A stretch of DNA of 61,791 bases, filler included, from Bipalium vagum (taxonomy: Eukaryota), in assembly GCA_037834085.1 (NCBI GenBank). It is 3 parts of 3 records of this genome, joined end to end, with 100 filler letters (N's around TTAATTAATTAA, not from the genome) between each part and the next. Parts side by side here need not be neighbours in the genome. Positions count along the whole stretch, not along the records: positions 1 to 25,368 come from JBBMKC010194719.1; 2 more parts are not named here. One strand, written 5' to 3'. Below the pieces are notes generated by a model. The model did not search any database, had not been told where the DNA came from, and was given only the letters and a program-made list of their open reading frames with translations. The position numbers and the translations under genes were made by a program. Every line of letters begins with the position of its first letter. The stretch's first letter is position 1. Of the stretch, positions 1 through 61,791 are shown piece after piece.

Positions 1-70
<70 letters not shown>
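1..70. repeat. (TTA)n microsatellite
   Basis: Pure TTA triplet run at the window start. Confidence 0.98.
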
Positions 71-71
<1 letters not shown>

Positions 72-176
72 TCATTCATTTTATTTATAAAAGATTAATT
101 CGTTTAACTTTTTAAAAAATTACTAATTTTCTTTTACATCAGATGAAATCTGTTTTAAGTGTTCCTTCAAGAATTT

Positions 177-419
177 TCAACTTACAGAAATATTATCATT
201 TAAAGGATCAGAAATATTTATTATTTTGTTATTATTCATATTTATAATACCTTTCATTGAATCTCCAGTAACATTAAAAAATTTATTTTCACTTTCATCT
301 CTAATAAAATCAATAACCTCATTTTCATTTTTAAATTGATAAGGTGATTTTGAATAAATATATTCTCCATTTTTAGCAAAAGGTTTCAATAGCAAAGGTT
401 TCAAAAGCGGAGCTTGCAT
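177..419 (-). CDS. Hypothetical ORF fragment within the Polinton remnant
   Basis: 80-aa ORF starting 21 bp after the protease stop, same strand, virus-like compact spacing; no recognised motif. Confidence 0.35.
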   Translation of the reverse strand: MQAPLLKPLLLKPFAKNGEYIYSKSPYQFKNENEVIDFIRDESENKFFNVTGDSMKGIINMNNNKIINISDPLNDNISVS

Positions 420-439
420 TTTTTATTTAATTTTTAATT

Positions 440-1001
440 TTAACTTCTCAAAAATACATATTCTAACTCCTCTAAAAATCGAGCAAAGCTCTCACGAAGT
501 TTTACTTCATTTTCCTCAAATTGTTTCTCAATAAAAAGTTGATATAAAACATATGAAGTTAATTGTCCACAATAAGATAAATCTGTCCCACTTTGAAAAT
601 CAAATGTATTATACTCTTTAACATGTTTCTTTAAATCTACAAGAGGTGGTAAACCATAAGAATCAAAGTAGTTAACATTAAAAAATCCAACCTAATGAAT
701 TCCTTTTTGTTTTGTATTTTGATAATTAATAATTAATGGAATTTCTTTTTTTAATATGCGAGGTTTCACCTCTAGCAGTAAGCTGCGTTTTTTCTTTGAG
801 TTCATCCAGAATTAAAACTTTTAAGGGAAATTCTAAATCTTCAGCAATATCTATTAAATCAAAATTTGTTGTTGTATTAATTCCATATTTACATAAAAAC
901 TCTAAAAGTGACCCGAAGGGTCTAGAAGCTTCGCTTCGTAAAGGTGTTCTAACTTTTGAAAATCGAGACGAACCTTGTGGTTTCAAAAACGTAGTTTGCA
1001 T
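440..1001 (-). pseudogene. Polinton cysteine protease (adenain/C5-like PRO) pseudogene
   Basis: After a frameshift near 735 it reads IINYQNTKQKGIH*VGFFNVNYFDSYGLPPLVDLKKHVKEYNTFDFQSGTDLSYCGQLTSYVLY. This gives the H(W), YFDSYG, Q and CG catalytic motifs, with the W codon mutated to TAG. Confidence 0.85.
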
Positions 1002-1212
1002 TTTTTTAAAAAATTGAGTTGGGAAAAAAATATTACTTTTGGGAAAAATTTGAAGTTGAAAAAGGGATCAAAATATAGACCAGCTCAGCTGGCTGGAGTA
1101 AAACTCAAAAAATTTCCTTGTTTAATAATTTTAATTTTATTTTTACACATTTTCCCCAATAACTCTTTAGTTCTTTTCTTTCTAATTTCTGTAAACTTTT
1201 ATATATAAACTA

Positions 1213-1832
1213 TTATATTAAACTATTTAAAATTGTATCCTTTAATCCTTTACCAAAATAAGTATCATAAAAAACTCCTGCTTCAGTTTTTTCAGATGTG
1301 GAAGCTTTGCTTCCTAGAACTTCGGCTTCAACTTTTCCACTTCCATCTCCAATTTTTTTTCCAATTCTATCTTTTCTTTCTCTCCATTTTTTGGAGCTTC
1401 TTTCGACTTTTGAATTGCTGTTGTGACTCATTCAGCATCTAAACCTGATTCTCTTGGTAAACTTAATCCTAGAACAATCTTGCTCTTCATAATTAATTTA
1501 ACAATTGCTCTTTCTAATTTTTCTCTTGGAGTTGAATTTTGAATGTTGTTCGTTTCGTGAATCATTTCTACATCTGCAACATGTCTATCTTTTAAATCTG
1601 TTGACATATATTTTACATCATGTTTCATTACTCCTTAATCTATTCGATTAATTGGAATTGAATCAGGTTTTGGAATTGGAGGAATATTTAAAGTTTTATT
1701 TTCTTCATAATTATTTACTACCTTATTATAGTTTTCTAATCTTTTATGTCCCTGGCCCACGAAATTCGCAACCGGATTTATTTTATTAAAAGGATTCAAA
1801 GATTTTAAATGAAATTCTCCTGAATATTTTCC
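1213..1832 (-). pseudogene. Parvovirus-type phospholipase A2 domain protein (Polinton/adintovirus PLA2) pseudogene
   Basis: GEFHL...NFVG(PGT, restored by a 1-nt insertion)...PINRID*GVMKHDVKY..DLKDRHVAD...ERAIVKLIMKSKIVLGL: Ca-loop plus HDxxY catalytic motif and the typical C-terminal helix; contains an internal stop and frameshifts. Confidence 0.85.
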
Positions 1833-2639
1833 TTATATAAATTTATTTTAAAATTTGTTTATTTGTCATAGCTGATTGAATGTCACCTCCATTTTTTATA
1901 AAGAGATTTTGATATTTTTCTTGAATATTTTCAATATTAGTTTTAATCCTCCTTTTAGGAAGATTTTCCATTTTTGGAGGAGGAGACCTTCTAATTAGAG
2001 GATTCTATTTTTGGAGGAGGAGACCTCTTTCTAAGAGGATTATCTTCTATTTTTGGAAGAGAAAGATTAGCCCATGATTTTCTACTATTTAAAAAAATGT
2101 ATATTTGTATTTTCATGTTTACTTTTATTTTTTAAAAAATACTTTTATCACAAAATTCACAATAATATTTTTCTAGCATTTTTAAAGAGAAAAAAATTGA
2201 GTTATCTCAATTTAGAAAAAACGTTGGAATTTCCTTTTTTACCCTGCGGGTATGGAAAAGTCACACAAAATTCTTTTTTAGTTGTGGGATTTTATTTTTA
2301 TTATCGAAATATTCACAACCCATTTAAGAGAAAATTTGATTTTTTTATTGTTTTTTTCTAATTTTTTTTACTAATTTTATTTCTTAGAGAATGTCTCTCA
2401 AGAAGCGAAGCCTTGTATTTTTTATTTTTTTCCTTATTTTTTAGAAATATTTTTTTACTTATTTTTATATCTCCAGCATATCCAACCAAAAAATATTTTT
2501 TGAGATGGGGGATATACTGGAGATATAACTACTTATATATATAATACCGAAAATTGTTTATGTATAATTAATTATTACCTTTCGATAACTAATTCAATAT
2601 ATTGACTATTTTACCATTCAATCAAGTTAAGACAATCCC

Positions 2640-3310
2640 AGTGAAGTATTAAACGCGCAGTGATGTAATTTACACAGTTATCTTGCAAAAACATTTTATC
2701 AAAACTTCTTTTCAATTTGAGCTGAGAGGAATATTATCACTATTAATTATTATTAGTTATCAAAAATGATTACAGGTGACGAATGTTAGATATATGTGTA
2801 TTAACCTGAAAATAAAAATCTATCGACGGTATGGGTCTTTAAGATGATCCAAAGCCAACAAAAGTTGATCGTGCTCGAAGTACTTCAAAGCTAATAGTGA
2901 TCTATTCTTTCGGAAAAATTTGATATGTCACAATTGTGACTAGAGTTTCATATAATTGGTAATTCTGAAAGATAAAAATGTTTTTGCTAGAAGGCAGAAG
3001 AAAAAGGAAAGAACAACGAATCATTCTTAACAAAGCCAATGCCAGATTCACATCAAAGAACTAAATTTTTGAACTCCAAAAAAATCACACACACATCATC
3101 TATCGTATAGTCTTGTTCTGTATTCGAACGATTTCTTTTTATTCCCATATGTGGAAAAAGAACTGCGCGGAGAATAATTTTCGGCACCAGAGTATGATGC
3201 GTTCAAATTCATATTCCGTCATATTTTGTTTTCTATGGACAAAATTTTTTGAAAATTGGTTCACAAGTATCCCAAAAAGTATTAACGCGAAGGAGAATAT
3301 TTCAATAAGC
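2640..3310 (+). mobile_element. mariner transposase remnant
   Basis: MITGDE.*IY.Y.PE.K..STVWVF, PKPTKV.RARSTSK and a degenerate HPPYSPDL..NDFFLFP motif, with many stops. Confidence 0.8.
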
Positions 3311-3459
3311 AAAAACATAAATTGTTGCAAATAAATTTTAGTTTTTGACATTATTTTTATTTTTTTGCAATGCCTATCGAGCAGCCCACGCATATTCTGG
3401 TATATTTATTATATAAATATATTTATAAAATTTTGAAAATCTTAAAAATTATTTACCAT

Positions 3460-6400
3460 TTAGACTGCAAGGTAATTAATAACTAAAATTTACCTGCTAC
3501 CGTTAAGGCGTTTTCAACTATTTGTGCAGCATCGTTTCTGTTCATTTCAACGAGTTGCTCCAACACAGCTTTTGTAGCTTCAACTTTTCTTCGAACAGCG
3601 AACCAATCACTCAAAAGACTCATACAGGGGTCAGGATGAGTTGACCAAGCTCGAATATCTTCAACAGAATATCCCAAACGAGACGCTAATAAGGTCCAGT
3701 CTTCGTTTGACTTATCATTCAACAATTTACTGACTTCTCGTGCCCATTTAGGAGCACTTGACACAGTCTAAATCAGCTTAAACTATTATCCAGGAGCAAA
3801 GAATAAACTTTTAAGTCGATTTCTTGAACTTGCTCAACTATTTCTTTGACATTAGCTTTTATTTCAGTGACAACTAAATCATTATCATCGATTTTCTTGT
3901 TAATTTCAACAATATTTTCTTTTTGTTCTTTCAAGTCTCTAAAATTTTAGAAAATTTTATATCATACTAAGCTAAAACATTTTCCTGAAAGAATCTAATT
4001 AATTAAAAAAAAATAAAACATAATTTTCAAAAGATGATAATTATGTGATTATTCTCTGATAAAAAATAATTATCCCAATTTATGGATTAGAAACCCTGAT
4101 CTTCTTTCAAAATTTATTGATTAAAATGAGCCTTGAAGATATATCCATTAACTTATGTTATAAGAAATGACAAAGACCAACAAAAGAGAAAGGTTATTAC
4201 TGGTAAAATCTTAAAGACAAAAAAGACAATAATAAATAAACATTTTTTTATTGATTGTATCGAAACTATAAAGAGACTTTATAATAATATAATTATAAAA
4301 ATTCAACCTCACGGAATACGTCCTCAGTATGTCTATGGAAGATTGAGAAAAAAGATATTCAGATATGTTTGGACTTTAGAAGTGTTAATGCATTGTATTA
4401 TATCAAAATACCAGAATGTAATGAGGAGTACAATAAATTTCTTCCTACAGACTAAGATTAAACATGTTATCAAATTGAGTTCAATTCAAAGGACTCTCTT
4501 GCAATCTGTTTAGGCTTTTCTTGTAGAATTGGCTCCTGTATTGAAAAACCCTAACTTATTGGTAATATAGTCGGTAAATTTTCATTGATTTGCTCATGTG
4601 CATTTGATTATTTTATGGTGTTTGTTATTTTGCATTTTAAACTGTGCCTTTCTTAACTTTCTTTTCATCTTCTATTTTGCGGATGTTCATACCGTTTCCA
4701 AGCTGTTTTATTATTATCTTCTTGACTTCCCGATTTATCTTGTTCTTTCTTTCTTATTTTATCAAATGTCATAATTGGCCACAAAAATTTAACAAAAATA
4801 TTTTTAAATAAATCTCAAATTATGAATATGACGATTTTATAGACATGTTCCAAGCAATACAGTGCTTAAATTAAAATTTTCATAACTTTACTCTATGTCG
4901 GTGTACTTTATAAAATTGATTTTATTTAGTAAATATATTTCAATTTCATTATAAAATTGTACTTTTTATTGAAATGTACTTCATGTTGGGTGTACTTTAA
5001 AGGGAGATTTCAATGTATTTAGATTTTCCAACAAATAATAATCATGTAATTTTATCAAATTATCAGTTATTGTAATTTTTATTTTATTTTTCTATCTTAA
5101 TTAGATTAAGAAAAATTATAAAATATGCTTTATAGTTATTGTTTTAAAATTTTAATACATTTATTTTAACCTAAAAGCTATTTTTAGAAGTATCCTTGCA
5201 TTTATAGAAGATAAAATTCTTAAAAGAAACTTATTAAAAATTAATGTCACAAAAATATTTTTATTATCCTGTAAGTAAAATAATGTACTCACTTTCCGAT
5301 CGCGTCGACTAGGCCACTCTGATCCTCTACTTTCTGATCAATCAATTCTATCACTTGTTTCTGTTTGTTGATATTAGAGTCCAACTGAGCCAAAGACCGA
5401 TCGGCAATAATGTCCAGTAAATGCTGACAAGTGTCATGGAAAGCTTTATTAGATTTCTGCCAATTTTCTATATTCGTTTTGAATTTGACCAGTAAATCAT
5501 TTCTCAACAGTCCCATGGCTCGAAGTCCACTGAAGATGCAAATGCAGAACGAGTTATCACCGATGTTTTGATTGATCAAATCTGCAATCAGTGAAAAGAG
5601 CTGCTCTCCAGAACTCTTGAAAATGATTTAACTTCACATAAATTAGCAATTGAAAATATTTACAAGATCCTGTTCCAGAATGTTGGTAATTATCCCCATA
5701 AATGGGGTTATCATAACCAATTTAGAACTTTCCAAGCCTTCCACAAGCTTATTCAAAAATGGTCTCAAAGCATGTGAATGGGTTTTACTGATAATATTGA
5801 TCAGGTTTCCTATAAAGTAAGCATTGTTTGTATCTTCAACTAATTTTTCCACAATGTTTGGGATAATGTTTTCGTTGATCTTCTGAATATATGATTATAG
5901 ATAGACACCGTTAAATAATAAACGAAATTTGTTGTCATGCTTTTCTAAAGCATTTTTTAACATAAAATAAATTTATAAATTTAATAAATTTATCGAATAA
6001 TATCATAGCTAATTAGACGTTAACATATTTGCATTAATGTTATATTTGTGTTCAACATAAAATAATAAGTAATCTACAGTCAATAGTATGGCCTTGTTTA
6101 CATGCCTACCAAAATTATTATTTCAACAAGACTCCGGTGTGATTTATTGAACATCATGTAAATTGTCCAGAAAATTTTGAGAGTCGTTGATTGAAGCAAA
6201 AATTAATATACACAGTGTGTTATATAAGTAACCGAACTTTGGATTTAAATCATAAATTAAGTTTCATTTGTTTAAACTAATCATTAATTTAAAATTACCT
6301 CTTTCATTTTTGAAAATCATCAAAATTTATTTTATTTGGATAACAGATTGAATTTTATTTGCCTTTAAATAAAGGTATGTATCATGCTTATGTCATAGAT

Positions 6401-9400
6401 TTACAGTGGAACAAAGAGTAAATATTACATTTTCAAGGGTATATATCATTTGGACAATTTTAACGAAAGATTTTGGTAAAAGAAAGGTTTGTTCCCCATG
6501 CATTAACTGAAGACAAGAAAACAGCTAGTGTTGAATATTGTAAAGATATCCTCAACAATGTTGAAAACAATCCAGAATATATTGACTAAATGATAACTGG
6601 TGACGAGACGTGGTGTTCAAATATGATCCGTAAACCAAGCGTATTTTATGAAAATGTTCAAGCTATTCAAGCAGCTGTAACATCAGTGCTCACGAAAATT
6701 CCTTTAAATAACTTTAAAAAATTAATGAATGCACTAGCTGACCGTGCCAGATGTTCTATCGAATCCCATGGAGTTCATTTTGAATAATTATAATCTTTCA
6801 TGCATAATATAATGTGTATTTTATTGTATATATATATATTTTTATAACAAGCTTTGTATCTAATTTTGAAAAATGGAACAGCTTTAACTTGAATGATTTT
6901 AAGGTTTATTTTGATTAGTTTCAAACCAAAGAATTACTATTATTATTAATTTATGGTTTTAAAACATTAATATAAAAACCTCTGGATATTCGGTGTATGT
7001 AGTAATCAATATTTGAATAATAGGTAGAATATGATGACCGTTTTCCAATGAAGTTAGAAAATTTTCCAATTTATTCAAATGATCCAAACCAGCCAAGGGT
7101 TTGGCTTCAATAATGACCTGAAGTCCATCTGTACAATAAACAATAAATAATGAACATTGATTTAAAAGAAATGACTGTACCTAAAAATGAATAAATATTT
7201 CCTTCCATACTGGTGCCCGTTAATTTGTCAACCATTTCTACAATATCGGGAATATTATTAACAAGAATTTCTGGTGATGTACATTTTCTTGGAACCATCA
7301 TGGCATATGCAACGTACGCAGAGTAATAACTATGAGAATCATCTGTATTATTGAGGGTTTGAAAAAGAAGAGAGTACAGCTCAGCTGTGAAATTCAAAAC
7401 TGGTTTCTGAAATAATAGAATAAAATGTTTTATTTCTCAGCATTTCTATAAAAAGTAATTCCTACTCATACCTAATAGTCATTTTAGGAACTATTCACCT
7501 AAATATTTTTATCGGAAATGTTGGCTTTCAAATTGTTTCATTAAAAATTATCAAATTTCTATTTATTATATTGGCAAAAATATCTTTAATTGTTAAGTTT
7601 TTATTTTCACATAAAAGTGTATGCAATTCATAATATCATATATAACATTTATTAATAATAATATTATTATTTATTACATTTATAATATATATAATTTTGT
7701 GTTAGAAACTTGGATTTTTAAAATTCAAAATCCATACGACTCTGTATGGCGTAATATACTTCATATTATTTTTGTTGTACATTTTGAGACAAAATGACAA
7801 AATTAATCTGTCTTTGTATTGATTAATTAATATTGAATTTTTCTGATATATATGATTGGATGTTGTTTATATATTTCGATTCCTTTAAACTAAGGTGTTG
7901 GATTACAGTTAAAATACCTTTTAATAAATATCCAAACATTTCCATCCAATTTATTATTAATTTTTAGTTAAGAAATAGCTTACTTTTTTACCAATTAAAT
8001 AAATAATTATTTAATAATTTTAAAAGCATTTTTGAAATGAATCTCATGTAGTTAAGGACAATCGGGAAGTCTTTAGATTCCCATGGTGATTTCTGTGTTT
8101 GATTCTATTTTGCAACAGAATGAAAAAATTTGCTTTATTTGTTGGTACTGATTTGATTTTTTTCCTCAAGTATATTGATGATTTTTTGATTTTTAGCAAT
8201 TTCAGATCAATATTAATAATTATTTGATTAAAGAACTTTTTCTGGAAGAGTTTCAATAAAATGAATTATAAAAATATTCAACTTTGAACAGTTCAACAAT
8301 TTTATATTAGAAGACTTGAAAATTTTCCACATTTTCGTCATAGACTAACATAAGGTTTAAAATCAATTTTAATAAATCTATTAACAAAATCACACATTTA
8401 GAACAATTAATAATTATATTAATATCATTTGTTTTCCGAATTTTAAGATGTGACAAAAAATTCACAAAAAACAAGTTCGATTTTTAATGAATTTTATTTC
8501 ATGAAAGAAAAATGCAGTTATCAATTTGGTTCTGATACCATATCAGAAAGAACGATGTTGAAGTGGTTAACACAATTAAGCTAAGTCAGTTTTGAGTTGA
8601 AAGATGAAGCTCGTTCTGGCCGACCAATCGAAGACAAAATAATGAAAACAATCAACCAAGACCGTCACATAAGCAATTATGGCATTGCTGCGGATATAGG
8701 GATTTGTAAGATATTGTTGTAATCATCTGGAAAAGCTGGGCTACAAGGAAAAGTTTGATATTTGGGCGCCTCATAATTTACCTGAAAAGAATTTAATCAG
8801 CAGAATTTCTATTTATGAATCTTTATTGAATAGAAATGAATTTGAACAGCTTCTTAAAAATATACAGTAATTGCAGAATCTGAAAAATAGATCAAGTATG
8901 ATAATAATGTGAGAAAATGTCGTGGTCCAAAAAAAAAGCTCCACAAAATATTGCAAAATCAATATTGTCTTCGAGAAAGGTGACGTTGCTGTTTACTGGG
9001 ATTTTGCAGAATGAATTGCTGAAACCTGGTCAAACAGTTGATTTTATATTTTATTGTCAGCAACTTGAAAGATTAAATCAAGCGATGAAAAAAAACTACC
9101 TGAATCTCTCAACATAAAGAGCATTGTGTTTTATCACAATGACACTCGTTCATACATCTTTAATGAGTCGTCAAAAATTGAAAGAGCTTGAAGTGGAAAG
9201 TTCTCATGCAACTAGCGTGTAGTCCAGACCTAGCACCATCGGATTACCCTTTGTTTCTGTTTCTGCATAACTTTTTTTAATGGTATAAACTTTTTAAATG
9301 GAATTCCAGTGATTTCAAGAGAAGACTGTGATAAAAACATTGAACATTTTTTGATCCGTGATGGCATTAGGAATTTACCAAATAAAAGGTGAAAGATTAT

Positions 9401-11935
9401 CGAACAAAATGGAACATATATAATTAAATAGTTTTTTCATTGTATGAAATTTTTTTACTTTAAAGCAGATGAATTTTTAGGTCACTTTTCCTTAATGATT
9501 TAATTTATTTGAAATTTTTTGAAGTTAGTTAAAAAGTAATAGAAATATCGATAAATTTTCAAGATAACTTAAGAAAACCTATCTCAAATAAAAATGTAGA
9601 GAAAACAAAATCTAAAAAATAATGTATAAACAATCAATTACCGTAACAAGAAATTGTTGAAAGATAAACAGAATTATCATAGAGTTGGTATTGAATGATA
9701 ACTCTCCATCATAATTCTCCCACTGCAAACCATTTTCCAAACAGGACCTACATATAATAATGATCTCTTTCACCGAAGATAAATATTTTGTTGGGGACTG
9801 ACTAAAGTAAAATATGAAAAGTGAGATGAACTAAATTTCAAGAGGAAACCTTATGAATTCCGATATGTTTTTTATCAACTCACCAAGTGCAAGGGTGTGT
9901 GGATTATAAATGAGAAACAGCATGTTATTAATCAATGAGTTTATAAGCTTCAACAATTCCAGCATTTCTTCTGGGGAATAATCCTAAATATTTTCAATAA
10001 ACTTTTATATTATGTCAATAATATCTATAACTTCTTAACACTTCTTTTTTATTGACAGTTATTATTGAAATAAATCATTGTATTAATGCCCTTGAAATCA
10101 AAAAATTCTTCTACACCCTCCATTCCAAAAATAACCGAACTTTAAAAAAAGGCAACCAATATTTTTTTGATTAAAATAATTTTTATTAATCGATGTAATC
10201 GCCTTCTGCATCGATACACAAATTTGCACGCACTAACAAGTTGTCAAACAACTTCTCTTTTAGGTAATAGTCTAGGCACCGGTCACCGTATTTTTTATGC
10301 CCTCAACCGACTCTGGAAGCTTTCCTTTGATCGTCAAATGAAGTTTGGGAATAAAATCAGCATAACCTTCACTTTTGATTTTTCCAAACGAGATTTTTTC
10401 GGTTTTCCCTCATCCGGCGATCTCCATTCAGCACTCTGCCGCTTTGTTTCGGGCTCATACCTAAAACATCTTGTCATCGGTAAAAATCGTTTTCAAGACG
10501 TTTGGGTCTTTCCGAGCACTTTTAATGATGTCTTTGCTATGATCAATTCGAGGCATTTTTTGGTCTTTGGTGAGTTTGTGTGGAACAAACCGCGAATTAA
10601 CCTTACGTAAGCAAAATGCGGTCAAAATACGGTATGCAGTTGTTTGAGGAATACCTAATTTCATTTCAATCAATTTCACCGATGATTTTTTATTATTTTT
10701 GATAAATTCACGCATTTTTTCAATGTTATCTTCCGATTATCCAGTTTTTGGACGGCCTGGTCTTTCGTCGTCATTTATGGTCTCTCTACCCGATTCAAAT
10801 CGCTTGAACCACTCGTATACTTGCCTACGAGATAGACATTCATCACTATATGCAGATTGTAGCATTTGATGTGTTTCGGTAAAAAATTTAACACAAAAGT
10901 CAATTGCAGCTCTTTCTTTGAAATTCATTTTCTAACCGAAGTATTAAACAGACTAACAAAAACGTAGCAATTACTCACGTTGTTTATATCATAATGTCAT
11001 GAATATTTTATCGATTGTCAATGAATGACCACGTTATCTAGGGGTATAATGTTAAAATAAATGGTGCTTGTAGTACTATTTTTTTAACAAGTTCGGTTAT
11101 TTTTTGAATGGAGGGTGTATTAAATACAATTTATTTACGTAAATAACAGTTTTAATAAAAATTATAAATGAGAAATATTTTAATTTTAAAAATAATCTTT
11201 TATCTTAATACTTTTCGAACTTTTTGTTTTAATTATTAACCGAAATATTTTTTTATTAAATGTCATTTTTAACTTTAGATGTTTTTATTATATTGAGTAT
11301 TGTTCATATTATTAAAAAAACATTCTAAGTTTAAATTTCAAAGAAATGTTAAAATAAGCTCAAAGTTTAATCTATCAAATAATAAATGTTAAAAATAATG
11401 ACGTTCTTTAAATGCACCATTCTTATACAGTTCCTAATTTTTTGCGAGGTTGTAATGTATTCTTTCCTTTCCAATAATAGTAAAATAAAATATGTTTTAA
11501 ATGCAAGTTCCGATACTAAAGCTGGTAAATAAAAGTCGAAACAAAGTAATCTATGAAATTAACTTACTGATCGAAATATGAATCCATAGATTATCTTTTA
11601 ATATATAAATATTGATTATTTTATTTAGAATAAAGTTACATGTCTTTATGTAATATCGGCAAATACTCTTGGTTAACTCAACAATATAATGAGAAATAAG
11701 AATGTATTAAAGAAGATGCGATGTTGAATTTTTAAATTCTATTTACAACCAGGTTAATTTTCTTTCTCCAAAATTTCAAATATATTCTCATTAAAATCAA
11801 ATAACCTTGAATATTAAGTATGACTGGAATCCACGAATAAACATAATACGAGTGAGACCGAACTGACTAAGAACTTTAAACAGGTTTCTTTTCAAATCTT
11901 CTTGGACAACTGGTGAGTTAAAGGCCTTGGATAAC
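3460..11935 (-). CDS. Multi-exon helical-repeat (ARM/HEAT-like) + coiled-coil + C-terminal Death-domain protein, 5' end unresolved
   Basis: Phase-consistent GT-AG exons 11935-11806, 9983-9850, 9801-9642, 7406-7181, 7128-6980, 5882-5664, 5615-5293, 3938-3809, 3767-3494 and 3464-3460 give about 582 aa without stops. Death-domain motif DWTLLASRLGYSVEDIRAW...SLLSDW...LVEMNRNDAAQIVE. Alternative end at 3483 if the last 29-bp intron is unspliced. Confidence 0.85.
4240..4510 (+). mobile_element. Ty3/Gypsy reverse-transcriptase fragment (decayed)
   Basis: Alternative frame STSRNTSSVCLWKIEKKDIQICLDFRSVNAL resembles the Gypsy RT S.SP.ASP.V.V.KKD...R.C.DYR.LN motif. Confidence 0.45.
4560..5017 (-). mobile_element. 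pogo/Tigger-like 5' remnant
   Basis: TA-CATTGAAATCTCCC TIR-like end at about 5015 and a decayed basic N-terminal ORF. Confidence 0.3.
6210..6800 (+). mobile_element. Internally deleted mariner remnant
   Basis: (V)PHALTEDKKTASVEYCKD...MITGDETWC joined directly to the transposase C-terminus (RARCSIESHGVHFE); TIR-like TAACCGAACTTT shared with the element at 10114. Confidence 0.75.
8400..9480 (+). mobile_element. mariner transposase remnant
   Basis: LKDEARSGRP, WAPHNL (WVPHEL) and CSPDLAPSDY motifs with frameshifts. Confidence 0.85.
10114..11117 (-). mobile_element. mariner element with intact TIRs and TA TSD, internally deleted
   Basis: TIRs CACCCTCCATTC(C/A)AAAATAACCGAACTT at both ends flanked by TA; transposase MNFKERAAIDFC...WFKRFESGRETINDDERPGRP...FVPHKLT...TDDK, with most of the DDD domain deleted. 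Confidence 0.92.
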
Positions 11936-12689
11936 CTAAATATTTTGAATAAAAGGAAATGAAACAAAAATAGGAAAAAGTTAAGGAAATTGTTATTAGA
12001 GTAAATATCTTGATATTTTAATTTAATATTAAAAAAATATTCAGGGAATAAACATATACTGATGGTCAATATTTTTTGTACAGTAAGTAATACGTAATAA
12101 TAACGAAATAGAAAAGAGTTAGAGAAATGATACTTTCTGTAATAAATGGTAAACTTCAAAAATTGTTATGCTCATATATAAACTTTGTTAATATATTTAG
12201 AGCTACATGGTTAAAATCTAAATTTTATTTACTTTTTCAGCTATAACAATTTAAATCTTCAAACATTTTTTAATTACCAAATTGAAATTCTTTTATATTA
12301 TTATAAAATTAAATTACTACGTAGTCTGACGGATTTTTTTTCGTATTTTATATACAAAAATAAATTAAAAATTTGTTTAAATATTCTTGTATTTTGAAGT
12401 AACAAACAGATTACAAACCTGCCTTAGATTATTTGAGAAAATCTGTTTTTTTATCTAACACATTTAAAAAATCGAATGAATCAATTTTCATCCTGTAGTT
12501 CCCCGCTTAAAATATAAAAGTAAACCATTGCTGAAACAACGTATCAATCTGGCAATAATGATCTACCTATGTCAATAATGTTTTCATTATTCCATAGCTC
12601 ATGTCAGGAGGTTCTCGAGCGTTAGCAAAACAGACATAGACAAAAAAACTATATCATTTGATTGGCGGAATCGGAAAAGAATCATTAAC

Positions 12690-13605
12690 ACTAACACATT
12701 AATACTAACATGGACGAAGTTCCTATGTGTTTATATATGCCAGGAAACTACACAATTGAGCAGAAAGGTATGGAAAATGTCAAAATAAACACCACGGGTG
12801 CTGAGAAATGTAGCTTTACTTTTGTGCTAACTGTCACTGGTGACGGTGGGAAACTACCTCCCATGGTAATATTTAAAAAAAAACTGTACTGAAAGAGAAA
12901 TTTCCAAAGGGTATCATTGTTCAAGCAAATGAAATAAGTTGGATGGATACTCAAATGCTTAAATTATGGTTAGCAGAGGTTTGGCGAAAGGGACCTGGAT
13001 CTTTCTTCGAACCAAAATTTACTCTAATTTTTGATTATGCTCCTTCGCATTTAACCGAAACCTCAAAAATAGACACTAAGAGATATTCAACAATTGCTGT
13101 AATTCCTGCTGGATTAACAAAAACTTTTGCAGCCATTGGATATTTCAGTCAATAAAAGTTTTAAATCAAAAGTTAGAAATAAATGGGAACGTTGGATGAT
13201 TAGTGGATTCCATACATTCACAAAAGGTGGTAAAATGCGGAGATCATCATATTCTACTGTTTGTGAATGGATAAACAAAGCATGGAAATCAATTACTCCC
13301 TGATGCTTTGTTAACGGATTTAAAAAATTCAGCATTGTGGAACGTATTGATAAATTGAATGACTTCTCTGATTCAGAGCCTGATAAGTTAGCAGATGAAG
13401 AAGAGGAAGATTTACCCAAATTACCAAAGGATTTTTTGGACATGTTGGATTCTTTGAATTTGAATCAGAAAATGAAAACGATTTTTAAAATAAATTTTGG
13501 CTCTCACTTTTGTTTTTTTCATGTAATCTTTTTGTACAGTTTGCCATGTATAACGAGCATAATATTTGTCAATAACATATCTTTTTTCTTTATATAACGC
13601 GCATA
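12690..13605 (+). mobile_element. pogo-family (DDE_1) transposase pseudogene
   Basis: NMDEVP...TTGAEK..FT.VL....DG.KLPPMVIFK, WMD...W, IPAGLT..LQPLDISVNKSFK; frameshifted. Confidence 0.9.
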
Positions 13606-15184
13606 TATATCATTTATTAATTTGGGAGAGTTGGTTTCACTCTTCATCGGCACCTGAGGTTCGGCTGTTGCTTTTTTGAGATCATTAGTAACTTCTGCAC
13701 ACTCCTCCTAGAAGGTTTGTGTGGGTTGAGTGTAGTTTGTTATCATTTTTACTGTAGATCCCAACAAAAATGTAAAATAACATTGGTAGATAATAATAAT
13801 ACTTTTAATAGTAAAATAAATTTTAGTAATGTTAATAACTATAATGTTTCTAAAATTATTAATTTTTAATAAAAGAAAAAAATTTAAAAATGGTAATTTA
13901 AAATTTTTCATAAATTGAGAAAAATTACTGATTTGAAACAATCATTGATATTCCCTGAAAATCGTGAACAGTTAACAAAACCAAAAGAAGATTCAAATAT
14001 GCTCTCCAGTTATCGGATTATGAAACCTGATTATTTGTTGCTTAGCTGATGACAAATGAGGCAGAGGGAATAATTGTCTGTACAGGAACCCGGTAATACA
14101 CTAATTGGTAATTTATATTTCTTTTATTATTATCTTGTTTGATTATAATTAAAATAATATTTATTTTTAAGATGATCAGATAAACTAAGCTTTCAGATAC
14201 AGATAAATGAATGTAACATCTTGAAACATGGAAGACACTTGTCTCAGAAACAATGGTTGGATCAAATTCATTGTCTTCCAAGTTGCCTGGTTCACAACTT
14301 AAGCATACAATGAAAATATATTTGTCAATTGCACTTTATTAAAAATTTTATTATAAAGTTTTTCTCAAAAATACTCTAGTTAATTTCTTTTTGAAAAAAG
14401 ATGAAGAAAGAAATGTTAAGATGAAAAACAGATAGAAGGTGATGCTTCTAATGAATACTTTATTTGTTGATTAAAAATGATATATTGGCTAACAGATGTT
14501 TATCTTACTTGCCAAACTTTGTGATTCGGTCGTAAGTATCCTCTATACGAAATGTAGAAAGATTGAACGGAAAGGAAATGGTATAATCTTCGTCTTTTGT
14601 TGCCTCAATGGCATTGAGGGCACATTGATCAATTAGTTGATTGAGTTTTTCCGGATTGTTCTAATAACATTACCAAAGTTTGTTTGAAATGTGATGAAAA
14701 ACATTTTCATTTCTTACTTTAAAAAACTCTTGCATTGGTTTTTCAACAAATTTGAAGGAATCGTTAAAAATTTCCGCAGACTCCGTGTTATGTAATGCAA
14801 TTAGTTTGGTCATAGAGGCTATGTAAGCTTCAAAATGTTGTGGCGTTCTATTGTTAAGTAAAATATTTTTCTCCTTTACCAATAATATCGAACTTCATCG
14901 CCAGTTGAAGAAAGACATGAGTAAATGATTTCACCAGATCGGTCCATTTCGATATTTGGTCTTTAACAGAAGATGATTGTTCATCTATTTCATCCGACTC
15001 TTTTGGGTATTTTTCAATCAAAGCGTTAAGAACATCCGTTGCATCTTTGATTAGATATTCACAGTTCTAAAGTTCATTAATTGAGGCTCACATTTCACAA
15101 AAGATACTTAGGTTATTGTTGAAAAAATTTAATTTTTTTAAATACATAATAATAAAATGAAATACAATTCTTTTTATTATATAT

Positions 15185-16260
15185 AGGGTGTTACCAAAAT
15201 TCTCGCAGAAAATTAACTTCGATGTTTCTTATGTAGTTTGATATAGTTAATGACTTGCTTTATAAAGTAAAAGACAAATCTTTAAAGTTTATTTCATATA
15301 AATTAATCTACATCAATTGTTCAAAATGACTACCACTAAATGAAATAAAAAAATTAATCCTTTTTAAAATATTTAAAAATACGTTATTCTAAGTTTCTCT
15401 CTTACAATACTTTTTATTTCTTCAGTGAGTGTTAGTTTTAAATCTTCAATATTTTTAATTTTAATGTTGAATACTTTGTTCTTTTAATGGTCCCATAAAA
15501 AGAAGTTATCAGCTGTCAAATCTGATGAATGTGGACCAAGACAGAATGGAAAACCTCTTCCGATTTACTGTTTCGGAAATTGATAGTTAAGATATTGTTG
15601 TACATCATTTTAAAAATAAGCAGGAGTTCCATCTTGTTGAAATATCAAAGACCGTTTTTTGAGCACTTTTCTCATATCAAAAATAAAATCATCTTGAAGC
15701 ATTGATAGAAAGATATAAAGATCGAAAATTTTATTCTTTGACAAAGCATACAAAATATTGACCCTCGGAGTTTTCATTAGAGTTTCAAAATTAACAAGTG
15801 GAATAGCTTCTGACGATATGTTTATTACTTAAACCTTTTATGTAAAACCTTGCTTTATCTGAAAAGAAAATATTTTTTGAATATCAGCATCTTCTAGTAC
15901 CGAGATCAGATTTTTACACATGTCAACTCTGTCTTGTAAATCTTCATGTAATTCTACTATGCGCTATTGTAATGCTCCATATTATAATTTGATTCAGTCT
16001 ATGAAGCTTATAGCATTTTTGAAAGAGCTGTTTAGATTCAATGAAGAAATTCTAAGTATATTAGACAATTAAGTTGGTTTTAAAGAAACATTCTTTTGTT
16101 AAAATTGTTTGATGCAAAAATTGGTAAACAATAACAAAAGATAATGATGGAAAACAATTGCATAAAACCATCATTTCATTCAACCAACAAAAATATTTGA
16201 AATTTTGATAAAACGATATGATAATAATCAATGTCAATTTATAATTTTGCACCTAACACT
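15185..16260 (-). mobile_element. maT/rosa-like (Tc1/mariner superfamily) remnant
   Basis: FQQDGTPA, IGRG, PHSSDLTADNFFLWDH*K.KVF (WPPRSPDLTPLDFFLWG-like); TA-(T)AGGGTGTT terminus at about 15185. Confidence 0.75.
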
Positions 16261-17999
16261 GAAAAATAATTTTAATAATATATTATTATTTTGAAAAATT
16301 AAAATTTCATTATTATTAGTTTTATTTTATTAATATAATGGTAATATTATTATCATGATTAAAAGTATAAATTATATGTAATCATATTTGCGATTTTGAT
16401 CATAAAATTAGTTACATAAATGAATATAAATGAAGAATGTAAATAAAAGATAAATCCAAATTACTTTGAATGCAACTGAGTGAAACTTATCATCAAGATA
16501 ATAAATTTCTCTAGATAAATCTCGTATAATGTCCTTCATCCAAGCTTGGTTTACTTTACATAAGTCTAAAAATGTTTTGATCCATTTATCCATTATCTTT
16601 TCCACATTGTCTTTGCTATTTCTTAATGTTCTCAAATTAAATTTCCTTAAAATGAAATTCAATCACGAACTTCAATACTCCGCTTGCCGAATAATAAAAC
16701 TGATTTATCATATCTTTTCCAGTTGTGGTCGAGATATTTTCTGTGACTAGCCGGTCGGAAATTTCACAAAAGATTTTGACAAAGTTATCTGGAAACTGGA
16801 AAATGTTTGTCATTTTATGACCAATCTTTTAATAAACAGAAAAAAGGTTTGAAATTTGTTAAATTTTATAAATACTTATTAATATTGATTGTTATTTAAA
16901 GAAAATTAATAAATATGACTAAGTGTATTTTAAATTGTAAATTTTCAGGACAAATTTTGTTTTTAATTTAATGATTTTTTAATAAATAAAATATTAACAA
17001 AATTGAATGTTTTTTTATAATTATAAGAAAAAAAATATAAATAAAAGAATAATATAAGTCAGATTTCATTGATTATCGAACTAAGAATATCGAATTTGTA
17101 AATGATACTAATTCCCAGATTATCACTGTTTACGATATCATGTATATTAACTGAAGATAAAGCATAATTGATGCTACTATTTATTTAAAAAATATTGTCA
17201 TTTTTCCTGAAATTACTTAAAAAAATAATTTTTTAATACATTCTTTTTATTAGGCCAGCAAGATATTTAGTGTTCGTAATTGAGTAAACCATTTCTAAAG
17301 AGTTTCATTAACATAAGTATATTCGGATTTTCTTATTCGTTTCAAATTGGTTGAAATACTTTTCAAAAGCTCTCTTATTTTTGATTTTCTATTACAAATT
17401 GTATTAATTTATTAGTTTAAATTCACGACCATCTATCTTTTCTTTTCATTTTCTATTGCATCAATAACTTTTATTTCCCCTACAATTATCAAATTTTTCT
17501 TTTACATTCCATTTCAGCTAAAAGTTATATTAACATATCTATTAATATAATACTGAATAACTTGAATAAAATTATTTAAAAATGAATAAAAAGTGAGCTG
17601 TTAAAACAAAATATTTTTAAAAATATTCATATTTTAATGTTATTTATATATGTCGAACTAATCGAGGTTTGTGACGTGATATGCAACAAAATAAGAAATA
17701 TATCAAACCAAAACTAGCACATAAAAATTGACTTTAAAACCGAGATGTCGCTTTCTCTGATGTCTCTATAACCGAGTTATACTGTATACTTTAATTTAAA
17801 ATTTTTATATAATAATTTTAATTATATTTATAATTAAAAAAATTCCTTACAAAATTTTTATTAAATTAATAAAAATAATTTTGCATTCCTATCAATTAAA
17901 ACAAATTTTTAAGCTTTAATAAATTCCTTTTCTATTCTTCCACTTGCGTTTTTAGACGATATCTTCTTTCTTGTATTCTTTTTATAATTTTTAATAGCC

Positions 18000-18480
18000 T
18001 AAGCAATTTTCATTTTCTTTTAATATAGCTTTTAACTTTTCTAATACCTTATCTCTGACTTGAAAGTTCCAATTGTGTGGTTTTATCTATAAAGTTTTTG
18101 TCTTATTGTTTACTGTTATACCATTGACCTCAGTATACTGGTTTTTGTCTAAAATAATATCTACTGGTGATATTTTATACGTTTTTTTCGCTCCATTCAT
18201 CAAGAATTCTATATCTGGAATGACTTCTACTCAAATTCTTCCACAAGTGATCTTCCGGTGATGATTTAATGAAATCTCTGATCTTAAAAAATTTTATTTC
18301 TATAATTTTGATAGTACAAACATATAAAATATACTTTTAAGTTCATTGACTTCGTCATATTCCTGAAGTTATTAGCTTCAAAAGTCTTACCACTATTCTT
18401 GTAAAATTCTTATGGTGCACATAAATTTTGGGTTCATTTCTTACACTTACGTTTTTATACTCTAATCACCATTTACTTAT
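18000..18480 (-). mobile_element. Gypsy-like integrase fragment (decayed)
   Basis: SGKTFEANNFRNM...VEVIPDIEFLMNGAKKTYKISPVDII resembles the rve domain C-terminal part. Confidence 0.35.
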
Positions 18481-18731
18481 GACAGAGTTTTCTATTAAGC
18501 TGAAAAATATGAATTTGTTTATCAATCGAAAAAATATGTAAAATTGAATGGTTCTTATTTAAATTAATAAAAATTTGTTGTGTTTCTCATTTGTTTTAAA
18601 TTCAAGATAAAAGCTGCAATTTCTTTTGTACCAATCTAATATTTATTTAAAAAACAGTAATGAATTGGTGTTATCACTCTAACTTTTTAAATAATTAACC
18701 AAATCAAGTCCTGAAAACAATGACAATATTA

Positions 18732-18957
18732 TTGGGTTTTTCGGAAAGTTATTTCACTTTTTAATACGAATTTTTAAATCTTAATTTAAAGACACTTAAG
18801 TCATTTTAAAGGTTGGGATATTCAAATTGCCTGGTAGATGGTAAAAGTTCTTGGAACAAAAAGAACAATACATCATTGATCACAACACTTATTACTAATA
18901 AAACTTTTGGTCTTACTTTTTAATAAAAAATGCGAAATGACTTTTCGAACAACCCAA
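18732..18957. mobile_element. mariner-derived MITE (226 bp)
   Basis: About 30-bp imperfect TIRs TTGGGTT(T/G)TTCG(G/A)AAAGT(T/C)ATTTC flanked by TA on both sides; no coding capacity. Confidence 0.85.
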
Positions 18958-20056
18958 TAGATGCAAGAGGAGCAAAAATCAATATTCTAAAAAATAAAAA
19001 CTGAGTTCCTACTTGAAGAAAAATTTTTTTCAACTGATTGCTGGATCTGTGCAAAATTGTGGAAAAAATTTCTATTTCTTCTGGAATTCCATTCCAACTT
19101 TTAAGATACAGGTTGTTGACATATTTGTGAAAATTTTCTGGATTCTTTTCAAATACTGAAACTCTGGATAAAGTAAAGTTTTACAAAAAAGTAGGAATAT
19201 CTTTAATATGGTATCTATAAAACAGATTTATAAACTTTTATTTTCAGCCATTTTTAAGATAAAAAAGAAACCGAAAGAAACAACGGTAAAAATTGACAAA
19301 ATCAATTAGTTCCATTACAGTTTTCAATAACTTATGTCAATGAAAAATGAAAAATTATTTTTTCAATTTTCAAGGAAAGGTTCTTAAAAAGAACGATATT
19401 TATGATAAAAAGATTATAAGTGTTTATATTATACCTTATAAAGTAATTTTTGCTCTCAAATCAATAATTCCTCACTATTCAATGTTGCGTTCGTTTTACT
19501 ATTGTCACTGCACAAATTTAAACTCAATTTAAATCAAAAGTCCAACAATAAAACCTTATCAGCACCATAATTGAATCAAAACAATCACGATAAAACTTTA
19601 TTAAAAATTAAACAACAACCTGACGCACTCGTCGCAACAAAAAACTCCTTCAATGTCTGATTATCACAAAAACAAAATTTTATCAATGTCAAATAGAAAA
19701 AATCAATATTTTCCAATCGACTTGCTAAAAGATAATCGTCAAAATTAGGTCCTTTGAGGATCACCTAGGGATTCACCAGGTCGCTGGGTCCTCTTGGTCG
19801 AGATTTTGATATATTTCTTTTTAGAATTACTTTATATTTAAGTTATTAGTTTATTATTATAGTTTACTATTATATAGTTTACTATAATTTTCCTAACTTT
19901 CAAAAGTGAACCTTCTCTCACTTAGGAAAATTTGAATAAATGTAATACTTAAAAAATCAAATCGTATTTAAGATTATTAATTATACAGAGCGACTTAAAT
20001 TGATTTTTTAGTTTTCTGTAGAATTTAAATAAGATTCTTAATGGAATTCAGCTTAA

Positions 20057-20863
20057 CTCATTTCATTTAAAAAGCCCCATTTGGGGATGTCCCATTACAG
20101 TAAAAATTACACTTTATTTGAAGATTTTACGAAATATAAATTAATTTAAATCACTGTAGAGACATTATATTTTAATTGTGCATTAATAGACTTTTACTTT
20201 GCATTTTTTTCTTCTAAATTTTATCTTCAATTTGCTATTTTCTAATTTTGACTTTATAACTTCAAGGTAAGTACCTAGTGGGTATAAAGAGTAAAAATGG
20301 TATTTTTCATCTGGTGACTCATTTTCTGGGTGTGGCTGTTATAAACAGTCACATATTGTGCAGCTTTTTTCATCCGGAAGTTAAAATGGACCTCCTCGAT
20401 TTCAGAGTGTACGAAACAACAGCACTGCTGAAGACTGACAGCAATTCGAAGCCCAAGAAGCCTGGTGTCAAGGTCCCAAGATTGCCACAGTCACTCTACC
20501 TTATTGGTGAAAAACATTTTTTAGAAAAAACCGATGATGTTCCCAAAGTGTGCAACAAGAATGCTAGGAAGCAGTGTGGATAATGCAACGTTGGATTTCA
20601 TTTACATTGTTTTGAGGCATACCATTCTAACAAAAATGAACTAAAATATTGGATTTTGTGTGATAATTTTCTAATTTGAATATAACAATTTATAAGTAAT
20701 ACGCCTACATTCCATGATCCACAAATGGGACTAGTCTTAAATCACAGTAAATGTTTTATAATTTTTATGAAACTATTACATTGTCCAAATAGATCCTATA
20801 TCAACTATTATACACTAAGTAAATCGAATTTCTTTGCCCTCTTGAATTCTGGAGTCAAATGGT
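20057..20863 (+). mobile_element. Non-autonomous piggyBac derivative retaining the transposase C-terminus (PGBD2/3-like CRD)
   Basis: HFLGVAVINSHIL...MDLLDFR...VCNKNARKQCG*CNVGFHLHCFEAYH; TTAA at 20053-56 and 20864-67; subterminal inverted repeat CCCATTTG(G/T)GGAT. Confidence 0.8.
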
Positions 20864-20919
20864 TTAATAAATAAAAATATTATTATTAAATATAATAAAA
20901 TAAATAAATAAATATAAAA

Positions 20920-23340
20920 TCTTGAACAATTTTGCAAATTAGCCACATTCCAAATCCAATATTATTGTCACAAGTACAAGAGTTATAATATTTGACTCAA
21001 TTTGCAAAGCTGTACAGTATTCCTATATTTTTCTTCATAATTTCAACAAACAGATTTTGAAAAATTAAGGGCGTGATCATTTTTTTGTTAAGTAAAGAAT
21101 TTTTTTTAAATAATAAATTCCTGAAAATGGTAAGTTAGACAAACTGGGAATTTTATTAGGAATCATAGATCTGCAAAAATATAATCAAGAAAAATCAAAA
21201 TCTCGCAACACTGAAAGATAGTTTGGAAGAGGATACAGATAATATAAATCTTAAAAAAATATACTATGGATTTTGCAAAATATTTTAAAATATTTAATAA
21301 GATTATTAAATATTAATTTAATTTAAATTTGTTTTAATTTTTTAATTTTTAATTTTACAGAATATTTAGAAAAACTAAACTTTAAAAGTCGGTAGTCATT
21401 TTTTACAAATCCCGTGTCCTCATCATAAAATTAAAAAAATAAAATAAAATAATTAATATAATGATGAATTCTCACAATTCACTACGATTTACATTTTATT
21501 AATCTTCAAACATAAATATTTCAAATAGATTTGCCCCCCGTTACTTAGAAGAGACAAACCGATTCCACTGTTTGGAAAGTCTTATATTAGAACTATTTAT
21601 TTTACTCTTTATTTTACAAAACTCATACGAATTCTTTAGAAATATTTAGGCTCAAAAATCATAGACAAAAAACGTACGGAATGTTTGCTACAAACATGTG
21701 AAGACAAAAGCTTTTCTGAAATCTCCGAATGTGATAGTAATTATTTTCTGGTTCTTTTTCCGGAATTCTCAGATCGATCAGATCGAACACTGACAGATGA
21801 TGAACCAGTTGGCTTCCAGACAGACTCTATAATACAATAAATCAGTTTCTGGCTCATGCAAATTACACATTTGATGACAATAATATAGATTTTTTCAAAC
21901 AACACTTAATCGATCAGTTTTATAAAGTTCTTAATTATATTGGTCCATTTACAAAAATCATTACATAAATATTTAAAATGACAAAAATTTATAAAGTTTA
22001 TCGACTTAATGGATGCACTAATTGGCGGTAATTGAAAATGATTAAGGTATTAAAAAGTATTTCTATTCATACAGTTATCACAGAAAACATTGATGATAAT
22101 AACTTTAATAAAACAATAAAATATTAATATTATAATATGATGGTGTCAGAATATTAACTAGAACATGAAAAAAATCAAGAGTAGAGTGTAAATATTTTAC
22201 GTTAAAAGTTATTTATGTTTTAAATTAAAATATTTACACTCTACCCTTGATTGTTCATGCTCTAGTTAATATTCTGCCTCTTCACCCATTTAATTAAACT
22301 TCTTTCTCGTTGTATACACTGAATATCTACAGATCTATTTTATCCTGATTTTCCAAAGAAAAAGTAAAAAATATACAACAATTTTGGCTATAGAAATACA
22401 GAAATAAAGATCAATTAATTTGTTCTAAAACTATTATCATTCTTCTCACGATTTTTGCATCAAACAATATTTTTCGGAGAGCATCTCAGAACTCACATTG
22501 AACAACTGAATTTTAAAAACAAGAAGAACAAATTATCTCGTGAATCCTGAAATCGATTCACTGTTTAAAGCCGATGATCTTGTATTGAAAGTTAAAGGTT
22601 AGTGTTCATCTCTTAGTCTAAATAGCTCTCTCTTTCATATGTACAATAAAGTTTTCCTCGAAATCACAAAGAGTTGAAAAAAGAGTGAGGTAAGATAAAT
22701 AACAGATCAGAAAGGAATCATACGTTTCTTTGGAGATCCTATAAATCGGTTCGTCTGAACTGGAGACAATGTACTGTCGATATATTGTCTCTTAAAATGA
22801 TTCAACATATTTCTTCAAGAAATGTCAATCTTAGCCTTTTGTGCAATACATTGGGACGGATTCAGAGTCCCTTAGATATTAATGGCGAATTAATAAAATG
22901 AGAAAAATTTAAGAGAAGTATATCTTTGACCCTATTCAAGTTCACAAAATCGACTCGTTCCTAGAGTGAGAAAAACAGACTGGGTATGGATTACACTTTA
23001 ACATTAAAAAATCAAAGCATCTACAGGCTATCTTGGGAACAAGAGTCAAAATTTATACGATGAATAAATTTTGTGAAGTTTGGAACAAACCATTTATTGT
23101 GAACTCCACTTTGAGGAAACAACTATTTATTTGAAAAAATATTGTTCACAACCTGATGAATTAAAGAGGTCACTTGGTTCAAAAAAATGCAAGATGACGT
23201 GCTTCCAGATAACCTATAAAAGCTTCTAAAACTGGACACACATTTTGTTTATTTTCCGAACTCTTCAATACTTGATTATCATTTATTTAGATCTCTTTAA
23301 AACAGTTAGGTGGTAATAGATTTTCTTGTCTGAAGGTCTG
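20920..23340 (+). pseudogene. Nested antisense multi-exon gene remnant of unknown product
   Basis: Series of plus-strand GT-AG mini-introns (e.g. about 21130, 22364-22393, 22598-22625, 22984-23026) bounding codon-like blocks with scattered stops. Confidence 0.35.
22147..22276. repeat. About 130-bp imperfect palindrome (foldback/MITE-like)
   Basis: Arms of about 58 bp (CAGAATATTAACTAGA.CATGAA..AATCAAG.GTAGAGTGTAAATATTTTA) around a loop of about 10 bp. Confidence 0.85.
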
Positions 23341-24213
23341 ATTAGGCATTACTCTATTATGAGACGTTTTCATAAAAGAAAATTGTATCATTAGGAAACA
23401 ATTAAAATTAATCAAAATTTGATTGATTTAGAATAATCATAAAAGAAATCGATAACTAATCAATATTATTAATTATGATATTCAAAGTGAAACAAAATAC
23501 CTGGAAATAATTTTCGCTTAAACTGTTGAGCATTAAGTCCAACATGTCACAATTTGTTGCGGTCCATCCTGATTTGATGGTCAATTTTATACAATTAATA
23601 AGATCTTCTTGAACATTAACATTAATACTGTCTCTAAATATTATTTAATTTAGTTAAGATCTGCAAATTATTTACTTAATAACTGACTGAATACTAGACA
23701 TACACTTTATTAACATTACATAATCTTTGGATTTGAAGACTGGGTTGTATTTCTGTATCTTTTGACCCAATGTGTTTATGATGGCAGAGATGGAATCTCC
23801 AATTTCATTAGAATTAAGATTATCAATGGCCGATAAAAAAAGATTAGATTCTTCTTCAGAATTGTTTTCAAATTTTGAATTCAATATTAATTTATTCATA
23901 AAGTCGTAAAAGTATAAGAAAATGATATGCTTAATTAATTTAAAATTCGTGAATGCTGATAGGTGGCTAGTAACAAAAAAATTATTACTTATATGAAGTA
24001 AAACAAAATTCTACTTCTATAAAAAAATATATTGAAATAATTAATATTCAACAATTAATAAGGATAGAGTGAATACATTTAAATTATTATAAGTTTTAAT
24101 CTATCATTCAAATAATAATCTCAATTCTGATTACGGTGTATATTAAGTTGTTTTCAGTATCATAGAAATAACTGCACGTTTGGAAGAAATCATTTCACTA
24201 TTTTACGAATATC

Positions 24214-24316
24214 ACAAATTGTGATATATTAAATTTAATGCTCAACAGCTTAAGCGAAAATGATTTCCAGGTATTTTGTTTCACTTTGAATATTGTAATT
24301 AATAATATTGATTAGT
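24214..24316 (+). repeat. Inverted duplicate of 23455-23557 (exon end + splice donor + intron start)
   Basis: 103-bp ungapped reverse-complement match with 9 mismatches counted by eye. Confidence 0.92.
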
Positions 24317-24399
24317 ATTAGGAAAACTTACACTATCGTCACAGTAGCAGTAGAGAAAATCAAAGAACCAACGAACGTGAAGATGGCAATCTAAAGTTC

Positions 24400-25030
24400 C
24401 TACATTGTAGAAACTGATTTATACCGACTATTAAGATTAATAAATCAAAAAAAGAACCTCCGAAAAAGTTCCTTTCAAAAATACACCGAATAATATTGGT
24501 CTGCTTTCATTCATACCAAAGTAAAATTTACTATTGATATCATAATATATAGCAGTGAAAAATAGCAGTGCCAAGAAAAATACACTTAAGTGACGAAAGG
24601 AATATCATAATCTTTAGTGATTAATCAAAGTTCTGTTTATAGGAAAGTGATGGAAATTTGAGGTTGAGACGCTAACCTGGCGAATTACAAAATATTTGCT
24701 TGATGTTAACCAAGTCACAAAGTTACACCTTTGAAATATGATATGGGATGCCATATATGCTTTTGATTTCTGTTACCACTTTTATCTATAAGATGTAATT
24801 TGGATGCTCTCAGATGAAATGTTGAAACCCACATTACTTGAATTAATGGAAAAATATCCAGAAAATAGTTTTCAACAAGAAAATGCGAGAGACCGCATAC
24901 CGATGGGTATAACCGAAATTTCATGCAAGAATCAGAAATTGCAACAATAACTTAGTCAATATATTCGCAAAGTTTACCTCATAGTGAACTGTTCTAACAT
25001 ATTGTTGTTGATCAGCTGCTGTTTTCTCTT
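24400..25030 (+). mobile_element. Tc1-like transposase remnant
   Basis: NIIFSD*SKFCL*ESDGNLRLRR*PGE, matching Tc1 FSDESRF....DG..RV.R..GE. Confidence 0.6.
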
Positions 25031-25213
25031 GGTATTCTTAATGCATTGCAAGAATTAAAAAATTAGCTTCAACAAATATATAACGACATATCACTAGGGG
25101 AAAAAATTTTCTGATTAATAGTATGTTTAAAAGAATTCAGGTTTGTGTTGTAAGACGTGAAGATGTTTAAAGAAAATTAAACAAAATCATTTTAATTATT
25201 TTGAAAATTTATA

Positions 25214-25368
25214 TGTTAAGATCCTAAGTGGTGGTTAAAAGAATATTAAAGGTTGGAGCTTAAGATTAGCTTTGGTCTCAACGGTTGAAGATTGCTTAAG
25301 GTTGTGTTCGATTAATTAAATAAACCGAGAAAACGATTTAGGTTTAATACTTTTATTGAAATCGAATT
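25214..25368 (-). mobile_element. LTR-like repeat end (copy 1), truncated by gap
   Basis: Begins TGTTAAGATCCTAAG; similar to the copies at 37858 and 43322. Confidence 0.7.
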
Positions 25369-25468
25369 NNNNNNNNNNNNNNNNNNNNNNNNNNNNNNNN
25401 NNNNNNNNNNNNTTAATTAATTAANNNNNNNNNNNNNNNNNNNNNNNNNNNNNNNNNNNNNNNNNNNN
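25369..25468. other. Assembly gap with artificial linker (44 N + TTAATTAATTAA + 44 N)
   Basis: Exactly 100 bp with a six-frame stop linker in the centre. Confidence 0.97.
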
Positions 25469-26456
25469 ATTGAAAGTCATCAGAATTCGGCAAAGCACAA
25501 AAATGCAATGAAATCAATATCAAAAGTTACAATTCAACAATTTTTGCAAATCCCAAAAGACAAATTTAAAAAAGAAATCGTGCGGGTTTCGTTTATGCAG
25601 ATATTTTACTGTGGAAATTAAGGCATGAAAGCAACGTTGAAAAATAAAACGAGATTGAATGATTTCGCAAGTATTGGATGTCCACCAGAAGTAATTATTA
25701 CAAGATGGGGCAGTTGGCTAAAAGCAGCATTGTACTATAGTAATTTGCCGATGTTAAAAAAATTATAGAAAATTAGACAGGCGAATGAATATTAGTACAA
25801 CAGGCAAAATTAGCAATTCAATGTGACAACTTGAATAATTCATTGATTGAAATTCGAAAATGCTACTCTCAATTAGCATTTTGTATTAGTAAACTTGAAA
25901 GATCAAAGTATTCCATAAATGAAGCATTTCAAGCTATTCAAAATTTGAATTTCAGTATTGATCCATGTCAAATTATGGAATATATGGCAACAAGACTTGA
26001 TAAAAATGAAATGCAAAATATCATAAATTGTTCCAGGCCTGGAATATCACTACGAGAATATGTTTTATTGAGAAAATGCCAAAGCACAACATCATATGTA
26101 GAAAGAAGCTTTTCTTGTTTGAAAAATATGCTTAGTAGCAATCGGAATTTCAAAATGGAAAATATTAAGATGTACTTTTTGTTAAGTTACAATACTTCAA
26201 AAAATTGTTATGAATCATGTAATATGAGTAGTGAATAAATAAATACTGTTCATATTTAATTTTCTTTTGATTTATTTGAATTATAATTTATAAGGGCAAT
26301 AAAGTCAAAATTTTAGTTTATAGGTCAATTTTTAGTAATTAATAGGTCAATAAGTTAGTTCAATTTCAATGATTTTTAGGTCAATTTTTAGTAATTAATA
26401 GGTCAATACGTTAGTTCAATTTCAATGATTTTTAGGTCAATTTTTGGGGGGCCCTA
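25469..26456 (+). mobile_element. hAT-superfamily transposase 3' part with right end
   Basis: PPEVIITRWGSWLKAALYY and TTSYVERSFSCLKNML..NR (hAT dimerization-type); subterminal AGGTCAAT arrays; ends in GGGGGGCCCTA. Confidence 0.8.
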
Positions 26457-26499
26457 GTTATAACTGAAACATGGGATTATCTAAATAAATTTTATAAGG

Positions 26500-26910
26500 A
26501 TTCATGTGAAATTTAAAAATACCTGAATGCAAAAATTCAGAAAAATGATTTTAGCGAGATTATTAACAACTCAAGACTATGTTTTATTGAAGCATTACCA
26601 GTGCAGTACATCAGTTGTTGAAAGAAGCTTTTCCATGTTGAGAAATATGCTGTATAATAAAAGAAATTTTAAACCTGAAAATGTTAAAAATTATTTTGTG
26701 AATGCATACAATACATTAACCAATTGTATGGATGTTGATAATTAATAAAAATTACTTACGATTAATGTTACATTATTTTCACAACTTATTATGTAATATG
26801 ACTTGTATTTAAAAGTCAATAAAGTCAATTTCAATTGTTTTTATAGATCAATTCCCTTCATTTTATGCGTTAAAATATTAGGTTAATTTTTATAATCTTT
26901 AGGTCAATTT
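26500..26910 (+). mobile_element. Second, related hAT 3' fragment
   Basis: YVLLKHYQCSTSVVERSFSMLRNMLYNKRNF parallels the upstream copy; followed by (AG/AA)GTCAAT motifs. Confidence 0.75.
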
Positions 26911-28672
26911 ATTGTTATCATATTAAATATTTTACTCTTCAGGATGTCTGTACTTTTCCTAGTGCAGACTGAGTTTTTTTTAATTATTTACCAATTGTCA
27001 TTTCTATCACCAATGTTATTTTTATAGATACATTTTAAAATTTTCGTCGATAAATAAATATTGGATAATTCGTTGTTTGGTCGATTTTTTCACAACCTTA
27101 ATACTTAATCTTGTGATTGGTACACTACCTACACAAATACAGTTTAAGGGTCAGATAAATAAACTATACGCCTCTAACCTTAAAACCCATCATTTTTATT
27201 AAATTGATTTACCGAAAAACCATTAGTTAAGAAATAAAAGGGTAACTGAAATAAATGAACAGCTAATTTGTTTATATGGGAGTCAAAAGGAGAGCTAGAA
27301 GAAAGAACCGAATTTGTTTTTAATATTGTAATTTTTGTAATTTGATTAAATATGATTTTTGATTGTGGTTAGTAAGTTAATATTATTTTAGTTATGACAA
27401 AAAATTAAATATTTTTAATAATAAAAGTAAAAATAATTTTGCATAGTATATATAAAAAGGCAAATTGTAATAAGTCCAGCCTGAATGCAATGAATATAAA
27501 TAATATATAACAATTAAAGTAAAACTTTAAAACTGCCATATAAACAAAAACGAGTAATAGTCTAAATAGAATATGAGTGAACCTTTGAAATGAAAATTAT
27601 TATATATAACTTGATAAAACAAGTATAATTTTTTAAATTTTAGAAATGTCATTAATGTAGATAGAAAAATCAGGAAAAAATAAACAATTGTATAAACACG
27701 TAACTAAAAATCATTCTCATTAGTTTACTATGACTTATAGTTAAACGTAAGTAAATTAATAGATTCACTATTCTATTATCAGTTCATTTTAATTCATACA
27801 ACGTGAATATAAATGCCATTTTCTGTTTTTGTTCAAATAATTTTTCCCAGTTTCTTTTGTTTTATTTTTCGAACAATTACAGTCTAGTATCCGACAAATT
27901 ATTTTACTTCAGGGTGTCTACACTCTTATTGTTAATTGATTTTCGCTTAAAATTAATATAATATTTTCCACTTTGTTATTAATATTGTATAAACGTGTAA
28001 TAAAAATATGAATTATCATATTTTTCATTTTTTATTAACACAGCACCTTAACATTTATATATCTTAGTTGGAATCAGAATAATTAAGTAAATACTTACTC
28101 AAAATCTTATGAGTATAAAATTATTATTTAACTTAATAATTAGAAAGGTTTCTTTTTATATTTAGAGAAATGAAGATTTATTCATGCTCGCTTAATATTA
28201 AAAAGTTTTGACAAGAATTTTTAGAATTTTCAAAGTTTAATATTAGAATAAAAATATTTGTTACTGTTTATAGCAATCATTACGAGTCATAAATTTCAGA
28301 AGATGTGAACGATTTCATAAAATTAAAAAATATATAAAATGAATGAAACCTTTAGTCAAAGATAGATTAAAGTGCAATTATATTAATAATTTACTCGAAG
28401 AATAAAAAAATATTATTTTTAAATTTCTAAAAATATAATTTGCTGGTTGATATGTTGTTGATGGTTTTCTGTTCACTCACTAGAATGCACTGAAATATTC
28501 AAACAAAACAATAACTAAACGAAATTCATTTTTCTCATAAAATCATAAAATTAAGATCATTTTTCCGTTGAGTTGTTCATATATTTATTTCCTCAGTGAA
28601 ACGTTTTCCATTAACAAGTTACTGTTGTGAAATAAACAGTTATTATTGTCAGGATCCACTTAACTATTGATT

Positions 28673-30285
28673 TTGGATGTCAAATTTCATCCTTTTTTGG
28701 ATCTTTATCTTCACAAATTCTATAATACTGTAGTCGGTGACGATTTGAACATCTAGTATTATTGTAGATTTTAATTTTCCAAAATAACTGGTTTGAGAAG
28801 GTAGCTTTTAAACCTAAGAAAAAATTAATTTTTTTGAAATTTTAATTTAAGTGACGTGGATTCGTACAAATATAAATTTAAAAAATATGGCTACAAGTTA
28901 ATTGAAAAATTATAGGACGGACTACAATAAATCAGAAGGTTAAAATGTTGAAAAAGAATTTTGTTACAAAGTTATAATCAATAAACAAGCAATTTGGAAA
29001 TATGTATTTATATAAGTTTATTGTCAAGCATTATATTTCTTAAAATAAAAAATTGTTGATAGGAAAAATCTCACTGATTTCTATATTTCATATAATATAA
29101 TTTATAAATTAAAATTCAAGTTATTAACTCTGTAGTTTTCGTGATATGGTATTCATATGTTAAAATGCATAATAAAGAAGGGAGCATATATATATCACCT
29201 GATACTTTTTTGACTTTTGGTTTAAAAGATTAAAATTAAAGTATAAGTTAATGAATACAAAAAATATTCTAATAGAAACCTAATTCAAGAATTTCAAAGT
29301 TTATTTAATATTAAACAAGAAAAGAAACCATCAATATATTTATGGAACCTTCCGCCAGATAAATCCTGCCAAATTCATTGTAACTCATGTAGTCCCAGGT
29401 CATAATTTTTAATGATTGTTTGACACTAACACCAAGTGTAAAGCCGATAATGGCTTTATGTTATGTCTTACCGCACGTGGATTCGCCAATTAAATTTCAA
29501 AAAAGGACTCATCCTAGAATGTAGGCTTTATTCATTTCTGGGACGTACATTATAAACGCTTTTTCTTGTTGATTGATTAGGTTTATAACAAGTCTTACTC
29601 CATCATCAAGCCTTCTTCGGATAGTCTGGAAAGATAATTTTGATCTCACTTCCTCTATATCAACAGCATTTAGTCGATGGTTTTCTTCGAGAATTAATCT
29701 GCCATTATACTTTGTTGATAGTTACTTTTTTAAAAAATTACATTATCCTAACATTATAAATAAGCTATGCTTGACACTGATATACATGTTAATAATACAG
29801 AATTTATTAAAAACATGGCCGCCCAGTTCTCTCGATATGAACCAAATAAACTATTTGAGTAGTGATTAAGCATAAGATACGAAAAATGACAAATACAAAA
29901 AAATGAGCTTATTAATAAGATCTTTGACATCTCCGTTAGAGATAATGAAATGCTCAAAGGTGGTAGGATGGCATGCTCGTCGGATCTAGGTTCTTAGTTT
30001 TCTATTACAAACTTTTTTGTGTTCATTCATTTTTAATTTAAACGAAAATTAAATATATATATGGTGACAAAATTAACAAAACTGCTATTATTGAGAATAA
30101 CTAAATTAATGTTTTCTATACTTTTATGATAAAAATTTGGATTTTTAATTCTTAATATGTAAATAGTATAATACATAAGTCCAAAAATTGAATTACAAAT
30201 TAACAAAATGACATGACAAACTCTTAACCACAATGAGCATTTCTATCAAATTTTCAGTAAAATTTCTTTTATTAAAGTAACAGAT
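28673..30285 (-). CDS. Cluster of small exons of unknown product (possible 3' extension of the zinc-finger gene or a separate gene)
   Basis: Exon-like blocks with short GT-AG introns, e.g. ...KFNWRIHVR|VKQSLKIMTWDYMSYNEFGRIYLAE|GLKATFSNQLFWKIKIY...DEI*; upstream joins not fully resolvable. Confidence 0.4.
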
Positions 30286-30389
30286 CTAAAATTTCTGACA
30301 TAAGACATTTAAGTAAATTTATACAAAAATAATCTTCATTACAATAACTAAATTTATTTTAATTCTTCCTCTAAGTAGTAATTAATTTA

Positions 30390-31449
30390 TCAGTTTTTAT
30401 TTGAAAACATACGTTTATGATCTGGCTTTAAATCTTTCCATAGATTTTTTGATACTGATTTATTTGAAGAAACAGTTTCTGAAGAATTTATTGTCAGCTT
30501 CCCCTTTTCTTTAAGGATTTTCGATTCACATTTCAATGTATGAAATTGATAATCATTATAATTATCAAATACATTCCGACACTGGCATGTTAGTTTAACT
30601 AAAGGCGCTTGATTTCCATATACCATTACATTATCTAGTATATGCCGATCCGAGTGAAACTGAGAATTTGAGATTTCCATAAAGTCGACTTGACTTTTTA
30701 TTGAATTTTCAGATGAACCAATCAATGATGATTTAAAATTATCAACCGAAGGGTTTTTATTAATCACTAGAGATTTTCGTTGTGAAGAGTTCTGCTCCAA
30801 ACAGATTCCGCTAACTGGAGATTTAAGTTCTGAAAGTTCAGAAACATTGTGAATTTTCGATTTAATTTCATGTTCAAGGACTGGAATAATATTTTTTTGA
30901 TTTAAAAGTTCTTCATTAGAACTTGAGGCTTTCCGATTTGAATTTATATCACAAATGTTTTGATGACGTAGATAAGCAGGTAACCAATCAAATGTCAAGT
31001 TGCATAAGCATTGATAATAACCAGATTTATTATGAAAATTGTCAAAATGTGAATTCATTTCAATTTTTATGACTTCATTCAGTGAGTGCTTCAACATACA
31101 AATTTGAAATTGGCATTCTGGACATTTTGATAAATATTCCACATTATCTACCTATTCATATAAGGTTATAACTAATATTAATTTGGTAACTTACATTAGA
31201 AACATTTCTCAAATGAATTGAACGACCCCTGGTGGTTTTACCAATTGACTGTAATTCTCTTTTTTTATTAAATAATTATTCAATTAAAATAAATTACTTC
31301 ATAAATTCTTCATTTACATTTATTTTTTCAAATATCATTTTGAGTATTTCACTATCTGACCAGAAATTTGGTATAATTTGGAGTTGTTTCTTAATATTTT
31401 GAAATTCATCATAACAGGCTTCAGATAGTGGTACTATATAGTTTGGCAT
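30390..31449 (-). CDS. Zinc-finger protein (one C2H2-like and two CxC-x12-HxxxC fingers), about 325 aa
   Basis: Exons 31449-31298, 31258-31195 and 31151-30390 are in phase (39- and 43-bp introns); motifs CPEC...HFDNFH, CLCNLTFDWLPAYLRHQNIC, CQCRNVFDNYNDYQFHTLKC. A GTATGT donor at about 30412 may extend the gene. Confidence 0.75.
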
Positions 31450-31739
31450 CTACAATAAATAATTTTTACTTTACAAAATTGGCAGTATGCAAAACTTAAT
31501 AAATTATATAAATATTTAAACAATTTTTAATTTTTAAAAATATTTTTTAATAAAATTTTTGTTATTTCTGTATTACAGGATTATGCAGAATATATATATA
31601 TATGAATTTATATATATAAATATAAATTCAAAATATATAGAAAAATATTCCACAAATATATTGTGGAAATGTACACTAAATAAGTTTTTGTCTCACCGGT
31701 TTTTTTATAAACCATCTGATGTTGCGAAAATAATCACTT

Positions 31740-32230
31740 AATTCGATATCGATAAATCATACATGAGTACCTGAGTATCCTCCCGATCTATAATGGTTCT
31801 CATAAAGGATGATATTTGCGAATTGTAGTTAAGGGCAAGTATGGTCGCAGAAATTTGTAAGCAATACCTCGTTCTGTCATCAACTTAATAAAATCTTTGC
31901 GGTGATGGAACCTAAAATTGTCCATCACCAATACATTCCCAGGATTTAGATCGAAATTATTGCATAGCTTGTCACTAATAAAGTCCATAAAACTGTCCCA
32001 ATCGAAAGATCCGTCTTAGATTTTGAAGCATAAAATTCCTGTAAATTTGATTCAATAAATAAACAGGTATCAAAACAATGAAACCTATCATTTTAATTAG
32101 CAACCATGCAGCTAATATTTTTGGCGGACTAAAATGCGACCAAATTCAAATATAAACAATCGAATATTTTTTCTATATATTTCTGAATAATCTTCTATAT
32201 AGTTTGAATAGAATATGATATGATTAAACG
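31740..32230 (-). mobile_element. IS630/Tc1-like (DDE_3) transposase fragment, copy 1
   Basis: VLVMDNFRFHHRKD....ERGIAYKFLRPY, matching the DNA.FH...FLPPYSP motif; homologous to 51900-52400. Confidence 0.8.
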
Positions 32231-32439
32231 TAGCATTAATGTTATGTTGAAGGAAAAGTATTGTCTTCTTATATTTACAATCTATTATATGATTTAAGTT
32301 AAAGAGAAATGAATTATAGGCTGCACGCAATATTTATGATTTGTGAAATTCAATTAGCAAATGATATATTCAACGTTGGCACAGAAGATTCTGTTCTCGA
32401 AGACCAGAATATATTCACCAGATATAATATAATAATATA

Positions 32440-32700
32440 TTCTTATCGAGCCAAATTCGTTACAATCAACTCTTACTTTTTCAGAGATAACTTGGGTTGA
32501 CAATATTTAAGTTTGAGACCAACTATAACAAATTGAAAAGCTCAGAAGCTTCTAAATTGGGCCTGTGCCATTTGAAGTGAAAATTAATAAAATCAACGTT
32601 TGTTAATGTACCATTACTAAAAGAAAAGATGAGGCTCTACTTAAAAAAAGTCTTATTTGTGCAGAATCATGGATACATGATTATGATTAGCAAGAATAAC
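32440..32700 (+). mobile_element. mariner remnant (heavily decayed)
   Basis: LICAESWIHDYD resembles ITGDEKWI.YDN. Confidence 0.4.
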
Positions 32701-33599
32701 AATTTTTTAAATTTTTTTCTAATTTCTCTTAAACAGGATAGTCGAATTTTGTAAAAGTGTGTTTCATTTGAAAATTTTATTTGTAGTTTTCTTATTTTTA
32801 AAATTTCTGATATTCATTAAATTTTTTTCAAAATTGCCCACTTTTCTCTTTTAAGCTACTTTAAATTTTAAAAATTTTTTTCCTAATAAAATCAAATTTT
32901 TATATACAAAATTCAAAAAATGTCTTTTCTAGATCTATTGAGACTTTTCATAAATTTGAAACATTACAATTCAATAAATAAAATCTAAAAAAAAAGATAA
33001 TAATAATAAGATATTAATGTTAAATAATACTAATGAAAACATATGAAAATTATGAATAGTGTGAAAGTACTAATGAAATAATACTAGTCTTAAAAAATGT
33101 GTTAAAAAGTAAAATTTTATTTAAAAAAACTAGAATTTTTCCTAGAAATCAAAAGAAAAATATTTAAAAAATATATTTCATTCATTTCGTACACCATATT
33201 CTTCCATTTTTGTTTTAAAATTAAATAAATATTTCATAAAAATTTGTTCTTATATCTCCAGGTCCTAAAGTTCTTCGAAAATTTGAAAATCTATAATTTC
33301 TTTATTCGGTCTGTGGAATTACAATTATTTAATAATTAGTTATAATTACAATTTAAATGGATTTGAATTTTAAAAGAATATGTTCAAAATAATACTTAGT
33401 CATTAGTTGAAAAATATTAAACCAATCAACATGATTTTTTTATAATGTTTTGATAATTCTGACAAATAGATAATGATTATAATTTTTTTAATGTTCAGAT
33501 TATGAAAATCAGCAAGTAATTCATAGTTAGCTTTCAAAATGCATATCAAAACATAATAACTAATATACATTATTTAAAAGCAACAAAGATTATTAATTA

Positions 33600-34430
33600 C
33601 ACATAATCAAATAACCAGTTACGTAAAAAGAAACTAGAATGAAATAATATTCAATTGATGAATGCATCTTATTAACAATATCACCAGCATAGCCAAAGAT
33701 TTGTTCAAATGAAACTGAAGTTGACGGAATGAACAGTATTTGAGTCAATCAGTTTCACTTGCTTTGGAATAGTTTTGTTATTCTATACCTTTGGCAATCC
33801 CATTATATATGTCTTATAAGATACAGAGCAATATAATTTTCAAAGTAATTTCCTTTAATTCTTTGGACAATCATTTTAAATTTATATATCGTAGGTCAAT
33901 TGCTCTTACATACTTCAATAGGGCATGTATATATTTTGTGAGATTTGATAAATAAGTTTTTTTATGTAAATGACGCTTAATTAGAAAAATCAATTTTGTT
34001 CTGGTTTTATGCACATTATTTTTTAAAATTGTAACTGGTTTTATTTTTAACTCATTAAACTTTAATCACTTTAAACTGTAATCACAAGAAACCTTGCAAT
34101 CACAAATAAGTTATGCACGTAATAGTTCCGCCAATATAACGTCAACAGATCAATGTTGGTAAGATTAGAAACACGTCCATAAATTTATTTATAGTAGCCA
34201 TTTTATATTTTGTAATATAACCAGTTTGTTTTCAATGAGAATATTAATAGCAAAATTGAATTATTAATATAACAATGCAATATTTATATTTCCTGTTTGA
34301 CAGTGTTAAACCTGTATAATGTTTCCCATCTTGTGAAAGATAAGTCATTATTGCTTCTTTGATCTTCAAATTACGAAGCATTATACAAGTGCTATTCCAT
34401 CTTATTGAAAAATCTATTTGATCGTACACA
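33600..34430 (-). mobile_element. hAT (Ac-type) transposase remnant
   Basis: DFSIRWNSTCIML (TRWNS motif) and IPSTSVSFEQIFGYAGDIV (dimerization motif). Confidence 0.7.
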
Positions 34431-34504
34431 GTGATAATTTGTTATAATTTTAAAAGTCAGTTGTGTTAGGAACCCTGTGTTTGAAGTGCCTAACCCTAAC
34501 ACTC

Positions 34505-34660
34505 GAAAACGAGAGAACAACCGCTGCGAACATGAACTGCATCCGATCCATAAGCGGTACACAAATTTTCTGTTGCCAGAACAGCATTGTTGCCTTTTTG
34601 GTACTCATAAAGGATGCAATGTCTAAAATGAGTTTCGTCATACGTTTTCAATTCTAAAAA
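34505..34660 (-). mobile_element. mariner N-terminal HTH fragment
   Basis: DETHFRHCILYEYQKGNNAVLATENLCTAYGSDAVHVR. Confidence 0.8.
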
Positions 34661-36099
34661 TATTAAACAATAATATATGAATAAATACGAAATTTTTCAT
34701 TTAAATAATGCTCTATTTTTGTACTTTAAATAAACACAAAAATATTTTGCATTTTAAAGTAATAAAGATTAAAACATTTTGATTTTGTAATGCATTCTTG
34801 CCAAGCTATTAATCATAGAAAAATTTTTTATTTCTACAAATTTTTAATGTGAAACACCCTTATTCATTGATTTCTCTTGTACTTCGAAAAAGTTACCATT
34901 TTATATATCAGTTCAAAATATTTGATGTAATTTGTTGGTAGATGATTAAAATAATTGTTGTTGATTAAAATAATTGTTCAAATACTGGCCATATATGATC
35001 CTGTTTATATTAATTTAATTTATAATATTTTTACAATTATTAAATTATTGTTTAATATTTATATATTTTTCTATTTTCAAATTTCTTATGTATTTATAAT
35101 TTAATATCTATTTTAGTTAGTAGAGGTTTCTAAAATAATTTTATTATAAAAAAATATTTATTTTTATAATAATTTATTTATTATTATTAATATGAAATAA
35201 ATATTTATAATTTAATTTTATTCATTATTATTATTGGTTATTTTTATTTTAATTGTGATTATCATGCAAATTTCTTTAACATAAATAACAAAAATAAAAA
35301 TAGAATTAAACTTAACCTTAAAATATAAACCAAACTACAATATTAGTTAAATAATCAGAGAATGTTATCATCGTAAATTGTCAAGAAGTTGGAAATTTCC
35401 ACAGTTAAAGTGCAAATTACTTTGGTTCTGATCGAAATGTTAAATCAAAACAAATTGCATAATATCAAAATTTAAATGAATATTAGAAGATGAAATTGAA
35501 CAAGTTATTTAGCAAATCGAATAGCAAATCAAATTATTTAATGTTCAACACCAACTTCGTTATCAAAAATCAAAATTAATGTAGTTAAATAAACGAGAAG
35601 AAAATAAAACGAAGTAAAATAAATAAAAGAATCATAAAAAAAATAAAAATAAAAAAAAATAAATAAAAGAATCAAATAAAACTAACACTGATCTTTTCGT
35701 TAAATAGTTTGCGAAAGAGAAAAATCTTTTTTTCAAATTTAATTTACATCGATCATAATTTACAATTTTATCCTCAACATGATTTTCGTTCAAAATTTAC
35801 GATTCTATATTTAAATTTATTGATCTCATGTATTTTTGTTAACATTTATAGGAGCTCACTGAGTTCCTCCCATTCACCATTTCCGCCATACGGCTAATGC
35901 TTCCTGAAAATTCTAAAAACTCATTTCTTTTTAAAAGTAGCACTGTTTGTCATATATCTTGTTTCAAATATTAAGCTTTCTTGAAGCAACAAAAATAGAA
36001 TCTCCTTTTAGTAAATTAATACTTATTCTTTTTTTTAAGAAAAAATTTATCTAATAATAATTCTTTATATATTTTTAAATATATTAATATTATTACAAA

Positions 36100-36390
36100 C
36101 AAGCGATACAATCTGATTCTGTGGTGCGATTTACATAGTGGTTTTTTCTTTAAGGCGACACATAATGTCCATTTATTAAAGTCTGATGGCGACCCGGTGG
36201 CGGTTTGTCAACTAGACTGGTGTCGCCTTCGTTGAAGCGCTTAAACTAGATTGGCGCGGTATTTAAATTGACTATACCTATATCTTCAATTTCAAAAATT
36301 TGTTCGGCTACAGCTTTAAATTTTCTCAATTTTTCCAATAACGGTGCAATATATAGTGCACGAATTTCTATTTTATCTTCATTTATTATA
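36100..36390 (-). mobile_element. mariner N-terminal fragment
   Basis: IRAL...AVAEQIFEIEDIGIVNLNTAPI*FKRFNEGDTSLVDKPPPGR; same type as the element at 37960-38790. Confidence 0.75.
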
Positions 36391-37051
36391 AGCTAGATAA
36401 ATCTTTTAAAAAAATCTTTAAATTATATATTTTGTGATATAAAAACCGAGCTTTAAAAATATTTTTAAAATTAAACAAAACAAAATGTAATTTATTTTAA
36501 AATGTTAATATAAAATTAGTAATTAATTATGTTCAAAGAGTTTACGGACATCCATAAGCTAACCAATCCATCCGTAACTGTCATCATAACTGACACCATG
36601 GAAACTTGTGGAAGGGATCTAATATTTTTATTTTCTTTAATAACCTGTTGAGCGTATGACTGAGAAATTCTTGAGCACTTTCCTGTCTATTCAAAATAAA
36701 TTCTGGTTAAAGATTGTGAAAAGTACAATTTTTAATAAAATCATAAATGGAAAAAAAATCTGTTTCAGAGCAATCTACTAAGTTTTGCATTGACCTAAAA
36801 GTTTGACCTTTAGAATTTCTAAAGGAAACTAATAAATTTACAAAAAGGCTTAACATAGGTTTTAACAATTGTATTGCTTATTCTTTAAACGGATTGGGTC
36901 TGGTGGTAAATTTGACGGGCTGTTAATTAATAGTTTTATATTTCAAAATTTTTCATGATTACAATTTTCGATTTTGTTTTTAAATTATTCATTATTATAT
37001 GTTTAAAAATTATGGTGTGAGAGATGTGACTTTGACCAGCTTAACGATATA

Positions 37052-37530
37052 CATGGTGTCTATAAAGTAATTATCCAGTTTTTAAAATGTAATACCGTAA
37101 AATATATTCAACTTAAGACTGCAAATTTTTGACAAAATAAAATTTGTTTTAAAATTTAATATTTTTCTACAGAATGATCATTAACTTTATACACTTATTT
37201 AAGCAATTATAAAAGTCATTCATAACATTTTGACACATTTCTGGTGATATTCTCGCTGTCTCTATTTGAATAATATCTTTCAGGTCGTCGATATCTTTTG
37301 ATTTTCTTCTATATATACATGTGGGCATCATTGTCCTCCCTTAGATATCTTTTTCTATCTCAAGCCTTCTAAATGCCATCCAATTAATGTTATGAGTAAA
37401 ACAATTTACACACTTTCTTCAATGAAGAACATTATTAAAATTTGAATTTACTGCAATTAAATTCGATAAAATCAACTTATTAAAACAATTAAACACTGAA
37501 ATTAAATTTCCGAAATCTTATTTCTTAGAA
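37052..37530 (-). mobile_element. maT/Tc3-like remnant
   Basis: TA-CATGGTGTC terminus; YRRKSKDIDDLKDIIQIETARISPEMCQNVMNDF C-terminal motif. Confidence 0.55.
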
Positions 37531-37857
37531 AAATGTAAATTGAATATATTTAATTATGATAAAATTCAGATACTTCAAAAATACCCTGCATCTATTAGCA
37601 TCTACCTCACAACACAGATTTATATATGCAAAACGAAATTTCTTAGACCATCTCTACAATGTGACTGAGATTTGATTTCCCTCTAAGATTTGGCGGAAAA
37701 ATTAATAAATATTGACAAATATAAACGCCGATGAAAATTTTAAAATTTAATAACAGTTCAGCTGGTATAATATGTACGGCTTAGTTTTATTAGACAATTA
37801 ATCAAAAATTAAGCATTTTATATAATAAAAAACGAAAGAAGCCTAATAATATAGTTC

Positions 37858-37970
37858 TGTTAAGATCCTAAAAGTTGGGTTGATATTAAAGGTGGAGCTT
37901 ATTATGCTTAGATCTTAACGTGTGAAGGTTGTGTTCGGTTATGATCGTTTAAAATAACTAAGAGAAAGAA
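37858..37970 (-). mobile_element. LTR-like repeat end (copy 2, diverged and truncated)
   Basis: TGTTAAGATCCTAA...ATATTAAAGGTGGAGCTTA...GGTTGTGTTCG. Confidence 0.65.
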
Positions 37971-38790
37971 TAATCTTTCTGCCAATTGCTCAAATTCATA
38001 GCGAAGTGACTCAGTTTTTTTGAGGCGAATAATTCCATTTTTGAGCTCTTCCTTTGAACCAAAGCGTCTCCGTAAAAAATGTGAGACCAAAACATATGAT
38101 AATCAGAAGGAGCGAGATTCGGACTATACTCTGTGTGATAGAAGAAGGTTATCATCGATAGCTCGACCATCCGGAACAAGTTACCAGTGCTCAGGCCCCT
38201 CGTAATTCCAACAAACGCATAACATTGATTTCTTTTCGAAGGGATCTGGTGAAACTACTTGCTGAGTTGACTGGCCAGGAAGAAGCCATAGCTTTCCTCT
38301 ACTAGAATTACGGAAGAAAACCCACTCTTCATCTCCTATGCGTCTCCAAAAGCGGTTGTCTTTAGAATTCTGCAGTAATTCGCGGCAAAGATCAACTCGA
38401 CTCTTGGATTGATTATCTGTCAATTCGTTGGGAACTCGGAGTGGGTTTTTATTTACAAAACCCATGTTATGCGGATGACGAACGCTGTTGTTTTGAGAAT
38501 GCTTGAGTTCCTCTGACAGACATCGGGTGCTTGTACTGGGCTGCTGCTCTACTAGGGCTCAAAACTCTTCCTTGTTCACAACCGATGGTCGACTGGAACG
38601 TTCCTGATCCTCAAGACCGGTATCTCCCTGATTAAAGCGACGAAACCACTACTGATCTGTATTTTCCTTGAGCACATTCTTGCCTTCCACGTCGCAAATT
38701 TCTTGAGTTGCAGCTGCAGCTGATATCCTTTTTTTCAAATAATGACATAATATTACTACTAATATAACTACTGACTTTTCTTCAATCATT
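37960..38790 (-). mobile_element. mariner transposase pseudogene
   Basis: WFRRFNQGDTGLEDQERSSRP, VPNELT, IGDEEWV, YSPNLAPSDYHMF. Confidence 0.9.
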
Positions 38791-38889
38791 CTTACTTTAA
38801 AAATAGGTAAAGAATTTTATAAATTTAACTTTTTAAATGTAATAACATTCAAGAGCTTTTAAATGATACCAATTTTTTCATATAAATGT

Positions 38890-39783
38890 TATTATTAAAC
38901 GAATAAATTATTAATAACTAAAAACATGAATAACTTTTGACTCAACCTGATAGTATTTGTGTCACATGATACCAAAATTTTCTGAACAAGATGTTTACAA
39001 TAAAAGCTTTTGGTAGACTGAATAATTCCAGCATCAAGGGGTTGTGTTTTGGATTTAGTACTTAGTGGTACGAAATATATGGATATATTTTTTAATTCAG
39101 GTTTGACATGGTACGTACAACAATCCATAATTAAAGCGACATATACCTTTTTAATGCATTATGGTATCTAAATTTATTAAGTACTCTCTGAAAATGTTAG
39201 ACGTCATACATGTTTTTTGATTGAATTTATATAGAACAGGTTTAGTATTCCGCATAAAAGAGAGCCAAGCTATAAATGCTTTTCTAGTCAAATTATATTT
39301 TGTTTCCTTTATTCTTTTGATTGATTTAGATGATCCTTAATTTAAAACTATTATTCACGATTTTCTTTCTGTTATATATTTGTTAGTGTTGAAGGTTTTT
39401 TAAAAAAATTTATCTGAAATTAATTTATAAATTCTTTCGCTTTTTCCCTTCAGTATCTTCAATATGTTCAACATATTTTATTACTTCGAACTTTCACTCT
39501 ATTGTTATTTCGTTTCTTGTTTTCTTTTTATTGATTTAAAGTTGTAACAAATTTCGAATTAGTAAAATAGTATTAAAACAAATTAAATTCATACCACACG
39601 AATCACTTTTTATATAATATTTTGATTTATAAAAATTTTTAATTCATGTTAGACAAATATTCACATTTAGTAAACTCATAATAGACGAAAATTTTAATGA
39701 AAACAAAGTATTGATTAAATTCGGAACATTGAAGTTAGACAATTTTCCATATTACACGCATTGATATTAGGTGAACTGCACTG
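38890..39783 (-). mobile_element. Tigger/pogo remnant
   Basis: MDCCTYH...KTQPLDAGIIQSTKSFY; TA-CAGTGCAGTTCACCTAATATC TIR at about 39783. Confidence 0.75.
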
Positions 39784-40318
39784 TAAATATATACATATAT
39801 ATATATATCATTTACACAAATGTTTCTATTAGATTTTTTTATTTATATGTTAAATAAAAGGGTATAAAATTAAAATTCAATATATGGAGCGTACACTTAT
39901 TTTAAAGTACATAATATATAATAATAACTATAATAATAATAAGTATTATAATAATTGTTATATTTTTATTATATATAAATAGTATAAGTGATTTCAAAAA
40001 GTTGTGACACTCTAAATGTTACATCAGAAGATTTTTATGTCATTTAATTTTAATGGTAAATTATATTTTGAATTAAAATTTATTATATTTTATAATTATT
40101 TTGATATGAGTAAGAATTTTTATTTTGTTATTTTATATTTTCTTTTTATTACTATTTTTTTTATTAATCTTCGATTGTTTTTTTATGATGATTTTTGTAT
40201 TTAACACCAGATTTAATGCTGACATTAATTTTATAATAACTGATAAGCAAAATGAAAGGCATCACATGAACATCATTTTATACATGGATTGTAAGTACTT
40301 TACTTTAAAATATATATA

Positions 40319-41212
40319 CACTCCTTTAATTAAGTCTATTCACCCCCGTTTATTTTATTAAGAAATTTTATTTTCAAAAGATTAAATACACATATACATA
40401 TATTATTAATCAGACAACTTTATTACATATCCGAAATCACTCAAAGTACTAAAATCTTGTTGCCCCACCTCTGGCTTTGACAATAGCAGTCATTCTATCA
40501 GATAATGATTCATATAATCCATTTTCTTCTTGTTACGTACTGCTTTCTCTTATCCGAATTCATTTTGAATATTTTTTCATCAGAGAATAAAATAGAATTC
40601 CATCCATTTCTCACGGGACACGAAATACGCATAGACGCCCATTCTTTACGTCTTAAACTTTGCCTAAAATTGAGAAAAGGTTTTGGTGTTGCAACATATT
40701 GGTTTAGACCAAAATCATTTAAAACTTTACGTACCCATACATAACTAATTTTTCTTCCTGTTTGTCAATAAATTTCAAGGGCAACCACGGTTAAACTTGA
40801 TAGTGGGGACCGTATAGCTAATTTCTTAATCAGCCTTTTATCTCTGATAGAAAACTGTTTGGGTCGACCAATTCTTTGAGCATCATACACGTTACCACGA
40901 CTACTAAATTTTTGAACAATTTTTTGACAACTACGCTTGGTCACATTGCAATTAAATTCCCTCTTCATCCTTAATATTACTTCGGCCCCTTTTTAAAACT
41001 GATTTTGAAAGTGCAACAATTGACATTCTTTCTTCTTTCGTTAAAAATTTTACCATTATAAAATTCTGTTTTCGAAATTGTCCATTTTTAATTTAATATT
41101 GATGCATTTAAACATCGCTTACATTATATTAACATAAATGTATTAAAATCTATGTATATTATCATTTATATCATTCAATTAAGTGAGGTGAACAGACTTA
41201 ATTAAAGGAGTA
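40319..41212 (-). mobile_element. Tc1 element with TIRs, internally deleted
   Basis: TIRs ACTCCTTTAATTAAGTCT(A/G)TTCACC in a TA context; N-terminal GRPKQFSIRDKRLIK and ILFSDE motifs. Confidence 0.88.
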
Positions 41213-44200
41213 TATATATATATTCATTTACTGTATTATTGTTGTTTTTTGTTTTCAATTGAGTATTTTATAAGTTTTGCTTTTAATTTATCTACTTTTC
41301 TAAAAGATAATAATAATAATAATAATAATAATTATTATTATCACAATAATTTCATACAAAAACGAATAGCACATTTTTTTCATTAATCAAAATCAATTAA
41401 ATAATAAAAGTTTATAAGTTCTCTTCACACTATATCATATAAATAATTTTAAATTAAAATAACCATGAAAATACTCATATTACTAAAGTATGCAATTTCG
41501 TTAAAAATATTAAGATACATTTCACAGATATGTTACTTTAGTATAATAATTGTTCAGCATTTTTAATAATAGCCTGGGTCATTATTCAAGGTCATTGATC
41601 AAAATTATTTTATTAAAACTTAAATGGCTTAGAAATCACCAAGATGATAAATTAATGTAAACTGCAGATCGTTTAATTATCAGTTTCAAAGCGACACTTA
41701 AAATACTTAAGAGAAACAACCTAGGTCTACATATCAATATGAGGCTAGGGTTATTATGTCTTTCAATTTGACTTTTACAAGTTATTATAACACGAAATCA
41801 AAAAGAAACCTGCTTTTTAAAATATATAAATCATTAATAATAAATAATCAATATAAATAGTTCATAAATAAGCGTAATTAATATTTTAATAATGTTTTTT
41901 ATAAATTAGAGAAATACTAAAAACATGTACATAATTCAAATAGTGAATTTTTTAAAATTATTTTAATTTTTAACAAATTATTTAATTGTAGGATTTATTA
42001 TAGTTGAGGTGCCTGAAAAAATTTTGTTTAAATTAACTAAAATCAATTAATTAACATTTAAAATTTAATTTTAAAATACATAAATAATGAGATAATTGGT
42101 GTATTACTATATGAAATTTAATTTTAAAGTATGACAATTTATATATTTCTATCCATATATGATTTGAAGATAATTTTTTTCGATGAAAGCCAGTGTATCA
42201 AATATTTTTAACAGCTCCATAAAATATAATAAAATTTAAGAAATATCAAAAGATGAAATCAAATCAAAATTGTCACTACTGTGTTGTGTTATCATAGAAA
42301 TTAAGTATTACTATAATGGTCTTAGTATTTAATGTACATTAAAGTGCCTTGGTAAAATATAATCCAGTAATAATGTGTTTTAAAATTCAAAAAAATCAAA
42401 TTACACGTTATTATTCAAATGGTAATATCTACAAGTTTAGTTTTAGATAAATTTGAAGTAAAATTTATCGGAAAGGATTGTAGAAAGTTATTGGAGGTTC
42501 GCAGAAATGTTAATTTTTTGATAATTCTTGTCAATGTTATCAAAATATTTTTTCAGATTTTAATCAGTATAATTTTAGAACTTATAAATATAAAGAGAGA
42601 ATTAAAATATATAAAATTGTAAACTTGAGTAGCAAAATATTGAAATGAACGTTTTAATTATTGCACATTTATTTCAAATGGTTTCACACACGTGCTTAAA
42701 AAATAATGGATTGAATTTTGTTGTTATTTTCTTGCAAGGATTTTTATGTCAAATGTTTCAAATTTATAAAATGAGTATAATATATTAAAAAGTAGAATTT
42801 GTAATAAATTATGAATTTTTGAAACCAGAACTCGTTATGAACAAGGTGTAATGTTTGGAAAAAGAAAAGAAAAAATTAATAATAATGATATAAATAAGGA
42901 TGTATAGATGTTTGGTTCATACATCTATTTATTTCTAAATTACCAGTTAGAGTTGCTTGACGTAATTTAATTAAATGTATATGGAAAATTGCTCTATGAA
43001 ATTATTACTTTAAAATGAAAAATCCTTTAACTTATATTTTGGATTTGATTATATGTTTGATGTGGATTACTTAATAACCTTTGAACGCCATTATATTATT
43101 ATTAATCTTGAATATTTTTACATTAAAAACAATTTGGTAAATATCTGACAAAAAATAAAAAAGGCTAAAAAGAAAATTCAATTTTAATTTTGAATGAGAT
43201 AACTACATGTAATCATCTTTAATTTTAAATAAATATAAAACTATAGAATAATAGTCCTTAAATTATTTACAAACGTCAGAAATATAAATGATTAAAATAT
43301 TATTAATATTAAAAAAATATCTGTTAAGATCCTAAGAGGGTGTTTCAGATGATGTTAAAGGTTGGAGCTTAAAATTAACTTAGGTCTCAACGGTTGAAGG
43401 TTGCTTGTGGTTGTGTTCGACAAAATTAATTAAATGAACTGAGAAAACGATTTATGATTAATACTTTTATTGAAATCGAATTTATTATTACAAGTGATTT
43501 ATGAATGAGTGATAACAATTCTGACCGATTTGGATTTTATTAATTAAAGTTAGTATTTATAAAAATCCTCTCGCTCTTAGGCTCAGAGGTCCTCAGTGAA
43601 GAAAAACAAATAAATTTCACCGCCCTACTTAGGGTGTGAAATATGAAAAAAAAGAGACAAAGGTTACAACCTAAGAAAAGGATACTCAAAAAATTATTTG
43701 ATGCTCAGATCCAAGTCTGAGAATTTATTTAATATTATTTACTGCAAACTGTGTCCTGCCTACAGAACACGCTTGGTTAATTATAATGAAAAATAAAATA
43801 AAAATTATTATGAATCGGGACCAGTCTTTCAAATTTTATTTGGAAGCCGGCTTATATTATATTATGTAATATAGAATATTGTATACTTTTAGCAAATGTT
43901 ACTACTCCTACTTATGGTAATAATTAAATATAACTCAAGACCGTTAAAAAATCAAAATTTTTTTAAACTTATTCTAATACTTACTATAATAAAAGGTTTT
44001 AAAATTTAAAATTTTAAACCACAAATAAAATGTAACGTACAAAAGATAACTAATAAAAAAATATATTAACTTTGATGCTTTACAACATCAAGTAAATGAA
44101 ATTAAAAGCTTACTTTTAAGAAAAAAAGTATGTTAGTCTTCTTCTGCAATCTAACTGAACAAATTGAGCAGTTCCCACGGGGCTTGTATAAATTTGCAAA

Positions 44201-44352
44201 TAACGAATATGATCGACTGGATGGGGATAAAATCGTAGGAAATGAGGCACTCCTATTGGCAAGGCGAAGATTCTGACAAACTGCGTGCTTCCTTGAAACG
44301 GCGGGTAGTTTCGGATGAATTGAAGGTTCGCTATGTTGACTGCTGTCTTTTG

Positions 44353-44486
44353 GTAGAATTGTTGATTTGGCTTTTGTTCTTTTTTCTGACGACTAGTAGA
44401 ATTGTTGATTTGGCTTTGGTTCTTTTTACTGACGACTAGTAGAATTGTTGATTTGGCTTTGGTTCTTTTTTACTGACGACTAGTAG
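44353..44486. repeat. 3 x 43-44-bp tandem repeat
   Basis: Units GTAGAATTGTTGATTTGGCTTT(G/T)GTTCTTTTT(T/A)CTGACGACTA start at 44353, 44396 and 44439. Confidence 0.95.
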
Positions 44487-44501
44487 CACTCCTTTTTATA
44501 C
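44472..44501 (-). promoter_or_regulatory. Putative TATA + Inr core promoter of the LTR-like element
   Basis: GTATAAAAAGG about 26 bp upstream of TCAGT on the minus strand. Confidence 0.45.
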
Positions 44502-44748
44502 TAATGCTGCGTTCCCTGATAATTGCTAGATAAACTTGCTCAGAATTGACAGTTTGGGATAATGTCTGCTTTTTAATCGCTAATTGCCGGACTTTAATCG
44601 TTGGTAATGGATAATAATTAGTTGAATTTGGTGATAATAATTGTTGGATCGCTGATAATGGTAGAATTTGGTGATGATAATTATTTGAATTTTAATTGCT
44701 AGTAATAACTTTTAAACTTTACTGCCAGATTCTAAATTGTATCAAATA

Positions 44749-44848
44749 NNNNNNNNNNNNNNNNNNNNNNNNNNNNNNNNNNNNNNNNNNNNTTAATTAA
44801 TTAANNNNNNNNNNNNNNNNNNNNNNNNNNNNNNNNNNNNNNNNNNNN
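44749..44848. other. Assembly gap with artificial linker
   Basis: 44 N + TTAATTAATTAA + 44 N. Confidence 0.97.

Positions 44849-44912
<64 letters not shown>
44849..44912. repeat. (TAT)n microsatellite
   Basis: Pure triplet run at the contig start. Confidence 0.97.
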
Positions 44913-45179
44913 TTATTTACTTCATTGGTTGTAACGAGAAATCTATAAATAATTATAATAAATCTATTATAAATTTTTAATGAAAATAAAATGAGAATCT
45001 AATTGAAAATTGCATTTTTTTGAATATACATAAATGTTGTAAAATATATTAAATTCTTTTGTTCATTCCAACGTTTCGGTAAAAGAAAATTGAGATGAGT
45101 TATTATGATAAAAAAAATATAATTGTGAAACAGGATTTTTTCAATAATTTTGATAATTTCAGATCGAATATTGTGGCAA

Positions 45180-46322
45180 TCAGATTTTCTTGTCCTCAAT
45201 ATTCAGAGTGACCCCTGAGTTCAGAATGGAATCTCTCTTCTTACTGGCCGAGTTATAGTATACTTTAGATTTAGCAACATAGGAAGCCGTATTCATGGAT
45301 ATATCGTAATCTTTACAATGAAACAATTTCAACAATAAAAATCTAAATTGTGCACTGATCAAAAGCAAAGAAAGTGGATTCAAAAACGGATAGAAATAAG
45401 CAATGACTTGGGTTAGTACCATGGCATAATAGTTGCTGTATTTGGAGGAATAGACAACGATACTATGAATTTGTTCTGGCAGTCTACATAAGAGAAAGGT
45501 TACAATAAATCCGATAACAATTTTCGACGACTTTCTCCGTCTATTTATTGATCTCGAAGTAATATTAGCCTGTACCACTTCAGAGCCACCTTGACTTTCC
45601 AGTTTCAGTGCAATTATTAAATAGCAAACGCTCATGATAGAAAAGGGTAATAAAAAGTGAATAGCAAACTTGGTCCACAAAAGGGCTTTTGCCTTGTTCG
45701 AAGTAAATCCCTCCCGATAAAAACAAACATTGAGCTGAACACAAGACTTATTTACTTGAAGGGTTTTTTCCAGAATGTTTGTTTCCGACACAATTGGTAG
45801 CGATATCATTATAGAAACCAACCAAATAGATATTATGACGATTAAAACAAATTTCTTAGAACGCCAGTATGATGATTGATGGCTCAAAGGTAATACGATC
45901 GCAGTAAATCTGAAAATAATAAAAGATTTCTTTCCAATTAATTATCTATACAAATTTAACCTGTCAATTGCCATTACTGTCAAAGTAAAGACACTGCCTC
46001 CAAGAGTTGCATATTTCGTACAAGCTTGAAGCTTGCATATGACAGAACCCCCAAGAAATGTCGACCAAAACAATCTTGGAACATCAATCAAAACATGTCC
46101 AAACAAATAAAGTATGTCAGCTGAAGCTAGGTTAGCTATAAAAAGGTTCGGAATAGTTTTTAAGCTCTTAAATTTCACTATCAGAAACAGTATGAGAAGA
46201 TTGAAAATTAAACCGAAAACAAAGACAAACAATGCCAAAATTACCACTAAATACTGTTTAAAGCCCGTTGAACCTCGATAAAATGTAGGGTTTGTACAGT
46301 TTTTCAATTCAATGATGGCCAT
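45180..46322 (-). CDS. Rhodopsin-class neuropeptide GPCR, bombesin/GRP-CCHamide-endothelin-like, 363 aa
   Basis: Two exons (46322-45961, 45909-45180) with a 51-bp phase-2 intron in DR|F; 7 TM; IPNLFIANLASAD, ICKL, SVFTLTVMAIDRFTAIVLPL, HFLLPFSIMSVCY, NPLSLLLISAQFR. Confidence 0.9.
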
Positions 46323-47719
46323 AGAATTAAAGAGAATTCATGGAAAGTTATGAAAATAAGAAAGATATTCATTGCTTAATAAATATTGGTGGTTAAATTA
46401 AAAAATAAATCAACCAATCGTAAAGCACGTAAAAATGATTATTTTCTGCAATTTATAATACACCTTGAAATGTTACATTACCAAACAGAAATTACAAACA
46501 ATAACTTTTTGTTTTGATGTCTGAAGTATGTCATAATACAAACAAATAATTTAGTGATCACAAATTCATTTTGTTTACTTATAAATATTTTCAGTCACAA
46601 TACACTTCTCCCAGCGCCATTTTCATTCTTCCAAGTAGTATACCTTTCGTAATATGTATGAAGACAGACTAGAATAATCTTGGTACATCAATTGAAAATG
46701 ATATTCATTTATTATTATAAAATATTATTATTGATCAGATTTAATATTACTAAAATTATAATATTATGCAAGTAATGTAGAACTTATGTCCCAAGCTAAT
46801 GTCTTCAATGATTTTCAGTTGATGGATTCAACAGAATTTTGATTGCTTTTAATTTTCTTAAGATTTCACTGAAGTAAAATGGAGGAATAAGAATCTTGAA
46901 AATATAAAAATCAAGATCCATGAATATTTTATATTAATTGAGATTGTTTAATGTAACGAATTTATCACTGGTTCAAGATATTTTGACCAAATATAAACGC
47001 ACAACCATTCCTCAAGCAGAATATTCACCTGAAATAATTTTAGTAATATTATAAAATTTTAATAAGTACTTTATTTAAAGGTTTTATTACAATAAAATCG
47101 CCTGGTATTATATGTCTAAGGATATAAATTTTAGTATATTAATAATTTTACAATGAAATAGAACTTAAATTTTTTAAAAAATAATATAGAATTCTCTTAA
47201 TTTGATAATTAAGCATTGTTTGAATATTCAGATTTGTCATGGCAAAATAAATAAGGGTTAATATTGATAATTGTGGAACAATTCTTAAATTTCTTAAAGA
47301 AAATAACATTTAAATATTAATATTCAGCAAAATCTTTAATATCGTATTAATTTTTTTTCTTGTATTTGATCAAAAATATAACAATATGTAAACCCGTAAA
47401 AATTTTGAATTATAATTACTTTAAGCCAGGTTAGAAATTGACAACCTATAAAAATATGGTAAAAGATTAAAAAATAAATATATATATTCCTAAATTAATG
47501 TACGTAGAATTATTATGATCAATAAAAAGAAAACCATATTCCGACATTATGTTGATCACTGTAGTGAACCAAACTGTATCGAAGTATCTTAGATGATATA
47601 AGTGCATTTAGACAATTGAACATATGAAAATAAAAATCTTCGTCATTTCATCTAAATCTATTCCTAATTCATTACTATATGAATTAAATCTTCTCTCAAA
47701 CTTATTCATTGTGAGAAAT

Positions 47720-48010
47720 AAAAAAGCTAAAACTATAAAAAAAAGTCAAGTGAATGTACAATTTTTAAGAAAATTCGGTTGGAAAAAAGAAACTCATAAT
47801 AGGTTTGTAAAATGGAAAAGTCGATATTTACGAAGAGTTTAATGACTTGAAAGTGGTCAATCATCAATATCCTTCAATGATGAAGTTGGGGCTGTCGTTG
47901 AATCGATAATGGAATGAAATAAGTGAATATCGGCTGAATAGTTAATCGCCTCAATTTATTTATCGAATTGTTTAAAGTGTCTTACACGGGTCTACCTCTT
48001 TTGCTGAGTT
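47720..48010 (+). mobile_element. mariner N-terminal remnant
   Basis: FVKWKSRYLRRV*..KSGQ resembles W..RF..G...L.D..RSGRP. Confidence 0.4.
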
Positions 48011-48439
48011 TTCAAAAATTTAAAAATACTTTATCCGATTTACTGACAAATATTATTAAGGTTTTTATCCTTTTAATATCAAGAAATTAAACCTTTATAA
48101 ATTAGTGCGATACTAAAGCAATATGAATTTGAAGTAAAGGATAAATAAATTATCAAAGGTTCCAAATTTCATATTATTACTTTTCATAAAAATAATAATT
48201 ATTATTATGTTCCAATAATATAATATCATTAATAAAAATATTAATATAGATTGTTTAAATTTTATAAAATGATTTATTTATGGTTAAAGAGATGATCAAA
48301 TGTTCCAAGTTTGATTCTAAAAACATAATCTAATGAATTTAGGATACAGCTAAAAGTTTCTGTAGAAATTATTATGCTATTGAGAAAGTTTGTTTTTCTT
48401 ACATATATTTTAAAACCAGTCAGCCGAAACAAAAGGTTT

Positions 48440-49330
48440 TTTGATTAAAATAAAAACCATTAGCATACATTTTCCACTCGTATGCTATAGAATTGAGTAG
48501 ACCTGAAGGCATAGAAATGTTCAAATTCCCTATTTAGCACCTCTTCATTTTAAAATCTTTTTCCATTTAATTCATTTGTAAATGTTTGAATAAACGGAAA
48601 TCAGTTTGCGAGAGATCAAGTGAGTACAGTAGATGTGGCAGAATTTCATATTTTATTTTTTCAACTTATGGTTTGCTTTTCTATATGCGGATAATCATAG
48701 TCACGTAATTAAATTGTATCTTTTCTATTGTACAAACTTTTCTTGCATAATTTTAATCTCTTGGTAGTATTTTTCGGTCGTTATCTTTTCTCCCTTTTCC
48801 AGGTAATCGTGATGAGTCACTTCTTTTTAACACTTCCATACCGTGACCATTATCTTTTTTTCATGTTGACTCGATTTTGGGAAATAAATGGGACATTCAC
48901 AGATATCTAACCATTGTGTTAGACATTTAATATTGTTATGTGGCAGCCATTTTTTATCACAAGTAATCATACGATGAATTAATTAATCGTTTTTCATCCT
49001 CAAAATGACATCTGATAAAATCTCAGCACTTTATTTTGTTTTTCTATGGTTAGTTCACCACGTGTCCAGCTTCTTTGTCTTATCTATTTCCTTCATATGA
49101 CTAGAAAAAGTTCCAATACTGATATCTAGACTTTTGGTAAGTTTTCTTATTCTTCGCGTATCCTCTACCACTCAAACCTTTAAATCCTTCTTATCATGTT
49201 TGAAAGAAAGTAAAATTCTTTCCGCATCTTCTTGGGATAAATCTCTATTACGGAACTTTTGTTACAAACGTCGTACTGTTGATTGATTTACAATACTATG
49301 GACCCAAAATTCATTAACTTTTCAAGCAGT
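48440..49330 (-). mobile_element. mariner remnant
   Basis: LPHLLYSLDLSQTDFRLFKHL (YSPDLAPSD-like) and a decayed HTH region. Confidence 0.7.
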
Positions 49331-49539
49331 TTCAGCTGCTTTTTCTTCGAAATCGAAACTCATAAAAATATGAACAATTACGGAGATAAAATATTATTTA
49401 TTATGTAAATTTATATAAAGGTATAAAGAAAAAAATATATAAACCATCAAACGAAAATTGAAAAATAATATTTGAATCATTCTTGGCAGGAAATCAATTT
49501 CAACTATTTCAAATATGCTAAATGTCATAGGAACCACAG

Positions 49540-49950
49540 TTCATGAAAAAATCAAGAAATAAAATACTCAAGGAAGTTATGGAAAAAATAAGAGGTGCTT
49601 TAAGGCCAAAAAAATTTTCGGCTGAACAGCAACTGTTAATAAAGAATTGATTGATGACGACTGTTATATCTTTTGAACAATTATTTCTGATAAATGTTTG
49701 TAAGAATTCAATGTAACGGTTTCAAAGACAACAATGTTACATAAGATTTTAATTATACCTTGAAACGAGTGCATAATATTCCAGAAAAAAAGAAATGATG
49801 CATCAAATATACAATCAAAATTTTGCTATGCACAAGAATTTATTAAACTTCCTTCTTAAGTTTCTGAAAGTAACTTAATTTCTATTGTAAGTAATTTTTA
49901 TTGACGAAGTTGGCTTTAATGGAAGAATGAGACTTAAAAGGAAAAAAACC
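49540..49950 (+). mobile_element. IS630/Tc1-like transposase N-terminal fragment
   Basis: VTVSKTT...FNYTLKRVHNIPEKRN...FIDEVGFN. Confidence 0.7.
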
Positions 49951-50299
49951 TATTCAAGTTATCCAATCTTCAAGACACAAAAAATCTGTTTGCTGTTCAA
50001 TGAATAAGGAATCTATATTTTTTATGTTATTCAAACTCGTACTTTTAACGGTGAATTTTCTTTTAAATATATAGAAATTTTCTAACTTTTTTATAATTAA
50101 TAATAATAATAATAAAAATAAAAATAATAATAATAATAATAATATCCTATATTTCATTTGCAAAACCAGTATGTATTATTTTACTAAACAAGAAAATGAT
50201 GAGTGTCGTCACTGCATCTTATCCATTTCAATAGAAAACACTTCAGAAGAGACATCGATTCATGCAAAGTTGAATATGCATATCTAAATATAATTCCCA

Positions 50300-51100
50300 A
50301 AGGAGTGTAAAATATGTAATTCTGATCATTTCTGTCATTTTGGTATACCTAAAAGACTTTATTTTCATTCTCATTAAATTTTGCTCAAATCCATCCCATT
50401 GTAACATTCTGCTAAAATAATTACCAGTGCATTTCAGCAGTTATACATCAAGATGAATGCAAAATGGGACCATTCTAATTTTTCTGTTTATGAATTTTGT
50501 TACAGTACTTAGAATAATAATGCTGCTTCATAATTTCTTTAAGATATCTTAAAACAATTGATCAATCATCAATAATAACTGGAGCTATTCTGTCATGCCA
50601 CCATATGCCACATCACACCATGACGCTTTCAAACCGAGATTCACAACCAAGTCATGGTTTTTTAAAACAAAAATATTAAATTCTCTCATTTTTAAATGCC
50701 TTCCTTGGACTCAACGATCGTTGAAATAAAATGTGCAGGGTAAGTCATCTGTCCATAAAACAGACCCCCATTGTTCAGAATTCTAATCTAAGTGTTCCCT
50801 TACCCAATTTAAATGATTTATCATATGGATAGCACTATCTGAACTGCACGATATGAATCATAACCTTTGCTTACAACTCTTCGTCTCGCTGTCTCCGTTA
50901 AGCATTTTAATATTTTTAATCCATCCTCATCGAGAGGTTCTGTCGCTTTGAATCTCCTCCTTTTCATCTTCAGTATCAAGCTGGCATCTTTCCTTACACT
51001 ATAGTTTTTTGACCTACCAGATTCACTTTCTCTACTACATAATCTTAATTTTTCAAATAAGTTTAATTGAACCACTGAAAAAAGTGTTAAAGCAACTAAA
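50300..51100 (-). mobile_element. Tc1 transposase remnant
   Basis: SGRSKNYSVRKD, SEQWGSVLWTDD, SVMV*CGIWW motifs. Confidence 0.7.
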
Positions 51101-51899
51101 ATATTGTGGATAACTGAAGTATTTTTTATCTTTTAGTGATAAACATGTCGACCATGATTTAACGGTTTCAAGATGATTTTTTTCCAGATGATTTTCATGA
51201 TTTTCAATGAAGATCATGAATTGTCCTCACCTACTCCTTTATCCTAAAAAATCTATAATGTAGATAAATAATATGTAATCATTTGTGTATGTTAATCAAA
51301 TTAAACTTACAACAAAATATCCCATTTAAAAATTATATTTACCAATATATTATTATTTATATTTATTTTACAGTTTAATAAATTGTCATTTGAATATAAT
51401 ACTTATTATTAAAAAGTAACATGAATATAACTAAAAAAACAATTTGTATAATATTTTGATATGTTGACCAAGAATTATTTTTTGTAATTAATTAAATAAT
51501 TTCGAAAATTCATTAGAGCAATATATAATTTTTTATAATATTTAAATCAAAATATAAAAAATAAATTAATATGATACAAAAAATAAATACAAATAAAATT
51601 TATGTTATTTCAGTTGGAATTATGTGTTTTTAATTACGTTTTGTAAACTGTCTTAAGAGTCTAAATGTTATTCTAAAAGAGCGATTATGGTTACCATCTT
51701 CCATTTTTAAATGATAACCTAATAGAATCGATGAATTGACCATTGATTTTTCCAGCCGTTTTAGAATGAATACTTTCCTTACATACCTTCGAAGAAATTG
51801 TAGTCAAAGTGATTGCACGAGGGTTGTTTGTACTGAGAACTTTCCATATTTATAAAATTTTAGTAATTTAATGATTCATCTTGGCATTCATAAGTCTCC

Positions 51900-52400
51900 C
51901 TTAGCTCTTAGTCGATCAGGCCAACCACCATTAAACCTTTTTCTTTCTTTTATTCACTTCTCTATGTAATCAAATTCTCAACAATTCGAGGGGTGGTGGG
52001 TTAGGGTTAGGCGAGTATGATGGCAGAAATATGTAAGCAATACCTCTTTCTGTCATTACCTTAATAACATCTTTGCGTTGATGGAACCTGGAATTGTCTA
52101 TCACCAATATATCCCCAGGATTTCGATCGAAATGATTGCATAGCTTGTCACTAATAAAGTCCATTGAAAGATCCGTCTTTGATTTCTTAGCATAAAATGC
52201 CTGTAAATTTGATTTAATGAAAAACAGATGACAAAACAATGAAACCTGACATTTTAATATCAACCGTGCAGCTGATATTTTTATCTGACTAAAATCTGAT
52301 CAAATTTAAATAGAAAAAATCGAATTTTTTTTCTATATATTTTGAATAGATTGTTATATATATTTGCATAGAATTATATATATTTTGAATATTTTTCTAT
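51900..52400 (-). mobile_element. IS630/Tc1-like (DDE_3) transposase fragment, copy 2
   Basis: ILVIDNSRFHQRKD...FLPSYSP; homologous to 31740-32230. Confidence 0.82.
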
Positions 52401-53649
52401 ATATTTCTGCATAAACCTGTAATAGATAAACAAAAATACATTATTTATTATATGTTTATATTTGTACAATAGAAATGAGTCTTGGTTTTGAATAATAATC
52501 CAGAACGTTTTTCACTATTTGTATGATAAGTAAACCAAAAAATATTTTTACATAATACTTCATTCCAGCTTCTAACTCTTTGGTCATTGGGGCAGTTAAT
52601 TTTCAAGGTTAAATTTACCTGAGCAAAAAACCAAAAAAAGCCACATGCTGATCGTTAATTAATCTCACGCCTTGATCACATTTCGACCCGTTTGTGAGCC
52701 AGTAATTCCCCAGCGGAAGCATTTTTACAGGATAACCTATTTTTCATTTTTCTAAAAATTTCCGTTATAACTATGATAATGAAATTAATAATAACAATAT
52801 TTTTCACTTCTCACATTTTATTTTATCCTTTGAAGACATGAATAATCTTAATTTATATTGATTTCTTTTTATAATTAATTAATACTTAAATTTAAAAATC
52901 TGTATAATATAGTTTATAAAAAATTTTAGAAAATTAGATTAATCAATATATTAATAAATAATTTTACTCAATATTATCGAATAGTCAATAATGATTTTTG
53001 GTGTAAAAATTTTCTAAGATATTTACAATTTGAAATATCTTTTCTAAAAAAATAATTGTAAAAGTTTATTGAGTTTTTAATTTCACAAGTATTTATGGGA
53101 CATACTTTATATCGAACAATAAACGTATTCATTACCATTTCTCGGCAAATTATTTGTTTTAGGATTTATTAGAAATTAATAGCAAAAGTAAGGTAATAAA
53201 AGATGAATAAAATTTTTCAGTCCACAACTTTCTGTAAAAGAATTGAAATTATTCGAATTCAGTGAAATGTGGAGTTGAATGGTATTTGTTGATATATACC
53301 AGGGGTGTCCCACGTTTTTGCCATACGTATTGGATTGTAAATAAAATAATTTTTAGCTATAAAAAGTGACTGAAAATTATTTTTACAGTACCTCTAATAT
53401 TACTTTTAATTACAGATACAAAAATACTAAACAAGCATGGCAAAATGATATAAAATCTAATATTTTTTTCATGCTCGTTTTGATGTGAATAATTGAATTG
53501 TGTTTTTCTCTACATTCAAATTGCTTTAAAATATGAAAGATGTTGCATTATAAATTTGTAAATATCTACGAGGTTTATTTGTCTCTACCTATCTTTGATG
53601 TGTTCTTTAGTTTGAAGATCAAAAATTTTTATTTGATAACAAATCAGAA

Positions 53650-54480
53650 CGTTTGAAATATTTCACTCAAATGAATTTCCTTTGAGTAACTGTCAGTGAA
53701 AATGAGGAATAACTTCTTAACCTAATTGTGAGATTTTCTCCTGTTGAAGTTTTGTCACATGCGATCTGGCATTGTCAAGCAGTAAGATAGTCTTATGCTG
53801 TCTTTGGTATGAAAACTGTGTTTTTTCTTTATTCTTAAAGCCAATTAATATTTAATATCAAAGGTTTTCTGTAAACTTTTATTTAATTAATGAATTCCCC
53901 AATTTAGAGAAGATCATATAAAATTAAACCTCTCATATTCCACCATATATAAAGGAGCATTTTTTGATGTAAATATTTACTTTTGCGGTTGAAATTTCTG
54001 CCATACCAGGGTCTACCCACGAATAAATACGTTTTGAGTTATCGAAACCAATCCAGTTTTCATCTCCAGTGACGATCTGCAAAAAAAATTTATCTTTGCT
54101 TAGAAAAAACTTGTGCATGTTGTCAAGCAATATGAAATATTGATTTCTGAGAGATCATGTGGTACCCACTTTCCAAGATTCTGAATTTTTCGTAACATAG
54201 ATTAACTGCCTGGTAGCAGTTGCTTGGTCGACTCCAAGCTGTTTTGCAAGTTTTTCTTGTGTTTTGGCAATATTATCACAGAGTAGTTCTTCCAATCTCT
54301 CAGGGTGTAATACTCGTGAAGCACCAGTTAGTGGTAGATTGTTTACAACACAATTTCCGAATTAAATCGGCGATACTATTATTAAAATGTACTATGCAAA
54401 ATAATCTTCTTTTCGAGAACAGAGCATATGGATTGAGATGATACAAAAGTACATTTTCTTGCTGAAATTCATAGCTGATA
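53650..54480 (-). mobile_element. mariner transposase pseudogene
   Basis: GKWVPHDLSE, IVTGDENWIGFDN, LLDNARSH. Confidence 0.85.
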
Positions 54481-54882
54481 CAATGTCAATAGTATATATT
54501 TTCTGAAATCATCTCAAATCCAAATATTTTGATATTCTCTTACAATATAAATTATAATACAATATATAATACAACATAAATTTGTTGATTTATTTAAACA
54601 ATGATTCAAAAGTTAGTTGACACTCAAATTTTAAGTTTTCATAAGTAAATTTAGCTGTTACTAGATAATTATGTTAAATTTTTGTTGTTAAAAATCTTCC
54701 TGCATATGAAAAAAATAAACTCTAAAAAATATTTTAAATTTTTAAAATTTTAAATAATAAAAAAAAATAAACCATTAAAAACAAGCGCTCAAAAATTAGT
54801 TGTTATTTTATTTATAATCAATTTATGGTAAGATCATAAACTATTTTCTTAAAATAATGTCTAAAACTATGTAGTTTCAATC

Positions 54883-55760
54883 ATGGTGAGAGCAAAAATT
54901 TATAGTAATGATATTAAGGAACGAGTTGTTATAACAGTAAAAACAGGAAGAACACAAGCAAGTGTTTCGTGTGATTTTGGGCTTAAGCGACAGGTAATCA
55001 GCAATTGGGACAACAAATTTAACAGAAATGGAAATATTGTTAATGCACTAATATCTGGAAGACCAAGGAAAACAACTGCTCATCAAAATCGCATCATTAT
55101 TCGTTCCTCAAAAGCAGATCCACTAAAATCTGTTGTTGATATAGTCACAGAAATTAATCAAAGTCATTCCAATGCATCAAATAAAATCATTGCTTCTACT
55201 GTAAAAAGACGTCTAAAATCTGCTGGACTATTTGCAAGACGACTCAGCTAGAAACCTTTTATATAGAATTAAAATCGATTGGCGAATCGAATCATGAAGA
55301 ATGGACAATTCAAGATTGGTCTAAGGTGCTCTGGAGTGACGAAAACGAATTTAATTTGCTATCTATTGATGGTATTCTATATGTTCGTCGATCTGTTAAC
55401 CAAAGATTTAATGTAAGATATTATGTTCCTACTATTAAACACGGTGGAGGAAATTTCATGGTGTGGGGTTGTTTTCCCAGAGATGGAGTCGGACTCTTAT
55501 TCAAATAAACGGCATCATGAACATGCAAATATATGATACCATAATTAAGGATACAATGATTCCATTTGCAAATGAAACCATAAAAGAAGGCTGGATTTTC
55601 AGCAGTTTAACGACCCCAAACACATATTCAACGTTATTAAACAAACGCTAGAACGCAACAGAATCCGTGTTTTGAAGTGGCCTAGTCAGAGTCCGGACCT
55701 TAATCCGATTGAGCATTTATGGGAGGAGCTTCATCGTATTGTTTTGGTATTAAAAGTACT
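54883..55760 (+). mobile_element. Tc1 (DD34E) transposase pseudogene
   Basis: [54 protein letters not shown]; frameshifts and stops. Confidence 0.95.
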
Positions 55761-56599
55761 ATATATGACTTAAATGGCTCCATTTTTGTTATTATTTAAC
55801 ATTATATTGTTGAAATTAAAATTCCCAGATTTATTCACAATCTGGCGTAAAATAACGACCAGCTCAAATGAAATATTTTTTAGAAAAAAAAGATATTTTA
55901 TTAGTCTCTTTTTCATTTCTGAAATAAAATATGATAATCGGTTCCGTAAATAAAAATCTATAAATAATTTTTTGAAAATAATTATATTTGATAAATTAGT
56001 GGAAAAAAACGATTTTTATTATCAATCATATTTAATTACGACGAACGATAATAAATATTAATTTAAAATTGTCCATGTTATTGGGTTCATAATTATACTA
56101 TTTTTTTATTAAAAGACAGACTAAAAAAAGTTCAGTTTCATAACAGTAATTATAAATAGAAAATAAAAATTAACTCAATATTGATTTTTCCATTTAAATT
56201 TTTCTAAAGAATTAATTTTAAATGAAAATGAGTTTTATTTTATTAGAAAGAAAAATGAAAGGTTGAGAAAAATTGAAAATATTTTTTAAAAATTAATTTT
56301 AAAAATAAAAGTCTAAGCCACTTTTTCTTATGTTAAGATTTTATCATATTGGGTAAAAATAATCTTCAATCTTTGTTTATTTGTTCGAATTCTGTCGATG
56401 CTAACTTTGTGACCCATATAGATTTATTCATGTTGATGAAACTTAATTTTGTTAGATTCAACTGAAAACCTGCTTTAGCTATTTTTCCAATTACTTCTAC
56501 TAAAATCTCATCAAGACTCTTCTCCATAGAACTGCATACAAAATGCCATCAAGATATACCAAAACACCATTGAATATTAAGATATCAAACAATTCGTGT

Positions 56600-57520
56600 A
56601 ACGGGTACGTAGAACAAAAAATTTGAGAAAAATGTACCCTTATTTTAAAACATTTTCGGATATGTTTTAATATCTCGGTTTTTGTTTAAATAAATCAATA
56701 TTGTCTATATTTTATTAATATATGTGTTGCTGTTTTGCTCATTATTTGAAATGACATCAAAATTAGAATTAAGAAAGGGTATATATTAATTGGTTGGAAG
56801 TGTTCTAAAACGCGACATTGTTGAAATATATAAGAACCAAAATATTTCATCGCCAATATATATCGCGCAATTCTTGCTTCGGGCCCATCAAAGCGGAGAA
56901 ATCTGGCACAAATTGCCAAAAAGAGAATTGGCTTGACTATGCGAATATTAGCCAAGAAATGTAGGGTGTCACATATTATACGAGTAATGAAGAAAAAATG
57001 GCCTAAAATACCGAAAGCGTCAAAAACACACTAAATATACTGAAGCCCAAATTGAAGAAGTTTGATTAAAGCAAAAATATCCATTTGAAAAAAAAGCCAT
57101 TATGAACCTCTGTTCCACTGACAATGGAACTTGATAGTATACTTTTCTCAAGTTCATGGACAAAAACTATTTAGAAGGAGCCAGCCAGTTCAACAACATT
57201 TGTATGTCGGGCATCGAAAAGTGAATTTCATCATGATGGCATTCATTCACCTGAAATTTAGGTATATCTGAATTGAGATACCTTTCTATCAGACTACAAC
57301 AATTGGAAAATTCCAAGGCTTTACATCTTGAAATCATTCCTGCTATAATAAGCTCCGATACAATTTCAACAAATTTTTTCTTTAAAATGCATCGATTGTC
57401 TTCTTGGTTGTTGCAACATCCCTATGTCTGTCATTATGAAATCACGGTAAAAGTACTATGTGTGTCCAATATCAAAAATTGTCATGAATATGCTACCAAA
57501 ATGACGCAATATATTACACA
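56600..57520 (-). mobile_element. maT/rosa-like transposase remnant
   Basis: HDEIHF (SDEAHF-like), CQISPL/PDFSA (SPDL-like); heavily decayed. Confidence 0.5.
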
Positions 57521-59093
57521 AATGCAAACTACGATCATTTTAAAATTTTATTATGTATTTTATTAGTTTTTCATCTGAAATTTTTTTTCCGAATCACTTG
57601 CCAAATGCTTTGTATTCGTTTCCAGCTAATTCTTGTTTAAAAACTTCCCAACGACCTTTCACCTCCTATCGAGAAATAACTGCTCAGTATCAGCTAACTC
57701 GAAGACAGCAGCCACTTCCATAGGAAAGCATAAAAACAAATATCTAACTTAAATCATTTATGCTAAGTTACTGGACGATTTCTTGTATCCATCACTCCAC
57801 TTTTGACGACATCTGTTCAAAAACTTACGGACCTAAAAATTGAGCTTTTTTTTAGTAAAGCAATCAGAAGCTTCTTTCTTGTCTTCTCGTAACGACACTA
57901 ATATTTTTGGTGTAGTCGCCAGTTGTATCTTCTTTCATATTTCATTAATAAAACGATTTCCAGTTCGAAAAGTATTTATATAAGCAAAGGTTTTATTTAA
58001 TCTCTAACTTATACTCTTAAATCTTAAATAATAACTGTCTCTTTAATAAAGAGAGGTGATTTTTAATAATAAAGCCTCATAATCTTTGAGTAATAATTCT
58101 GAATATTCAGATAATCATAAAAAAGCATTATTAAAGGGAAATTTCATAACAATAAGTTTGATAACCATAGAAAACGAAATTTCATAAATACAATATTCAT
58201 ACTCCCTTTCTGAAAAATGTGATTCGGAGTTGACATTTTGAATTCTATCAGTTAAATCGATAGGAAAGATTACTTTTCAAGAAAACTTGTCTCTAAGATT
58301 GAATTATTGTTAATAAGAAGTGCTAGATAACGGTTCAAACAAAATATTAAAATTTCTGCTGAGTTAATAAAGTCCCCGTAGTCTGTTTTTAACGCCGGTA
58401 AAATGGAGGCCCATGGGGCATTATTTCAGGTTTTAGAGTAATTAATTTATTCATAAATTGTTATTTTATAATTTTATTTATTATAAGTTAGTGAGAATGA
58501 TATCCTAGAAAAACTATATATGAATTTAATAGTAATAAAACAAATTTGATTCATTGTTACGATAAGGAAACGTTAAATAGGTCGAGAGAAAAATTTGTGA
58601 GTGATGACCATAACTCAAAAAGGTGAAGGTTAAGATTATTTACTGTTCCAATAATTAAGAATTAGATATAAATGAAGATATGATTGTTCCTGGTCATAAG
58701 TATTCATTAAACTGCAACCGACTTTCTTAGTATTTCTTAATTGGTTTTTTATTGTTCTAAATTATAATTGAATAAATTTATTTAGTTAATGAAGATGTAA
58801 AGAATTTTGTTGTGTTACAGTTGAAAATCTTACATTTAGTAGCTTAATTATCATTTATTTTTGAATATATTTTTAATTAATTAATTAATTAATTTTTTAT
58901 TTAATTTTTCATTTGTGAAAATTTAATGTTAATTTATTTTGTTCTTTAATTATTTTTACTCAGTCATGTCTGATAATAAGGCAGTCTGATTAGGCATTCG
59001 GGAATTTAATTATGAAATATTTTGACTAAAAATTCATATCACAGTTAAAATTAATATTTTTATTAAGCATTTTTTGAAAGTTTCTGGAATTTA

Positions 59094-59305
59094 NNNNNNN
59101 NNNNNNNNNNNNNNNNNNNNNNNNNNNNNNNNNNNNNNNNNNNNNNNNNNNNNNNNNNNNNNNNNNNNNNNNNNNNNNNNNNNNNNNNNNNNNNNNNNNN
59201 NNNNNNNNNNNNNNNNNNNNNNNNNNNNNNNNNNNNNNNNNNNNNNNNNNNNNNNNNNNNNNNNNNNNNNNNNNNNNNNNNNNNNNNNNNNNNNNNNNNN
59301 NNNNN
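59094..59305. other. Sized assembly gap (212 N)
   Basis: N run without linker. Confidence 0.97.
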
Positions 59306-59589
59306 TTAAAATTAAATGAATAATTCATTTATTTTCTTTTGGTATGATGATGTATCAATGTATTCAAAATATCAATAATTTTTTCTTCAATTTTATACAC
59401 TAAAATTATAAACTAAAAGAGGTAATCTGATTGTGCAATGGAGTTGTCAGATTTTGATTGATTTTGATCAGGCTTGAGGTTATCAGATTTAATGAACGAT
59501 ATATGGATTACGTTAGCAGGTAATCAATAATAAAATGTATCCATTATTTTAAGATGTATTAGCAGTTTTCAATAATCGTAAATTGTTTA

Positions 59590-60240
59590 AATGACTAAGG
59601 AAAAAAGAGTTTGTTAAATAACAAATTGTGTGGAATGGAAATTCACAATGTCATTTAAAGTGATATCGGATGGTTATGTTTGGAGATGCGATAATGATGT
59701 AGAAAATTTAAATTAAGTCCAACTGTAAGAGCATGTTCTTGAATTCACCATAAAAATTATTATTTTAATTTTATTTATTTAAGCTATATTTTATTTTTTG
59801 GCATGTGGAACATTGTTAACTGAAATTAAATAAGAATGCAAAATATCGGTCCCAGTCTACATGAGACTCGGGAAATTTTTAATTTCACAGATCAAAGAAT
59901 ATTGTATAACCAATCCCATAGGATTATATGATCTGGTCAAATGGTGCAGTTCATTGAGAAAATGTTACATCACAATGTTAAAGCCCACAGATGTAGAACC
60001 TGGCTTTCAACCATTGTTGAAACTTCTTTTAAAACAGCAATAAATTACGCCGTCACAATTTTTCCAATTATTGAAAAAAAGTGAAGTTTGGATTAACAAT
60101 TTATACAGATGAAGCCCGTTTTTACAGCGTCTTAGGTAAGAACGATTCTGAATGCAAGCATAATATGGTTGTGCATAAATACAACATTGTTTATCCAGAA
60201 ATAGGAGTCCATTTACAAAATGTAGAAAAAATGAAAAATT
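59590..60240 (+). mobile_element. Merlin (IS1016/IS1595-like) transposase remnant
   Basis: DGYVWRC; TIFPII; TIYTDEARFYSVL...HNMVVHKYNIVYPEIGVHLQNVE, matching I.SD.W.AY..L....H..VNH...FVDP..G.HTQ.IE. Confidence 0.75.
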
Positions 60241-60672
60241 GTAGAAAATGAAATTTAATAAATCTTTGGTTCAGTATTCTTTGTTAATCTATTTAACTCG
60301 TTGTATAAGAGCGTTGTTAGACTGGACTGGTTGTATCATGGGGTTTTCAGATATAATTGATAAGCTTTTAGGTTGCCAGGTTTAATTAGTCCAAGATTTT
60401 AGTAAAATAGTGTTTGGGTAAATGTTTAAAAAACAATTTTCCAATTCAAAATGTACAAGGTGGTAAAATTTAACTTGATAACTCAAATATAATAAAAAAA
60501 TATTATTAATATAATAATAAATTATTTAAAAAATGATTTAATAGAATATTAATGGAAAGTTTTACATTTTCAATTAAGATCCCAAACACATGTATCATAC
60601 AATAGCTTGATCAGTATAAATAATAAATAACAAGATATTTTCATGATATTTGTCTACATGTTAATTTCTTAT

Positions 60673-61426
60673 CTACAGACTGGTTTCAATGAGGTTGAAT
60701 TTGATTCTTTTCAACTTATCTGAGATCGAAAGGCTCGTTTTTGTCCGTTCATAAATGGGGATTTTCCGACAAACGACAACGTTTTTGAATCCTTCTCGAT
60801 ACGTCTGAGAATATAAGCAATAAATCCACGGATTAATACAAGTGTTCGTTGCGGAGATTAGTTGAAATATGGGAATCAAATAATCGGTAATGAGATCGGC
60901 AAAAGATTGTGTCCAGAAATCTTTATTGGAATAGAAATAATAAATGAAAATCAAATAGAGAGGTAACCACGAAATGGCAAATGTCAGAACAACCATGAAC
61001 AGCATTTTAACTATTCGGATAGATTTTGATCGACTTATGCCCCCCGTTGATTTTATCAAAGGAACTTGTTTCAGCTTTCTGCTATTCGACGTCATATTTG
61101 CTCGCTTATAAATTCGGAAAGCAATACCAAAATAGAAGCACGATATTAAAATCAACGGTGCAATATAACATGTTATGAAGATGACATAAATGAAGTAGTT
61201 CTTTCCCTCTTTGTCCGTTCCCGGCCATTCTTGAATGCAGATTGTTTGGGTTTGATTGATCACTGCAAATGATGTCGAATTGATTAGGTCGATTAACACA
61301 TGGGTTTTATAAAATAAAGCCCATGGTAGCAGTAATAACGCGGAAGAAATCCAAATCAGGGATATGATGGAAATGGCTTTAGATATATTAAGAATTCGAT
61401 GCAAAGGGTGGCAAATTGCAATATAT
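60673..61426 (-). CDS. SIFamide/NPFF-receptor-like GPCR, 3' exon (TM3 end to C-terminus); 5' exon(s) not found in the window
   Basis: Acceptor TTTAG at 61427, then (DR)|YIAICHPL; LPWALFY, CIQEWP, CYIAPL, IVKMLFMVVLTFAISWLPLY, NTCINPWIYCLYSQTYREGFK. Confidence 0.88.
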
Positions 61427-61719
61427 CTAAATATTGGAAAGTTTTTTGTAGAGTGATGACCAAAAGCTTTAAACATCAATTAATTTCAACTAAAAAATGT
61501 TGTAAAATAATCTACAAAATATATTGTTATGAAAATCATCAAAACAGATTTATTTATTTTCACCATTAGAAATTTATTTCTATATTTAAGGTATTTTTGT
61601 TACAATATAATTATTTAATTTTAAAAATATTTAAAAATGATTATGATGTTTTCTCTGATTTTAATAAAAAATAAAAGAAAACTCTAATAGTAAAAGAAAT
61701 TTTGATAATAATTTTAAAT

Positions 61720-61721
<2 letters not shown>

Positions 61722-61791
<70 letters not shown>
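61722..61791. repeat. (TAA)n microsatellite
   Basis: Pure triplet run at the window end. Confidence 0.97.

Follow-up and report, generated by a model that had tools for sequence, protein, structure and literature searches.

PLA2-like genes characterise the virion modules of Alpha adintoviruses, in which they carry a pX-like tail, according to the passages of PMC8502044 that treat them; flatworm terms occur neither in the main text of that paper nor in one of its supplements. For vertebrate Mavericks, passages of PMC8097293 put the number of elements per host at 8 in the median and 287 at the maximum, name AGTAGT as the commonest end motif, and describe Polinton particles as long predicted and unobserved for integrated Mavericks. 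Flatworm accounts, as far as their available passages go, report a Maverick expansion in Dugesia (10.64898/2025.12.11.693146), Polintons as piRNA targets in the planarian Schmidtea, with SMEDWI-2 silencing (PMC8532177), and Orthopolintovirales insertions in flatworms (10.1101/2025.04.19.649669). Parts of PMC6431247 served as general background.

The locus described here lies in a window of 61,791 nucleotides, filler included, by which we mean the whole stretch of DNA that was analysed. The window is AT-rich animal-type DNA with a GC content of mostly 20-32%. Its positions from about 130 to 2533, read on the minus strand, are most likely (roughly nine chances in ten) a dead, chromosome-integrated, one-ended fragment of a high-copy Polinton/adintovirus family. 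The fragment retains broken genes of a predicted virion module, namely a phospholipase, a maturation protease and, probably, a fibre protein. Three gene remnants with their breaks, a junction with host DNA and many diverged copies were observed directly. The fragment is unexceptional within a kind of element already known, and it is just one among numerous diverged copies in the host's DNA.

The initial annotation had proposed two co-oriented pseudogenes at 440-1832, a parvovirus-type PLA2 and an adenain-like protease, and had taken them for a Polinton/adintovirus remnant. In a three-frame reading every motif that it named was found on the minus strand, and both genes fall within its span; the limits are wrong, since the element runs from about 130 to 2533 and the PLA2 gene starts upstream of 1832. 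The identification as a Polinton/adintovirus remnant is backed by the fold and family of the protease, by PLA2 family features, by PLA2-protease linkage in viral relatives, by an AGTAGT end and by integration next to a host gene. The features of the locus are as follows.

1-71, no strand: (TTA)n microsatellite at the window edge, outside the element, recognised from the sequence.
72-176, no strand: decayed left edge, where family likeness fades at about 130-140 (seven contigs at 137, one at 122-125).
177-419, minus strand: probable fibre-repeat gene remnant directly past the protease, from its likeness to the tail of protein P0073.
440-914, minus strand: adenain-like (clan CE) cysteine protease pseudogene, from relatives, motifs, fold and tree.
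1213-1431, minus strand: 72-codon Gly/Lys-rich frame, with multi-copy depth of 1453-6962.
1428-1893, minus strand: PLA2-like pseudogene of parvovirus/Polinton type in which a long loop separates the Ca-binding loop from HDxxY, from relatives and motifs.
1894-2131, minus strand: short Pro/Lys-rich frames, broken and unmatched in Pfam and PHROG.
2132-2465, no strand: non-coding subterminal region common to other copies (summed contig depth is 212-3470 in bins 2101-2520 and the single-copy level 26).
2466-2528, no strand: subterminal hairpin with a 19-bp outer stem that begins at the last base of the end motif, from DNA folding.
2528-2533, minus strand: probable element end with the AGTAGT motif, from the motif and a drop in depth.
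3483-3767, minus strand: host death-domain exon flanking the element end (Pfam Death, E 5.2e-10).

The microsatellite at the window edge is probably an assembly break.

Both pseudogenes were read through, with X placed at the breaks, before homology searches were performed. The core frame of the PLA2 runs from 1832 to 1431 with an in-frame stop at 1637-1635, and it carries GEFHL at 1820-1806, PINRID at 1655-1638 and HDVKY at 1622-1608, all on the minus strand. The NFVGPGT motif is present as annotated but split over two frames, NFV lying in the main frame at 1766-1758 and GPGT in another at 1758-1747. At this motif the window PLA2 is three codons shorter than its relatives and its frame is changed for four codons near 1758-1747, a local slip near 1758-1745 that disrupts the Ca loop in the window copy. 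The genes had been described as hidden by frameshifts, which is right for the protease; the breaks in the PLA2 core amount to one stop and a short local slip, with no net frameshift. The N-terminal GGD motif of PLA2 relatives is matched at about 1890, so the gene begins upstream of 1832, with two extra breaks there (a frameshift near 1857 and a stop at 1835-1833).

Of 15 candidates, ten were relatives of the read-through PLA2, at 54-67% identity and with a best E of 1.6e-42. These retain the open Ca loop and PINRID, and HDxxY is kept in eight of the ten. Pfam Phospholip_A2_4 was matched by all six relatives scanned, in one case above the cut-off. The profile check proposed in the initial annotation came out empty for the unjoined element fragments, none of nine of which matches Pfam, and weakly positive for the read-through PLA2, which matches Phospholip_A2_4 below the cut-off at E 0.0068. 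An Atlas feature search gave 0.92 for the PLA2, with one cluster assigned to Cossaviricota. The Ca loop and HDxxY that define the parvovirus-type PLA2 domain of the Alpha-class PLA2X gene are both found. Sequence searches of the PDB with the PLA2 and protease alignments gave chance matches only (best E 0.17 and 0.088), a scan of IMG/VR with the PLA2 alignment confirmed none of 91 stretches, and a metagenome scan with it confirmed one locus, L065, among the 597 matches listed. The structure model of the PLA2 is of low confidence (pLDDT 47) and the fold search from it is without meaning. The PLA2 does not continue into a capsid protein, the longest relatives ending or diverging about 50 residues past HDxxY. 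An Adeno_PX or pX-like domain after the PLA2 was found neither in the window frames nor in the close relatives, which may be truncated; the distant protein P0057 has a pX-like match after its protease (E 0.002).

From the loop glycine to the catalytic histidine there are 47 residues in all nine close relatives measured and 44 in the window copy, compared with 21 (P0149), 31 (P0140 and L065) and 36 (P0144) in distant forms. The insertion of about 25 residues that had been called unusual is therefore real when set against short forms (47 versus 21 in P0149), but less unusual than proposed, other Polinton-type PLA2s having 31 and 36. Judged from the alignments, the long loop is a family-wide trait and not a product of decay, at the long end of a gradient of 21, 31, 36 and 47, because the 47-residue spacing is common to all nine close relatives and falls within a graded range. 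We found no description of a long-loop PLA2 family in the literature within reach; Repbase, subscription papers and bioRxiv supplements, which lie outside it, may hold one.

The protease landmarks on the minus strand are NFDL from 866, the catalytic His at 697, YFDSYG from 670, Gln at 595, CG from 571 and the end of the gene at 442-440. Its reading frame is disrupted twice: it shifts once somewhere from about 789 to 745, and it is stopped at 694-692, immediately past the catalytic His. Its open frame reaches an upstream ATG at 1001, while most relatives begin near 911. In the linker at 745-811 the window copy is about ten residues longer than most relatives, and this linker varies strongly among other contigs, in which 42-106 bases are skipped. 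The read-through protease had eight relatives among 89 candidates (best E 2.4e-49), in all of which the His, YFDSYG and Cys-Gly-Gln are invariant; the close ones may be copies from the same genome. A profile search with the protease reached 4120 representatives at E <=0.001, and the Atlas feature search gave 0.97 to viral clusters bearing Peptidase_C5, a domain annotated on just 11-19% of members in the top rows and on 62% at rank 15. Cluster annotation of 20 relative proteins gave no name beyond 'hypothetical protein'.

A model of the protease relative P0015 (pLDDT 87.9) matched the protease of an unclassified MELD virus at E 1.2e-4 and TM 0.63, the sole Foldseek match under E 0.001. It also matched virophage V9 (Sputnik), adomavirus LO8 and Terrapene adintovirus adenain, as well as clan CE folds including the adenovirus protease (Z 8.6, rmsd 3.6, 120 residues aligned). 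The best structural Z scores were those of bacterial clan CE enzymes (deubiquitylases), tied with the adenovirus protease; given this tie and the single Foldseek match under 0.001, the fold alone does not name the protease family. We built a protease tree of 54 rows, made up of the window copy and its eight relatives, P0026-P0061 of at least 110 residues, seven further matches and four IMG/VR loci, with the other listed matches excluded. In this tree the window protease clusters with six close relatives (support 98/93) on a terminal branch of 0.62, as against 0.16-0.32 for the five nearest relatives, and the IMG/VR relatives, 25-38% identical, lie across a supported branch from it. The adenain-like protease of a Polinton/Maverick (adintovirus) is present at this locus as a gene that is broken in the window copy and open in relatives.

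The frame that comes past the protease, at 419-177, aligns with the tail of P0073 at 45% over 40 residues (pairwise E 2e-08). P0073 consists of a protease followed by a repeat of tail-fibre type that matches PHROG tail-fibre family 2710 at E 3.8e-07, so the gene order of protease then fibre recurs; the window frame itself matches family 2710 at E 0.079. None of 18 candidates was a direct homolog of this frame. A penton assignment for it was tried and dropped: there was no tblastn match in 65 loci, L065 included, or from penton queries, and it was the fibre repeat that matched. On virus contigs L003 and L010 a related small protease is accompanied by long proteins that terminate in an endosialidase-chaperone domain (Peptidase_S74); these long proteins are phage-like fibres in Polinton-like or virophage-like genomes. 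The Gly/Lys-rich frame at 1213-1431 has no homolog in Pfam, PHROG or the 65-locus search and is possibly the remnant of a small virion core protein. Between this frame and the protease, at 900-1219, some contigs skip 173 or 319 bases and the depth is 697 in 981-1120; given these skips and the lower depth, the window copy may hold an extra insert here. Upstream of the PLA2, a 37-nt tandem duplication at 1966-2041 gives Ser-Pro-Pro-Pro repeats in two frames.

The end motif of the element, of the (AGT)2 or (AG)3 type, was found at one end only, where AGTAGT reads inward from 2533 to 2528, and multi-copy cover stops at 2533. Among 59 contigs mapped on 2280-2720, few relative to those on the element genes, depth fell from 56 in bin 2520-2534 to 28 in bin 2535-2549, and two of the eight pieces listed belong to other contigs, which end at 2533 and 2536. 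AGTAGT occurs 15 times in the window, or about 0.002 times per 15-base bin on one strand, and the motif had been spotted before the reads were mapped. A self-search of the window, left edge included, gave no second end motif or second terminal copy. The adjoining hairpin at 2466-2528 folds at -18.2 kcal/mol (z -9.0, equalled by 0 of 200 shuffles) and may represent either a structure of a replication origin or the decayed remains of a two-ended miniature element; Rfam had no match on window 1-6000. Within the subterminal region other contigs join 2344 to 2392 or 2395.

A contig of 4036 nt at depth 26.2, the single-copy level, covers 2199-4200 with no differences and joins the element end to the host death-domain exon. 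This exon is part of a multi-exon host gene at 3483-7436 on the minus strand, which ends in the death domain and adjoins the element end. Elsewhere the window holds two rhodopsin-family receptor genes with long exons at 45180-46337 and 60673-61479 (7tm_1, E 1e-14 to 5e-28) and decayed DDE/Tc1-mariner transposase remnants at 12877-13155, 38181-38558, 51970-52299 and 54865-55508. Two 103-nt arms in inverted orientation, at 23455-23557 and 24214-24316, point to a miniature inverted-repeat element. There are scaffold gaps at 25369-25468, 44749-44848 and 59094-59305, two of them with a TTAATTAATTAA linker between runs of N that is an assembly marker and not biology.

The stretch is found in one public run, from which the assembly may derive; no RNA run is listed with it. 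On window 1-4200 we mapped 4263 contigs from this run, 284 of them at >=99% identity, 710 at 95-99%, 1622 at 90-95% and 1647 below 90%. Summed contig depth ranged from 212 to 51,130 in bins 141-2520 and from 26 to 153 beyond, a quantity that does not equal copy number since overlapping short contigs inflate it. We infer hundreds of family copies in the host, possibly more. In this one run the element is both integrated and multi-copy, as Polintons/Mavericks are.

The stops at 694-692 and 1835-1833 and the frameshift near 1857 are each covered by exactly matching pieces at depth 18-25; two of the three stops, and that frameshift, are therefore present in the reads. At all three stops most of the depth carries a differing letter (15,861 of 17,918; 12,086 of 13,574; 4,717 of 5,135), which points to stops that are private to the window copy or to a small subgroup, and for the same reason intact copies elsewhere in the genome are plausible. 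The two genes hold 27 of the 40 best-supported among 273 difference places, a selected sample, and ten of the 27 fall at third codon positions (p 0.69 against one third), a share near one third, as neutral decay predicts. The frames of both enzymes are stopped beside the catalytic His. The window copy is inert and has likely drifted neutrally since insertion.

Linkage of the two enzymes recurs in distant viral relatives. PLA2 and protease share one ORF in P0140, P0144, P0149 and L001. These one-ORF proteins (in L001 at 10043-10846) combine PLA2 and adenain-like protease in both orders, and P0140 stands for an 11-member cluster. Five distant viral proteins scored 32-52 bits on the real stretch and at most 27 bits on 200 shuffles. 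The pair had been put forward as a marker of animal elements; it is probably not confined to these, as the IMG/VR contig L001 has both in one ORF. Among the other genes of L001 are those for an A32 ATPase and a double jelly-roll protein, and L065, the only confirmed metagenome locus among the PLA2-alignment matches listed, has an A32 ATPase and an rve/chromo integrase beside its PLA2. In the close relative P0025 the PLA2 runs into a stretch resembling the integrase start of L065, a weak likeness (39% over 51 residues, pairwise E 0.002). In the window, tblastn with 12 L065 and L001 proteins, which are distant queries with no known polymerase among them, gave no match and hence no integrase, ATPase or capsid gene, and there is no long ORF of polymerase type.

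One variant of the Polinton reading is that the family consists mainly of short non-autonomous derivatives, made of an end and virion-module genes and moved by a helper Polinton, so that the 2.4-kb piece would be near full size. The end motif lies less than 650 bases from the PLA2 with no core gene in the window, family likeness fades at about 130-140, ahead of the microsatellite, and many joints in other contigs skip 42-583 bases, all as such derivatives would have it. We nevertheless consider the variant unlikely: the left edge has no second end motif, the genes that a derivative could dispense with have much higher depth than the end region, a pattern compatible with past selection on coding sequence, and the integrase-like start past the PLA2 in P0025 implies that gene order varies and that core genes seem linked. 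Quite improbable in our view is accidental germ-line entry of a different PLA2-bearing DNA virus that also has a clan CE protease, either a Polinton-like or MELD virus without integrase or a nucleocytovirus. The top fold match does come from an unclassified MELD virus, many IMG/VR loci with related proteases are giant-virus bins, and the 13 kb of L001 with its protease-PLA2 fusion have no Pfam-detected integrase or polymerase; however, the IMG/VR relatives are only 25-38% identical and lie beyond a supported branch, and thousands of diverged contigs together with an AGTAGT end better fit an integrating element.

That the PLA2 is the VP1-unique domain of an endogenous parvovirus or densovirus capsid remnant, lying by chance beside an unrelated protease gene, would suit its parvovirus type (Phospholip_A2_4, and one Atlas cluster in Cossaviricota). 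Against this, the PLA2 does not run on into a capsid protein with an NS1 gene, as a parvovirus VP1 would, and the first gene that can be recognised after it is the protease; moreover, multi-copy cover is common to both genes and their linkage recurs in four relatives, so we hold this origin to be very improbable. We give just as little credence to an assembly artefact, a contaminant (viral DNA of a co-sequenced organism, with stops from sequencing error) or a decayed pair of host genes. The locus does lie at the window edge beside a microsatellite, and the only run that contains it may be the source of the assembly, but the 4036-nt contig runs at host depth from the element into the host exon without a difference, and two stops as well as the frameshift near 1857 are crossed by exactly matching pieces at depth 18-25. 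As for host genes, the initial annotation had named as its own refutation a lack of Polinton/adintovirus matches or a better match to intron-containing host genes; instead the alignments are colinear without introns, and the named matches are all viral or clan CE.

If established Polinton biology applies to the favoured Polinton/adintovirus element, replication of its parent would have relied on a protein-primed polymerase acting from AGTAGT ends; a retrovirus-like integrase would have inserted the parent element, and a jelly-roll capsid would have packaged it. By analogy with Polintons, adenoviruses and parvoviruses the protease would mature virion core proteins, the PLA2 would help the particle to cross the host membrane on entry, and the fibre would be a surface protein of the particle. 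A bolder proposal, which we regard as doubtful, is that the locus is the fossil of an undescribed, massively amplified animal (probably planarian) polintovirus lineage with a long-loop entry phospholipase and a phage-like fibre, intact and virion-competent members of which are still in the genome. If such virion-making members exist, the host would allow a search for Polinton particles in a regenerating animal of laboratory type. The single locus matters little, decayed Polinton copies being the rule in animal genomes. It is useful as a probe, indicating a host with a large and diverse Polinton family whose virion-module genes are of Alpha type, whose PLA2 loop is long throughout and which probably has a fibre gene. 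Such virion-module genes would argue for a past particle-forming viral stage as opposed to a purely transposon life.

Among described systems, the Alpha (Mayetiola-class) adintoviruses with PLA2X and adenain (Starrett et al. 2021, PMC8502044) are, in the passages on them, like the window element in having separate intronless parvovirus-type PLA2 and adenain genes and in leaving degraded endogenized copies in animal germ lines. The window family differs from that description in having no detected pX-like C-terminal domain and a longer PLA2 loop (47 residues in close relatives). Vertebrate Mavericks, as portrayed in parts of PMC8097293, share the AGTAGT end, a mostly decayed fossil state and a protease among the core genes. 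Compared with the element numbers given there, the read pile-up here, which is no direct copy count, suggests hundreds or more, and PLA2 and fibre are absent from the core genes listed there, whereas both are in the window element, the fibre probably so. The insect Sf Mavericks, in the passages of PMC5803895, likewise combine a PLA2-bearing CAP and PRO in an integrated Maverick; they have INT, ATP and POLB annotated, and the window holds an end fragment only. Planarian Polintons/Mavericks are alike in their high abundance in planarian genomes, if the host is a planarian; the passages on them hold no account of gene content or of a long-loop PLA2, and the comparison is with these descriptions alone. 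Of the two environmental loci, L065 resembles the window family in the moderate extension of its PLA2 loop, the gene lying next to those for an ATPase and an integrase, and L001 in a PLA2 fused to a protease with an ATPase and a jelly-roll capsid nearby; both differ from it in being 30-40% identical, with another gene order and a shorter loop (31 in L065).

Follow-up and report, generated by a model that had tools for sequence, protein, structure and literature searches.

In the window (the whole stretch of 61,791 nucleotides of Bipalium vagum DNA that was analysed, filler included), the minus strand was found to contain ten phase-consistent GT-AG exons which together gave 582 codons without an internal stop, in line with the original prediction of about 582 residues (Table 1). 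Five further phase-consistent exons were found 5′ of the ten, from 16825/16813 to 14509 (-). The gene is thus longer at its 5′ end than had been described, by five or more exons, and the ten exons are real except for the tenth, which is unlikely. The gene model used here (837 residues, 15 exons, 14 introns) contained 837 codons without a stop or frameshift, and all introns were GT-AG. Six of the 14 introns exceeded 1 kb (1.1-2.6 kb; largest 2573 nt), three of these six were found to contain pieces of mariner or DDE_1 transposase, and the eight short introns of the gene spanned 40-57 nt. A family profile built from 26 full-length homologues was found to align with model residues 30-836 as a single domain (E 8e-105). 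Exons 1-8 of the model aligned where expected on the profile with 19.1 bits, a score equalled by 0 of 50 shuffles, whereas exons 1-5 by themselves scored 17.3 bits at a wrong profile position (548-750), so that these five exons rest on the joint alignment. Three more exons are probably present further 5′, at 23899-23676, 23633-23501 and about 19160-19013; the first of them gave a weak, non-significant match to profile positions 1-75 (E 0.49), and 77 candidates with no clear winner were found for the linking exon between 23501 and 19163.

Table 1. Positions of exons, splice donor and repeat in the window
Feature	Position	Strand	Basis or remark
Ten exons of the original prediction	11935-11806, 9983-9850, 9801-9642, 7406-7181, 7128-6980, 5882-5664, 5615-5293, 3938-3809, 3767-3494, 3464-3460	-	
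Tentative first coding exon (ATG at 23899)	23676..23899	-	Open frame, GT donor
Tentative second exon, after 42-nt intron	23501..23633	-	Phase-consistent with exon 23676..23899
Tentative exon, acceptor 19163 or 19155	19013..19163	-	Frame and splice sites only; phase-0 donor fits acceptor 16825
Solenoid exon, acceptor 16825, in-frame ATG 16813	16671..16825	-	Missed originally; profile alignment begins at model residue 30
Solenoid exon	16465..16630	-	Missed originally; family profile and shuffle test
Solenoid exon	14894..15066	-	Missed originally; family profile and shuffle test
Solenoid exon	14718..14847	-	Missed originally; covered by the P0023 BLASTP alignment, which starts at model residue 191
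Solenoid exon	14509..14660	-	Missed originally; phase-2 donor fits acceptor 11935
Solenoid exon (exon 1 of original prediction)	11806..11935	-	Splice phases, family profile
Solenoid exon	9850..9983	-	Splice phases, family profile
Solenoid exon	9642..9801	-	Splice phases, family profile
Solenoid exon	7181..7406	-	Splice phases, family profile
Solenoid exon	6980..7128	-	Splice phases, family profile
Solenoid exon, HEAT-like	5664..5882	-	Family profile and shuffle test
Final solenoid repeats and coiled-coil start	5293..5615	-	Alone: family profile E 1e-14; tblastn matches from 22/44 homologues
Coiled-coil exon	3809..3938	-	Alone: family profile E 0.005; heptad count
Death-domain exon, phase 0 to phase 1; internal exon in homologues	3494..3767	-	PF00531, phmmer, both boundaries conserved
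Conserved phase-1 splice donor after Death domain	3488..3496	-	8.6 bits; conserved in homologues
Mini-exon of original prediction, after 29-nt intron; unlikely	3460..3464	-	Poor acceptor, short intron
Alternative terminal exon, 10 residues and stop, after 53-nt intron	3409..3440	-	Acceptor 6.9 bits; AATAAA at 3410
High-copy repeat, broken reading frames, (TTA)n microsatellite at first base of window	1..2200	.	Contig depth

The solenoid was found to match the HEAT proteins CAND1, importins and adaptins, with the family profile as well as with a model of the homologue P0017 (mean pLDDT 83). It was followed by the expected heptad-rich segment, where one register had 78% hydrophobic a/d positions and the six remaining registers had 14-50%, and by a clear Death domain, also as predicted (PF00531 at 3486-3767, E 5e-10), starting at model residue 746. 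Pfam scans of window exons and homologues gave no SAM domain, and no PH domain was matched either in the scanned exons of the window or in any of 73 homologues. VEPH1/Melted, to which the N-terminus had been likened, contains a C-terminal PH domain, and no match of that name was found in any search (judged by match names), so that this part of the prediction gained no support. When the contigs of run X1 were compared with the Death exon at 80% likeness, a second copy was not found, and the gene is therefore not an obvious spare paralogue. At the DNA level, the exon showed an identity of 0.50-0.57 with 16 loci, and at best 0.75 over 40 nt.

A phmmer search with the Death exon gave 130 matches, 77 of them at E 1e-10 or better, and the long proteins among these 77 show the architecture of the family; a word-indexed protein search of the same exon against longer proteins was blank, which is attributed to a limit of sensitivity because HMMER then gave these matches. 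The Death domain was found to be 83% identical to the closest homologue (P0002) and 50-61% identical to those of distant animals. All 41 long homologues scanned contained a Death domain together with TIR_2, and the names of the homologues were all 'uncharacterized', 'hypothetical', 'unnamed' or a domain label, which bears out the proposed poorly studied invertebrate family in which a Death domain is followed by TIR. Among the 47 homologues of 300 aa or more, 45 contained a TIR (two in 37), contrary to the alternative that homologues lack it; the other two break off inside the Death domain, the cluster mate of one of them carries both TIRs, and a clean TIR-less form was found in none of the 47. 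Between roughly half and four fifths of the 56 family members examined carried the signature motifs given originally. A CaaX-type C-terminal end was found in 48 of the 56, and a Glu ending an S-x-N/S-C-x-x motif, which we take from TIR enzymology to be the catalytic one, was pattern-matched in 55/56 first TIRs and 52/52 second TIRs of the homologues. The closest solved structures to the homologue TIRs include the NAD+ hydrolase AbTIR, at a weak E of 5.5e-5. None of the homologues was identified as a full-length triclad sequence.

The original prediction spoke of an undescribed module, but the family is known by name and this locus is a further member of it. ecTIR-DC family 6 is described as an ARM/HEAT-like solenoid, a Death domain and two C-terminal TIRs (Gerdol et al. 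2017, as quoted in PMC6836662, PMC5549309 and PMC6321704), and the predicted protein matches it, the assignment being made on the architecture quoted in PMC6836662. It shares the long ARM/HEAT-like N-terminal region (residues 30-836 in the family profile) and a centrally placed Death domain like that of the family, and the homologues found here bear the two C-terminal TIRs. In contrast, the window did not contain a TIR exon, though the Death exon ends at a conserved donor 3.49 kb from the sequence end, and the solenoid has diverged strongly, with identities of about 24-30% in long alignments. The Aplysia protein LOC101850562 (P0015), termed 'MyD88-like with Armadillo-type fold' in PMC9334734, the text of which, as far as available, contains no functional test of it, was found to have a 57% identical Death domain (E 4e-25) and a BLASTP alignment to model residues 330-836 (E 1e-40), but it is 1422 aa long and contains two TIR_2 domains. 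The best full-length match was found in Macrostomum lignano (P0023 / P0137; model residues 191-833, E 1e-53), where both TIRs are present, so that the complete architecture persists in another free-living flatworm.

The donor at 3494 scored 8.6 bits against -1.0 to 7.5 bits for the 15 other donors of the gene (leave-one-out) and ranked in the top 6 of 973 GT sites. A G|GT donor was found at the same codon in 35/35 homologous metagenome loci reaching the exon end, many of them near-duplicates; of the 39 loci fetched, three truncated ones were set aside, as was L039, a weak match without the donor. In 24 of these 35 loci a TIR exon lay 87-1820 nt past the donor; among the loci with more than 600 nt left past it, a TIR exon followed in 23/23. 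In 25 of 26 short unspliced TIR-less database ORFs, a Gly at the donor place was followed by unrelated sequence and a stop, and P0002 showed the same run-on pattern as the window, but with a different tail. The read-through stop after the Death domain falls in sequence that is intron in the homologues. The protein had been predicted to end 1-3 residues past the Death domain, through the mini-exon; its 29-nt intron is shorter than all eight short introns of the gene, and its acceptor (-3.3 bits) was the poorest of the gene, the 14 others scoring -2.4 to 10.6 bits, and was equalled or bettered by 782 of 1108 AG sites; this end was not borne out. Contig depth was raised at about 3140-3490, which could reflect a small repeat just past the donor, but this measure is noisy and carries no weight here.

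No TIR was found on either strand of the window by tblastn with 44 homologues, nor when a profile made from 38 TIR segments was run over 4742 frames, where the best E was about 10. The proposed search of the downstream sequence with homologue TIRs thus gave no TIR, but the conserved donor was followed by the end of the sequence 3.49 kb on, in high-copy repeat and microsatellite. The repeat starts 1.3 kb past the donor, and the summed contig depth over 1-2200 was about 4,000-15,000, compared with about 25 in contigs of unique sequence. Both window ends were found to be TAA/TTA microsatellites and, with the repeat at 1-2200, they look like an assembly break; we infer that the window is a whole scaffold. 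The unique DNA from 2199 to 6234 was identical at every base to a contig of run X1.

Because the apparent stop sits at a splice site common to the relatives, the missing TIRs most likely lie beyond the sequence end rather than being lost, and a fragmented assembly has most likely cut an ordinary orthologue at this locus. The gene is real, and its host is likely a triclad flatworm (planarian). We consider it probable that it is an orthologue of the invertebrate ecTIR-DC family 6 with TIR exons beyond the sequence end, to which donor 3494 would be spliced across a repeat-filled intron. Several observations count against a cut: no TIR was found in the window, the needed intron would exceed 3.49 kb, against 2573 nt for the largest resolved one of the gene and 87-1820 nt in the homologues, and a good acceptor lies 53 nt past the donor, the typical short-intron size of the gene. 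This 6.9-bit acceptor, with a stop and AATAAA directly after, makes the exon at 3440 the best support for a genuine TIR-less end, and an acceptor as good was found at 40-57 nt for 0 of 8 long-intron donors and at 1.8% of intron positions (threshold set post hoc). The TIR exons would then be truly lost, and the donor would now be spliced to the new 10-residue terminal exon, or read through, giving a Death-domain scaffold or dominant-negative decoy without TIRs and prenyl anchor; we regard this as rather unlikely. It is favoured by the 3.49 kb downstream without a TIR and by the confirmation of unique DNA up to 2199. Losses in the TLR/Death pathway are also not rare, since planarians are reported to be without MYD88, TLR2/4 and STING (PMC13563047, the supplements of which contained no entry for myd88, TIR or death) and flatworms without FADD (PMC11463336). 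However, no clean TIR-less form was found among the long homologues, the candidate tail was AT-rich, intron-like and without likeness to the post-Death linker of the family, AATAAA occurred eight times in 3460-2200, and strong decoy acceptors were also present 26 and 30 nt past two long-intron donors. In PMC7958881, S. mediterranea is described as keeping 20 TIR proteins, with a Smed-MyD88 not clustering with true MyD88s, which may be the same gene with the TIR kept. The TIR-less adaptor or decoy first proposed rests on a stop after a conserved donor near the sequence end; it is possible, yet less likely than an assembly cut. It is likewise doubtful that the only family 6 copy of this flatworm lost both TIRs and the prenyl anchor and gained a new 10-residue end, as the first clean TIR-less member.

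The high-copy repeat so close to the donor would also suit a recent insertion that broke the gene and left a young pseudogene or nonsense-decay substrate. This is highly improbable: the 15 exons and 837 codons are intact and all introns GT-AG, the Death domain has kept its identity to P0002 (83%) and to distant animals (50-61%), no second copy of its exon was found in run X1, and transposon pieces are tolerated in other introns.

Under the preferred reading of a gene cut by the assembly, the whole protein, going by its homologues, would be a cytosolic signalling protein held at membranes through a prenyl group on its C-terminal CaaX end; its HEAT-like solenoid may act as sensor or brake, and the coiled coil and Death domain would drive an assembly that joins two TIR domains. 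The CaaX-type end and the conserved Glu in both TIRs lead to a predicted membrane-anchored, Death-domain-assembled TIR enzyme, and by analogy the paired TIRs would probably cleave NAD+ in the manner of SARM1, beyond a MyD88-type adaptor role. SARM1, likely a parallel in working logic, similarly contains a helical solenoid, an assembly module and a TIR with the conserved Glu (here from the homologues), whereas its tandem SAM between ARM and TIR is replaced by the Death domain and coiled coil, and the solenoid here matches HEAT proteins. In MyD88, as in the homologues, the Death domain precedes TIR; however, MyD88 is short with an N-terminal Death domain, against a start at model residue 746 here. 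MyD88 also carries one C-terminal MyD88-type TIR; the homologues contain TIR_2-type domains, mostly two, and no TIR was found in the window. In the literature listings and selected passages covered, neither a functional study of ecTIR-DC family 6 nor mention of the CaaX-type end and conserved Glu of both TIRs was found.

If the TIR loss were true, the solenoid and Death domain would have a role of their own, with TIR-independent Death-domain assembly, and a solenoid-coiled coil-Death scaffold would be present in a lineage reported to be without MYD88, TLRs and FADD. With a triclad orthologue, the family could be tested in an intact animal, since planarians allow RNAi and are reportedly without canonical MYD88 and TLRs.

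The gene was found to be real and intact-looking, and to belong to a named, functionally unstudied invertebrate family. All ten exons of the original prediction were recovered on the minus strand with GT-AG ends, matching phases and 582 codons, in keeping with the approximately 582 aa proposed. The exon at 3767-3494 was found to contain the expected Death domain (PF00531, E 5e-10; Atlas in agreement), preceded by the expected heptad-rich segment in a clear register. The 5′ end, where an exon was suspected to be missing, was extended by five further exons upstream (16825/16813 to 14509), with which the model reached 837 residues in an open frame; that the gene is a young pseudogene was judged very improbable. 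The profile built from 26 full-length homologues matched the model over residues 30-836 in a single domain (E 8e-105). About 245 positions at the profile's start were left uncovered, and these may be encoded by three putative exons, at 23.9, 23.6 and 19.1 kb (linking exon not placed). The introns were 40-57 nt or 1.1-2.6 kb in length, several of the long ones containing transposase pieces, and the GC content of the window was about 27%. The single strong match of a GPCR at 60676-61425, to S. mediterranea GCR402 (table below), makes the animal likely to be a triclad flatworm other than that species.

The HMMER search with the Death exon returned 130 matches, 77 of them at E 1e-10 or better. Death plus TIR_2 was found in all 41 long matches scanned first, and among all matches of at least 300 aa within the 77, a TIR was contained in 45 of 47 and two TIRs in 37, which bears out the prediction of a poorly studied family whose Death domain is often followed by a TIR. 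The remaining two were both found to break inside the Death domain, and the cluster mate of one contained both TIRs. A bivalve member used as second query returned 50 proteins, every one with TIR_2. Named members were found in molluscs, annelids, a nemertean, Macrostomum, rotifers, echinoderms, a hemichordate and amphioxus, none carrying a functional name in the protein searches; the best full-length match to the model was the Macrostomum protein P0023. The module had been predicted to be undescribed; an ARM-like N-terminus followed by a Death domain at the centre and a pair of TIRs is already given as the hallmark of ecTIR-DC family 6 of Gerdol et al. 2017 (PMC6836662), and the Aplysia member recovered here appears as MyD88-like with an Armadillo-type fold (PMC9334734).

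The solenoid was found to resemble HEAT proteins (CAND1, importins, adaptins) by profile, Atlas features and the model of homologue P0017, a generic solenoid resemblance with Atlas scores below 0.9 (leads only) and low TM-scores. A VEPH1/Melted-like N-terminus had been proposed; no match so named was returned by any search. Five distant matches (P0122, P0123, P0126, P0128, P0129) contained the Death and TIR_2 module with Roc and/or COR, not a solenoid, two of them also with Neuralized; a Roc/COR-type architecture with this module has likewise been noted in Aplysia (PMC9334734).

The Death exon was found to close with G/GT at 3494. Among the 39 metagenome loci retrieved in which the Death exon could be aligned, three stop short of the donor point and one weak match (L039) contained no donor site; G/GT was conserved at the same codon in 35/35 remaining loci, which are not 35 independent lineages because many are near-duplicates. 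AG was present immediately ahead of the Death exon in 38 of the 39. A TIR exon followed 87-1820 nt downstream of the donor in 24 of the 35, and in the other 11 at most 590 nt of sequence remained. In L031-L033 and L035, unlike the other loci, an additional intron interrupted the first TIR exon close to profile position 52. Short unspliced ORFs lacking a TIR contained Gly at the donor position in 25/26, followed by divergence and a stop, and spliced proteins contained a residue with a codon starting in G in 34/39; the closest relative, P0002 (83%), contained this Gly followed by a different and longer tail. A small scoring matrix was made from the splice sites of this gene; by it the donor at 3494 exceeded the 15 other donors, and the acceptor of the 29-nt intron originally predicted after the Death exon fell below the 14 other acceptors. 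The conserved donor, the unspliced-ORF pattern and the site scores therefore indicate that the Death exon is an internal exon in this family and that the read-through stop is most simply placed in an intron, so that the predicted protein end, within 1-3 residues of the Death domain, was not upheld.

No TIR was found in the window by tblastn with homologues, the check originally suggested, or by TIR profile search. The first 1.3 kb past the donor consisted largely of unique DNA, which a contig of sequencing run X1 bore out, followed by 2.2 kb of high-copy repeat with broken frames (window 1-2200; summed depth 4,000-15,000 versus about 25). Microsatellites were present at base 1 and at the far end. 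Given this repeat and the microsatellites, the window resembles a scaffold with a break at either end; the TIR exons would then sit on a separate piece. True loss of the TIR exons would account for two observations: an intron reaching an off-window TIR would exceed 3.49 kb, longer than every resolved intron of the gene, and a good acceptor 53 nt past the donor would give ten residues, a stop and AATAAA (an equally good acceptor at such distance was found for none of the 8 long-intron donors and for 1.8% of positions within introns, the threshold being chosen after the fact). Weighed against these was a low prior for loss, no clean TIR-less form being found among 47 homologues and no second copy of the Death exon in the X1 contigs at 80% likeness, and loss was considered unlikely. 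The TIR-less reading is unproven, the ending of the sequence is the more likely cause of the absent TIR, and the TIR exons probably exist off the window.

Features of the window by position
Feature	Position	Strand	Remarks
Frame in repeat	440-691	minus	No Pfam match; motifs resembling those of the cysteine protease of Maverick/Polinton elements
Imperfect 64-nt palindrome	2465-2528		79% self-match, E 4e-10; downstream of Death exon
Broken transposase pieces, mariner-type (Transposase_1, HTH_48) and DDE_1	8585-9300, 10460-10930, 12690-13300		In introns of the gene
Spacer	25369-25468		12 letters (TTAA repeat) with 44 N on either side
253-codon open frame	30390-31151	minus	Cys/His clusters like C2H2 zinc fingers; Ser/Asn-rich middle; no match in Pfam scan at E 0.01
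Spacer	44749-44848		12 letters with 44 N on either side
Rhodopsin-family GPCR gene	45180-46337	minus	
Third gap	59094-59305		
Rhodopsin-family GPCR gene	60673-61479	minus	63% identity (60676-61425) to GCR402 of Schmidtea mediterranea, the one match with E of 1e-20 or better

In S. mediterranea, 20 TIR proteins are reported and 'Smed-MyD88' falls outside the cluster of true MyD88s (review PMC7958881), and a 2026 survey did not find a MYD88 homologue (PMC13563047); both accounts could be reconciled if Smed-MyD88 is the orthologue of the present gene. FADD is described as absent from flatworms (PMC11463336). Vertebrates are stated to lack ecTIR-DC proteins, for which an adaptor or regulator role is hypothesised (PMC6321704), and gill enrichment of family 6 is reported in two bivalves. 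The available text of PMC11103948, PMC6043800, PMC3308963, PMC4993586 and PMC11755087 contained nothing further on ecTIR-DC family 6.

The proposed working of the family was drawn from homologues at every step. The likeliest picture, by analogy, would be the logic of SARM1 with different component parts, in which the solenoid may act as sensor or brake, followed by the coiled coil and Death domain as a putative assembly module and the tandem TIRs as the presumed output. The Glu ending the conserved TIR motif, which we take to be the catalytic position, was found in 55/56 first TIRs and in 52/52 matched second TIRs. Among solved TIRs, those nearest the family included AbTIR, an NAD+ hydrolase (E 5.5e-5); among solved Death domains, that of p75NTR was nearest. 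Chances appear about even that the tandem TIR output is enzymatic, the family otherwise acting as an adaptor; SARM1 was the sole metazoan TIR with known NADase activity as of 2020 (PMC7075850). A CaaX-type motif was found at the end of 48/56 members in the family alignment A3, and prenylation followed by membrane tethering is therefore predicted; the available text of the family literature contained no mention of this end. If the TIRs were truly lost in Bipalium vagum, this anchor would have gone with them, leaving the protein able to act through its Death domain alone.
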